Assembly (NCBI GenBank): GCA_949358305.1
Contig: OX442314.1
Coordinates: 32,860,001 to 32,924,000, forward strand
Direction: 5' to 3'
DNA from: Strigamia acuminata
Lineage: Eukaryota
Length of the DNA stretch: 64,000 nt
Shown here piece after piece: positions 1-64,000 of this stretch. Under the pieces are notes generated by a model that was given only the letters and a program-made list of their open reading frames with translations, did not search any database and was not told the DNA's origin. The position numbers were made by a program, and so were the translations under genes. The number at the start of each line of letters is the position of its first letter. Within the stretch, counting starts at the first letter, position 1.

Positions 1-880
1 AATTTTACCATCCAGAACTTTTCTTCACTCAGTGTCCTGAAAAAATACCGTACCGCCCCGTTTAAACGCCCGGGTTCAAAAAAGCGCCGGCCCCGTTTTA
101 GCGCCGGGCAGTCATCGGCGGCTCACTAAATTAGCGCCGGTCCCGAATAAGCGCCGGGTCCCCCAAAAATCACCGATTTTTTGTAAAAAAATTGGTGATT
201 TTGGCCGAAAAATCGGCATTTTTGGCGCAAAATCGGCAAATTTTTGGTTATGGGCCGGGTTCAATTTAGCGCCGGGTCTCAAATAGGCGCCGGGTAAGCG
301 GCTGGAAAAACAATTAAACGCCCGGGCGTTTAAACGGGGCGGTACGGTAAATAAATAAATAAATTCTTCAAAGAAACCATCCTACAGTGTTGGAAACCGT
401 GCTGCCATCTAGTGACGCACAACCTAACAAATTAAAAATTTCCTATTAAGTGCTGCAGCAAAGGTTTTTCAATCAATAAATTCATATTTCCTACCAAAAC
501 AAGTTTTAAAATCTATTAATTGCTAAAGCATTAAGAGACGACAAATGTTTAATGTATTCTCATTTTTGTATAATAAATTCACAAACATTCGACTTAAAGA
601 ATGAAATGAAATGATTCTATAACACAAATAAATTAATCACGTGCAAGTACAGTTGCAAATATTGGTATAGAAGCAACAATTCTACAATGTACAGAGTAAT
701 AATTATTTTGGACACTAGTCTGTTTCAGCTTTTATGTTGCACGCACGCTGCAAGATTGAAATTAGGTGGAAAACCAAAGCTCCATAAGGAATATTATTCC
801 AGAGCGAAAGATTCCTCCAATCAAAATTAGAAATGCTGTAATTGTGTGATAAATTGAGATGGGTTTGTACGCATAGTTTT
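1..880 (+). repeat. Segmental duplication, paralogous to ~11253-11848
   Basis: Near-identical sequence (aattttaccatccagaacttttc ... gatgggtttgtacgcatagttttt), apart from the MITE at 48-347 and small indels. Confidence 0.9.
48..347. mobile_element. Non-autonomous Tc1/mariner(pogo)-type MITE, 300 bp
   Basis: Perfect 27-bp TIR CCGTACCGCCCCGTTTAAACGCCCGGG (48-74 / 321-347). TA duplicated at 46-47 and 348-349. The paralogous empty site near 11288 reads gaaaaaaTAaataaat. Internal GCGCCGG repeats. Confidence 0.92.
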
Positions 881-1269
881 TTATCTCGCAAAAAGCTGTT
901 GTTTTGTACTTATCCTCAAGTCTGTTTAAGATTCCTTTTTCTTTTAAGTTTTAAATGCTGAAATGCAAAATACAAGTTTTAAATCTTAGCAAATTTATTC
1001 TCCCCCCACCCCTATCCACTTCTCATTAAAAAATTCAACCTATCTTGGTTTTTTATTTAATATGTAATAACCTGAAACAGCAATCGGAATTTTTATAAAA
1101 CTGAACGCAGTTTTCTCCGTACATCTGTGACAGGACATTGTACGCATCGATGATGGCATTGTTGTTCATCGAAAGCAGGCCTGGTGCATCACTGTCGGAA
1201 ATGTTTCCTTCTCCGGCACTTTTTTTTCATGCGAAGCCAAATTTCCCGTGTAAGATTTGTTTGTGAATT
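732..1269 (-). pseudogene. Ionotropic receptor pseudogene fragment (last two exons)
   Basis: Homologous to exons 10-11 of the intact copies (NLTREIW..., LKEKGILNRLEDKY...ISIYHTITAFLILIGG). Contains in-frame TAA stops and a frameshift; upstream exons are absent. Confidence 0.8.
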
Positions 1270-1539
1270 CTACAATAAAAATATGACCAATGTTTACGTG
1301 GCCCAAAATCTATTGCAATCTTGCCCGTCAAGGAGAGCTTATTTGCGCAGTACCAGAAGTATACTACTAGTACACCCAATTCTTTTAGGATTTGATTTAA
1401 TGGCCCCCCAGAAATAATGGTTTTCCCCCCGAAGAAAACTAAACAAAAAAAACTCCTTAACCCCCAAAAAAAACCTCTTTTGTCCCCCGGATAACTGAAC
1501 TTCCCCCCAAAAAGAAATAACAGATTTTAATGCTTTTCT

Positions 1540-2190
1540 GGGCAGATAGAGTTCACTAAACCTTGTTGATACTTTATAACTTAAATGGCAACAAATTAAT
1601 AACCATCTTTGACTCATTTTACCCCCAACTAAAAAACCTTCCGAAGAAAACTGTTGATCTCTTATTCTCTCCCTAATAAAGGTTTCACATCCCATCATAT
1701 TTACTGCAATTATTGCCAAAGGTATTCTTCCCAAACCTATACAAACCGCGCACGGTATCTTGATGATAAATTCGTAGATGATTTTCTAATTCCAGTTGTT
1801 GTATGCCAGTATTAAGCCTAATATCACTGTAGGAATGTGCATCTTCCATGGTTCCAGTCATCATTTTAAATTTTGACATGCCACAGAGGATTATACATCA
1901 CATGAGTGGTGTAGGGAAAGAGAGGAGCGTAGGGTCTCAATCGACAAGTTGTTGTGTAGTGACCAAGAGCATGTCGGAATCGGCTCCACCATGAGCGGTT
2001 GCATGGGCCATAGGTAAGCATGGTGGAGTAGTAAAGGCTAAACAACCACGTTGTGCATGGGAATAACCTAACAGGTCGGTTGCTGGTGTGGCGTGTCTTT
2101 GCGGCACATCCGGCACGTGGGTTAAACGGATTAATAAAAGCCAACTACCCAGCAATCTGGAGTCCCTGTTTGTATACACGACGTTCATAT
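1540..2190 (-). mobile_element. Degraded LINE 5' end (RTE/CR1-like): 5'UTR plus start of an APE endonuclease
   Basis: 1960-2170 matches repeats at ~6770-6990 and ~29600-29820. Downstream minus-strand translations give endonuclease-like remnants (QQLELE...GFLVGGKMSQRWL...VSTR..ELYL). The family call rests on resemblance only. Confidence 0.4.
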
Positions 2191-2433
2191 CGCATTCGAG
2201 GAAAAAAAAGCTTGTGAAAAAGGGGGCAAAATAGTTTTTTTGGGGGGTGGCAAAGATGGGGGGAAATCCAGTCTATTTGGGGGCGAATTATTTATGGCCA
2301 TTCTTTTACATTGCAAAAACACTTACCGTGTTAACAGCGGTGTTAACATACGACAAACATGTCGTGACTGTCCCAGGCCCAGAGCAGACAACAGAACTTG
2401 AGGGGGCGGAATTTCCTCAGCTTTTTGTTCATG

Positions 2434-2593
2434 CAAAATGTTGATGTTTTATATTTATCGTCGAGTCTGTTTATGATTCCTTTTTCGTTTAGGTTCAAAA
2501 TGCTAAAACGTATAATTGAAGTTGAATTTTAAAACCTTTACAAATTTATTACTACAGTACTCACTTCTGATGTAAGAACTCAACATATTTTGA
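2434..2593 (-). pseudogene. IR fragment (exon 10/11 junction of the copy-3 type)
   Basis: Near-identical to ~27019-27180, including the intron. Confidence 0.75.
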
Positions 2594-3198
2594 TCGATTT
2601 TGGACCGAGTCATCATATGACCGCATGGAAGGAAAAGTTTTCAACTTTGGAAAGATCCAAAATAGGAAAAATTTTAATGCAATGAACAATTATTTACAAA
2701 TAAACTTATAAGTTAGCGTACACACTTCTACAGACAAATTTTTAGTTTTGAAAAACTTGGTGTCAGAGATGAAAGCCTACTGTTAAATTGTTTTATTTAT
2801 TTTTATTTTTCGTAATGTTGGCAGAAACGATTCGTATCAATAAATGAACGATGAAACTCGAGTTGAAAGGTTGAACATGTAACAAATGTGTCTTTCCTCT
2901 AGGAAGTACAGAGTCAAACTGATATTCGAATTAAATTTACACGTTTTCAAATCACGTTATACAAACATAACTTAAAACTAACATTTTTCCCTCTTTTTTT
3001 TCCATTTTATAAAATAAATATTTTATTTTATTGTTCTTTTTGTTGAAAAATCCAAGCCACTTTTAATCTACCGAAACTCTGTTTTGTCATTTCAAGAACA
3101 ATGAAATTGAATGATTCGTATACAAATTCTTGGTGTGTCAAGAGCAGTCGAGTTTCAGTTGGTGTTGTTGTAGCTAAAACACGAGTTTGTTTCAGCTT

Positions 3199-6100
3199 TT
3201 ATGCTGCTGTTATTACAATGACAGGTGGATTTGGATTTGCGTGCACGCTACCAGAATGGCACTTGGTCGAGAAAAGTAATTCCACGAGAAATATAATTAC
3301 GGAGCAGAAAGCTCCTCCAATGAGAATTAGAAATGCTGTGATTGTGTGGTAGATAGAGATGGGGTTGCAGTCATAATTCTTTGTCTCGCAAAATGTTGCT
3401 ATTTTGTACTTATCCGCAAGTCTGTTCATGATTCCTTTTTCTTTTAAGCTCAAAATGCTAAAATGTACAACTACTTGTATATTGCAATATCAATTTTTAA
3501 AGTCTTGACAAATTTAAAACCACAATACTCACTTCTGATTAAAAAAATCCATATATTTTGATTTTTTATCAAACATGTAATAACCCGAAACAGCAATCGG
3601 GATTTTTATAAAACTTAACGTACAGTTTCGTCCGTACTTCTTTTTCAGTCTACCATGCAAATAGATGACGGCATTGTTATTCATTGGAAGCAGTTGTTGT
3701 GCTTCTGCGATGGAAATGTTTCCTTCTCCGGTACTTTTTACCATACGATGCCAAATTTCCCGTGTAAGATTTGTTTGAGCCATCTATCATAGAAAAATAA
3801 GATCATAATTTACTACGGAGTATTTATTACCAACAACAAATCTCATATTTATACACTTTCATTTGTTGGTCTGAATATACTAAATTATCTGCCTGGAGAA
3901 TACACTAGTTCTCATTAGTTAGCAGGTAATTAATGTAACAATTCAAGTCAGGCGGTGTTTTGACATTTCTATCTATTACCTTAATAAGCTTGTAAGGGAA
4001 CCCCACTCCAAAAGAGTAAAGGTTGACTCTGTCGTCTAACAATACGTCTTGAATGCTGTTGTATTGCAGGCGTGATGTTGGAACAGTGAGTGATGTATAC
4101 AGTACCGCACAGTAACTTGAAATGATTAGCAGAAGAAACAAGTTTTCCGTTCCAGTAATAGTATAAGCTTTGATGTACAATCAAAGTAATATTGCTTGTA
4201 AATTGATTAGTAATCTTTTGAAGTGTATTTACCTGAAGTTGAGGGTTTGCTTTTGTGGTTTTGGGTGATCGAAGCAAGAGATAGCGCGATCAAGAAATAA
4301 GTAGCTAAAATACACAACCAAACAACCATAGAAAACGGTTTGAAAAATGTCAACCATAAGTATTCTTTGATGACACTGTCCTGTCGCATGACGAATGCAA
4401 ATGTGTCTCTGCCGATCGGATAATTGACAAAGTCGAAATTCAGCACACGTTCTGCACTCATTCCAAATAAAGTTCTGACGATGTCATATTCCTGATAAAA
4501 GAATAGGCAAATTGAATAAAAAATAAATTCATGAGCTTAGTTATTACCATAAGGCATATGCCTAACTTGTAAGTTATGTTATGATAATATAATAACTTAA
4601 ATTATTTTCATTTATGTTATTTAGTTTAGAATTAAGATAGAGGTAAGACATATAGTTTGTATTGAACAAAAGCATGTGTAAGTGAGAATTATTTTATGAG
4701 TTTTAGTTAAATACCAGATATCTGTAAACTAGATTTCCGACTTGAATAATTAAAGTTTAAGTTAATTTCCTAAACATGAGTCCCTTTGTCAAACCATTGT
4801 TGCGGGTTGGAGAGATTATAAACGGTAATTGATTCTTTATTCAGATTTCAATCTGCCAAGCCAGTTTGTTTGCTTTTTTACTCGTTTATAATTGTGACGA
4901 AATAAATTTGCTCAAAAACATTTCAGGATAGTCTCAACTTATTGGAACCGACTGAACTTGTAGCTATCCTATATAGTCTTACAAACCATATAAGGAATAG
5001 TAACCTTGTGCAAACTTACTAATATCACAACGTTTTAGTTAACACACTTACTTTCTTTTTCAGATTTTTAAGTTTATTATTGTCATCCTTAATGGTAATA
5101 TTTACTATTGAGCTAGAAATGTAGAAAGGTTTTAGTCAACCAACTGAAAGTATAGTTTACCAAGCAACAAAAACTTTACCAAATGTTACTGAATTTCTCT
5201 AATGCGTTATCAAAAATTTCGAAATATTTTAATTCAAAATCGAATATTGCTTTCCGTTGAACCTATAAAAATTGAGATGATTATGATTTCCTAGTTAACT
5301 TGTGTTCGATTATCGTTTTCACTATTTTCTTTTTTAGTTATTTAATTTTGCTTTGGGCTAGTATGGGCTAAGAGTGTACTTGACACCCCAAAGAACCATC
5401 CCTCAACCTCATCCCACAACACATCACCAATGAAACTGTCATGTTGTGACAACGGACGAACACAAATAGCGCACAGGAATGCATAAACAGGGCCGGACGC
5501 ATAACACATTGATAGAAATAAGCACAAGAGGCTGTATTTAATAGTTTAAAGCCTTTATTCAGTGTCTAGGAGTCACTACCTCATGCCTCTCCTATTGCTA
5601 CTGCTGCATTGCTGCAGCCAGGGGCGGATCTACACCCCAAGACACAACGCATGTACTAAAAAAAAAAAGATTGCTATTAAAACTTTTGATAAAGGGGCCC
5701 CGAAAAAACCTCAAGCCCAGGGCCCCAAAAAGGCTAGATGCGCCCCCGGCTGCAGCGCACCTGCAACCACATGCAGCACGTGTGGTTCGGTTGTGCTGCA
5801 AGATCGGTCTGTAAAAGTAGAGCCAAACTCCAGAATTGCAAGCAATGTACAGACATTGTAATCGATTGCCTAGGTAACGGCCAGACAAACATAACAAACA
5901 GGAGTTTGACATTTATATGTGCATAAAACTTCATTTCAACGACAGAAATAACATTTTTTAATAAGAAAAATCAAAATTACATTAACTAAAGCCATCTAAA
6001 GAGTAAAATGGCTTGGGGATGGTTTCTTGTATGTGTATCGATCCACAACATTAAATTAAGGGTATCATGGACCAATATAGTTATAAAAAAGTATTGTTAT

Positions 6101-8551
6101 GCTTCCATTTGCAGATGATAAACTGCCTTTGACATGGATATTTCAGCAGGAAAATGATTCTAAACATAAAGTCAAGTCAATTCCTCAGTTTTCCAAACCC
6201 ATCACATTTAGGTTTTGACTTGACCTCCACAATCAAATACAAAATTTTGGTTATCCAACAAAATATTGTAAAGTATTGTTCAAATAATCAATAATGATTT
6301 TCTGAAGAAATCGCTTTTTTTCGTGATTTTTTGAATGTGGTGCTAAGCTTTTTCTGCCGGTCCAACTCACTTGCGGCAATTAGCGTGGTGGCCTAATACA
6401 CTTGTGCCAAGTAGCGCAAATTCAAACGGTTATAACTTTTGGCCCATTTAGTTAAAATTTCATTTTTTTTAAAAATAAAGCCCAATGTTTGTTCTATAAG
6501 TTGCATTTATTTATTTTGATTAAAAACATTTTTTACGGTTTGAATTTTATGATTTTATTTTTTGAAAATAAAAAATACAAGCGGCCCAATACACATGGGT
6601 GTGGGTTGTAATCACAGCATACTTCCGTCACCCACACAACGAGAATAAAGAATGACTCAAGAGGCTGCATTCAATGGTTAATGGCTGTTATTATAAGTTG
6701 TCTAAGGGTCAGTGTTCCCAGGCCTTTCCAATGGTTGTGTTCATTGATGCGACCTGCTCTCCACCGGCCTCCATGAGCGATTGCATGGGCCGTATGGGTA
6801 AACACGGCAGAATAATTAAAGCCAACTGACCAGGTCATACATGGGGATCCCTCCCTGTGTGTGACGGGCCGGTTGCTGGTGTGGCGTGTCTTCACGACAC
6901 CGCAAGCACATGGGTAGAAGGGAGACCGACCCCTAGACAAACAGATTGATAAAAGCCAATCACCCAACAATCTGGAGTCCCTATATTTATTTACATGAGC
7001 ATGCGTCCTACCCCATGGTAACTCGTTCCCAAGTTGCCATGGATAAGATCATGCCGTCACACCGTTAGACCATAGGCATTGACCAAAATGGATAGGGGTT
7101 GTATTGTCCACCCATAGTGAAAATTGGTCTTCCTCTGTGGAAGACCCATCCACAACTGGTTTGTATGCTAGTTAGATTTACACTGGACCTTTCGTGACAC
7201 ACTTACACCATTCAGCTTTACCTCCTCCCTATTAGTTGTCCCCATAAATCTGCCATGCAATATTATTTGTAATTACTATTTCAATTGTAGTAGCATGCTT
7301 TACCTTCGCTACAGTAAAATTTTGTTTTTTTAGAATCACTGGTGTTTGAGAAATCTTTTCAAATTGACATTTTTGTTGCTCCGCACAATTTATCCCTAAG
7401 TTGGTTGTTTGGAAAATGTTCCCTTTAGATTGATGTTTCAATAACTGCAAGCTAAAATTCTGTAATATCAGATTTAAAAAACATGTACAATATAAATAAA
7501 CTTCCTTATTTTAGATTATATAGTTAATATATTTTAAAAATCAAATATATTGAATGTTAATCTTTGTAGACAAAAATTGGACCAATCTTTAATCTGTAAC
7601 AGTGGTTTTCATTTTGGTGTCATCAATTAATGACCCTGTATCGTTTTGAACGAGCAGATTTGGACACACCTTGTACTTTTAGATGTGTTGAAATAAACGT
7701 TGTTAATCAAGAACAAAATGGACATTCTGCAAACATACAGTTAATAATACTTAAACTATTGACTCATACATTACTGTGTTCAGCATATGTGAATAAGTAA
7801 ACTGTATTCTTTCTCCATATGATAAGATCCTGTAATAAGGGCAAGTCTAAGTCATGCTTTGGATTTGGAGTTCCACGTGTTTCCTTGATGACAAATATCA
7901 ACACTTTGTTTTCAATTGATAAGAAAGCATACTGGGCAAGCTGAAATAATGATTTATTTTAAAATGTAAAACAAGTGTGTACTGTTAGAATTAGAACTAG
8001 AAAAAAGTGCTGTCAAGACCAACAAGCATTCGTGGCAACTATAAATAGAACGGTGTTTAGATCTTTACCTGCTCAAAACTTTCTACCCAAATGAAAATGA
8101 GCTGAAAAAGAGTATAATCGAAATCTAATGACGCATTGCTGAATCGTTGCGCTGACATTTGAATTTTTCCAATCCAATTGAAACGGATTAATTTCGTCAA
8201 ACAGTTTGAAACTAGAATAGGAACAGAAGATAAATAAATACATAAACCTAAATAAAATTTGGAATTTTTACTACCATAATCATCCTGGTAATAAATGATG
8301 TGTATTCTTCTCGTGTTTGTGATTTGTACAATTTTAGATAAATGAAAATCGAGTTCATCATAGTCAGCAAAGTGTAAGTTAGCTAAAGAAGTGTTTTCCC
8401 GTGCTAAAATTAAAGGTAAATTTACACGTACGTAAATTTCCAGTAAAATTCCTGATCATTTTTCAATTTATATAATTCTTAAAAGATTACTGTTTGAAAT
8501 GCCGATAAATCCAGAAAAGAAGCAAACGAAACAAACTCTTAGAACGTTCAT
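3199..8551 (-). CDS. Ionotropic receptor (divergent IR/iGluR-like) copy 1; 11 exons, predicted 581 aa
   Basis: Hand-built GT-AG model with consistent phases and no stops: 8551-8491, 8403-8275, 8211-8069, 7940-7770, 7444-7304, 5262-5180, 5112-5052, 4491-4233, 4167-3980, 3783-3533, 3457-3199. Motifs: signal-like N-terminus, S1 'EYDIV...SAERVLNFDF', M1 'KPFSMVVWLCIL', M3 'IISSYCAVLYTSLTVP', S2 end 'FNQNILSLKEKGIMNRLADKY', M4 'ITAFLILIGGAFCSVIIFLVELLF'. Confidence 0.82.
5619..5748. mobile_element. 130-bp hAT-type MITE in an IR intron
   Basis: 8-bp TSD GCTGCAGC (5611-5618, 5749-5756). Imperfect TIRs CAGGGGCGGATCTA / TAGATGCGCCCCCG. Confidence 0.8.
6008..6235 (+). pseudogene. Degraded Tc1-family transposase fragment
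   Basis: Frameshifted translation MAWG..IKGIMDQYSYKK..MLPFADDKLPLTWIFQQENDSKH..VLT*PPQS resembles the Tc1 motifs WG..GIMD..WIFQQDNDPKH..WPPQSPDLN. Confidence 0.7.
6770..7160 (-). repeat. Interspersed repeat, probable LINE 5'UTR, in IR intron 5
   Basis: Present in IR copies 1 and 3 (29598-30004), absent at the matching site in copy 2 (~17850-17900). A partial third copy lies at ~1960-2170. Confidence 0.6.
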
Positions 8552-9229
8552 TCTCCAAGTTGTCCACGTCTGGTCGTTAATCACAACATGCACGATACAA
8601 AACACACGACCACACTATGTTAATTATTCTTTTGCTGGAGATTTGCTTTGGCAACTGTTGCCCAGTTAACTCGATTTAAATTAATAAGTTATAAATTAAT
8701 TGGCATGCGGTGTCTTCGATCTACATCAAGAAACATGTCGTGACTGTCCAAGGTCTTGACCAGAGGCCTGGAGGCGAGCCTGAGGGCGGGTCCAATAACA
8801 AAATTTTCTTCTTTTGACGTTTTCTGTGTGCTGGAAAAGGAAAACAACACAGCTTCAACGATTTTCTTTGTAGCACAAATGACCTAGACTAATGACATTG
8901 AAACGTATAAGGCTTTTTACTTACTGTTGAGTATTTATAATATTGTGTAATATAGTACCGTAGTATTTTTGTTAATATATATTATGTTATGAGTGTATGT
9001 GGCGCCATCTGGTGTCTTTTAAGGTTTTCCTTATTTTCACTCGCATGTTGTTGCGTCATTCATGTTGCAGAACAAATTCATTAAATAACGTCGTTGGTAC
9101 GTGCTACCCGCCATTACCATTTGGCAAGCGCAAACAACGTCAGTAAATGCAGAAAAATTAAATAGCAACGTTATGCTAACGTGTCGACTACCCACCCGCT
9201 ACGTTTGACTTGCGTACCCGAAATCAAAG

Positions 9230-9237
9230 TATATAAA
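9230..9237 (+). promoter_or_regulatory. TATA box upstream of the SRPK-like gene
   Basis: TATATAAA about 100 bp upstream of the ATG at 9329, with an Inr-like ATCAGTC near 9273. Confidence 0.45.
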
Positions 9238-9328
9238 CCAATGAGCTGTTAACTTTAACTCATATTCTGACTATCAGTCAACAAACACCACACTCGATAA
9301 CTAAATAACACATTAAGCAGCAATAGCA

Positions 9329-10312
9329 ATGGAAGACTTCGGAATTGGTGGTTACCTTCTGGTGAAAATCGGCGACTTATTTCATGCCAGGTACACCGTC
9401 ATTCGAAAACTCGGTTCGGGATCATATTCCACCGGGACACTCGCTCGAAAGCGTTGAAGATAGCCAGGTGCGGGTTCGGAATGACCGAACTCATCAATGA
9501 GGAAATTCGACTTCTCGAATGCGTTCAAAATTGTGACGATGAAGGAAAAACGAAAATCGTTCAATTGCTGGATAACTTTATCATTTCCGGCATTAATGGC
9601 GACCACATTTGCATGGTTTTCGAGGTGTTGGGAGACAGTTTGTCGACGTTGATCGCTACGTCAGCACCCAGGGGCTTCCCAATAGCCATCGTAAAGAACA
9701 TGATAAGACAGGTGCTCGAAGGCTTGGACTTCCTGCACACGAAATGTAAGATGATCCACACGGACATAAAACCGGAGAATATTTGCGTGGGCGAAAACGA
9801 CACGGGGAAGTTAGCGAGTGATGTAACAGTTAAGATCGCTGATCTTGGAAGTGCGTGTTACGTACACCACCACTTTGACGATCTCATCCAAACGTGTTGT
9901 TATCGGAGTCCCGAAGTGTTGCTGGGAGTCGGGTATGGGCCCAGTGCCGACATTTGGAGCGCCGCTTGCACGGCGTTCGATTTGGCGACTGGGTCGTATC
10001 TATTTGGGTCTCATGTCAACGAAAGTCTCGAGGAGGATGAGGGGCATTTGGTCCAAGTTGCTCGGAGATATCCCGCTCAAGATGGTTTTTAGGGCGAAGA
10101 ATAGAAAGGATTTATTCACCGATGAGGGAAAACTAAAAAAGGACCCCAAAATGCAAAGTGACGGACTAGTACAGCTGTTGACGAGGAAATTCAGATGGAA
10201 TGTTGATGAAGCGCAGCAATTTGCGGATTTTTTACTGCCAATGTTGGCGATTAATCCGAACGACCGCTCCTCGGCAAAGAAGTCACTCGGCCATCAGTGG
10301 CTACAATTTTAA
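9329..10312 (+). pseudogene. SRPK: Intronless, spacer-less SRPK-like Ser/Thr kinase with two frameshifts
   Basis: MEDFGIGGYLLVKIGDLFHARYTVIRKLGSGSYST, GINGDHICMVFEVLG, IHTDIKPEN, VKIADLGSAC, IQTCCYRSPEV and FADFLLPML are SRPK hallmarks. Frameshifts lie near 9435 and near 10055; the second is a short deletion relative to the copy at 31828. Confidence 0.85.
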
Positions 10313-11495
10313 TATAACGATTTTTTAAAATAAAGTCTAAATAATGTTTTAAATCACTTTTGATGTAATATCTTAAAAATGCTCAATGCCCACGAAAACG
10401 TAAAAAGATGTGTTCATATTGTATAATTGTATAACTTGATCAACAATTTTCTCTTTTAATTTTGTGTTATCTAAAATGTAAAATTACTTCAATTATTTTT
10501 TAAATTAATCAATCACCACACAGGTGACTGCGAGATGCATGCCATTGCGAAGGAATTACTTAACTTAAAATAATTTGAAATAACAAACCAAAACCAATCC
10601 AATTAATGGCTCTAAATTAAGAAAACAGCTACTCCGTTATCGCGGGCTATTTTCACCTAAATTAAGTGGAAGTAACCCACGAGTATTTTTCAAGTCAGTA
10701 CTTAAGTTGAAATAACCACGGCACTGTTAAAAAAAACGGTTTTACACGAACATCACAGAATACGAAAATTCTACGATGTTCCGTGTCAATTTTGTACTTA
10801 CGCGAGCAATCAGCTTCAGCAGACGTTCAAGCTGGAGCATTTTAACTCGTCGTATAAACCAGAGACACGAAGTGTACGATATGCAGCGAAGGTCTATCGA
10901 AATAATAACTCATATTACTATTTAACAAAATGTTCGATTCATTTTAAGCTGCTTGATACAATATTTACAGTTTTCGCCAGTTGTTCTCGCCGATGTCGTC
11001 GCCGCCATGCTTTTATGCAGCCCACTGTTGCCATCTGGCGAAGAAATTGTTAAACTCTAATAAAAACGCTCCAAAATCGGATATTTTGTAGTTAATTTCT
11101 TGATATCTGCAGAATAAATAAAACAATTCTAAACACTCCCTTTTTTTTACGGTTCTTTTGGTTTAAATAAACCCGGATAAACACTAGCTTTTTGTACACA
11201 CAAATTTTTGATAATAACGGTAAACATGTTTCGGTTTTGCTTTTAAAATATAAATTTTACCATCCAGAACTTTTCTTCACTCAGTGTCCTGAAAAAATAA
11301 ATAAATAAATAAATAAATAAATTCTTCAAAGAAACCATCCACACAGTCACAGTATAGTGTGCACACAGTGTTGGAAACCGTGCTGCCATCTAGTGACTAA
11401 CAACCAAACAAATTAAAAATTTCCTACCAAGTGCTGCAGCAAAGGTTTTTCAAGCAATAAATTCATATTTCCTACCAAAACAAGTTTTAAAATCT
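10030..11495 (+). repeat. Segmental duplication, paralogous to ~31810-33030
   Basis: High identity through the SRPK 3' end and downstream non-coding DNA; the second copy lacks a stretch of roughly 100 bp. Confidence 0.9.
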
Positions 11496-11689
11496 ATTAA
11501 TTGCTAAAGCATTAAGAGACGTCAAATGTTTAATCTATTCTCATTTTTGAATAATAAATTCACAAACATTCGATTTAAAGAATGAAATGAAATGATTCTA
11601 TAACACAAATAAATTAATCACGTGCAAGTACAGTTGCAAATATTGGTATAGAAGCAACAATTCTCAATGTAATAATGATTTTGGACACT

Positions 11690-11848
11690 AGTTTGTTTCA
11701 GCTTTCGCTGCAAGAAGATTGAAACTAGGTGGAAAACCAAAGCTACATAAGAAATATAATTCCAGAGCAAAAGATTCCTCCACTCAAAATTAGAAATGCT
11801 GTAATTGTGTGATAAATTGAGATGGGTTTGTACGCATAGTTTTTTATC
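11690..11848 (-). pseudogene. IR last-exon fragment
   Basis: Homologous to PISIYHTITAFLIL...; part of the duplicate of 1-880. Confidence 0.7.
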
Positions 11849-12321
11849 CAGTCTATTTGGGGGCGAATTATTTATGGCCATTCTTTTACATTGCAGAAAC
11901 ACTTACCGTGTTAACACGGTGTTAACATCCGACAAACATGTCGTGGCCGTCCCAGGCCCGGAGCAGCTAACAGAACTTGAGGGGGCGGAATTTCCTCAGC
12001 TTAAAACGTACGTATTGAAATTTTCTTTTTTTTTAAAAAAATGGACACAGCGAGAGGTGAGTTTGGTGTATGTTTTCTTTTGGTTCATTTTCAACGAGAT
12101 TCGTCCCAGTGGCCAGACACCGTGGGCTCACTGGAAAAAATAAGGCTATAAAAGTTGTAAATATTTCTTGTGAAATATTTTACATTACATACTTTATTAA
12201 TAATCTTTTTTAATTATTTTAAAACTAAATTTAAAATTATTTATTTTTAAATGTGGTTATGAACAGACATTACACATTGGTATGGCAAATATGCATGTAA
12301 TTACAGATAAGAAGTTAAAAA

Positions 12322-13395
12322 ATGCAGAAATGCAATAATTCTGGCGACTTTATTGTGTTCAACTTAAATTGGATTGTCAAGTCACCCGGGTTGGAATGCA
12401 AGACTGCAGGTCTCCTGAATTACATCTCTCAGTGCCGTATAGACAAATTGTCGGACTATTCGCTTCGACAACTGTTCTCATCCGATGTTGTTGCTAAATC
12501 AGCAGAAATTTACGGCGCAGTCAGCAAAGCAGCTGCGTTGAGGTGGTTAGCTACGATATCGAAGCAAATTGCACTAAGTGTCTTTGAAGTTACAATTGGA
12601 AGCAGCATCCATAAATATTCTTATTTAAACCACGAAGAGTGGGAATATGCGGGCGATTGGCTTCACAGCAGCGCAGCGACGCATTTGTATCCGACGGTTT
12701 CAGCAGAAGAAAATATTACTTACTTCAACCAAATGCCAAATAGCTCTGTATTTCAAGCAATTGATCTGACCACGGGTGTCACTTGGGACCAACTCGAAGA
12801 CGTTGCAATGCCAATGGGTAATGACGATGGTAATATTAACATCGCATGTGAGACCCAAAATAGTTCGTTCGTCTATTTCAGACGAACAAATTCCACTTAC
12901 TCGTGTTTCGATTTTGGCCTAAAACAATGGACTTTCATCGATTTTGATGATCGCATTTCGAATTGCAAATGTTTGCTTTTAGCGACTGACGATGGAAGGT
13001 ATTATTTCGATGTGGACGAATTGTGTATAAAGGTTGTTAACTTGGACTTGGGGACTTGCGTAACAAAAGATAAATTACCAGGAAATTGGCAAAGAGTCAA
13101 GTGTAAAAGTCGTGTTGCAAATCGTTCTGAAAAATTGATTTTTGTTCAAACCATACCTAGTTGCTGTTTGTTAATTTACAGCATTGAAAACGAGTGTTGG
13201 AGTGTTGTTTCGTTGCCGAATATCGACGGTGAGGTAATCATGTATGTTTGTTACGATGACGACTGCCTGATATTCACTAAAACGGAAGTGGCGTACCATG
13301 TGTATTCTATAGACACGATGACGAAAGTTAATGAATACAAAATGCCAACAAATTTTGATGGGTGCATCCATTTTGATGTTAGTTTTGCCTTGTGA
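12322..13395 (+). CDS. BTB-family paralog lacking the BTB/BACK N-terminus (357-aa open ORF; possibly a truncated pseudogene)
   Basis: Aligns with the C-terminal ~60% of the ORFs at 35673, 52727 and 55588 (GDFIVFNLNWI, SYLNHEEWE, YYFDVDE, KLPGNWQ, NFDGCIHFDVS). No stops. Confidence 0.65.
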   Translation: MQKCNNSGDFIVFNLNWIVKSPGLECKTAGLLNYISQCRIDKLSDYSLRQLFSSDVVAKSAEIYGAVSKAAALRWLATISKQIALSVFEVTIGSSIHKYSYLNHEEWEYAGDWLHSSAATHLYPTVSAEENITYFNQMPNSSVFQAIDLTTGVTWDQLEDVAMPMGNDDGNINIACETQNSSFVYFRRTNSTYSCFDFGLKQWTFIDFDDRISNCKCLLLATDDGRYYFDVDELCIKVVNLDLGTCVTKDKLPGNWQRVKCKSRVANRSEKLIFVQTIPSCCLLIYSIENECWSVVSLPNIDGEVIMYVCYDDDCLIFTKTEVAYHVYSIDTMTKVNEYKMPTNFDGCIHFDVSFAL

Positions 13396-13874
13396 CGATG
13401 ACGACCGATAAATTTACAGAAAGACCCTTTTGTTTTTTAGTTCATGACATGCCCTTTTGCTTGTTCATACTGTCATGGTTTTAAATAAGCAAATGATATT
13501 ATTTTGACGTACAGTGACGACTAAATTTCTGCTGTTATTGCCAATTGTCCTAGGCAAAGCAATCTCCCATTTACTATACCAATCCATCACTAAATTTCCT
13601 CATCGAGCATAAAGATAAAACTCGGTTCTGGCGTTTATTTGCAGTAATAGTTGTAGCATAAACCATAAATTATTGTATTAGTAAGCTAAATAAAAGGTCG
13701 TTTGTTTTATACCTGTGTACATACTGTACAACTTCAGTTTGGATACTTGTTGGCAATGTAAGAATAGAAGGTAATTGGATCTCATTGCGAGTTCGACCGC
13801 CACATGAAGTACGAGAGACGGGAGAGCGACACTTTTAATCTAGTATTCTTCTATTTTATAATTTCTAAAACACT

Positions 13875-13979
13875 AGCTGCATTCAAAAACTCTAAAACGC
13901 CTCTAAAACTCGTTTCGTGTTTGTACGTGTGACGTCATTCCCGAGTTTTAGAGGCGTTTTAGAGTTTTTGAATGCAGCT
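13875..13979. mobile_element. 105-bp fold-back MITE (PIF/Harbinger-like)
   Basis: Perfect inverted arms AGCTGCATTCAAAAACTCTAAAACGCCTCTAAAACTCG, flanked by ACT on both sides (3-bp TSD; a TA TSD reading is also possible). Confidence 0.8.
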
Positions 13980-14189
13980 ACTGAATTTTTGGAACAAAGT
14001 GGAGTGACTAATGCAAATTAATGCAGTTGACTTATGTGGATACAAGCCACAATCCTACAACGGTATTCTACCATGGTATTTATTATTTTATTTACATTTA
14101 GATAAATTTAGGAAAATATTGATGCTTTACACATATTGCATTATACACCGCAGCTGCATAAACTTTAAACTTTAGGTGAGCTTCAGATT

Positions 14190-17100
14190 TTATACTGGTG
14201 GAATGTGCACACTGCCAGATTGAAACTTGGTCGAAAAAGCAAATTCAATGAGAAATATAATTCCGGAGCAAAAAACTCCTCCAATGAGAATTAGAAATGC
14301 TGTAATTGTGTGATAAATAGAGACGGGTTTGCAATCATGATTCTTTGTCTCGCAAAATGTTGCTGTTTTGTACTTATCCTCAAGTCTGTTCATGATTCCT
14401 TTTTCTTTTAAGCTCAAAATGCTAAAATGTACAAGTACTTGCATATTGCAAGTTCAATTTTTAAAGTCTTGACAAATTTACACCCACAATACTCACTTCT
14501 GATTAAAAAAATCCACATATTTTGATTTTTTATCAAACATGTAATAACCCGAAACAGCAATCGGGATTTTTATAAAACTTAACCTACAGTTTCGTCCGTA
14601 CTTCTGTTTCAAGTAATTATACAAATGGATGACGGCATTGTTGTTCATTGAAAGCAGTTTTGGTGCTTCTTCAAAGGAAATGTTTCCTTCTCCGCTACTT
14701 TTTACCATACGATGCCAAATTTCCCGTGTAAGATTTGTTTGAGCCATCTATCATAGAAAAATAAGATCATAATTTACTACGAAGTATTTATTACCAACAA
14801 CAAATCCCAGATTTATACACTTTCATTTGTTGGTCTGTCTGAATATATTAAACTATTTGACTGGAGAATACACTAGTTCTCATTAGTTAGCAGGTAATTA
14901 CTGCTTGTAAAAACTAGTGAGTTTTTAAAAAGGGATGACTGTATCGTAGCGGAGCAAACCGCAAAGAGGGAGCTTTATCAATCTCACAATCACGACAGTT
15001 GGGAAACTTTATTGTTCCGATTAACGACGGATTGTTAGCGCTATTCCTACTAGAATCTCTATGCTGATGATCACAGCAATCGAAAATGGTGAAACCAGGA
15101 TCACGGCGGACTGTGAAGAAGCGAACCCGTCGTAACTGATTTCCTTTTTGTGGTGTATTAAAACCACAAGGAATTTATGCAGGCTTTATTGCATTGAAGT
15201 GCAGCCGGTCCCAGGTCCAAGCGGCTTGGCAAGGACCGAGGTGCAGAAGACCCCTCGAGTGGTCCCAAGGACAATGCGGGACAGGACTGCACCGGTCCGA
15301 AGGATGCTTGCGCCGCCCCCATTTGATGTGACACCACGCACGAGGGCTCAGTTTGACTTGTTCCATCAAAGGAGATTGCAACAAGCAGCCAATGAAGTCA
15401 CTGCCCCTCCAGCGGTGCAACCGACAGATGAACGGACGCGACCTGACACGAGATTCACCGATTCGGAGGAAGAGTATGATGACGAAGAAATTCAGGATCC
15501 GAAAGACCCGGATTATCAACCATCGCGTCGGAGTTTAGACTACATAGATAGAAACCTTGGAAATCGGGCGGATAACATAGTGTTGCGTTCGCATTCGGCT
15601 GGAGGACCGCGCTAGCAAGTCAAACCCAAGTCGTTTAAGCTTAAGTTTAAGTTTTAAGCTTCTTTCGGATTTTAAAATTGCGAGTTAATGTATATCAGAA
15701 ATTTCGATGTAGACCAGACCTAACTAGGGGTTTTTTGCAGCTGAAAGCTGCACGTGCTAATTTGAAAGGAATGTGCGATCTCTCTCGGTTCGGATCAAGA
15801 GAGAGAAGGAGCATTGTGGTGTATTAACACCACAAGGAATTTATGCAGGCTTTATTGCATTGAAATAGCACATTGTGTTGCCAACAATACAATGTACAAA
15901 GCAGCATGTAGCTTCCATCTTTTTTCCCTCTAGTGACAGTTGGTCAGGTCACTGACAAATAAATCTACTCTGTTTAAAAGAGTGGAGGAGAAAAGTTTAG
16001 GCACAACACCTGGTCTCCCGTTTATTTCCCATCTCCAGGGCCAAGATGGAAAACTTTTGGTGCAATCTTCCGCGGTAAAAATGGAAAACGTTTTAAAGGG
16101 AAGTGCAACAAGCGTGGCAAGACTGTTGGTACAAAAACGACAAGCATGGTTCGAAAGAGACGAAAAACCCATTACCTTAATGAGCTTGTAAGAAAAACGG
16201 TTTCCAATAGAGTACAAGTTGACTTTGTCTGCCAACAATAAGTCTTGAATACTGTTGTATTGCAGTCGCGATGTTGTCACAGTGAGTGACGCATACAGGA
16301 CCACACTGTAGCTTGTCATGATTAGCAGACGAAACAAGTTTTCCGTTCCAGTAATTGCATTAACTACGATGCATGGTAAACATGACTCGTAAATTGATTA
16401 GTAATCTTATTGAGGTGTATTTACCTGAAGTTGAGGGTTTGTTTTTACGGCATTTGGCGATAGAAGCAACAGATAGCGCGATGATCAAATAAGTAGCTAA
16501 AATACACAACCAAACAACCATGGAGAATGGTTTGAAAAATGTCATCCATAAGTATTCTTCGATCATGTTTTGATCTTGCCGCATTACGAATGCAAATGAG
16601 TCTCTATTGCTGGGAAAATTTACGAAGTCGAAATCCAAAACACGTGATGCAGAGATTCCACATAGCCCTTTGTATAAGTCATATTTCTTATAATAGAATA
16701 GACAAATTGAATGGTAAACACTTTTTTAAAATGTTGTTTGACATAGTAAAGTATTCAATTTTTTTTGGGATTAAACTTGATTATGGTAGTTAAAATTTCT
16801 CAAGAAAATAAAATCTACAATAGACCATTATAAATTTAAACAGAAATTGATTCGTTATTTAGGTTTGAATCTGTCAAGCCAGTTTTTGTTTAAATTGTTT
16901 TTTTTCTCTTTTATTCATAATTGTGAGAAAAAAGATTTTTTGTCAAAAATTTCAGAGAGGTCTAAGATTATTGAAACTGACTGAATGTACTTCAAGCTGT
17001 ACTAGTATAGTCTTAAGTCTTTAAGTAAAAGTATCCTATGCAAACTGAATAATATCACAAACTTACTTTCTTTTTCAGATTTGGCAATATATTATTGTCA

Positions 17101-20100
17101 AACGCAATAGGAATGTCAACTATTGAGCTATAAGTATAGAAAAGTTTAGGTCCCTTGTGAAAGTATTTTAGCAAAAAACAAAACCTTTACCAAATATTAC
17201 TCATTTTCTCGAATATGTGATTAAGAGTCTCGTTCCATGTCGAGTTCTCTGTTTTTTCGGTCTATAAAAAAAATGAGATGGTTTCTTTGTTAACGTTAGT
17301 TTGATTACTGTTTTCACTACCGTACTGCCTTGAACAATGGCCCGGGCGTTTATTTTTTTTTTCGACTCGCCTGCCAGGCGCTTATTCAAAACCAGGCGAT
17401 TATTTAAGCCAGGCCTCTATCCAAAAAAAAGTCGCTGACTCCGAACGTTTCGTTTGTTGAGGTTTCGTCTGTCGAAGTTTTCTCCAAAAGGCTACTAAAG
17501 ACCGTTTTTAATAACCGTTTTTAAAGTATTTTCCGGTTAACCCGGTGTTTAAACGAGCCCGGCGTTTATTTGAGGCAGGCGCTTATTGGTTTTCCGGCTG
17601 GTGGTTGCCAGGCGCTTAATCAAGAGCCGGCGCTTAATCAAGAGCCGGCGCTTAATCAAGAGCCGGCGCTTGATTGCGCCCGGCCATTGTTCAAGGCAGT
17701 ACGGTATTTTCTCTTTGGTCATTATTTTCTGAACCAGTATGGGACATAGGGTGTACTTCAAGACGCTTTTCAATAGTTAGTGGCCGTTAGTTACTATAAG
17801 TGGTCTAAGGCCAAGGGTCAGTGTTCCCTAGCCTTCCCCGTTATTGTGAGGCATTGACAAAATAGAAATGAAGCAAAGATGGGAGGAAAATAATTTGTTG
17901 CCGTTAGATTTACACTGGACTTTTCATGCCACACTTCTAAGCTTTACCTTCTCCCTGTTGTCTCCCATAAAGCTGACATGCAATATTATTTGTAATTACT
18001 ATTTCAATTGTAGTAGCATGCTTTACCTGGGCTGCAGTAAAATTTTGTTTTTTCAGAATCACTGGTATTTGAGAAATCTTTTCAAATTGACATATTTGTT
18101 GTTCTGCACAATTTACCCCTAAGTTTGTGATATGAAAAATGTTCCCATCAGGTCGATGTTTCAATAACTGCAACCTAAAATTCTGTAATTTAAGATACAA
18201 AAATATATATATAACCTTCCTTACTTTTAATTCTATAGTTTGCACCGGCTATTATCTTAAAAATCAAATACACTGAATGTTAATTCATAACAAGATAAAC
18301 ATTCTGCATACATACTGTTAATAATACTTTAACTATTGATTCGTACAGTGCTGTTTTCCACATATGTGAATAAGTAAACTTTGTTCTGTCGCCATATGAT
18401 TAGATCCTGTAACATGGGCAAGTCTAAGTCATGCCGGGGATTTGTAGTTCCACGTGTTTCCTTGATGACAAATATCAACACTTTGTTTTCAATCGACAAG
18501 AAAGAATACTGAGCAAGCTAAAATTAAAATTTATTGTTAAACGTATGTAACCATTGTGCATTATTTTTTAACTAGGAAGAATAGCTATCCTAACACAGAC
18601 AAGCATTAGGTAAACAACCATTACATTGTGACTGCCTGGCCACCCAAGGGTGACCTGTGTCAATACATACACTGCCCAATAGCCCCGAGGGCAACCCTCC
18701 CTTGCAGTAGTCTGACATAGTAAAGAGAAGTAGGGAGCTGAGTGGCGTAAGAAGTTGAGTGAGAGAGTTGCTCATAAAGTCAGCGAGAGAATAGTCGTGC
18801 TCTGTGCTACTCCATCCTCCTACCTACATTCACAACTGTGACTCTCACAAGGGGAAAGCACTAATAAGCTATTTTAAAATTTTAAAATTAATTATGTGAG
18901 ATGACAATTACAAGTAGTTCTTTAACCATTTCAAAGCATTTTGCTCGATAAGCTAGAGTTAAGTAACAATGACAATGTCAATGTAGAACTTTGTTGGCTG
19001 AGGGAGTTCATTTTTCATGCAAATAGGCTGAATAAAAAGGTCAAGTGTAGCACTACACTTGGTGATTAGCCTGTTCAAACCTTACTCTGGAACCGAAGTA
19101 ATTTGATATCACATGACATATAACCAGTGTTGTACGCGTTACTGGGATTTGGTAACTAGTTACCGTTACCGTTACTTGGCAAATAAAGTAACTAGTTACC
19201 AACCGTTACCATTACATTTTTGTTTCCTATGTTTCCGTTACCGTTACGTTACCGTTACATTACCGTTAAGTTACCGTTACATTACCGTTACGTTACCGTT
19301 ACATTTCCGAAAATTTCCCCTTTCAACTCTTTTGGTTTTACATGTGATTTCTAAGTTTATATCTTTGATTTTTATTGAATAAATGGTTATTTTACATAAA
19401 CAGGTGGAAATAGTTTATATTACAACAGTAAAAACAAATTTTGTTTTAAAAGTAGTAATTTTTCAAACAAACCATCAGACAACTTGTTTCGTAAAGGTGA
19501 TAAAATTAATTTACCGCCACTAAACAGTCGTTCTACCGGCGCACTTGAAGTCAGCGATGTGTTAAATTGTAAAAAAATTTGTTTAATCACAGGGAATTTA
19601 TGAAGAACACTAAGATTCGTGTCTTCATTCAAGAGATAATGTTGCATTATAGCAGCTGACTGTGTGTCCTGTTTGGGTTGTTGGTCGAAACTAAAAAAAT
19701 TGGAGTTAAAAATCAAATTTGTCTCAGTGTTGTTATTTGAATGCGTCGTATTTTTTTTGTTTTTTTCAATTTCTAACTGCAGCAATCGCTTTGCAGTAGA
19801 AACTTCTATCTCTGAATTGAGCCACAATAATTTAAAACAGGGCATTGTGACTGCTGCTAATATAAACTGACTGTCTGAGAAATAACGATCAAACCGATTT
19901 TCCAAACCATTCATGACAGCTGTAGCCAATGCTTGTGTATGGATTAAAGCTGGTATTAATACGTTGATACGGTTCTTAATGGACTGAATTGTAGGTAGTA
20001 ACATTCCAAGATAACAGTCTTTCTCAGATTGAAGTAAATCTAAAGCAATGGCAATGCAACCCATGATTTTCAAATACTCGTTCATAAAATCTAATTCAAT

Positions 20101-23100
20101 TTTTTTAAAAAAAGGTATTTTGAAATGTGTACACAATTCCCTTAACAAATTCTCAGGAATCTCTGGAATTTTTTTCATAGCTCTATACCAAGAATTCCAT
20201 CTTGTATTATTTGGTACAATTAGAGCAGTATTTATAATATCCCGAATGGCATCCGCAGCTTTTGTACTACGAGAATACTTATTCCACAATGTAACACACT
20301 TACTTATTACCGAGTTGTGCAACGTTTTGTATGCATTATTAACCATTGCTCTTTGAGCATCTGCAGTTGCAACCAAGTTCAGTGTGTGCGCTGCGCACCG
20401 CAAATGTGCAGGTAAATACATTAACTGTGTTTCAATATTCGAATCGTTAAAAATTTCTCCAACTTCATGCTGAGTAACAATATCGTATTCATCATTATTA
20501 TCATCAAACTCGTCATTCGCGCAATCACTATCATCCGAAACAATACTTAATTTATCATGAAATTCCGTAAAAGCTTTGACAAAATTACTCCCGTTATCCG
20601 TAATTGTATGCGTAATCTTATCTAAAATTTTAAAATTTGTAAATATATCATTGAGCTTTGATGCAATTAAATCGTAGGTGTGTGAACCTTTCATTCTAGC
20701 ACATGCAATTGTTGCAGAAACACGTTTTAGAGATTCCGCATCTATCCAATGTGCCGTAACCCCGAGAAAACTGCGGTTGGTGGCTGTCCAGAGATCAGCG
20801 GTCGTACACACAAATTAAATGCCATCAAAGATGGTTTGGATTTTTACCATTAACTTACTATACTTAACCACAATAAGATTTCTCATAACATTGCGACCAG
20901 GCATTGAGAGATGAGGTGAAATACGGTGAAATGTTTGTACCGTAAAACGGGGTGAATAGGGATGGGTTTTCAAGGTTTTTGTGCTGTAACTTTGTTAAAA
21001 AACACTTCTTACGGCTGTTTTTTTTTTAGAGGTGTAATTAGGTGTTGGGAACACACCCTCCAAATTGCAGAATTTTTATAAAATTCCTTCCTTGGTTTTC
21101 AAAAAGTTGAAAAGTGTCCCTATTCACCTCGTATGTCGGGGTGAAAAGAAACAGGCCTTTAAAACAATGTAAATCCCCTTTAAATAATGCTGTTAGTTGA
21201 ATAGGGACACTTTTATAGTTTTTAAAAATTCCAAACGTACAAAAATGTGATTTTTGTTACAAAATACAAATGAATTACACAGTTTCATCCTGAATATCAT
21301 CCTCATTACTGTTCTCGTTGAAAATCAACTTCCTTAACAGATTTTCCAGGTTGGACATTATTTTTTTCTCACAGGATGAAACAGCAGCCTTCTATTTCTT
21401 TGGATCATGATCCAAATAACTTCAGCCACGTGGATTTGGCTCATAAACACATGGCATGTTGTGTTCCTAATCACCCCACCGCTCGTGGTTTTTTTACACT
21501 GATGCAGAATTTTGCTGATCAAAAAATAACCACTTGTTATTTTTTTATGTCCTTTTAGTATAATGTGTATGGATACACTACTAACCAATTTCAGAAGTAA
21601 TTTTTATCCGATGGCTTGTTTATTTCGTTCGCCAAGCAAAGTTTTGGAGCCAAAAACTAAAACTAAAGAAAAGTGCTTTCCGCCATTTTCCCTAGTGAGA
21701 GTTTATAGAAATATTTTCTAAATTTTTAACATATAGACGTTGTTCCTAACCCAATGTACTTTCATTAAAAAAATATTGGGAAGTAATAATGTGTGTAGTT
21801 TGAAAGCAGCCAACGATTTAACAACTTTCCCATATGACTGTTCCTATTCACCCTCAGTGTTCCTATCCACCCCGTTTTACGGTATAAATTGTTGGCTCTC
21901 CACTGTCGATATACCGTACTGCCTCATTTAAACGCCCGGTCGTTTAAATTTTTTTTTTGGTTGACTGCCAGGCGGTAATTTGAAACCAGGCGGTTAAATG
22001 AACCAGGCGTTTATCCAAAAAATTGTATAAAAAAAAAAATCCGGAAAACAAAGTAGTATAAAGTCGTACGAAAGCTTTTTTTTAACTGTGCTAACACGGA
22101 AACAATGTAGCAACTAAACATTGAAGGCAATTTATATCCTTCACCGTACCACACGAACGAGTGCGTACGTGTGCATACGTTATGCAGACGTAATTAATTG
22201 CCTATTGCGGGTTTACCCGGCGCCAATTTGAAACCCGGCGTCAATAGAATTTTGGCCGTACGTCTGCCCGGCATTAAAACGGGCCCGGCGTCTAAGTGAA
22301 TCCGAGCGTTTAAAAAAGGCAGTACGGTAGGTAACATGTCACAAATGATGTAAGTTGCAATAAGATCATTGAACTCTGATTGTGAAACAGGTTTCTCTCT
22401 TGGCCCAGACACAAAATTGGCTAAAGTAGGCTGCTTAAATTTTTTAGATAACGAACAATTAGAATCGTCCACTGCTTTTCGTTTTTCAGTTGCAGTATTC
22501 TGCTCATATTCGGCAAACTCTGATTTATGTTTTAGTTTCAAATGTTTAGTAAGATTTGAATTACCGCCAGAATATCCCGAAAGTTGTGGCTTTTTTGGAC
22601 AGAGTATACAAATTACCTTAAAGGTGCGATTACCTTCTTCTAAATCACATTTATTTAGTGGTGTAAAATACTTAATTAAGCCACGTAACTGTTTACCAAT
22701 TTTGGTTTCATTGTCAACAACATTTGTGTCTCGGTCGGCGGCGGAATCAGGCACTTGCGTTGGATTAACAAATTCGTTTTCGATAATAATCTCACCATCA
22801 TCTTCATACAAAACACTTTGAGAAGTTGAAGCCATGTTACCAAAGAATTACGACGAACGCGAACGAAGCAATGAGAGTTATAACACAGCAAAAAGTGAAA
22901 TTTTAATTTAATACCGCAATATTTATACAGATTTCGTACAAACGTTTTTGCTACATATCGCCATATCGGCAATATGTAGCAAAAACGTTTCCTGAGCAAA
23001 TGTAACGGTAACGTAACGTTTACAAAACGATCGTTACTGCAATAAAAGTAACGAATTACCGTTACGTTACACCGAACAAATTAAGTAACGCGTTACCGTT

Positions 23101-25160
23101 ACAGTTACGTAACGGTAACGTCGTTACCAGTAACGCCGTTACAGTAACGGTAACGCGCACAACACTGCATATAACATCACAACTTTGTTTACCAAAATGA
23201 CTGCCTGCCTGCATGAATACCTACATGCTTAACCTGGGTTTTGTCCTAGTTTTGTCACGCTAACTTGCCGACGTAATGCTTTGTCCTCAATTAGGAGGAT
23301 GATTAGATCCTTACTTGCTCAAAACTCTCAATCCAAATGAGAATCAGTTGAAACGGAGTATAATCGAAATCGAAAGATGTATTATCGAAACGTCGAACCG
23401 ACAATTGATTTTTGCCAATCCAATTGAAATGTATCAATTTCGTCAGGCAGTTTGACACTAGAATAGGAACACAAGATAAATAAAAAAGATAAAAAAATAT
23501 ATAAATTAAAGTGCATTGAGAGGGATTTTGTTCATTTACTGAAATCCGATTAGAAAAAACAAGCAATCGTCCAAAAAAATTTTTTTTTTATTATTTGGGT
23601 ATTAACAATGACACTTTTTGTTCTGGGACATCAGTTCGTATCAGTCATGCACATGCGCAGATTGACAGTTGATTCAAAATTCGATTCGCGAATATTTTTT
23701 ATGATTTATGATGGTTTGAAAAATCGCTAAACTGTGGCATTTATCGTTTTTCAAGCATTTTCAATCAATTTTGTCGTACAAAAATAATGGATTGATTGAT
23801 CTACCTCGGGCAGCATAACTTTTTTCCGCAGCGACACTACCGATCATCCGCCCATTACCGATCGCCAGACACGCTAAGCGAGCAACGCCCTTTTTACACT
23901 CATTTTTGTACTGCGCCTTGTGAGTTTGGAGACCTAACCTAATTCAAATATTTTAATTAGAAATGAGTGAAAAAGGGGCGTTGATCAGTAGTGTCGATGT
24001 GGAAAAAAATATATGCACCCCTGGCCAAATAAACTTCAGAAATCACTGTGTTAAGCTCCCATCATGGAAAGCTTTTTGTTGACTAAATTTTGTGATTGTT
24101 ACTTTAAAACAATTACTACAACAATTTAGAATTTTTCAGAAAATATAAAAATCCCACTCAGTAGGCGCATTCGAAAAGTAATTTGCACTAAACGACCAGT
24201 GCAACTGGTAGTGTAAATTTCAAGTTAAACGACCCAATTTTCGAGTTTCAAAATAAATTTCTGTGTAAAATTCAGTAGTGTAAATTCAAGTGTAAATATT
24301 AAATTAGTCCAAATAATAACCATAGTCATTATTGTTGTTGTTTACTCTAAAAAAAAAAAACAGGAGATTATAAAAACATGATTATAAAATGTAAATTTAT
24401 TTTAATTATTTGTATTATTAATATTTATTTCCGAACGGGAATCGGCTGAACATCCGCCTCAATCGCACAAACGCGGCCGAACGTCGGCCGAACGTCGGCC
24501 GCATTCGATTGTACAAATGCGGCCGAACGTCGGTCGAACGTCGGCCGTATTCGATCGTACAAATGCGGTCGAACATCGGTCGCATTCGATCGCAAGAATG
24601 CGGCTAATACCTGCTAAAAAATTGTTCTTGCGATCGACATCGTTCCAACCGATCTAACGAAAATCCAAGATGGCTGCCAGCAAGACCCGATTTCAACGAG
24701 AAAACTCGTTGCACGGAGATTTTAAACGGAAACGTGGCGTACAGGCCGTTTCCGTTTAACCAGTTTACACGACATTTACACGAATTAATTCGTGTAAATG
24801 TCGTGTGAAAACGAGTGTAAACACGTTTACACTCGTTTTAATGACTTTTCGAATGCGCCTAGTGCACTTGACCTATAAACTTGGAATTTAAGAACCGTAA
24901 TTATCTTGATGAAATATGATGTGTATTCTTCCTGAATTTGTGATTCGCATAATATTAGATAAATAAAAAATAAGTTCATCATTACATTTAGCAAAAGGTG
25001 AATTAGATAAAGAAGTGTTTTCCCGTGCTAAAAGAAAAGAGAAATGCCATAATTACTTAATTCCTCAGAATATATACGATATAATTATCAAAATATTACT
25101 TTTTGAAATGTCGATACATCCAGAGAGCAAGCAAAAGAAAAATACTTTTAAAATGTTCAT
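14190..25160 (-). CDS. Ionotropic receptor copy 2; 11 exons, introns expanded by transposons
   Basis: ATG at 25160 (MNILKVFFFCLLSG). All 11 exons were found open with the same phases as copy 1 (e.g. ~23458-23316, ~18518-18348, ~16686-16425, 16363-~16176, 14747-~14497; last exon ends 14190). Two splice sites look weak: the GTTCTT donor and the AAG acceptor. Confidence 0.75.
15149..16008 (+). mobile_element. Deleted LTR-retrotransposon relic in IR intron 9
   Basis: 50-bp direct repeat starting TGTGGTGTATTAA at 15149 and 15815. The second copy follows a polypurine tract AAGAGAGAGAAGGAG. An ORF tail ends at 15615. The right boundary is uncertain and no TSD was found. Confidence 0.55.
17320..17704. 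mobile_element. TA-targeting MITE (CCGTA family), 385 bp
   Basis: 23-bp TIR CCGTACTGCCTTGAACAATGGCC and TA TSD. Empty sites ttttcacTAttttct in the paralogs (~5323, ~29313). Internal 18-bp tandem GGCGCTTAATCAAGAGCC x3. Confidence 0.92.
20940..21882. mobile_element. Non-autonomous pogo/Tc1-mariner-type element, 943 bp
   Basis: TIR CCGTAAAACGGGGTGRATAGG. TA TSD at 20938-39 and 21883-84. Removing it restores the hAT reading frame. Confidence 0.9.
21914..22327. mobile_element. TA-targeting MITE (CCGTA family), 414 bp
   Basis: Imperfect TIR CCGTACTGCCT..TTTAAACGC. TA TSD at 21912-13 and 22328-29. Removing it restores the hAT reading frame. Confidence 0.9.
23808..24021. mobile_element. Old imperfect fold-back MITE
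   Basis: Imperfect inverted arms (cgacactac...caacgccctttttacactcattt / aaatgagtgaaaaaggggcgttg...gtagtgtcg). No clear TSD. Confidence 0.45.
24163..24860. mobile_element. 698-bp MITE with 3-bp TSD (PIF/Harbinger-like)
   Basis: 17-bp TIR AGGCGCATTCGAAAAGT, with AGT on both flanks. Internal palindromes and CGGCCGAACGT repeats. Confidence 0.85.
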
Positions 25161-25589
25161 CCTCCAATTGGTCTCTTATCTGGCCCGTTGTCTCAACACG
25201 ACCTCACGATATGAAGAAACCTTGTGTTGATGGTTTGCTTTAGCAACTGTTGCCCAGTTTAAACAATTAAACTTTATGTGTATTGGCATCCGGTGTCGAC
25301 ATCCGACAAACACGTCGTGACCGTTCCAAACCTAGAGCAGCCAGCAGAGGGGCGGAATTTTCTCAACAAAGTCACATATTGATGTTTTCTTCTTTTTATT
25401 AAAAGGCCCAGCGAGGAGTGGATTTTGTGTACGTTTTGTTCTTGCTTGGCATGTTATTTATTTAAACAAATGTTCATTTTCATCTTACGTGGGAAAATAG
25501 GCGCGTCAAAGTTTCTGTTGTTAGTACGTGCTACGAGCCCATAACCAAATGCCATGCGCAAAGCAGAAACCTTTTGCTTCAACTAAAAA

Positions 25590-26257
25590 AATTGATGACG
25601 ATAAAGAGTATTCATCACTGCACGGCGACATGCTGATGTTGATGGAATTGAGTTTGTCTCGTCACAATCCCCGTCTCTAATCACGTCTTATCGAGACGAC
25701 GAAGACAAAGGAAAAGAATGCATCAAAGCATTGATATTGGAAACCCACGAAAAAAACGCTGTGTAGTTCTCAAAATCATCTCAAGTTTCTGTGTAATTCG
25801 ATAGACTCAACTTATTCACGACATATTTGTCGCAGCAATCAGCCTGGCAATACTTAAATCCAGCTCTGATTTTCATAGGTCGTTAAAAACGACCAAAGTA
25901 GATCTCATTCAGTCTGAAACTTGTGATATTGTGAATAATGTTTGATTTCGTATCAATTTTGTTGCTTACTAGAGGAATCAGCACAACTTCAGCCTTCTGC
26001 AATTTAACACGTCATTTCAATCGATCGAGTTTTGAACCCTTCCTTCGGTTGAATGCGACGTGCGAATTGAAGTGTATTATACGCTGCAGCTCAGTCAATC
26101 TAAAAAAAACGGAATATTTCATCACATAAGGAAATGTTTGATCCAGTTTCTGTGAACAATCTTTACTGTTTCCGCCAAAGTTGAACTCGTTGATCTCGAT
26201 CTCGCTGCATCCATGTTGTCGTGTAGTTCACGGTGTAGTTCAACCGAGTATTGCCAT
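25590..26257 (-). pseudogene. Degraded gene of an unknown family (related relics at ~10690-11035 and ~32360-32705)
   Basis: A GT-AG intron joins ...VQLWRKQ to LTELQRIIHFN..., followed by a long frame broken by several stops. A similar WRK|intron|..HIVHF pattern occurs in the other two relics. Confidence 0.35.
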
Positions 26258-26784
26258 CTGGCGAAAAAATAACTAAACTCCGACAAACACGCTCCACATT
26301 TAAACATTTTTTCAAGTTCATTACTCGCCATTCGAAAACCGTAAAATAAAAAAAAAAATAAAAAACCTAATTTCCTCTTTTCGGTTACTCTTCTAACTTA
26401 CTATAGGACTTTTGATAGTCTCATAGTTTCATTCATGTTTTAGCGTCATCTGGGTTCATGTCGGTTTCACCATCATCTTTTCACGAACTAAATCTGCCTA
26501 ACCGACTCAGTAGAAATGAGCTCCGTGAACACAGATTAGGGGTGTACAATATATTTTATTGGCCGATAACCAAACAAAACTTTAATTTCTAACAGGTCTG
26601 ATTCTAGATCTAAAAATGTAAAAATGTCACTCAAGTAGCAATGTTGTGAAGCATCCGTGTGATGTTTCTGTTCAAGTGTGCATAAGCAGTTGCTAAATGT
26701 GGGTAGAAACTATCCAATACAGTCAGAATATATCTATTTTATATTTGAGTAAGTGTAGGCCATTAATGTTGCTTTATTAAGAGT

Positions 26785-29700
26785 TTAACTTGCTGAAACT
26801 AAAACATGACATGAGTCAGCTTCAGCTTCTCCGCTATCAGTTGCTACGATAACAGTTGGATTTGGATTTGTGCGCACACTGCCAGTTTCAAACTTGTTCC
26901 AATAAAAAATTTCCAAGAGAAATATAATTCCAGAGCAGAAAACTCCTCCAATTAAAATCAGAAATGCGGTGATTGTGTGGTAAATAGAGATGGGTTTGCA
27001 GTCATAATTTCCTGTTTCGCAAAATGTTGATGTTTTGTATTTATCGTCGAGTCTGTTTACGATTCCTTTTTCGTTTAGGTTCAAATTGCTAAAACGTATA
27101 ATTGAAGTTGAATTTTAAATCCTTTACAAATTTACTACTACAGTACTCACTTCTGATTAAATAACTCAACATGTTTGGATTTTTTATTAAACATGAAATA
27201 ATTTGACATATCCCCAATGGGAATTTTTATGAAACTAAACGTACAGTTTTGTCCGTACGCCTGTTTGAGCAAATTGTACAAGTGGATGAGGGCATTTTTG
27301 TTCTTCGAAAGTAGTTTTGGAGCATCAGTGAAGAAAATGTTTCCTTCCCCGGGACTTTTTTCCATCCGATGCCAAATTTCCCGTGTAAGATTTGTTTCTG
27401 CATTCTGCCATAGAAAAATAAGAACTATGCAATTACAAGTACCACCTACAAATTCCAAATCCATACACTTTCATTTGTTGATCTGTACTAAACTAAACTC
27501 TATCTACCTGGGTGCACAATTCCTACCAAAAAAAGGCATAAAAATATAGCATTCTTAACCGCATACAGTTAACAGGCACCTTTTGATATTTAAATAGTGT
27601 AACAATTTAAGTCAAGAGGTGTTTTGACATTTCTATCCATTACCTTAATGAGCTTGTAAGGTAACAACACTCCGTAAGCGTAAAGATTGACTCTGTCGTC
27701 TAACAATAAGTCTTGAATGCTGTTGTATTGCAGGCGTGATGTTGTAACAGTGAGTGATGCATATAGTACCACACTGTAGCTTGAAATGATTAGCAGACGA
27801 AACAAGTTTTCCGTTCCAGTAACAGTATAAGCTTTAATGTACAATAAAAATTATTTGTAATTGATGGTAAACGTGACTTGTAAATTGATTAGTAATCTCA
27901 TTGAAGTGTCTTTACCTGAAGTTGAGGGTTTGCTTTTGTGGTTTTGGGTGATCGAAGCAACAGAGAGCGCGATCAAGAAATAAGTAGCTAAAATACACCA
28001 CCAAACAACCATAGAAAACGGTTTGAAAAATGTCAACCATAAGTATTCTTTGATGACAGTGTCCTCTCGTATGACGAATGCAAATGTGTCTATCACGATA
28101 GGAGAATTGACAAAGTCGAAATTCAGCACACGTTCTGTACTCATTCCAAATAAAGTTCTGACGATGTCATATTGCTGATAAAAGAATAGGCAAGTTGAAT
28201 AAAAAATGAATTCTGAAAAATGTTGTGTGTTAACATATATTAAAGTGTGCACTTTCTTTGGATTAAAATCAATCACATACAGAATTTCTAGATAAAATGA
28301 TTTTGTCTCGTGTTTAAGCGATCCCGTGAATTGGCTGGCTTCTGCACTTCATTTCAGCTGGTACAGTGCAATAAAAGCTCAACAGATGGCGTTTGCCACT
28401 GTGATGTAATTGGTTTGAGCTATTGAAGTTAACAGGGGGAATAAGAGTTAACTTAGTAACAGAAGCTTCCCATTAAGGTTAGTTCTTATAGAGTTCCAAA
28501 ACTAGCAACTGCCTTCTAGTGCATGGACAGGCATGAGCTTAGTTATTATCAGAACATAACTTAGGCACATGCCTAACTTGTAAGTTATGTTATGATAATA
28601 ACTTAAATTATTTTCATTTATGTCATTTATTTTAGAATTAAGATAGAGGGAAGACAAATAGTTTGTATTGAACAAAAGCATGTAACTGATAATTATTTTA
28701 TGAGTTTTAGTTAAATGCCAGATATCTGTAAACTACATTTCTGACTTGAATAATTCAAGCTTAAGTTAATTTCCTAAACATTTGTCCCATTGTTAAACCA
28801 TTGTTGCGGGTAGGAGAGATTATAAACGGTAATTGATTCTTTATTCAGATTTCAATCTGCCAAGCTAGTTTGTTTGCTTTTTTTCTCGTTTATAATTGTG
28901 ACAAAATAAATTTGCTCACAAAAATTTCAGGTCAGTCTCAACTTATTGGAATCGACTGTACTTCCAGCTATCCTGTACTAACCATATAAGGGATAGTAAC
29001 CTTGTGCAAACTTACTAATATCACAACGTTTTAATAAACACACTTACTTTCTTTTTCAGATTTTTAAGTTTATTATTGTCATCCTTAATGGTAATATTTA
29101 CTATTGAGCTAGAAATGTAGAAAGGTTTTAGTCAACCAACTGAAAGTATAGTTTACCACGCAACAAAAACTTTACCAAATGTTACTGAATTTCTCCAATA
29201 CGTGATCAAGCTTTTCGAAAAGTTTGAATTGAAAACCGTATTTCGGTTTTATTTCAAGCTATAAAAATGAAGAAGATTTCGTAGTTAACTTGTGTTCGAT
29301 TATCGTTTTCACTATTTTCTTTTTTGATTATTAATTTTGCTTTGGGCAAGTATGGGGTAGGAGTGTACTTGACAGCGCAAAAAAACCATCCCTCAACCTC
29401 ATTCCACCAATGAAACTGTCATGTTGTGAGAACGGACGGAAACAAATAGCGCACAGGAATGCATAAACAGGCCCGGACGCACAACACATTGATAGAAATG
29501 ACCACAAGAGGCTGTATTTAATCATTTCTTTGTTGATGTTAAGTCGATTACTATTCTCAGTATTTTCTCTTTGGTTATTACTTTCTGTTTGGGCCTGTAT
29601 GAGCGATTGCATGGGCCGTATGGGCAAAAACGGCAGAATAATTAAGGCCAACTGACGCGTCAGACATGGGGATCCCTCCCTGTGCGTGACGGGCCGGTTG

Positions 29701-31443
29701 CTGGTGTGGCGTGTCTTCGAGGCACTGCAAGCACATGGGTAGATGGGAGACCGACCCCTAGACAAACAGATTAACAAAGGCCAATCACCCACCAATCTGG
29801 AGTCCCTATCTTTATTTACATGGTAACACGTCCCCAAGTTGCCATGGATAAGATATTGCCGTCACACCGGTAGAACATATGCATTGACCAAAAGGGATAA
29901 TCACACAAGGGGGTTGGATTGTTTTTGTTTTCTCTGGAAAAGTCCACCAAATAGTCAACATTGGTCTTCCTCTGTAGAAGACCCATCCATAACTGCTTTC
30001 AGTGCTGGGTAGATTTACACTGGACCTTTCGTGACACACTTGCACCATTCAGTTTTACCTCCTCCCTATTATTAGTCCCCATAAATCTGCCATGCAATAT
30101 TATTTAAAATTACTATTTCAATTGTAGTAGCATGCTTTACCTCCGCTACAGTAAAATTTTGTTTTTTCACAATCACTGGTGTTTGAGAAATCTTTTCAAA
30201 TTGACATTTTTGTTGCTCCGCACAATTCATCCCTAAGTTGGTTGTTTGAAAAATGTTCCCATCAGATTGATGTTTCAATAACTGCAAGCTAAAATTCTGT
30301 AATATCAGATTTAAAAAATATGTACAATATAAATAAACTTCCTTATTTTAAATTATATAGTTAATATATTTTTAAAATCAAATATATTGAATGTTAATCT
30401 TTGTAGACAATAATTGCACCAATCTTTAATCCGTAACGGTGGTTTTCATTTTGGTGTCATCAATTAATGACCCTGTATCGTTTTGAACGAGCAGATTTGG
30501 ACACACACCGTGTACTTTTAGATGTGTTGAAGATAAACGGTGTTAATTAAGAACAAAATAAACATTCTGCAAACATACTGTTAATAATACTTTAACTACC
30601 GGTATTGACTCATACATTACTGTGTTCAGAATATGTGAATAAGTAAACTGTATTCTGTCTCCATATGATTAGGTCCTGTAACACGGGCAAATCTAGATCG
30701 TGCATTGGATTTGCTGTTCCTCGTGTTTCCTTGAAGACAAATATCAACACTTTCTTTTCAATTGACAAGAAAGTATAATCAGCAAGCTGAAATCAACATT
30801 TACTTTAAGTATAAGTTATATTACCACTAGGAAGAAATGCTATTATTGGAACAAGAATTAGGTGGACAAGCATTACTGTTTGCAAGTAAGTCAATACCTA
30901 CGTCTGACTTGTCAACCTAATGCTTCGTCCTCAATTTGGGATATAATTAGACCTTTACTTGCTCAAAACGTTCTATCCAAATAAGAATGAGCTGAAAATG
31001 AGTATAATCGAAATCTAGTGATGTATTACTGAATCGTTGTGCTGACATTTGAATTTTTCCAATCCAATTGAGATGCATCAATTTCACCACGCAGTTCGAT
31101 ACTAAAATCAGAACATCCGATAAATTAGGAATATAAAACCAAATTAAATTTGGGATTTAGAAACCATAATCATCTTGATAATGAATGATGTGTACTCTTC
31201 TTGGCTCGGTGATTTGAACAATATTAGACAATTGAAAACGGAGTTCATTATTGCAGTTAGCAAAGGGTGAATTAGATAAAGAAGTGTTTTGCCGTGCTAA
31301 AAGAAACAATCAATGAACACACATTCTAATTAGCTATTGCTAGAAATATTTAATAAACAAATACTTTTTGATACGTCGGCACATCCAGAAAACAAGTAAA
31401 AGGAAAATACTCGTAAAATGTTGATCCGCCAAGTGGTCCCCAT
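26785..31443 (-). CDS. Ionotropic receptor copy 3; 11 exons
   Basis: All 11 exons open with the same phases as copy 1. The ancestral ATG is ATC (31425-31423), but an in-frame ATG lies at 31443. Stop at 26785. Confidence 0.78.
29598..30004 (-). repeat. Interspersed repeat (probable LINE 5'UTR) shared with IR copy 1
   Basis: Paralogous to 6770-7160. Confidence 0.6.
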
Positions 31444-31809
31444 CTAGCCCGTTCTCTCAACCTTCATAAGAGGGACAACACTGCCACACAACGTTAATTT
31501 TTCCTGTGTTGTTGATTTGCTTTGGCAACTGTTTCCCAGTTTATACCATTAAAGTTTATGTGTATTGGCATCCGGTGTCGACATCCGACAACATGTTGTG
31601 ACTATCCAGGTCTAAAGTAGCCAGAAGAACTTGATGGGGCGGGATTATCTCAACATAAAAATTCACTTATTGACATTTTCTTCTTTTTATCAAAAAAAGG
31701 TGTTGGACTGAATAAAAGGCTGAGCATTTAAAAGCAAACTGAAAAAATAAAGACTACTATCGCTTGTGACCCTTGTAATTGGCTCTTAATTGGTTTTCTA
31801 CTCATTCTG

Positions 31810-32100
31810 GAGGAGGATGAGGAGCATTTGGCCCAGATTGCCAGGTTGCTCGGAGATATCCCGCTCAAGATGGTTTTTAGGGCGAAGAATAGAAAGGATT
31901 TATTCACCGATGAAGGGAAACTAAAAAAATACCCTAAAATGCAAAATGACGGACTAGCACAGCTGTTGACGAGGAAATTTAGATGGAATGTTGATGAAGC
32001 GCAGCAATTTGCGGATTTTTTACTGCCAATGTTGGCGATTAATCCGAACGACCGTTCCTCAGCAAAGAAGTCACTCGGCCACCAGTGGCTGCAATTTTAA
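31810..32100 (+). pseudogene. SRPK: SRPK-like kinase 3' fragment
   Basis: EEDEEHLAQIARLLGDIP...FADFLLPML...HQWLQF; the 5' two-thirds is missing. Confidence 0.8.
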
Positions 32101-33281
32101 TATAACGATTTTTTTTAATAAAGTTTAAATAATGTTTTAAATCACTTGTGATGTAATATCTTAAAAATGCCCAATGCCCACGAAAACGTAAAAAGATGTG
32201 TTCATATTGTATAATTGTATAACTTGATTAACAATATTCTGTTTTAATAACTCCGATAAAATTACTTCAATTATTTTTTAAATTAATCAATCACACACAG
32301 GTGACTGCGGGCTGCATGCCATTGCGAAGGAATTACTTAACTTTTTAGTATTTTTCAAGTACAGTATATAAGTTGAAATAGACTCGGCACTGCTTAAAAA
32401 AAACCGGTTTTACACGAACATCACAGAATACGAAAATTCTAGGATGTTCCGTGTCAATTTTGTACTTACCCGAGCATTCGTCAGCTTCAGCACACGTTCA
32501 ACCTGGAGCATTCTAACTCGTCGTATAAACCAGAGACACGAAATGTACGATATGCAGCGAAGGTCTATCGAAATAATAACTCATATCACCATTTAACAAA
32601 ATGTTCGATCCATTTTAAGCTGCTTGATACAATATTTACCGTATTCGCCAGTTGCTCTCGCCGATGTCGTCGCCGCCATGATTTTATGCAGCCCACTATT
32701 GCCATCTGGCGAAGAAATTATTAAACTCTAATAAAAACGCTCCAAAATCGGACATTTTGTAGTTAATTTCTTGATATCTGCAGAATAAATAAAACAATTA
32801 TGACAACTCCCTTATTCTTTACGGTTCTTTTGGTTTAAATAAACCCGGAAAAACACTAGCTTGAATAAATAAATAAATTCTTCAAAGAAACCATCCCATA
32901 GTGTTAAAAACCGTGATGCCACCTAGTGACGCACAATCAAACAAATTAAAAATTTCCTACCAAGTGCTGCAGCGAAGGTTTTTCAAGCAATAAATTCATA
33001 TTTCCTCCAAAAACAAGTTTTAAAATCTATTCCAATTTTATTCTAGTATTGCCCAGCCCCTGTCTTCCAAACACAACAAACGCAAACTTATTTCAAACTC
33101 TTTTTATTACAATAACAAAACTTTTAATTCGACCTCGACTAAATACAATTATTAAACTATTATTTTTTAAACAAAAACATCAAATTTTCTTCTTCATCTC
33201 CATCACAAACCCGAATAACATCTCTCACTTCAGCAAATCAGGTGTAACTGAAAAAAGAATTAAATCTCACATTTTATTCCA

Positions 33282-34286
33282 TCAAAAAACAAAAATTTCA
33301 TTACGTCGCGACGGACTTTCGCTGCTCGTGCTTAATATTATGCTCTCAGCTAAAGACTGCAAACTCGAACGTCGGCCACTACTGATAAAACTCGGAGCAA
33401 CACTTCCTACACTTCCTTCGATACTCGCTGCATCAGAACTCGAGTCCGCTTCTCCGGAGTAATATTTCTCTTCATCGCTTTTTTCTCCGTGTTCCTGCCT
33501 AAATAAAATTGTAAAACGAGTAAATTTTAATAAACTCTATAGAAAAAGACGTAATCAATACCTATTTGGTTCAGCACAGGTCCCGTTTGATCGATTGGCC
33601 TCTCCGTCGCCAATATCTTCGATATTTTCCACGCTATTACTTGATTTTTCGCCATTTTCAACCTCATCGTTCGATTTTTCGCCATTTTCAACCTCATCGT
33701 TCGATTTTTCGTCATTTTCCTCTCTTTTTGGATGTTTCACTTCAGTATCCGCTTCGTCCACGAATAATTTCCGTCTTTCGTGGCCACTTTCTATTGTTTG
33801 TGAACTCGTTTCCAATTTTCCTTTAGTTTTCTTAGATTTTGGTAACATTTGGTGCAACTACAAATAAAAATTTTTAGTATTAATATTGATTTCTTTGTTA
33901 CGACATTGCCGGTATATAATTACGTGATGCTTTTTAATATGTTCGACTAAATTCCCACGGCCTGTCGCGTTGCAAAACGGACAAGTTTTCATTTTCTCTC
34001 CCTTGTTAGTCTTGTATTCGACAAAAATACTCGCGGTAATTCTCATGACGCCGAAAGCCATCACTATTCCCATTTTCGTCTTCGTGGAGGCGTTGGACCC
34101 GAAGTTGCAATACAGGAAAAAACAGACGGTAATGAATTCGGTCAGGCTGATCGAACGAACAAAGTTGTTTAAAACGTGGTTCGCGAAGTTATGTACGGTG
34201 TTCACATGGTCTTCGATAATTTCGGCATCCACGTCCTTGTTACAAATGCGACAGCGCAATTTCTCGGGCGGGTTATTGTCGGCCAT
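33282..34286 (-). CDS. 3-exon gene, predicted 291 aa, with two C2H2-like zinc fingers and an acidic/Ser-rich tail
   Basis: Exons 34286-33924, 33857-33562 and 33498-33282 join in frame through short GT-AG introns. Motifs CRIC-x11-HVNTVH and CPFC-x11-HIKKHH. 30-bp repeat encoding ENGEKSNDEV. Confidence 0.7.
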
Positions 34287-34529
34287 TGCCACTAAACAAA
34301 AAAACCTCCGTGTGTCCTCACAGCTCGCGGAGAAACCTCGCTAGAAAGAAATCATTTAAACTTGAGAAAATATGCAAACGAGATTATTTTTGGATAGCCA
34401 ATCGGCGCTGGTTATCAATGACGTTTACATTTCTGACGTACGGTGACGACTGAATTTGTGCTGATTTTGTTTATACGCTGGACGAGATTAAATTCAAACA
34501 TAAATACAGTTGGAACATATCAGCAGCGG

Positions 34530-34680
34530 TGTATTTCTTGGATCAGCAACGTTAATAATTTGACTGCTTAAAACATACGAGCTAAGTTTAAAAATGGCCA
34601 CTGCTAATACGAAAAGGCGGAACTGTTCAGTCGCCACGTTCGTTTTCAACTACGTGAAAGAAACCACTGACTTGTGAGAC
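34530..34680 (+). pseudogene. Relic of a BTB-family promoter and start
   Basis: gtatttcttggatcagcaac...gctaagtttaaaaATGGCCACTGCTAATACG resembles the leaders and MTTANT starts at 52727 and 55588, then decays. Confidence 0.45.
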
Positions 34681-35039
34681 GATCTGTAACCTGTAACACT
34701 GTAAAATTCCAACGAGGAAATACACTCACGTGATGTACAAAGTCGGGATCAAAAATCGTTGGTCTCTAATCGTTTGTTCGTTGAGAGAAAAATACAGCAC
34801 ATCTTAACGAAGAAAACTTTATTTTTACACTAAAAAAGAACTGGGCTTTTTAAGATAATTGGTTCTGGGAAAAAAAAGGGGGGTTTTGGGTTCAAGGGTC
34901 AAAGTTCGAAGGAATCGAAAGGGAGGTCACTCAGTGGTGACCACGTACAGAATTAAATCAAAGAAATCAAAATACAAGCACAACAATCAAAATAAACAAA
35001 TATAAATTTCACCAAATGCGAAATTTCACAAACACTTAA

Positions 35040-35520
35040 TTCTATGACGCCTAGATGCTACATACATAATATAAAAAAGTTACTCATTGTAAAATTCTGA
35101 TAAAATCTTGATCTCAACTTAAAAAAATTCTCAAGTGACGTATAAATCACATTCTATAAAGCAGCCCCTTGGGCTTCCCTGCAGCACAGCGACATAAGTA
35201 TTTATCGTATTTATTTATTAAATTTTACTAGCATTTTAGTGATGTTTGCATGGAAATATAAAATTTTAAGACCTCAAGATGAAGCATCGCAAGTTTTGTC
35301 TGTACCACATTAAATTCCATGAAATAAAAATATTTATTCTGTGCAGATTATTTACGAATTTCAATCGGCTTTCAGCAGTTTAAAGCCTACTATTAGATAA
35401 ATAATGCGAACAATATACCACACACAATTATTCATTTCTCTCGTCAAACAATTGAACGCAGAAAAATCATCTAAATAATATTAACAATAACAACATTACT
35501 GCTGAATGTATTTTTGTGTT
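35040..35520 (+). repeat. Duplicated BTB upstream region, paralogous to ~54628-55150
   Basis: Shared tatgaYgcctagatgctacatacataa...ttctataaagcagccccttgggcttccctgcagcacagcgac. Confidence 0.8.
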
Positions 35521-35672
35521 AATATTAATTTAAAAAAACTACAAATTCCACCGCTGTTCGTTTTTTTTATCGTATAACGGCATGTAGACGTGATCAAAAA
35601 TCGTGTATATATACAAGCATCGTATTTCCTGGACCACAAACAGTCATTTCCTCCAACCTAACAACCATCAAA

Positions 35673-37334
35673 ATGGCGTCGAATAATGTGAATCAAACAC
35701 AAAAAAATCTTGAACTTATGACTAGTTCGTCCGCTAATGCCGAACTTTTATATAACTTTTATATGACCAATTTATACAATTCGCGCGACGAAGGACGAGT
35801 GGGCATGGTTGTGTTAAAGTGCAACGACGGTGGACGTGTGCTTGCCGATAAATGTCAATTGGTTGCCGAAAGTGATTATTTCCGTGCAATGTTCCGCCAC
35901 GAGAACCTCGAGAACGAAACGAACGAAGTATCATTCCCGGACACATCTTCCGTCGTCATGGAAATCATCGTCAAATTCTTGTACGCGCAAGATATTCCCA
36001 TCTTCGACAAAATATCTGACACTGTAATGCGAGAAATATTCTTTGAAACTAACAAAATGCTGTTGCGGGACTTATTTGACAAATACTGGACCGAGTATAC
36101 AGATTCGGTGACATTTGACAACTTTGTAGACATTTGGCAGTTGGCGGAACTGTTCGACGAAGACGAAACGCTCGAGCATATTCGACTGTTCGTTTCCCAC
36201 CACACAAAACTCATCTCCGCTACCGATCAACTTGGCAAAATCACGGCTGCACAAATGGAAAGTCTATCTGAAGTCGAGACATCCGAAAATGCTGGCGACT
36301 TGATTGTGTTCAATTTAAACTGGATTATCAAGTCACCCGGAGCGGAATGCAAGACCGAACGTCTGTTGAATTTTCTGTCCGATTACGATATGGAGAAATT
36401 GACGGGACGTTCGCTTCAGCAACTGATTTCATCCGACGTCGTTACCAAATCAGCAGAAATATACAGCGCAGTAAGCAAAGCCGTTCTTTCAAAGTGGTTA
36501 ACAACGAGGTCGAGAAAAGTTGAAATATCTGTATTTGAAGTTACGAGCGAAAGGTGCACCCAGAAAATTTCTTACTTAAACCACGAGGAGTGGGAGACTT
36601 GTGTCGATCTGCCTCATCACAGCTGCGCCGCAACGGATTGGTATCCAATAGTTTTGACAGAGAAAGAGATTGTTTGCATGACTGTCAGGCCAAATCGATT
36701 GGGACTTCAAGCAATTGACGTGATGACGGATGACATTTTCGAACATCCCGAGAAAGTTGCTATGGATATATCATGTGAAAGCGGCGACTTTCTAAACATC
36801 TACTTTAAACGAACAAATTCCACTTATTTGCGTTTTAGATATGACAACTTTGATTGGGATATCATTAATTTTCGTAACTACATCTCGAAATGCAAATCTT
36901 TGCTTTTGGTAACTTTGGTAGATATAGAATGGAGGTATTATTTCGATGTGGACGAGACGCGCATAAAGATTGTTAACTTGGATTCGAGAACCTGCGAAAC
37001 GAAATATAAATTACCGGGCAATTGGCAAAGCGTTATGTGTAAAAATCGCGCGTACTACGGTTATTCTGAAAAGTTGATTTTTGTTCAACAAATCCCAAAT
37101 CGCAGTTTGTTAATTTACGACATCGAAAGTGATTACTGGAGTGTTGTTCCGTCGCCGAATATCGTTGGTGATGTGTTTTTGTATGTTTGTTACGACGAAG
37201 ACTGCCTGATATTCACAAAAACAGACGTGGCATACAATGTGTATTCGTTAAACACGATGACCAAAGTGAATGAATACAAGACACCAACAAATTTTGATGG
37301 GTGCATCCATTTCGACGTTAGTGTTGTTGAATAG
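35673..37334 (+). CDS. Intronless BTB/POZ-BACK protein with a beta-rich (propeller-like) C-terminus, 553 aa
   Basis: BTB core ADKCQLVAESDYFRAMF...EIIVKFLY, BACK-like FDNFVDIWQLAELF. TATA-like TATATATA near 35606. Confidence 0.88.
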   Translation: MASNNVNQTQKNLELMTSSSANAELLYNFYMTNLYNSRDEGRVGMVVLKCNDGGRVLADKCQLVAESDYFRAMFRHENLENETNEVSFPDTSSVVMEIIVKFLYAQDIPIFDKISDTVMREIFFETNKMLLRDLFDKYWTEYTDSVTFDNFVDIWQLAELFDEDETLEHIRLFVSHHTKLISATDQLGKITAAQMESLSEVETSENAGDLIVFNLNWIIKSPGAECKTERLLNFLSDYDMEKLTGRSLQQLISSDVVTKSAEIYSAVSKAVLSKWLTTRSRKVEISVFEVTSERCTQKISYLNHEEWETCVDLPHHSCAATDWYPIVLTEKEIVCMTVRPNRLGLQAIDVMTDDIFEHPEKVAMDISCESGDFLNIYFKRTNSTYLRFRYDNFDWDIINFRNYISKCKSLLLVTLVDIEWRYYFDVDETRIKIVNLDSRTCETKYKLPGNWQSVMCKNRAYYGYSEKLIFVQQIPNRSLLIYDIESDYWSVVPSPNIVGDVFLYVCYDEDCLIFTKTDVAYNVYSLNTMTKVNEYKTPTNFDGCIHFDVSVVE

Positions 37335-37976
37335 CAGGACTGAATTTGTGTCGGACTCGGATTCAAGTTTCTGAATGCGTGAGTGATTATTTTGTTTGTT
37401 CTTAACTTCTGTACATTTGCTTTTTCTACTTCAATGGAAAAAAAAATACTGTGAGAATAAAACTTTTAAAACATATTTCAACACGTACAATACTAGTAAT
37501 AATAATTACATTATCTTATACTCTTTCATGACATGTTTACTTCTGAAAACAGGCGTATTTTGAATTTTTTTTTCGTCTCATAATGTTATCAATGACACTT
37601 CACCTTTGATTAATCCACAGTCACAAGATATTGGAACGTAATGAATGTAAATAAATGTAAACAAATAAAATAAAAGTAAATTCTACACCGTGCTAAGGGA
37701 TTTCATTTCATTAGAAAGTAACTAATAGCAATTAATTAGTGCCAAGCAATTTCATTCAATCACCCAAACAATTGTGTTTTTTCCAATTTTCATTTATCTT
37801 TTAGACTCAAAACTATTGGCAATGGTAGTTTATGTACGAGTTGTTTAAATGGGATTATACATATGGCCATGTATTTTAGGAGATGACGTTGTTTTCAGCT
37901 CTGGATTCATTGATTTCTGGCCACAAACACCACCATATACTCAACAAGGATCTGGAGAGCTCGCGGAGAAACCTCG

Positions 37977-38607
37977 TGTGGTGATTCGGCATCACCTGAA
38001 GAAGTAATTAGCGGTGATTATTGTGTTACTAATACTCGCCACTAGAGCGCGCTAGAAATACCGACTAGACTGACTAGTCTCGTGTTTCTGCGAACCTGCA
38101 TAATCGGAAGGATTTGCATATGACGTCATTTCCGGTTAGTATATAACGCCGATACTTGACCGGAAACGACACTACAGTTACCACATTTCAGCAAGAGCAC
38201 CATTTACCTCACCTTTCAGGCCGTTTCACGGATTGATCGAGGACCGGTGCCCGCTGACCATCTCAACTGTACAACAGCCACATTTATTTAGCGTAGCCAA
38301 TCTACGCTAGAATAAATATTCGAACGATATTCGTTTAATTCGCACGAGAAAGCGAATTCTCGCGTGTTCATAATAACACGTGGAAATACCCTAGACAACA
38401 AACATAGACCACGCGTAGGACTAAACAATTGGATCCGCCATTGTTTAGCGGCAACTCGTATTCGCAGCCGAATCCGAGGACCAACACAGGAAACATCTTG
38501 ACTTATATTTGTATTAGTAAGCGTGTTTTAATAAAGCAGTATTTGAAATATATTGTATTCCCGAGTGTATTATTTATTATCTTTAACCACAAAGTCGAAT
38601 CACGACA
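37977..38607 (+). repeat. Gypsy-A 5' LTR
   Basis: TGTGGTGATTC...CACGACA. Contains ATTTGCAT (38112), TGACGTCA (38121), TATATAA (38140) and AATAAA (~38530). Confidence 0.96.
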
Positions 38608-38609
38608 CG

Positions 38610-38627
38610 TGGGGGCCTGTCCGGGAT
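38610..38627 (+). promoter_or_regulatory. Primer-binding site, tRNA-Pro-like
   Basis: TGGGGGCCTGTCCGGGAT differs at two positions from the tRNA-Pro PBS TGGGGGCTCGTCCGGGAT. Confidence 0.8.
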
Positions 38628-38699
38628 AGATTTGCTAACCTTAAGACAATACTTTAAATAATAACCGGGATCTTTCGATCGATCATTATATCGTAAGAA

Positions 38700-41546
38700 A
38701 TGACAAAAACTACCGCAGAAGATAGAAAAAGGCGTAACGACGAAAAGGATAGAAAAGAAGCCGAAGAAATCGAACGCCAAAAAGCGGAAGAAGCGAACCA
38801 CGTGGAACCAGAAGTCGAGACTAACTCGACTAAAGTTTCAACGGAATCACCAAGTGAAAGCCTTCCCCTTGCAAGACAACTTCCGTTTACGGGAGGCGAA
38901 TTCGAAGGATCAGGAAGCTCTCACGAAGAAAACGGACTAAATAAATCGTTCGAAAACCCTCGATTCGGATTGAAAAGCCCAAGACCTGTCGAAAAGGATC
39001 CCAGTGAAATGGATCTAATGACTCTTCTAAATAAAGCGGCAAACACAAGTGCCGCAATGATCAACGAGGCTGCCCGCGCAGACCAAGCAAGAACAGTCGC
39101 GTTAGAGAAGAAGAAAAACGAATTGATGGAAGATTTAGCCAGAGAGCATCGCGAGAAATTAGCTGCCATGGAACAGAGCTTGGCACAAGAACACCAAGCT
39201 AAACAAATGGCACTGGAGCGCGAGCTGGCTCGAGAATTGCTCGCGAAGCAGAAAATAATCGAACGAGAAATGGCAAAGGACTGCCAGATCCGGCCGCCAA
39301 GCAACGGGTTAAGCCAGCATTCGGAGCCAAACTCCGTACAGAGCTCCCCAGAACGGTCTCACACAGCTAAGGAGCTGGTAGCCAAAGCAATAGAAGTAAC
39401 TCGGGTAGCTTGCGCACACGGCATCGAGATCGACCAGGACAAGGATCCCTACGCAGAGCTAAGCCGAGTAATCGACCTAGTAAATCAGAGGACTGAAAAA
39501 CGATCGGCAGATAACACGGCCAGACGCGGAGAGAAACGACGTCGGGTCGGAGCAGATCGACAACAGTCCGAGACAGGCGGCGAAGCAACGTCAGACAGCG
39601 AAAGTATCGACTCTCAAGCATCTCACGGCAGTATCCGAGTCAACGGACTAGATAGCATCTTGAACGAATCGGACGAAGTCAAAGGAGAACTGTACGAGGC
39701 GTTTATACAAGATAGGAGGAATAATCAGGGCGCGCAATCATGGGCAATAAAAAACTCATTCGCAATGAAAACTGGCCAAACCAGTAATAACAACCCAGGC
39801 GACCCTAACGCAGAACTAATCAGATGTATAAATCAGAAGAATCAAATACGCAACGAAGTAGGTCAAAATAAACTGGCCATGCCGACGCTCGAGGAGATTA
39901 ACGCAGTTAAAAATCACCTCGAAAAGAAACACGCCGCCGAAGCGTATGCTGGGAGAGATTCCTACGTTTTTATCAAAAAAACGAACGAAGGCCTCACGGG
40001 GACCCGACTGGACGATCTGATACCGCCCGGAACAAAGTTGAGCCAAACCTCCGCTCCAGAGAAAGCGAACCCAGATAACTCAACCATAGCGCAAGACCTC
40101 ACGAATAACCCGAACACCGCGGGATCATCAGGGAAAACGTCGTTCCAACACAATCAGTTCGGACTGACGGGCAACGGTACGCATTACCCAAGCCTCCCTT
40201 CCGACAATCCACGATCATCACCGCTGCTTAGTGAGACTGACTCGCTAAGCAACCAACTACGGACGATGAGAGACGAACTCCTTCAGGCCATGGACCAAAA
40301 GCTTCAACAAAGCCGTGGCCAAGAGACCGAGGAGGACGATCGAAGCGAAGGATTGTTGAAACGTTACTCCGCAGACCGATGGCTGTATTCTCGCAAGGAT
40401 AACAACATCAAGTGGACGACCCTGAGACTAATTAAGTTCGACGGATCCTGGAACGCCGGCAACTTGTTTTTGGACGAAGTCGCCCTGACGATTAATCGCT
40501 TAGGAGCGGAACCCGACGAAATGGTTGCACGCGGAATACCAGAAATGCTGATCAACCGGGCCCGAAACTGGTACGCTGATGTCCAACCCCGAAACTGGGA
40601 AGATTTCGTCATAAAGTTCCACAATCAATATGGCGAGACGAGCCAAGAAATCCAGAAAAGAGTAAGCTCTATGAAGCAAGCTCCCGGGGAAACTCTGAGG
40701 GAATACGTACAACGAGCCGACAGCCTGTTCCGTGAAATGGACAAACCATTTGACCAACACGCTCAGAAAGCTCTCTTCGAACAAGGACTAAACGAAACCG
40801 CAACCAAAGTCCTACGAGAAATGAACGCTCCTAAGGGGGATAATTTCAAAGCCATCCTAGCTTTCGTCGAGAAGAAACACACCGAAGTAAATGCTCGGTA
40901 TAACGAAAATCTGACAAAAGAAGAGCGAGCTCTAGGAGTGGCCCGACAGCAACGAATACAGGAGCGCAGCATAGACTCCACTAAGCTGCTCCAATCGCGA
41001 AATTATCTAAACGGAAGTATAGAGCCACTCCCCTCAAAGAAAAACCAACAAGCTTCTAACCCTTTACCACCTCCGAGTAAGGCCTATCGCACGCAAACTA
41101 ACGCCGCCGAGGAAAAGTCGGAAGACGAAGTAAGCGAAGACTCTGAGCAATTCTCGGAAAGCGATGAGGCTGACGAAGGTATCAACGATGTGGTACACGC
41201 AAACATGGGGAAGGAACTGGCGCCCAGCTACCGACCTCAGATGAAGTCCAGAAAATCGGAACACCACAACCCGAAAACAGAGGCGACTTCCGAGAAGAAG
41301 GACTACCCCAAAAAACCTTTTGAGCGGGAGGGAAAGAAGAAAAGCCCTTGTAATTTCTGTAACGAAGACGGCCACTGGCGTCAGGCCTGCCCAAAACTGG
41401 CAAAGAAAAAAGCCGACGACAAGGCCGCAGAGCGTGAGGAGCTAGTGAAATTGCTCGCGAAGGAACAAGACAAAATCTTGAAGGAACTCACCGCCAAACT
41501 CGACAGTATGACAAAAAACTGGAACTCGCGGGCGGAACAAAAGTGA
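38700..41546 (+). CDS. gag: Gypsy-A Gag, 948 aa
   Basis: Capsid-like KFDGS..ARNWY..WEDFVIKF..KQAPGETLREY and CCHC knuckle CNFCNEDGHWRQAC. Confidence 0.92.
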   Translation: MTKTTAEDRKRRNDEKDRKEAEEIERQKAEEANHVEPEVETNSTKVSTESPSESLPLARQLPFTGGEFEGSGSSHEENGLNKSFENPRFGLKSPRPVEKDPSEMDLMTLLNKAANTSAAMINEAARADQARTVALEKKKNELMEDLAREHREKLAAMEQSLAQEHQAKQMALERELARELLAKQKIIEREMAKDCQIRPPSNGLSQHSEPNSVQSSPERSHTAKELVAKAIEVTRVACAHGIEIDQDKDPYAELSRVIDLVNQRTEKRSADNTARRGEKRRRVGADRQQSETGGEATSDSESIDSQASHGSIRVNGLDSILNESDEVKGELYEAFIQDRRNNQGAQSWAIKNSFAMKTGQTSNNNPGDPNAELIRCINQKNQIRNEVGQNKLAMPTLEEINAVKNHLEKKHAAEAYAGRDSYVFIKKTNEGLTGTRLDDLIPPGTKLSQTSAPEKANPDNSTIAQDLTNNPNTAGSSGKTSFQHNQFGLTGNGTHYPSLPSDNPRSSPLLSETDSLSNQLRTMRDELLQAMDQKLQQSRGQETEEDDRSEGLLKRYSADRWLYSRKDNNIKWTTLRLIKFDGSWNAGNLFLDEVALTINRLGAEPDEMVARGIPEMLINRARNWYADVQPRNWEDFVIKFHNQYGETSQEIQKRVSSMKQAPGETLREYVQRADSLFREMDKPFDQHAQKALFEQGLNETATKVLREMNAPKGDNFKAILAFVEKKHTEVNARYNENLTKEERALGVARQQRIQERSIDSTKLLQSRNYLNGSIEPLPSKKNQQASNPLPPPSKAYRTQTNAAEEKSEDEVSEDSEQFSESDEADEGINDVVHANMGKELAPSYRPQMKSRKSEHHNPKTEATSEKKDYPKKPFEREGKKKSPCNFCNEDGHWRQACPKLAKKKADDKAAEREELVKLLAKEQDKILKELTAKLDSMTKNWNSRAEQK

Positions 41547-41564
41547 TTCCACATCCGCTCGCGA
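41513..41564 (+). promoter_or_regulatory. -1 ribosomal frameshift signal (gag-pol)
   Basis: A AAA AAC in the gag frame, a 6-nt spacer, then an 11-bp stem (41526-36 / 41554-64). Pol lies in the -1 frame. Confidence 0.8.
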
Positions 41565-44500
41565 TAACTTCGAAAACGATGGACCTTACTCTGGTGGAAA
41601 AACAAATTAAAGAAATGGAAAAATTGTTGGAATTCTTCGAGGAAGCTGCCAACGAGGAAGTCACAACTCCAACCAAAAAACGGAAATTCGAAATTAGAGA
41701 CGAAGACGGTATAGCCAACGCTTTCATGACTTTGCCGCTTGACCAAGGGGCCAATCCTCTTAAAAAGCGAATACTTCGTTGCAACCTATCAACAGAAGCG
41801 AAGAGCGTACTGGCTAAAATACCAGTCTCTTTCGGCAAAAAGGTGTTAATGGGACTACTCGACTCGGGAGCGGATCAGTCGTTTATCTCCACCGACTTAT
41901 TCGAATCACTCGAAGAAAAAATACAGAAAAAATTACGGGGAATGAACGAGAACATTCGAGTTCTTACAGCAGCGGGAGAAGTTAGAGCAGTGGGGACGTT
42001 ATCAACCGATTTTGTATGGGAAGGAGGCACGATTAAGCATTTCTTCATCGTGTTACCAACCCGAGACACAATCCTGCTGATAGGAATGGATTTGATGGAA
42101 CGGATGAACATCCAGCCCAACCCAGTCACACGTTCGTGGAATTACATCGACAACCACGAGGACCCACGACTACCCATAATACCTCCGGAACTCCTAGACA
42201 AAGCTAAGGACGACGAGGAATGGGGAGGAGGCGAAATTAAGAAGTTCATCCAAGACTATAATTTTAAGTCGTTTAATACTATCCTCCAAGAGGAGAATTT
42301 AATACATAATCTGGCCATGGACGCCAATCTTGGAGAAGAACAAACGAAACTCCTCGAGGAAATGCTCAAGAAGCACTCGAAGAACTTAAATAAAGATCCA
42401 GGAAAGACTAGTTACGTAATGCACGAGATCGAATTGGTTACGGGAAAACCGGTGCGAGTACCTTTTAAAACTATGAATCCCCAAAAGAGACATATCGTAA
42501 GAACGATGTGCAACGAGTTGCTCGAAAAAGGGATCGTGTCGCACGCCATCGGAGAATATGGAATGAGGATTGTCCTCGTCATGCGACCAGGCTCCGAACC
42601 GCGCCTCTGCATCGATTATAGACCTTTAAACGCCATAACCGTCATCGACCCCATCCAAATGCCGTCAATAGAAGCGATTCTACGGGAGCTCGCCCCATTT
42701 AACTGGGTCACGACCATGGACTTGTCCAAGGGTTACTGGCAGGTTGAATTGCGGGAAGAGGATAAAGAGAAAACAGCTTTTTGGGCACCACAGGGTCGAC
42801 TGATGTTTAATGTAATGCCCTTCGGGTTAGTAAACGCACCCGCCACCTTTCAAAAACTAATAGAAAAAGTTCTCGGCGATGCCTTACACAAATACGCATG
42901 GGCTTACCTCGATGATATAGTCATAGTCTCCCAAACTTTTGAAGACCACCTGATACACGTGAATGACGTCATGGAGCGACTCACAAAAGCCGGTCTAAAC
43001 ATTCATCCAGGGAAAAGTAAATTTTGCCGCAAAGAATTGGCATTCCTGGGTTACACAGTCGGAACAGGTGGCCTATCCATCGACCCGAAAAAGACCCAGG
43101 CGATTAGCCAGTTCCCCGCCCCGGAAGATGTAAAAGGAGTCCAACGTTTCATGGGCATGGTGAATTTCTTCAATCGATTGCTCCCAAATTTGGCAGACGT
43201 CGCGGCACCCATCACAGATCTGTTACGCAACGATAAAGATTTCGAGTGGACTGACCACTGCGAAACATCGTTTAACAAGATAAAACAAATGCTGATCGAT
43301 GTAAAACGAATTCCCCTACCAGATCTTAATCGAGAATTCACTCTTCACACCGACGCCAGTCGAATTGGCCTAGGTGCTGCGTTGCTTCAAAAGCATGACA
43401 TCGACGGAGTAGTGTTAGAGGTCCCGACGATGTTCATCAGCCGGAAATTACAAGCAGCCGAAAAGAATTATAATGCGACAGAGTTAGAATGTCTAGCCGT
43501 CGTCTGGGCAATCCGAAAATTCAGACCATACCTGGAATTTACCAAGTTCAACGTACAAACTGACCACGAAGCACTAAAGTGGTTAATGGCGTTGAAGGAA
43601 CCGTCCGGAAGAATGGCTCGCTGGCAGCTAGAATTAATGGCTTGTGACTTAATCATTGAATACCGACCCGGAAAATTCAACGTCGTGGCAGACGCCCTCT
43701 CACGAGCCCCAGCTTCAGACCCCGAAGACGAGACCGACTGCGGAGAGGACGACTCACGCCTCTTCTACTGTCCGAACCCCGTCCGAAAATGGGAATTTAA
43801 AAAGCTAAACGAATTACCCAAGGAGAAACTCGAGTCAGGAGACCAAAATTATTACAATTATTGGCTCCGAGCATACCAGTCTGTCAAGGACGCTCACCCA
43901 AATTACGAGCTAACGATAGAACCTCGAATCTCCGACAAGTACGTTCGAGCATTCGTCGCCCACGTAAGCAAGGGGACGAATAGTAAGCCGCCCACCAGGG
44001 ACGAATTAATAGCCGCCCAGATGACAGACGACTTCTGTAAAACTTATCGAAACTTCATCACAGATAAAAAATTTCCCGACGAGAATTTCGACGAAATCCA
44101 ACGCGAAGAATTCGAAAGAGAAGCCTCCACGTACTTAATCGAGGATGGACTTCTACTAAAACACCACCCGAATTTCCGCGATGATCTGACGGAGACGGGA
44201 ACTTCGATGAAAGTCGTTATACCCAGGAGTCTGCTGACAAGGTTTCTGTGGATGGTCCACGGACACCCGCTCGCCGGACATTCTGGAGTGGCCAGAACGA
44301 TCTACCGAGCAAATCAACTTTATTTCTGGCCAAAAATGACCCGAGATATCGTTCGTTTTATTCATCACTGCCCCAGATGCCAAGCGTGCAAGCCGAGGAC
44401 GCCCAAGAGCTACGAGAGAATCTCACTTGGCCCTTTCGCACCCTTCGATTGCTGGAGCGTGGATTTAATGGGCCCAAAGCCCACGTCATCCAATAAAAAC

Positions 44501-45367
44501 AAATATATATTAGTAATCATGGATGTCGCGACTGGATGGCCCGAACTCTTTCCAATGGAGAGACCAACTAAGCAAAAAATCATTCGATGTTTGTACGAAG
44601 TGGCGCTTCATTTTGGATTCCCTCGAAAATTAATCTCCGATAATGGACCACAATTCGCGTCAAATTTGTACAAAGACTTCTGTAAAAAATTCGACATCGA
44701 GACATCATATACATCAACCTATAATCCACGGGCCAATCCCGTCGAAAGGTTAAATCGCGATATAAAATATGCACTAGCAATTTTCACCGATGTTCACTCC
44801 AGCTGGGACGAATATCTTCGTGAAATTGCCTTCAGCATCCGCACAACGATCTCAAGGAACCGCAAATTTTCTCCCGCGTTTCTAAACTTCGCTCGGGAAC
44901 TCAGAGTACCCTGGGACCCACGAATACCGGAGGAAATACTGGAAATTGATCCTGAGAAGCCTCATATTTATGTCGACAGACTGGAGCAAATAATTTCGGC
45001 CACTTATCAGCACATGATGTCACACATATTCGACATGAGAGATCGTATTAGCATTGCTGGAAAGGATCGGCCCTTCTGCAATTTTAAAGTCAATGACCTC
45101 GTCTGGAAAGACACACATATTCAGTCCAGCGCCGATAAGGGGGTCCACGCAGGCTTAGCAGACAAACGCGACGGCCCGTACGTCATACTCGAAGCCCACG
45201 GCGGAAACGCTTTCAAGCTAAAAAGATTGGCAGACAACGTTAATTTTAGATCGATCCACGCCCGAGAATTAACTCCATACTTACCTGAGTTTCCTCAAGA
45301 GGCTTGGACGGAATATCAGACGAAACCAGCGCAAAAATCCAATTATTCGCGACATGTTTTTAGATGA
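41513..45367 (+). CDS. pol: Gypsy-A Pol (PR-RT-RNaseH-IN), probably made by frameshift
   Basis: LLDSGA, MPFGLVNAPATFQ, YLDD, TDAS, NVVADALSR, HHCC, ISDNGPQF, VERLNR, GPY. Confidence 0.95.
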   Translation, partial: KKLELAGGTKVIPHPLAITSKTMDLTLVEKQIKEMEKLLEFFEEAANEEVTTPTKKRKFEIRDEDGIANAFMTLPLDQGANPLKKRILRCNLSTEAKSVLAKIPVSFGKKVLMGLLDSGADQSFISTDLFESLEEKIQKKLRGMNENIRVLTAAGEVRAVGTLSTDFVWEGGTIKHFFIVLPTRDTILLIGMDLMERMNIQPNPVTRSWNYIDNHEDPRLPIIPPELLDKAKDDEEWGGGEIKKFIQDYNFKSFNTILQEENLIHNLAMDANLGEEQTKLLEEMLKKHSKNLNKDPGKTSYVMHEIELVTGKPVRVPFKTMNPQKRHIVRTMCNELLEKGIVSHAIGEYGMRIVLVMRPGSEPRLCIDYRPLNAITVIDPIQMPSIEAILRELAPFNWVTTMDLSKGYWQVELREEDKEKTAFWAPQGRLMFNVMPFGLVNAPATFQKLIEKVLGDALHKYAWAYLDDIVIVSQTFEDHLIHVNDVMERLTKAGLNIHPGKSKFCRKELAFLGYTVGTGGLSIDPKKTQAISQFPAPEDVKGVQRFMGMVNFFNRLLPNLADVAAPITDLLRNDKDFEWTDHCETSFNKIKQMLIDVKRIPLPDLNREFTLHTDASRIGLGAALLQKHDIDGVVLEVPTMFISRKLQAAEKNYNATELECLAVVWAIRKFRPYLEFTKFNVQTDHEALKWLMALKEPSGRMARWQLELMACDLIIEYRPGKFNVVADALSRAPASDPEDETDCGEDDSRLFYCPNPVRKWEFKKLNELPKEKLESGDQNYYNYWLRAYQSVKDAHPNYELTIEPRISDKYVRAFVAHVSKGTNSKPPTRDELIAAQMTDDFCKTYRNFITDKKFPDENFDEIQREEFEREASTYLIEDGLLLKHHPNFRDDLTETGTSMKVVIPRSLLTRFLWMVHGHPLAGHSGVARTIYRANQLYFWPKMTRDIVRFIHHCPRCQACKPRTPKSYERISLGPFAPFDCWSVDLMGPKPTSSNKNKYILVIMDVATGWPELFPMERPTKQKIIRCLYEVALHFGFPRKLISDNGPQFASNLYKDFCKKFDIETSYTSTYNPRANPVERLNRDIKYALAIFTDVHSSWDEYLREIAFSIRTTISRNRKFSPAFLNFARELRVPWDPRIPEEILEIDPEKPHIYVDRLEQIISATYQHMMSHIFDMRDRISIAGKDRPFCNFKVNDLVWKDTHIQSSADKGVHAGLADKRDGPYVILEAHGGNAFKLKRLADNVNFRSIHARELTPYLPEFPQEAWTEYQTKPAQKSNYSRHVFR

Positions 45368-45811
45368 ACAAACTGGCCCAACCAATTTAGTTCAAGATGA
45401 GTCACACGAAGCGGCCGACGCCCCGGATGAGATTTCGGAGAGGGAGGAAATAGTCGAAGAATCTCCTAAAAAAGGAAAGCAATCAAACAAAAATAAGACT
45501 ACAAGAATCCTCAAACCTGATAAAATATACGGTATGCGTCGACACAAGCCAAACCCGTTCATAAAAGACGGGAAACTCGTCGGAAAACAAAAAGCGACTC
45601 CGGCCATTGTCTCAAACAATCGATAAAAACAACCACAGGGGGGACACCTGTTACGTCCCACAATGCGTCTTAATTGGCCAAACCAATCAAAGATGACATG
45701 AGACTAATAGTTAACCTCTAACCCGACCCACATTTATCACTGTCATCTCCGACTAAGCGACGATCACCTCGAGGCAGCCGTAAATCAAAGTATCAAATTA
45801 ATTTCCGAAAA

Positions 45812-46417
45812 ATGAAAAGAAATGATTGGAAGAAAGAAATTGAACGGGCCGTAAACAACGCTTCCGAGGATGACGATGAAGATCAAGTGGATTTGTTACA
45901 AATCATTGTAAACAACGAAGAGGGAAATTGGGACGAACCCAATGAACCCGATGTCCAACCCGACGTAAGTAAAAAAAAAAAAAAAAAAAATAGAAAAAAT
46001 TCAAGTATCGATAATCAAAAATACGAAATAAGTTCGTGGACTGACCACAAACGAAAAAATAATTAAATTCTCGTCGGGAGGTTTTTTGTCTGTGATGAAG
46101 TTTCGATGGGTTTTGCAGAGGTCGGAGGCGAGCGCTTCATCCAACATCAACGACTACTCCGAGCCCATCGCGCACCAACCAGCATCGCCGAGGCCCAAAG
46201 AATCCACCACACCAATCAAGGTATGTCGGCCTTCCTGCCACCAATTTGGGCCCACGAACGAACGGGAAATCCGCTGGAAGCGCCGGGACACCTACGTTTC
46301 TACTTGAATGAGAGCGAAGACCCCTCGGACTACTCTTCAAGACTGACCACATCTCCCAACCTGGACGAACCAAGTTCGGAAGATAAGCCGAGTTATGCCG
46401 ATAACTTGAAGAAATAA
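45812..46417 (+). CDS. Gypsy-A third gene (short form), unknown function; two same-frame blocks separated by one stop or an intron
   Basis: 45812-45964 is an acidic block ending NWDEPNEPDVQPD|GTAAGT. 46121-46417 encodes HQRLLRAHRAP...HERT...EDP. Both blocks are homologous to Gypsy-B ORF3. Confidence 0.6.
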
Positions 46418-46616
46418 GTAATTAGAAATCGTGACGAGAAGACTGTCTTCTCCAAACTAGGAAATTATTATTATTTGTTTGCGTATCAATTATTTAAGAA
46501 TGTAAAATATTTTATGCACCATTCATCATCATTTAAATAAAAAGATTATTTTATGATTAGATATTGTTCCTCCTTTTATTTAAGGGACCCCGATGATTTA
46601 TTCTCGGGGAGGGACG

Positions 46617-47247
46617 TGTGGTGATTCGGCATCACCTGAAGAAGTAATTAGCGGTGATTATTGTGTTACTAATACTCGCCACTAGAGCGCGCTAGAAATA
46701 CCGACTAGACTGACTAGTCTCGTGTTTCTGCGAACCTGCATAATCGGAAGGATTTGCATATGACGTCATTTCCGGTTAGTATATAACGCCGATACTTGAC
46801 CGGAAACGACACTACAGTTACCACATTTCAGCAAGAGCACCATTTACCTCACCTTTCAGGCCGTTTCACGGATTGATCGAGGACCGGTGCCCGCTGACCA
46901 TCTCAACTGTACAACAGCCACATTTATTTAGCGTAGCCAATCTACGCTAGAATAAATATTCGAACGATATTCGTTTAATTCGCACGAGAAAGCGAATTCT
47001 CGCGTGTTCATAATAACACGTGGAAATACCCTAGACAACAAACATAGACCACGCGTAGGACTAAACAATTGGATCCGCCATTGTTTAGCGGCAACTCGTA
47101 TTCGCAGCCGAATCCGAGGACCAACACAGGAAACATCTTGACTTATATTTGTATTAGTAAGCGTGTTTTAATAAAGCAGTATTTGAAATATATTGTATTC
47201 CCGAGTGTATTATTTATTATCTTTAACCACAAAGTCGAATCACGACA
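46617..47247 (+). repeat. Gypsy-A 3' LTR
   Basis: Matches 37977-38607. Confidence 0.96.
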
Positions 47248-47963
47248 CTCGCTAAAAAGAAATCATTTAAACTTGTGAAAATATGCAAATGATATTATTT
47301 TTGGATAACCAGCCAGCGCTGATTATCTATGAGATGACGTTTTCATTGTGTCATTTTTGACGTACGATGACGACTGACTTTGTGCTGTTTTTGTTTCTAT
47401 ACTGGACGAGGTTAAATTCGAACTTTTGTTTGAACCTACCGTAAATGTTTTTTCCTCTTCGAATAAAAAATAGTTGGAACATTTTTCTTTACGAACGTTT
47501 TTTTGGCCAAACATTTATTTTTGGGCCAAAATTTAGAGTATTTTGGTCTAAAGTTAGATTTATTGGCGATTTTTTAGTCCCATATAAGTGTCTATTGGTT
47601 CCGCCGGGCCGCACAGACCAAAAATATGTAGTTTTTGTTCTAATATGTTGGAGGCATAAAAATGGAGACGCGTGGTTGTTAGGTGAAAATATTAACAGTG
47701 ATGGTTTTAATCTTAAACAGATGTTAAAAAGTGCGTGGAGCACCAAATACAATTCGGGTCACTGATTGGTCAGTGTCAGTGACAGGTGCACAGGTGACAA
47801 AGACACCTGGCGGACAGGAATACAACATTCAATAAACAACACTTCCCCTGAATGGCAATATTCCTACATTTTAAAATTCAAAACATTTTTCTTAAACAAT
47901 TCAGACATTTAAAAAATTAAAGTATTCATTCACAAACAATTCAAATATTAAAAACAATATTTC

Positions 47964-50900
47964 TTAAACAATTTCCTTCAATCCAAATTGGGCGATCAAT
48001 TCTTCGTGTTTTGGCTTAAAAAGCCCCTTGGTCAACACATCGGCGACCATCTTCTCACTCTCCAGGAATTCTATGTCGATATCTCCCCGCTCACATGTTT
48101 CTCGAACGAAATGGTGGCGAATGTCGATGTGCTTGGTCCTGGAATGAAAAATTGGGTTTCGCACCAATTTGTGTGCCCCCTGATTATCGCTATAAATGAG
48201 GGTCGTTTCTTTCTTCTTGTTGATGTATTTAATTTCGTCTAGGAAGTTTCGCAAGTAGATTGCTTCTTTTGACGCGTCGGCCAACGCCATATATTCTGCT
48301 TCGGTCGACGAGGTTGCGACGGTCTTCTGCTTTCTTGCTTCCCAGCATATTGTCGCGTTCGCGAGTTTAAAGCAGTAGCCGGTGTACGAGCGACGGTCGT
48401 CCAAGTTTGCTCCCCAATCTGCATCCGTGTAGCCGACTAAGTCTTTTCCGGTCTTTTCGAATTTTAGCCCGAGATTCGATGAGTGCTTCAAATATCTTAG
48501 GACGCGTTTTGCTGCTGTCCAATGAGTTCCGGTGAAACACGTATTATATTGACTTAATGCGCTGACGGTGTAGGAAATATCGGGTCGAGTGCAAACGGCG
48601 AGGTACATTAGTGATCCGATTAAACTTTGGTACGGGAACTTCTCTGGATCCAGTAGCTCTTCGTCGGTCCCATCCTCCTTTTTTTTGTTTTTCTGCAATT
48701 TCTGATTTGCGTCGAGTGGAGTTGTGTTTTTCGAGCAGTCTTGCATTCCGAAACGATTCAGTATGTCCTTAACGTATTTTTTCTGCGCCATCGTGATTGA
48801 TTTCGTCTTTTCGTCCTGTTTAAACTCGATTCCCAAACAGTAGTGAATTTGTCCTAAATCCTTCATTTTGAACTCGCTCTTCAGGTTCGATTTTATTTTC
48901 TCCAGGTTTCTTTTGCAGTTCGTTGCGATGATAAAATCATCCACGTAGATTGCGACGAGCGTGATGACTTCTCCATTCGTTTGGTAATACACGCATGGGT
49001 CTGCGTTTGTTGGCTTCAGTCCGTGCTTTTGCAACTTCTCGTCCAGTTTTTTGTACCACTGGCGACCCGACTGCTTCAATCCGTATAACGCCTTTTTCAT
49101 CCGGCAGACTTTTCCTTTCTTGATTTTTATTCCAGCAATAAATTCCAAATATTCGGGGAATTCCATAAAAATTTCCTCTTCGATTTCGCCGTTCAAATAT
49201 GCCGTTATCGCGTCCATTTGGTGTACGGTCAATCCCAACTCGGCTGCGATTGCCATCATCATTCGAATTGATCCCGGTCGTGCGACGGGCGCGTAGGTTT
49301 CAAAATAATCAATGCCTGGCTGCTGTGCGTATCCCTTGGCGACCAGTCTGGCCTTTCTGCGTTCGATTGACCCGTCTGCTTCAAATTTCGTGCGGAGGAC
49401 CCATCTACATCCGATTACGTTTCTATTTTTTGGTCGGTCGCACTCCTCCCACGTTTCGTTTTCGATTAAAGCGTCGTACTCTTCCTTCATCGCTTTCATC
49501 CATTCTTGTGGGTCGTTTCCATTCAAAGCTTCGGCCGCTGTCGTTGGATCGTCGAGAATCGCTATCTGTGCAATTTCGTCCAAAACTTCATTAGTTGTTG
49601 TCGGATTCTTTCTGGTGTATTTCTTTCTGGGTGGGTCCCCATTTCGATTTGGGTAAGGTTTTGGCGTTCTCGAGGATCGTCGTGGAATTATTTGCGCGTT
49701 TTCATTCTGACGAGGTTCGGCTTCTTCGTGTTGCGTCTCTCTCTCGTCCTCATTGTCGGGCTCGTTCTCGCCTGCGCTCTCGACTTCGTCCTCGGAAATT
49801 TCGGTTCCATTCTCGATTTGATCTGTTCTGCAATCGGTGAGAATGTCATTAAAATTATTGTTATTATCGTTTTCTTCACATTCTTCATTCGTTTCATTTT
49901 CCGATTTTTCGACAAATTTCACATCGCGACTTTTTATAATTTTGTTTTCGCTTTTTGACCACAAGCGATACGCCTTCGATCCGTCCCAATATCCGATGAG
50001 AATACATTCTTTTGACTTCGGTTCGAACTTCCCCTTGTTCGGTTTCTTGTCCAACGCGAAGACTCTGCTTCCAAAAACTCGAAAATAGTCGACATTCGGT
50101 TTTCTTCCGGTCCAGACTTGATGCGGGATTTCATTTTCCAAACTTCTAGTCGGGCATTTATTTCGGATGTGGCATGCAGTGTTGATTGCTTCCGCCCAAT
50201 ATGAGTTAGGCAATTTTGCTTGCAGTAACATGCATCGTGCCATCTCGATCAAAGTTCTATTCATTCTTTCCGAGACGCCATTTTGTTCCGGGGTTCGTTC
50301 GACGCTGGTTTGGCGCTTTATGCCGTTTTCTTGTAAATATGCGTCGAATCTCTTATTTACATATTCTTTCCCGTTGTCCGATCGTAAAACCTTGAGCGCG
50401 CATCCAGTTTCCTTCTCGCAAAAAGTTTTAAACGACTTGAATGCCTCGAAAACTTCACTTTTATGTTTCAAAAAGTACACCTTGCACCATCTCGATTTAT
50501 CGTCGGTAAACGTCACGAAAAACCTCGATCCATTCATGGACTTCGTTGGCATTGGTCCGCATACGTCCGAGTGCACCAACTCCAATAGTTTTTCACTTTT
50601 TGACACGGAAATGGGAAACTTTTTACTTGCGTGCTTCCCCTCGATGCATGTCTCACAAGTCGGCAGCTTTGCGTCCTTTTCAAAGTCAATTCCGTTTGCC
50701 TTTTCGTTTAGTATTTTCAGACTTGACTCGTTCAGGTGCCCAAGTCTTTTGTGCCATTCTTGTATTTTCGTACTTGCGGGTTTTGCAGGTTTTGATCCGG
50801 TTCCGACTTCGATTTCCGCTGCAGTCGCAGCACCCTCGGTCACGTCGACGATGTAGTACAATCCGTTCCTTTTTTCGGCGGTGAATACGATTTCTCCCTT

Positions 50901-52064
50901 CGGATTTATCACCTCTGCTGATTTATCATCGAAAATCACCTTGTGTCCCCGTTCTGTGATCTTCCCGACTGACATCAAATTCGTTCTCAAATCTCGTACC
51001 AAAAGAGTCTCTGCCAAATCCAACTTCATATTTCCGTCCCCAGTCTTGACGATGATTTTCGCGGTTCCTTTTCCGTCGATATTCGTGCTCGCCTTGCTGG
51101 CCAAATTCAGCTTCTGGTTTTTCAGGAGTTCGATCGTCGAAAATGTTGAATCGTTCGAGCACATGTGGGAGCTGGCGCCGCTGTCCAAACACCAATTTTT
51201 CGGTCGTGACGTCTCGCTTATCAGTGCTGTCTCGATTTGCTCGCAGAAAAATAATTCGTACTTGGACTTCTCGGCTCTTGATGCGCTTTCCTTCTTGCTT
51301 TTACTTCGACAATCGGCGATTTTGTGGCCAATTTTTCCGCAACCGTGGCACTTGTATTTAAAAGCTGGTTTCTCGGTCGAATTCGAATTTTCGTCGCCGT
51401 ATTTCTTTGGTTGCTTACGTTTTTGGAACGTTTTTCTGGCCATCATGGCGTCCGATACGTCTTCTTTCCCTTTTCCGCGGGCGATCGACTCGTCTTTGAT
51501 CTTTCCCTCCAAAACTTCCAGCGATGGCAATTTATCTTGGGATTCTATTGCGCATCGAAAGTTGTCGTAGGAATTTGGCAAACTCAGTAGCAGTAGAATC
51601 GTTGTGAAATCTTCGGGCATTTTAAAATCCATGTCTAGCAATTTGTCTACTAGTTCGAAGAATTCTTTTAGGTGACTCTCCACGTTTTCTCCGTCCGCCA
51701 TCTTGTGTGTCGCGAGTCGTTTTAACAACGTGATTTTTCTTGCCGGTCCTTTCGATTGGTACACACTATGCAACTTCCTCCACAATTCATTTGCGGTGCT
51801 GCAATTTTTGGCCATTCGAAGTTCAGATTGCTTTATATTTAGCAAAATGTCATTTTTGGCTGTTCGATCACTTTTCTCCCACGTCTCGATCTCCTTCATA
51901 CGTTTCGCGTTGCCTTCAATGGTCTCTGGTCGTTTCGACGTACCTTCCGCGTGCACGAGTAGGTCCCGTTGATCCAAAATTGCTTCCATCTGGATCTTCC
52001 ATGTGTCGAAGTTTTCCTTTCCCAACGCCTCGATTCGAGCTGAATTTCCGCCGCCGTTCGCCAT
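47964..52064 (-). CDS. Copia Gag-Pol polyprotein, 1366 aa, intact
   Basis: CHGCGKIGHKIADC, WCLDSGAS, WHKRLGH, SDVCGP, RSDNGKEY, KARLVAKG, LYGLKQS, YVDD, DADWG and ADVLTK in the order PR-IN-RT-RH. Confidence 0.97.
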   Translation of the reverse strand: MANGGGNSARIEALGKENFDTWKIQMEAILDQRDLLVHAEGTSKRPETIEGNAKRMKEIETWEKSDRTAKNDILLNIKQSELRMAKNCSTANELWRKLHSVYQSKGPARKITLLKRLATHKMADGENVESHLKEFFELVDKLLDMDFKMPEDFTTILLLLSLPNSYDNFRCAIESQDKLPSLEVLEGKIKDESIARGKGKEDVSDAMMARKTFQKRKQPKKYGDENSNSTEKPAFKYKCHGCGKIGHKIADCRSKSKKESASRAEKSKYELFFCEQIETALISETSRPKNWCLDSGASSHMCSNDSTFSTIELLKNQKLNLASKASTNIDGKGTAKIIVKTGDGNMKLDLAETLLVRDLRTNLMSVGKITERGHKVIFDDKSAEVINPKGEIVFTAEKRNGLYYIVDVTEGAATAAEIEVGTGSKPAKPASTKIQEWHKRLGHLNESSLKILNEKANGIDFEKDAKLPTCETCIEGKHASKKFPISVSKSEKLLELVHSDVCGPMPTKSMNGSRFFVTFTDDKSRWCKVYFLKHKSEVFEAFKSFKTFCEKETGCALKVLRSDNGKEYVNKRFDAYLQENGIKRQTSVERTPEQNGVSERMNRTLIEMARCMLLQAKLPNSYWAEAINTACHIRNKCPTRSLENEIPHQVWTGRKPNVDYFRVFGSRVFALDKKPNKGKFEPKSKECILIGYWDGSKAYRLWSKSENKIIKSRDVKFVEKSENETNEECEENDNNNNFNDILTDCRTDQIENGTEISEDEVESAGENEPDNEDERETQHEEAEPRQNENAQIIPRRSSRTPKPYPNRNGDPPRKKYTRKNPTTTNEVLDEIAQIAILDDPTTAAEALNGNDPQEWMKAMKEEYDALIENETWEECDRPKNRNVIGCRWVLRTKFEADGSIERRKARLVAKGYAQQPGIDYFETYAPVARPGSIRMMMAIAAELGLTVHQMDAITAYLNGEIEEEIFMEFPEYLEFIAGIKIKKGKVCRMKKALYGLKQSGRQWYKKLDEKLQKHGLKPTNADPCVYYQTNGEVITLVAIYVDDFIIATNCKRNLEKIKSNLKSEFKMKDLGQIHYCLGIEFKQDEKTKSITMAQKKYVKDILNRFGMQDCSKNTTPLDANQKLQKNKKKEDGTDEELLDPEKFPYQSLIGSLMYLAVCTRPDISYTVSALSQYNTCFTGTHWTAAKRVLRYLKHSSNLGLKFEKTGKDLVGYTDADWGANLDDRRSYTGYCFKLANATICWEARKQKTVATSSTEAEYMALADASKEAIYLRNFLDEIKYINKKKETTLIYSDNQGAHKLVRNPIFHSRTKHIDIRHHFVRETCERGDIDIEFLESEKMVADVLTKGLFKPKHEELIAQFGLKEIV

Positions 52065-52171
52065 CGTTTCTTAGTTCTGTTTCTTGTGGAATGTTCGTGT
52101 TAAATTCGTTTTTAACTTCCTCGAATGTTCCGGTACAAAACTTGATGATTTTTAAGCGCAGTGGAAGCGTG

Positions 52172-52185
52172 CTGGGCCCATAACC
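52172..52185 (-). promoter_or_regulatory. Copia-type PBS (internal/half tRNA-iMet primer)
   Basis: GGTTATGGGCCCAG directly after the 5' LTR, as in Drosophila copia. Confidence 0.85.
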
Positions 52186-52726
52186 TGTAGTTTTTGTTCT
52201 AATATGTTGGAGGCATAAAAATGGAGACGCGTGGTTGTTAGGTGAAAATATTAACAGTGATGGTTTTAATCTTAAACAGATGTTAAAAAGTGCGTGGAGC
52301 ACCAAATACAATTCGGGTCACTGATTGGTCAGTGTCAGTGACAGGTGCACAGGTGACAAAGACACCTGGCGGACAGGAATACAACATTCAATAAACAACA
52401 AAATATAAGTTAGTTTGCACCTCAAATTCATTATGTTTTTTAATCACCTAAATATTCTACACACAATATTCGTGAAAGTGGAAAATCATTAATTTTAATG
52501 GTGACATTAGCTGTACTTGTCAAACCCACTCAACTCTCGCAAGGCAGAAGTCGAAGGAAAAGACACGTTGAAGCCACGACTCACTAAATCGAAGTCCCGC
52601 CATACGTCGACGATCACTGTTCGTGTTATTATATCACGGCACGTAGACGTGATCACAAATCTTTTGTATATGAGGCAGTGTATTTCTTGTATCAGCAACA
52701 TTGATTAACACACAGCTAACTTTAAA

Positions 52727-54373
52727 ATGACAACAGCTAATACGAATCAAGCCCGAAGATGTCGCCAACTCATTGCTAATTTTTACAATTCGCGAGAAGA
52801 AGGAAAACCGGACATGGTTGTGCTACGGTGCAACGATGACGAGCGTGTACTCGCCGATAAACGGATATTGGTCGCTGGAAGTGATTATTTCCAAAGAATG
52901 TTCAACCACGGCAACATGGAGAACGAAACCAATATTGCAACATTTCCGGACACATCTTCCGAAGTCATGGAAATAATCGTCAAATTCTTATACGCGCAAG
53001 ATATTCCTGTCCGTGCCGAAATATCTGACACTGTAATGCGGGAAACACTCATTGCCGCTAATAAGATGCAGTTGAACGATCTATTTGACAACTACTGGAC
53101 CGAATATAAAAATTCGGTTAATATAAACAACTTTCTAGACATTTGGCAGCTGGCGGAAATGTTCAACGAAGACGAAACGGTCCAAACAGTTCGACTATTT
53201 GTTTCGCACCACACGAGACTGATCTGCGACACCGATCGACTATGTGCTATCACAACTAACCAAATGACAAGCCTAGCTAGGGTACTGAAAGTGAAAAATG
53301 CAGGCGAGTTGATTGTGTTTTACTTAAATTGGTGGAAACTAAAGTCATCCGCAATGGAAAGCAGCACCGAACACCTTTTGGAATTTATATCTAAATGCCC
53401 TATAAAGGATTTGTCAGACCATTCGCTCCGCATGCTCTTATTATCAGATGCTGTTACTAAATCGGCAGAAGTTTACAGCGCTGTAAGCAAAGTCGCCCTT
53501 TCCAGGTGGTTAGCTACCGCAGCTACAACATCGCTGCAAGTTGAAATAAGTGTCTTCGAAATTACGAGTGGAAGCTGCACCCGTAAGATGTCCTATTTAA
53601 AGCACGAAGAATGGGAATGTAAGGAGGAATGGATTAACGACTTCAGCACAGCAACAGTTCGGTGTCCGGCGTTGTCGAGAACGGGAGAGCCGTTTTACTT
53701 TAACCACATGCCAGATCAAATGGGACTTCGAGCAATTGGAGCGTTTACGGGTAACATTTTCGACCAAGCCGAAGACTTTCCTGTGGATAATGTGTCATGT
53801 GAAACGACGAATCGTTCGGAAATATATTTTAGAAGATCAAGTCATAATTATTCGTGCTTTTTTATAGACTCCAAGCAATGGTTAGTCCTCGATTTCTGCG
53901 ATGACATTTCGGATTTCAAATCTTTGCTTTTGGCAAATGATGATGAGAGTGCTGAGGTGTATTATTTCGATGTGGACGAGTTGCACATAAAAGTTCTTAA
54001 CTTGGCTTTGGGGACTTGTGTAACGAAGGAGAAATTACCGGGCAATTGGCAAAGTGTCATGTGTAAAAATCGAGTCGTAAATTCTTCTGAAACGTTGATT
54101 TTTGTTCAAAAAATCCCTAATAGATCTCTGTTAATTTACGACATCGAAAGTGATAGCTGGAGTGTTGTTCCGTCGCCAAATATTGATGGTGAAGTGTTAT
54201 TCTATGTTTGTTACGACGAAGACTGCCTCATATTCACAAAAACAGATGTGTCGTACAATGTGTATTCGTTAAACACGATGATGAAAGTCAATGAATACAA
54301 GACGCCAACTAATTTTGATGGATGCATCCATTTTGATGTTAGTGTTGCCTCGCCTTGTGACGATGACGACTGA
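52727..54373 (+). CDS. Intronless BTB-BACK-propeller-like protein, 548 aa
   Basis: Full-length paralog of the ORF at 35673. Confidence 0.88.
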   Translation: MTTANTNQARRCRQLIANFYNSREEGKPDMVVLRCNDDERVLADKRILVAGSDYFQRMFNHGNMENETNIATFPDTSSEVMEIIVKFLYAQDIPVRAEISDTVMRETLIAANKMQLNDLFDNYWTEYKNSVNINNFLDIWQLAEMFNEDETVQTVRLFVSHHTRLICDTDRLCAITTNQMTSLARVLKVKNAGELIVFYLNWWKLKSSAMESSTEHLLEFISKCPIKDLSDHSLRMLLLSDAVTKSAEVYSAVSKVALSRWLATAATTSLQVEISVFEITSGSCTRKMSYLKHEEWECKEEWINDFSTATVRCPALSRTGEPFYFNHMPDQMGLRAIGAFTGNIFDQAEDFPVDNVSCETTNRSEIYFRRSSHNYSCFFIDSKQWLVLDFCDDISDFKSLLLANDDESAEVYYFDVDELHIKVLNLALGTCVTKEKLPGNWQSVMCKNRVVNSSETLIFVQKIPNRSLLIYDIESDSWSVVPSPNIDGEVLFYVCYDEDCLIFTKTDVSYNVYSLNTMMKVNEYKTPTNFDGCIHFDVSVASPCDDDD

Positions 54374-55587
54374 TAAACCCTTTTGGTTTTCAGTTTATGA
54401 CATGCCCTTTCGCTTGTTTTCATACTCTCATGGTTTTGCTTCAGTTTTAAATAAGCAAATGATATTATTTTATATTATTTGCTATAATTGTTAAATTTCC
54501 TAGGCTTTGCCATCTCACAACTGTTGTTTAAGAAGAAGCATTAATTTCATCTCATTTTTGCAGTTTGCAATTTTATAATTTGAATAAAAATAAAAAAATT
54601 TAAAAAACTACATTTTACAAATATCTGTATGATGCCTAGATGCTACATACATAACACAAAAAAGATCCAAATTTTCATATTGTAAAATTCTGATAATTCT
54701 GCTCTAAATCTTGATCTCATCTTAAAAAACTCTCACGTGGCGTAAAAATGACATTCTATAAAGCAGCCCCTTGGGCTTCCCTGCAGCACAGCGACATAAG
54801 TATTTCTTATAAAATTTTACTAGCATTTTACTGGTGTTTGCATGAAAATAGAAAATTTTAAGACCTCAAAATAAAGAAATGTCACTCAAGCACCGCGCAA
54901 GTTGTATCTGTACAATGTTAAATTAATTTCCATGAAATAAACATATCCATCTGTGCAGATTATTTACGAATTTCAATCGGCATTCATCAGTTTTAAGCCT
55001 ACTATTAGATCCTAATAATTAATAAATAATGCTAACAATGCACTATACAAAATAATTCATTCCTCTCCTCCAACAATTCAAAATTGAAAACAGAAAAATC
55101 ATCAAAATAATAATAACTATAAAAATATGACTGCTGAATGTATTTTTTGTTTGTGTTGCCAAACAAAACATCCTGAAATCACTTCACATTTATTTTTGGG
55201 GCCAAAATTTAGAGTATTTTGGTCTAAAGTTAGATTTTTTGGCGATTTTTCAGTCCCATATAAGTGCCTATTGGTTCCGCCGGTCCGCACAGACCAAAAA
55301 TATAAGTTAATTTGGACCTCAAATTCGTTATGTCTTTTAATCACCGAAATATTCTACATACAATATTGATCGTGAAAGTGGAAAAACCACTCAACTCTCG
55401 CAAGGCAGAAGTCGAAGGAAAAGACACGTTGAAGCCACGACTCATAAAATCGAAGTCCCGCCATAAGTCGACAATCACTCTTCGTGTCATTATATCACGG
55501 CACATAGACTTGATCACAAATCTTATATATATGAGGCAGTGTATTTCTTGCATCAGCAACATTGATTAACACACAGCTAACTTTAAA

Positions 55588-56995
55588 ATGACAACAGCTA
55601 ATACGAATCAAGCCCGAAGAATTCTTCAAGTCAGTGCTTTTTTATACAATTCGCGAGAGGAAGGAAAACCGGACACGGTTATGCTACGGTGCAACGATGA
55701 CAAACGTGTACTTGCCGATAAACGGATATTGGTAGCTGGAAGTGATTATTTTCGTGCAATGTTCAACCACGGCAACATGGAGAACGAAACCAACATTGTA
55801 TCATTCCCTGACACATCCTCCGAAGCGATGGAAATCATAATTAAATTCCTCTACGCGCAAGATGTTCCGCTCCTTCCACAAATTCCGGACAATGTGTTGC
55901 GAGAAACCCTCATAGCCACTAACATGATGCTGTTGAACGAACTATTTGACAACTATTGGATCGAATATACAAATACGGTAAATGTAAACAACTTTGTCAA
56001 CATTTGGCAATTGGCAGAATTGTTCAACAAACCCGAAATTCTCGAGAAGATTCTACAGTTCGTTTCCCATCACACGAAACTCATCTCCGACTCTGACGAA
56101 CTTGGCAAAATCACAGCTGCGCAAATCGCAAGTGTATTTAAAATGCGAACAAGCCATAATTCTGGCGACTTTATTGCGTTCAAGTTAAATTGGATTATGA
56201 AGTCACCCGGGTTGAATATGACAGACAAGACTAGACGTATCTTGAATTATATATCTCGATCCCGTATAAAGAGTTTGACGGACTATTCGCTTTGCCAACT
56301 ATATTCATCTGACATTGTTACTAAATCAGCTGAAGTGCACAACGCAGTAATCAAAGTAGCTGCACCTAGATGGTTAACAAAGACGTCGAGGCGAGTTGAA
56401 ATATATGCGTTTGAGGTTACCGTTGAAGGGTGCATGCATCATACTTCTTATTTAAACCACGAAGCGTGGGAATATACAGAAAATTGTCCTCACAGCAGCG
56501 CAGCAATGAATTGGTATCCGGTTATTTCGGCAGAAAATGAAGTTATTTACTTTAACCGAACACCAATTGGAATTCAAGCAATTAGAGAGTCCAGGAATAA
56601 GATTTACGACCAACCCGAAGACGTTGCTACGGATAATAGTGATGTTAATGTTGTATGTGAAACCGAAAATCGTTCGGAGTTCTATTTTAGACGGACAAAT
56701 TCCAGTTATTCGGTGTTTGACATTTTCAGAATGGAATGGAATGTCACTAATTTTGATCATGTTATTTCAAATTACAAATGTTTGCTTTTAGCAAACGAAG
56801 AAAGGTTGTTATATTTTGATGTGGACGAATTGCACATAAAGATATTTAACCCGTATTCGGGAACTTGTGAAACGAAAGTTAAATTACCGGGCAATTGGCA
56901 AAGTGTCAGGTGTAAAAATCGGGTTGCAGTTTGTTGGACTGAAACGTTGATATTTGTTCAAAAAATTCCCTATAGCGCTCTGTTAATTTACAAGG
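55588..56995 (+). pseudogene. BTB-BACK-propeller-like gene interrupted by Gypsy-B
   Basis: Homology stops at ...SALLIYK. The LTR starts at 56996, and the ORF reads through LTR sequence to a stop at 57093. Confidence 0.88.
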
Positions 56996-58009
56996 TGTCG
57001 CGCCCCTACTTCGCTCTCGCTGACTCGTGGGTTGATTACTTAATTCGACTAACTCACTACCGCTTTGCTCAAGCGGTTTACCCAAAGAAATGATTACACA
57101 GATATAAAAGGTAAAATATAATATAGATTTATTCTGTGGGACAATGTACAGATATATCTTATATATATATATGAAAGGTAAGTAAAAGGTAAATCGGAAT
57201 GGGTGCTGGGAATGGAAAGGTAAAGGTAAGATGAAAGCTGGCTGGAATCGGCGAGGTCGTCTGTTGTCTCGTTCGTGTCCAAGATGGCGTCCTCGTTGTG
57301 GCAACGTGATGTCGTCTTGGGCCGGCGTGGCAATATGGCGTCCTCGACTCGTCTCTGGCTGGTCCTTCGGGCTCACGCTGGTCAGGCGCGAGTGAATGCT
57401 TAGTTAAAAGGCTTACTTCGGTCTGTTGTCTAGGTTTTTGTGTGGTGTCCGGCGATCACACAGCGGCGGACTCTTCTGGCTCCCGGCGGTCACACAGCGG
57501 CGGGAACACTCGTCGTTGTTTTACTGCAGTTTAGGCTTGTGCGACCGTTTGTCTGCACAACTCGCTAAACTGGAGTGGTTTTTACTATTTCTAGCTGGTG
57601 TGCTAAAATAGTGTGGTAATCTTATCTCGCAGGTTACTCTGCGGAGTTTGACACTGACCAAACGTACTCACGGTAAATTGTCCTTTGTCCTTGGTCAATC
57701 CCAGTATATTTACTTGGGCCTGATCTTGTAGGACGACGGGTTTACGTGTGTTTCTCGTTTGATGGTTGTGTTGGTTCTGCCCGCTCAGTGCAAGGCACAT
57801 TCCTTTGCACAAAGCGGGGTTGACAGGTGACCGGAATCACCCAATGGTGGGGTGGACGAGCCATCCCCACTCCCTCAGGGCAGACGCCTGTCCATTGACT
57901 AGATGTCAATGCACTGAGGGAAGGGAGACGCGCTTGCGGCTCCCCTTACACCCGAAACGAGGTCACGAGAGAAACTCTTCGTTGACCCCGGTCCAGTCGG
58001 GTCACCACA
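56996..58009 (-). repeat. Gypsy-B 3' LTR, 1014 bp
   Basis: Bounded by the PPT and by the break in BTB homology. TG...CA ends; begins TGTGGTGA like the Gypsy-A LTR. Confidence 0.85.
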
Positions 58010-58045
58010 CTTCCCCCTCCGAGCTCAGACCGTGGGGCTGAGCGA

Positions 58046-61000
58046 TCACTTCTTTTCTGGGGGACCCGACACTGAGTCCGTCACCTGGGCGTAACTCACT
58101 CCAGGGACAGGCGGTTGAGTGCCGGGTGGCGCGGGTAGATCGCCTACTAGCGCCGAGGACCGATCACGGGGGTCCTCATGCTCCGTAATGAAACATAATG
58201 CATGGCCGTCAACTGGCTCATGCGGGGCACGCGTCCTCTCGTGTAACCAAACGCTCGGGATGTAGGCGGAGAAGCCGGTGTTCGTATGCCGGATGGCATT
58301 GGCTTCCGCTGGCGTCACTGGCGCACGGTGGGCTCTCAGCAACCTCTGGTGGAAGATGAGGTCTTTAGTCTTCCGGATCTGGTTGTGAAGCCAGATGAAG
58401 ACCGATTTGCCTTTGTCCCGCTGTGCGAGGATAAACCTCCTGGTCGCCGTTGTCATCGAAAGATGGGGAAACTCGTCGATGATACGCCCATAATAGTCTG
58501 GTGGAGGCGGTGCCGGCTTCGGCTTCTGGGTGGCCGTGGGAATTACGGCTTGCGTCGTTGTCGCCGCTCGGGCCGGTGGGGTCCCGGGCGGTGTCGGCTT
58601 CGTTTGCTCGACGGACCTGACGGGTGGCGTTCGGCACAGCAAGCGCTTTGGTTTACCCGCCACTTCGAACAGGGCGGGTCCTTGCGGGGATATCTCCGCA
58701 GGCATCGGTGGCGGAATCGGAACTCCGCTCGTCGGCGAGATCACCATGTCTACATCCTCTGCCGGTTCTTCCGTCTGGACGGTCAAGGCGCGCAGTTGTT
58801 GGGTAGGCGCCGCTGTCCAGGTGGCGGAGGTGTAACGAAACGCCGTGCTTCGCAACTTGTACCCTTCAAATTCTGGGTTTACCACATCCCTGGTTAGCTC
58901 GTAGCGAGTCAACACAGGGTCGGGCAGAATGGAGCTCCACTCTGCGAGGAGTGCACGGGGAACCTGTACACCCTCTCTGTCCACGACAGACCATGCGGCC
59001 ATCGACTGACGCCCTTCTCCGAAGAGTGCTGGGGTTAGCAGCTGCATCATGACCTTGGTCAATGATAACTGTAGGCTGCGACGATTCACTGGATTCGATC
59101 GCTCTGAATCCGCAGTGAAGGCACGCGAGAGCTTACTCATCATCGCGGTTGCCCATTCGATAAAATATCGCTGTGTTTGATCCACACCTCGCAAGGCGGG
59201 CGCGGAGACTCTTGGGTCTTCCATCACGAAGCGAAACGCTGAGAGCTTGGAGATAGTCGGGTTGGCGGCTTCTCTCGCGAGTCGCGCTTCTTCGTCTCGC
59301 CTCTCGAAGAACAGGGCCGAGGAACCGGGTCGGGGTCGGCTCGGCCTGTAAATGCCGGTCAAATTGGCTCGACATTCCTGCATAATGCTCTGTCCAACGG
59401 GGAGAAGGACTGAGCGGTCGGTGGGTAAATCCGGCGGATCGCTCGAATTCAGCAACGACGGCGGCGGCAGGTTCGGAGGCGGCTGCGTCTTGGTCGGCAG
59501 CGTTGGCGTCGGCAGCGGTGGTGGTGGCTGCGTCGGCGGTGGTGGCGTCTCCGTCGTCTGCACCCCAGTCATGGCGACTTGGGGCGCCGGGAGATGTTGT
59601 TCGGAGCTTGAGGGCTGCACGATGGCGGTTGGCATGCCATCGGGTCGTGGTCGCGAATTTATGTAGTCTGCGAGCCACCTTGCCACCTCGTGTGGGGTCA
59701 CCATCCCGTCGGTGACAACACCCATCTTCCTGGCGTGTTTCATCGCGGGATCGAAACGTGTCAGTTTCGTCCGCTTCATCTGAGTCAGAATCTCGCGAAG
59801 GTCCCGCGTATCTGCCGCTGGGACGTTTCGCTCACCTGACTGGCTACCACTTCGTCGACCCGCTCTCTTGGAGATGTAGGCGGGTTCGGGGATGGGACGG
59901 CCCCGAGCTTCGCACCTCGCGAAGTATCGCTCCTTGCGATCTCTTTTCCGCTGCTCGCGATGAGTCAGCGGACGTCTAGAAGTGCTGGGACGAGAGACTC
60001 GCTCTTCGTCACCAGACATCCAAACCTCCTTGCACTCCTTACCGTCTTTAATCTGACGGTTTACGAAAATTCGCGGTCGGGAATACTGCGAAGGGTCACG
60101 CACCGTACTAGTGGATGGCCCAGCTTCGTTGCCTTCAGTCGTGTTTTGAGTGACACGCTGCTTCTTGGTTGTCACCGGGGAACGCGACTGGCTGTTCCCG
60201 GCGCCTTTGGAGCGCTTGCGCTTCCGCGGGTAGCTGCTCTTGGGCCCCAAAATCCCCAGGTGGTGGAGCTGCCACATCTCGGCTTGGGACGTTAAAATTC
60301 CCATCCGAGGTCTCCACTGGGGCGTACTCTCCCCCAATCGCAGTCTCTCAAACCACAGATGGATATCATCCGCGGTCATCCCCTCGTTTTGGAGGATGCG
60401 CTCGGCCACTGCCGCAGCGGTATCCACCAGCTGTTGCCTATACTGCTGATAGATGGCCTCACGGGCCTCTTCTGTCTCGGCTGCTCGCCACGCATGCAGC
60501 ACGTGTTCCTCCGCCGGGTTGCCAGTGTACTGACTTGACAATCCGGGGTGGAAAATTGGCGATTTCGGGTCATCGTCACGAGCTAACTCTGTGGCGATGC
60601 CTTCGCGCATCCCCTCCGGGAACGTGTCCAGGAGCGTGCAGTCTCGTACCCAACGTCGGGCGATGCATCGGGAATGTAGTATTCGCAGGCGCCAAGGGTC
60701 GGCGTCCTCGCCGAAACATCGTCGGTAAAATTCGGGCAGCGCGCCTCGAAATATCCCGCCACGAGCGATGCAAGCGGGGTCTAATGGTCCCCATGTTTTA
60801 CGTAATGCCATCTGGAAGGATGGAGAAATAAACAATTACTAAAAAGTTAATATTAAATACGTAGATAAATGGTTGGTTTCGAGGGACGTTGCCGATACGT
60901 GCAGCCGTCCGTCGAGACCGATTCCTGTCTATCGGTGCAAACGTAGGACGAATTGTCCCTCGTCGGATAGAAAAAAGAGAAGTCATCACGTAAAAATCTG

Positions 61001-61747
61001 TCTCATGTCCAAAACGCACAGCGAGACGGAATCGAGCCTTTAATCTGGATTCTTATCATCAGATTTTACTTCAAATTAATTCTAACGTTAATTAGGACAT
61101 TACTAATAATTAAATTAATAATTATCAGTCATTCGTAAAAAGAATTCGTCGGGTGTAAATTATTACTAAAATTGCACAATAAACGTGTTTGTCGAAATTT
61201 TATTAAATAAATAAACCTAATAAAGAATTATTCCGAAGTCGGACTTTGTCTAATTTTTTAAAAGAAGTTAAAGTCAAATTAAATTTATCTAACACATCGA
61301 AAAATTCATCGTACGAATGTTAAGTTGCATCAATTTGATGCGTCAAATTACTTGTGGAGAAAAATATTCTTTTACAGAATATTCTCCCCTTGTCATAAAA
61401 TTATTTATGGCTCGAGCCCATTGTCTCGCTCGTGACTCATGTCATGAGGAATTTTCGAGACGCGAGGCGACGTGAAGTCTGCGATCGCACCCCGAAAACA
61501 ACTTAACAAGGAAAAAATACGATCGTGTGAGCGATCGCGGTTAATAATTAATTATACGCTATTGTGAGTGCAAAGCACTCATGTCAGGTATTAGTCAAAC
61601 AAAATTTCTTCTTCAGCAGCACGGAACTAATTCTCATGTGCCGATGCCGACTTCTACCTGATCGGGTGGGACTTGGTTTACATCGTGGTCCCAGTTTGCC
61701 TCGTCCTCGTGCTCGATGGCAAGCACGTCGTTCTCTTCCTCGTCCAT
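58046..61747 (-). CDS. Gypsy-B third gene (non-env), predicted spliced: exon 1 61747-61658, exon 2 60811-58046, ~951 aa
   Basis: GCCATGG start, a 30-codon acidic exon, CAG|GTAGAA donor, and a pyrimidine-rich acceptor ...ttctccatccttccag|ATG in phase 0. The 921-codon exon 2 ends just before the PPT. Confidence 0.75.
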
Positions 61748-62236
61748 GGCGAGGAGCGCGCACAAAAAGCTCAATCACGATTGAAAAAGGATGATAAAAC
61801 TATCTCAAAAACTCGGTAAAAACTCGGTAAAAATGTTAAAAACGAGGATCACGCACGGACGCAGCGATCAGCTGTGAAAAGCGGAAGTCCGTGTGAACAC
61901 GAGGTAATCGCGATGGATTCTGGGTAATATACTCCAGAACCCGGGTGTTTGAGACTAGTGCGCACCTACCCGTGCGCATGTTACGCTACGGGTCTCCTTT
62001 GTTTTCACTCCCGTGCGCGATTGCTGCTACGGGGTCTTTTGCACGCGGTATTCGACCCGTGCCGATAATTTTGCGACGGGTCCCGCGTTTCCACGCCATC
62101 TCGTGACGCGAAGTCGACCGATATCCGCTTTGTTGGACTTAGCGAAATTTTCAGAGTCTCGGATTTTGATGGCTAGCGCTGCCGATCGGTCATTTTTTTT
62201 TTGTTTTTCAGCGTCGCCATCGACTCGTAACGTTTT

Positions 62237-64000
62237 CTACTCCTTTCCTACGACCTTTCCGTCTTTTATAAACGGATTACTTCTACGGGGCCGCAGGTGA
62301 TGAGTCGAGACAGGTACGACGTTTTTTGTTTTTAGTGTCTGTACCTCCTCATTATTGTTTTCTTTTTTATCCGTGTTTTTTATGTTTGTTTCAGGAGTTT
62401 CTCCTGTTTCCCCCCCGACCAAAATTGGATCCGGAACGGATTCAACTATCTCGTTTACCGGAGGTGAAGGGGCGTCGAAATACTCCTCGTTGTCACTTGG
62501 CGGTGCTTTTTCCGACTCGCCAGCGAACATATCGACGATTTGGCCGTCAGTTTTAGACTTGACTTGGCCTTTGGCCCACATTTCTTGCGGGAATTCCGGA
62601 ATGTACGGAGTTAACTCTCGTACTTGTATCGATTTATGCTCGGTATTGTCCTCGAGCTTACGTAATTTATACGCGTTACCGCCATGCTTGCCGATGATCA
62701 CATACGGACCATCTCTCTTGTCGGCCAAGTTGGCGGTGATTCCTCTCGCTGCATTTGAGAGGGTGTGTGCATCTTTCCACACCAAATCATTGATCTCGAA
62801 ATTCACGAATTTTCCACCGCTTTTATCTTGTAAAATGCGGTCGCGCATGTTAAAAATGTGCGCCATCATATGTTTGTATGTGCTCGAAATTGTTTGCTCC
62901 AATTTATACACATACTCATGTGGTTTCTCTGGGTCCACCACATTTACCGACTCTGCCACTCGTGGGTCCCAAGGCACTCGTAGCTCTCGGGCGAAGTTGA
63001 GGTAGGCCGGAGAAAAATCTCTCGTCCTCGAGACTGTTGTTCGTATGCTGAACGCGATCTCCCTCAAGTATTCATCCCACCTATTGTGGATGTCAGTGAA
63101 TATGCTTAGTGCATATTTAATGTCCCTGTTGAGTCGCTCAACGGGATTTGTTCTAGGATTGTAGGTCGAAGTATGTGACGCCACAATCCCGAATTTTTTA
63201 CAAAACTTACCCCAAATTTTCGAGATAAATTGGGGTCCGTTATCGGATATTATTTTACGTGGAAATCCGTAACGTAACGCCACGTCGTAGATACATTCAA
63301 CGATTTTCTCTGCTGAAGGTCTAGCGACGGCGTACAACTCGGGCCAACGAGTCGCCACGTCCATTATAACGATAATGTACGCATTTTTATTTCCCGTAAT
63401 GGGTTTTGGGCCCATCACATCGACACTTAAACAATCAAAAGGCGCGTAAGGCCCTAAGAAGATAGTTTCGAATGGTGATTTACTCCTCGGCTTGCACGCT
63501 TGACATCGCTGACATTGGTGGACAAAAAGAGCAATATCTTTTTTCATCCCTGTCCAGTGAAACAGCTGTGTAGCACGATAGAGTGTTCTGCTTACTCCCG
63601 CATGGCTCGCAAGCGGGTGCCCGTGTAACAACCACAGCACGCGACCGATTAAGGAAGCAGGTATTACTACCTTTACTGCGGTGTCCGATTCACTCAAGTC
63701 ATCTTGGTGATTTGGGTGATGTTTCACCAAAAGGCCGTCATCCAATAGGTAATCTATGGATTCGTGTGCGTAACGACGCTTCTGCCTTCTGGTTAAGTTG
63801 GGCGGATATTTTCCTGTCAGTACGAATCTAGCTCTGTCCTGACATTTCTTGTCTACTTTTTGTTGCACAATTATTTCTTCCCTTGTCGGGGGATTGCTTT
63901 GCATCTGCTTGCCGACATGAGCGTGGAAGGCGCTTAGAAGCGGGTCATTTATTCTCCGCTCTAGCTTAAATTCCTTCTTTGCATCTGGGTAATTGTCAGC
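62237..64000 (-). CDS. pol: Gypsy-B Pol C-terminal part (integrase and tail), open to the window edge
   Basis: HGHPLASHAG..CQRCQAC, ISDNGPQF, VERLNR, DGPY. Confidence 0.95.
   Translation of the reverse strand, partial: ADNYPDAKKEFKLERRINDPLLSAFHAHVGKQMQSNPPTREEIIVQQKVDKKCQDRARFVLTGKYPPNLTRRQKRRYAHESIDYLLDDGLLVKHHPNHQDDLSESDTAVKVVIPASLIGRVLWLLHGHPLASHAGVSRTLYRATQLFHWTGMKKDIALFVHQCQRCQACKPRSKSPFETIFLGPYAPFDCLSVDVMGPKPITGNKNAYIIVIMDVATRWPELYAVARPSAEKIVECIYDVALRYGFPRKIISDNGPQFISKIWGKFCKKFGIVASHTSTYNPRTNPVERLNRDIKYALSIFTDIHNRWDEYLREIAFSIRTTVSRTRDFSPAYLNFARELRVPWDPRVAESVNVVDPEKPHEYVYKLEQTISSTYKHMMAHIFNMRDRILQDKSGGKFVNFEINDLVWKDAHTLSNAARGITANLADKRDGPYVIIGKHGGNAYKLRKLEDNTEHKSIQVRELTPYIPEFPQEMWAKGQVKSKTDGQIVDMFAGESEKAPPSDNEEYFDAPSPPVNEIVESVPDPILVGGETGETPETNIKNTDKKENNNEEVQTLKTKNVVPVSTHHLRPRRSNPFIKDGKVVGKE

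Follow-up and report, generated by a model that had tools for sequence, protein, structure and literature searches.

Results

Gypsy-B and its third open reading frame

The window (the whole stretch of 64,000 nucleotides that was analyzed) contains the retrotransposon Gypsy-B on its reverse strand, from the 3' part of pol to the 3' LTR, with gag, RT and the 5' LTR lying beyond the window, and the sister element Gypsy-A on its forward strand (37977..47247). Gypsy-A has gag and pol ORFs and the characters of a Ty3/gypsy (Metaviridae) element, namely the full PR-RT-RH-IN order, LTRs (37977-38608 and 46617-47247, forward strand; identical to each other) and a target-site duplication of 4 bp. The Ty3/gypsy features of Gypsy-B within the window are the integrase, a polypurine tract (PPT; 58010..58020, reverse strand) and the 3' LTR (56996..58009, reverse strand; ~1014 bp, TG...CA), the far end of which was inferred at 56996 as the point where similarity to BTB paralogues restarts. 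The 3' part of Gypsy-B pol (62237..64000, reverse strand) is an ORF comprising the integrase and a tail, with Pfam Integrase_H2C2 and rve above cut-off; the integrase is 66% identical to that of Gypsy-A, and the 120 pol relatives listed are 30-46% identical.

Between the end of the pol frame (62237) and the PPT, i.e., in the env position, lies the third ORF (ORF3; 58046-60811, reverse strand). As the first-pass annotation had reported, it is a sense frame of 921 open codons, read from 60811 to a stop ending at 58046, and the coordinates of its neighbors agree with this placement. It is the sole open frame there, each of the other five containing 20-37 stops over 58046-60835; composition predicts ~29 stops across ORF3, and the chance of an open frame is P ~1e-13. 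Its GC content is 60%, versus 46% for pol. The predicted protein consists of ordered-looking blocks (aa 1-190, 466-690 and 773-890), a basic tract with NLS-like runs (aa 191-320), Pro-rich linkers (aa 401-465 and 691-772) and a His-rich conserved C-terminal block (58145..58360, reverse strand; aa 818-889), and also has an Arg-rich tract (aa 271-320) and three patterns that loosely resemble an NES. The motifs singled out earlier (RKRKR, KKQR and, at aa 770, PPDY) are all present, but PPxY occurs in 22% of 2000 composition shuffles of ORF3 and was rejected as a late domain, being at chance level, and a run of five basic residues occurs in 4%.

ORF3 had been described as having no signal peptide, transmembrane helix or Cys-rich ectodomain, and this description holds. 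The highest 19-residue Kyte-Doolittle mean is 1.07, with no hydrophobic segment; by hydropathy alone, there is no hydrophobic N-terminus from either ATG (exon 1 or ORF3), and the signal peptide and transmembrane anchor of an errantivirus-type env, which occupies the same position but is transmembrane (PMC3383448 and PMC13524379), are absent. The protein has nine scattered Cys, three N-x-S/T sites, 104 Pro and 96 Arg, and lacks a furin-type R-x-K/R-R site. No match to an env or fusion protein, including those of the baculovirus F and gB types, was found in Pfam (E up to 1; blocks, E up to 5) or among PDB sequences; comparisons by fold were uninformative on this point. The sORF2/FAST-like proteins, also third genes of invertebrate Ty3/gypsy elements, have 60-210 aa, a single transmembrane segment and an N-myristoylation motif (10.1101/2025.03.14.642691), unlike the 921-aa ORF3 with no transmembrane segment.

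Candidate splice sites

The AG at 60812 directly precedes the ORF3 ATG and ranks first among 263 AG sites, counted from the pol stop to the end of ORF3, by a simple custom pyrimidine score, in keeping with the strong acceptor noted there before. Also present, as had been proposed, is a candidate exon 1 (61658..61747, reverse strand) of 30 codons, with a Kozak-type start (GCCATGG type) and a phase-0 donor after 61658, separated from ORF3 by a candidate intron (60812..61657, reverse strand; 846 nt, 36% GC) that ends at this best-scoring acceptor. Because the donor is in phase 0 and the intron measures 846 nt, the two frames agree, and the predicted joint product has 951 aa. Exon 1 would contribute 12 acidic and no basic residues, and its frame is closed 10 codons 5' of its ATG. 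The donor is middling, matching 6 of 9 consensus positions, with 9 of 203 GT sites scoring above it. On these features the third gene of Gypsy-B is a candidate spliced gene.

Two findings are new relative to the first-pass annotation, one being the internal deletion of a recently inserted Gypsy-A, described below, and the other a second candidate acceptor 5' of exon 1 (61872..61895, reverse strand; AG end at 61872). This AG ranks 4 of 263, second best outside ORF3, and no ATG lies between it and 61747; its presence suggests that the ORF3 RNA is doubly spliced. Among the 15 joints listed of 16, from two runs of unspecified kind, none equals the predicted intron, an observation that carries no weight either way.

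Gypsy-A, a deleted sister element

Both ends of the third gene had been said to be conserved in Gypsy-A. This is correct for the C-terminal block, in which 72 aa align at 56% identity (tblastn restricted to the window, E 1.6e-16) with five of the seven His invariant, and to a lesser degree for exon 1; the whole middle of the gene, however, ~815 codons, is missing from Gypsy-A, where the remnant of the third ORF (46136..46420, forward strand) retains the C-terminal block only and is stop-free. The counterpart of exon 1 (45812..45964, forward strand) has 51 codons, 17 of them acidic, and a consensus donor at 45965. Its match to Gypsy-B exon 1 is weaker than that of the C-terminal block, being the best non-self match in the six frames of the window yet reached by 36 of 2000 shuffles; in the aligned sequences the donor falls within one codon of the corresponding position, and both peptides are acidic and have a common Trp motif. 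A further donor-like GTAAG lies at 38693, just 5' of the gag ATG. Since GTRAG sequences turn up at 1.2 per kb in Gypsy-A gag-pol, single donor matches are weak.

At the deletion, Gypsy-A carries a filler (46065..46124, forward strand) that is an inverted copy of its own pol sequence at 44029-44088. All seven differences between filler and source are A-to-G on the transcript strand, each after U or A. From the loss of ~815 codons together with this filler, it is likely that the deleted form of Gypsy-A retrotransposed and that the third gene is dispensable in cis; the element is internally deleted yet recently inserted.

Constraint on the protein sequence

In the C-terminal block, Gypsy-A and Gypsy-B are identical at 0.62, 0.66 and 0.27 of first, second and third codon positions (pS 0.89, pN 0.35); the integrase, used as control, gives 0.72, 0.80 and 0.39 (pS 0.79, pN 0.23), and third positions are saturated in both. 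This codon-position comparison shows protein-level constraint on the C-terminal block. Among other copies, the 12 indels listed of 45 fall in the LTR (eight) and the intron (four), with none in ORF3 or pol, although low-depth deletions within ORF3 exist among those copies. Of the 40 substitutions listed from 414, three of five in ORF3 are non-synonymous, as are 8 of 20 in pol. One diverged contig matches ORF3 at aa 294-364, 497-541 and 591-641 with ~80% identity; over 1044 nt the two differ in length by a net 12 nt. The codon-position conservation, the placing of the listed indels outside ORF3 and the absence of env features together sustain the earlier proposal of a selected non-env third gene.

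Searches for relatives and folds

No usable match was obtained in word searches with the whole protein (proteins of lengths 506-1612) or the C-terminal block (lengths 30-505), in Atlas searches with aa 765-900 and aa 1-195, or with ORF3 against viral contigs, metagenome contigs, PHROGs, NCBIfam and PDB sequences. A HMMER profile of the C-terminal block run against 1.84 billion representatives gave two matches, both tandem-repeat singletons, which were discarded; derivation of the gene from gag was rejected, there being no tblastn match to Gypsy-A gag, and an ionotropic-receptor reading of 27854-28348, elsewhere in the window, had no Pfam support. Structure prediction, which had been called for earlier, was of limited help: AF2 gave poor models (mean pLDDT 41 and 39), one of which, from a single sequence, was all-helical and mostly of low confidence, and Foldseek against viral structures gave no match at E up to 0.001. 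VIA-align returned a generic helical hairpin alone (best Z 7.4, rmsd 2.7, 57 residues). A literature search, supplements excepted, found no description of the Gypsy-B third protein; it is possible that the gene is already annotated in Repbase, Dfam or GyDB.

Discussion

A proposed trans-acting nuclear regulator

The third gene is best read as a genuine accessory gene, an orphan whose product is most likely a trans-acting nuclear regulator, a reading drawn from sequence features. The particular version that we favor, tentatively, is an intact, constrained non-env gene expressed from a doubly spliced subgenomic RNA, whose product would be a nuclear factor that acts in trans to raise or protect LTR transcription. 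A leader donor would be joined to the acceptor at 61872; exon 1 would then supply the ATG together with a peptide of activation-domain type, acidic and bearing Trp and Leu, and a second splice (61658 to 60811) would add the body of 921 aa. Nuclear import may be directed by basic runs at aa 195-219, nucleic acid may be contacted by the Arg-rich tract and by the His-rich block, perhaps with metal, and the nuclear product would act on the LTR of the element so that transcription is raised or protected. Complex retroviruses work in this manner through foamy virus Tas (PMC7828637) or through Tax, to neither of which was homology detected. If diffusible, such a product would allow intact copies to help deleted ones such as Gypsy-A.

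This reading is consistent with the open frame against the stops predicted, the ranks of the two acceptors, the GTAAG donor-like sites of Gypsy-A (one before gag, one after the exon-1 counterpart), the acidic exon-1 peptides with their common Trp motif, the codon-position constraint, the lack of a hydrophobic segment, the sparing of ORF3 by the listed indels, the three blocks kept in the diverged contig, and the identical LTRs and A-to-G-only signature of the deleted Gypsy-A. Against it, DNA binding or activation is not linked to any of the blocks by a homologue or fold, the NLS-like run exceeds chance just modestly, the exon-1 donor is middling, and both the non-synonymous share of the listed ORF3 differences and the low-depth ORF3 deletions count the other way; movement of Gypsy-A without the gene is also compatible with a dispensable gene. 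The fuller picture appears somewhat doubtful: a "complex" invertebrate retrotransposon with a doubly spliced Tax/Tas-style RNA and a ~950-aa nuclear transactivator that has domains of new families, including a His-rich nucleic-acid- or metal-binding one, and that is supplied in trans to deleted copies that still move.

Alternative functions

It is unlikely that the protein is instead an export factor of the Rev or CERV kind, which would be produced from fully spliced RNA and would bind the unspliced genomic RNA inside the nucleus so that it can leave. Where splice sites are strong, an element still has to export its unspliced RNA, and the Arg-rich tract and NES-like patterns would suit this role, although the latter are loose and the acidic first exon would be superfluous for export. 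Gypsy-B RNA folds better than shuffles (z -3.7 in the spacer; mean z ~-2 in pol, intron and ORF3, versus ~0 for copia, BTB and hAT), but one intergenic control also reached z -1.3, and a discrete RRE-like element was rejected, since the structure is spread over the element and has no Rfam match. The precedent is CERV of C. elegans Cer1 (PMC10309623), a spliced nuclear regulator and orphan of 517 aa in which flexible linkers connect three folded domains; it acts on RNA export rather than transcription and to that extent weighs against the transactivator reading. CERV and the Gypsy-B protein are both large orphans of animal Ty3/gypsy elements with an NLS-like motif and folded-looking blocks joined by linkers; CERV, however, comprises five exons, has exons and reading frame in common with gag, contains a Cys loop and is established by experiment, whereas the Gypsy-B gene is a candidate that sits 3' of pol, would start in an ATG exon of its own, has a His-rich block and would encode ~951 aa. 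No similarity to CERV emerged from the general searches with the Gypsy-B protein (word search and C-terminal-block profile).

Rather improbable is an anti-silencing factor (piRNA, siRNA, chromatin or RNA editing) that would bind a host factor, with the exon-1 peptide as docking motif. A large, mostly disordered orphan (as modeled) with short motifs would fit, as would a gene dispensable in cis, and the A-to-G signature of Gypsy-A suggests that the host edits double-stranded RNA of this lineage; no similarity to suppressor families was found in Pfam, PHROGs or NCBIfam, however, and the C-terminal block is nearly as conserved as the integrase, not fast-evolving.

We also give little credence to a captured enzyme or particle-associated cytoplasmic protein that would lack a membrane anchor yet help particles to be released or taken up, such as a decayed GDSL esterase of the kind in rotifer ORF3s or a PPxY budding helper. 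The env position, the PPDY motif and the GC contrast with pol, which suggests capture, speak for it. The bdelloid rotifer LTR elements Juno and Vesta, like Gypsy-B, have a sense non-env ORF3 in the env position, but theirs are recognizable GDSL esterases or DEDDy exonucleases with catalytic residues intact (PMC5408684), whereas Gypsy-B offers a sub-threshold GDSL hint alone: a Pfam Lipase_GDSL_2 match at aa 76-152 with E 0.083 and 13.8 bits against a cut-off of 32.9, spanning the last 77 of 178 profile positions. This hint finds no echo in the all-helical model, in the Atlas searches or in the PDB, where none of four sequence matches is an SGNH entry, and no DEDDy exonuclease or RNase D-like match to ORF3 was found in Pfam, NCBIfam or PDB; PPxY, as noted, is frequent in shuffles.

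That ORF3 is a non-functional passenger, kept open through recent capture, high GC or RNA-structure constraint, is very unlikely: Gypsy-A moved despite losing most of the gene, homologues were not found elsewhere and RNA structure is pervasive in Gypsy-B, but first and second codon positions are conserved while third positions are saturated, one frame of six is open, and the listed indels spare ORF3. A highly diverged envelope or fusogen, for which the env-like site between pol and the PPT and the candidate spliced start might argue, is extremely improbable and already largely refuted by the hydropathy, Cys, N-x-S/T, furin-site, Pro and Arg data and the lack of env-family matches in Pfam.

Relation to known systems

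Regulatory accessory genes define the complex retroviruses, whose regulators (foamy virus Tas, HTLV Tax/Rex, HIV Tat/Rev) act in trans and are encoded near the 3' LTR, in Tax/Rex by a short ATG-bearing exon and a large last exon. By analogy, the Gypsy-B gene, which adjoins the 3' LTR and would likewise combine a short ATG exon with a large last exon, is proposed to act in trans; its predicted product is several times larger than these regulators. In contrast to them, and with no sequence or fold similarity to them found, the gene belongs to a Ty3/gypsy element with no env in the part within the window.

The first-pass annotation had taken the membrane env of errantiviruses as the norm for third ORFs. 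ORF3 does depart from that norm, having no env features, but the literature already describes both third ORFs that are not env and an animal Ty3/gypsy element with a spliced nuclear regulator (PMC7264820, PMC5408684 and PMC10309623), so the novelty is lower. Plant elements can carry further ORFs 3' of pol, before the 3' LTR, which are family-wide, some nuclear, and proposed regulators; aORF-3S, aORF-3R and Grande GENE23 resemble the Gypsy-B gene in being orphan ORFs after pol (PMC7264820). The nuclear plant examples are antisense with their own promoter, and those in sense orientation resemble env and have transmembrane segments (PMC7264820), whereas Gypsy-B ORF3, in a probable animal host, is a sense ORF with a predicted soluble product and is probably spliced twice. 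CERV is the sole tested nuclear example among animal Ty3/gypsy elements found in the literature search. If the regulator reading is true, Gypsy-B would provide a second, unrelated large spliced regulator, here in the env position, and retrotransposons would have evolved the strategy repeatedly; the study of trans-action would also gain a natural pair of intact and deleted elements, along with as many as three uncharacterised protein blocks. The A-to-G filler of Gypsy-A may itself be a relic of RNA editing by the host that reverse transcription made permanent.

The third ORF of Gypsy-B and its candidate splice sites

Judged from its sequence, the third gene of the Ty3/gypsy LTR retrotransposon Gypsy-B (minus strand, 3' part at 56996-64000) is real, constrained and non-envelope. 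The frame of 921 codons (ORF3; 60811-58046, minus strand) lies between the end of the pol frame (62237) and the PPT (58020-58010), which is followed by the 3' LTR from 58009; ~29 stops are expected in this stretch from its composition, and each of the other five frames has 20-37. The ORF3 ATG abuts an acceptor that ranks first among 263 AG sites by a simple pyrimidine score of our own, and a candidate intron (846 nt, 36% GC, minus strand) separates it from a candidate 30-codon exon 1 (61747-61658, minus strand), whose start is of Kozak type and whose donor is in phase 0. Re-checking of ORF, acceptor, exon and intron bore out all the coordinates of the first-pass annotation and confirmed the strong acceptor that it had placed directly before the ATG. 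The exon-1 donor is middling (6/9 consensus positions; outscored by 9 of 203 GT sites).

Another good acceptor (61872; rank 4/263) lies 124 nt upstream of the exon-1 ATG with no intervening ATG, and the exon-1 reading frame is closed upstream of the exon. The Gypsy-B leader is beyond the window; in the sister element Gypsy-A (plus strand, 37977-47247) a donor-like GTAAG occurs at 38693, immediately 5' of the gag ATG, which is weak on its own, as such matches recur 1.2 times per kb in Gypsy-A gag-pol. The layout of Gypsy-B suggests that the third gene is expressed from a doubly spliced subgenomic RNA. Alternatively, an internal promoter may drive it, or a single splice to 60811 may be followed by translation from the second ATG.

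Features and relatives of the ORF3 protein

The earlier claim that the product is not an envelope holds. Whereas env (PMC3383448, PMC13524379) and sORF2 (10.1101/2025.03.14.642691) are membrane proteins, the highest 19-residue hydropathy in the ORF3 protein is 1.07; it has 9 Cys, 3 N-x-S/T sites, 104 Pro and 96 Arg, a search for a furin-type site found none, and sequence searches of Pfam, PHROGs, NCBIfam and PDB gave nothing, envelope families included, at or close to threshold, so that a diverged env is scarcely credible. By composition, ordered-looking blocks (aa 1-190, 466-690 and 773-890) alternate with a basic tract (aa 191-320) and Pro-rich linkers. As to the motifs proposed at first pass, the NLS-like run of five basic residues is modestly rare (found in 4% of shuffles), and the PPxY is at chance level (22%).

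Non-envelope third genes are already known. CERV is a 517-aa spliced nuclear protein required for export of Cer1 genomic RNA (PMC10309623), and plant elements carry orphan ORFs downstream of pol, some of them nuclear (PMC7264820). In complex retroviruses, Tas and the internal promoter are named in PMC7828637. Rotifer LTR elements have ORF3s of GDSL and DEDDy type (PMC5408684); because GDSL esterases occur among them, the best Pfam hint for the Gypsy-B protein, Lipase_GDSL_2, is of interest, but it is well below cut-off (E 0.083) and finds no support in the PDB sequence or Atlas searches. To such genes Gypsy-B probably adds double splicing, as far as its splice sites indicate, and its interest lies in this and in a sister element that is deleted yet recently inserted.

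Word searches of protein sequences with the whole ORF3 protein and with its His-rich C-terminal block (C-block; aa 818-889, 58145-58360) found no relative, scans of viral and metagenome contigs were empty, and an Atlas search with two blocks (aa 765-900 and 1-195) gave no usable match. An HMMER profile of the C-block matched two of 1.84 billion proteins, both tandem-repeat singletons, which were discarded. The quality of the predicted structures was too low to infer a fold, and searches of published articles found no description of the third protein. None of the matches listed for Gypsy-A pol exceeds 46% identity; those with names come mainly from arachnids and insects, plus a few from plants and one from a choanoflagellate. 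The lineage is therefore poorly sampled, the lack of relatives says little for novelty, and the host is no more than probably an invertebrate.

Constraint on the third gene

The C-blocks of Gypsy-A and Gypsy-B are 56% identical, with 5 of the 7 Gypsy-B His invariant. Identity at the three codon positions is 0.62/0.66/0.27 (pS 0.89, pN 0.35), a pattern close to that of integrase in the same two elements (0.72/0.80/0.39; pS 0.79, pN 0.23); this protein-level constraint upholds the proposal that the gene is selected. For the exon-1 peptide, the best non-self match within the window is at Gypsy-A 45812-45964, followed by a consensus donor within one codon of the corresponding place, and 36 of 2000 shuffles reach an equal score. 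Conservation of both ends in Gypsy-A, as first asserted, is thus well founded for the C-terminus and weaker for exon 1.

Other copies were compared over 55500-64000 in two public runs of unrecorded kind, from the same study and maybe the source of the window itself. Matching contigs (7016 and 2142) covered 30/30 bins, as expected of a multi-copy family. Twelve of the 45 indels were listed: the LTR has 8 of these, the intron the other 4, and ORF3 and pol none. One diverged contig is ~80% identical across three ORF3 blocks with a net length difference of 12 nt over 1044 nt, a multiple of three that has a one-in-three chance. Counting against constraint are the substitutions (40 of 414 listed: 3 non-synonymous and 2 synonymous in ORF3, 8 and 12 in pol) and low-depth deletions inside ORF3.

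The deleted sister element Gypsy-A

The two LTRs of Gypsy-A are identical and its target-site duplication is 4 bp long; it therefore inserted recently. In place of the third gene it has only the exon-1 counterpart, ~100 nt of intron, an inverted 60-nt pol copy (46065-46124; source 44029-44088) and the last 95 ORF codons. This filler and pol differ at 7 sites, each an A-to-G change on the transcript strand; the changes affect 7 of the 10 A preceded by U/A and none of the 6 preceded by G/C (hypergeometric p ~0.01, hand-calculated), which matches the neighbour preference of ADAR for A after U/A. ADAR-type editing of a long-range hairpin, made permanent by reverse transcription, would account for the pattern. 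On this reading, the deleted copy passed at least one RNA round and did not need the full third gene in cis, so that the gene would be either trans-acting or dispensable for one round.

Just ahead of the C-terminal remnant, at 46119-46133, the two in-frame AG sites are weak, the strongest AG being in another frame, and a short spliced product of ~150 aa is therefore unlikely. The Gypsy-A pol tail resumes in another frame (45368-45630) past a stop at 45367, and its final motif matches the Gypsy-B pol end; the break is either a frameshift or an assembly error.

Possible function

Our tentative preference, in which we infer every functional step, is that the product acts in the nucleus, in trans, to regulate the element's own transcription. 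The exon-1 peptide, acidic at 12/30 residues in Gypsy-B and 17/51 in Gypsy-A and containing Trp and Leu, would act as an activation-domain-type segment, a make-up typical of such domains, and the basic runs would serve nuclear import. This reading is favoured by the conserved acidic peptide, the import-like basic runs, the Arg-rich tract, the conservation of the His-rich block and the probable lack of need for the gene in cis. That the protein is specifically a transactivator with new folds is somewhat more doubtful.

A CERV-like RNA export factor is a close rival, though in itself unlikely: Gypsy-B RNA is structured throughout, but no discrete RNA element stands out in it. A counter-silencing protein and a captured enzyme or particle protein are both improbable, and to the same degree; a passenger ORF is very improbable.

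RNA folding and genomic surroundings

Over most of its length (56996-64000) Gypsy-B RNA is more stable than dinucleotide shuffles (mean z ~-2); values near 0 were obtained for copia, hAT and the BTB genes, an intermediate one for Gypsy-A, and -1.3 for one intergenic control. Gypsy-B lies within the 3' portion of the coding sequence of a BTB/BACK paralogue (55570-57093), whose frame runs on into the LTR. This belongs to an expanded BTB-family cluster with long uninterrupted ORFs (also 12319-13395, 35529-37334 and 52709-54373) within segmental duplications, with repeat units of ~11-12 kb across 1-33 kb. An intact Ty1/copia polyprotein ORF of 1368 codons (47964-52070) adjoins Gypsy-A, a protein kinase gene (9301-10312) occupies two frames that overlap, and a hAT transposase lies at 19420-22847 with a possible zinc-finger exon upstream.
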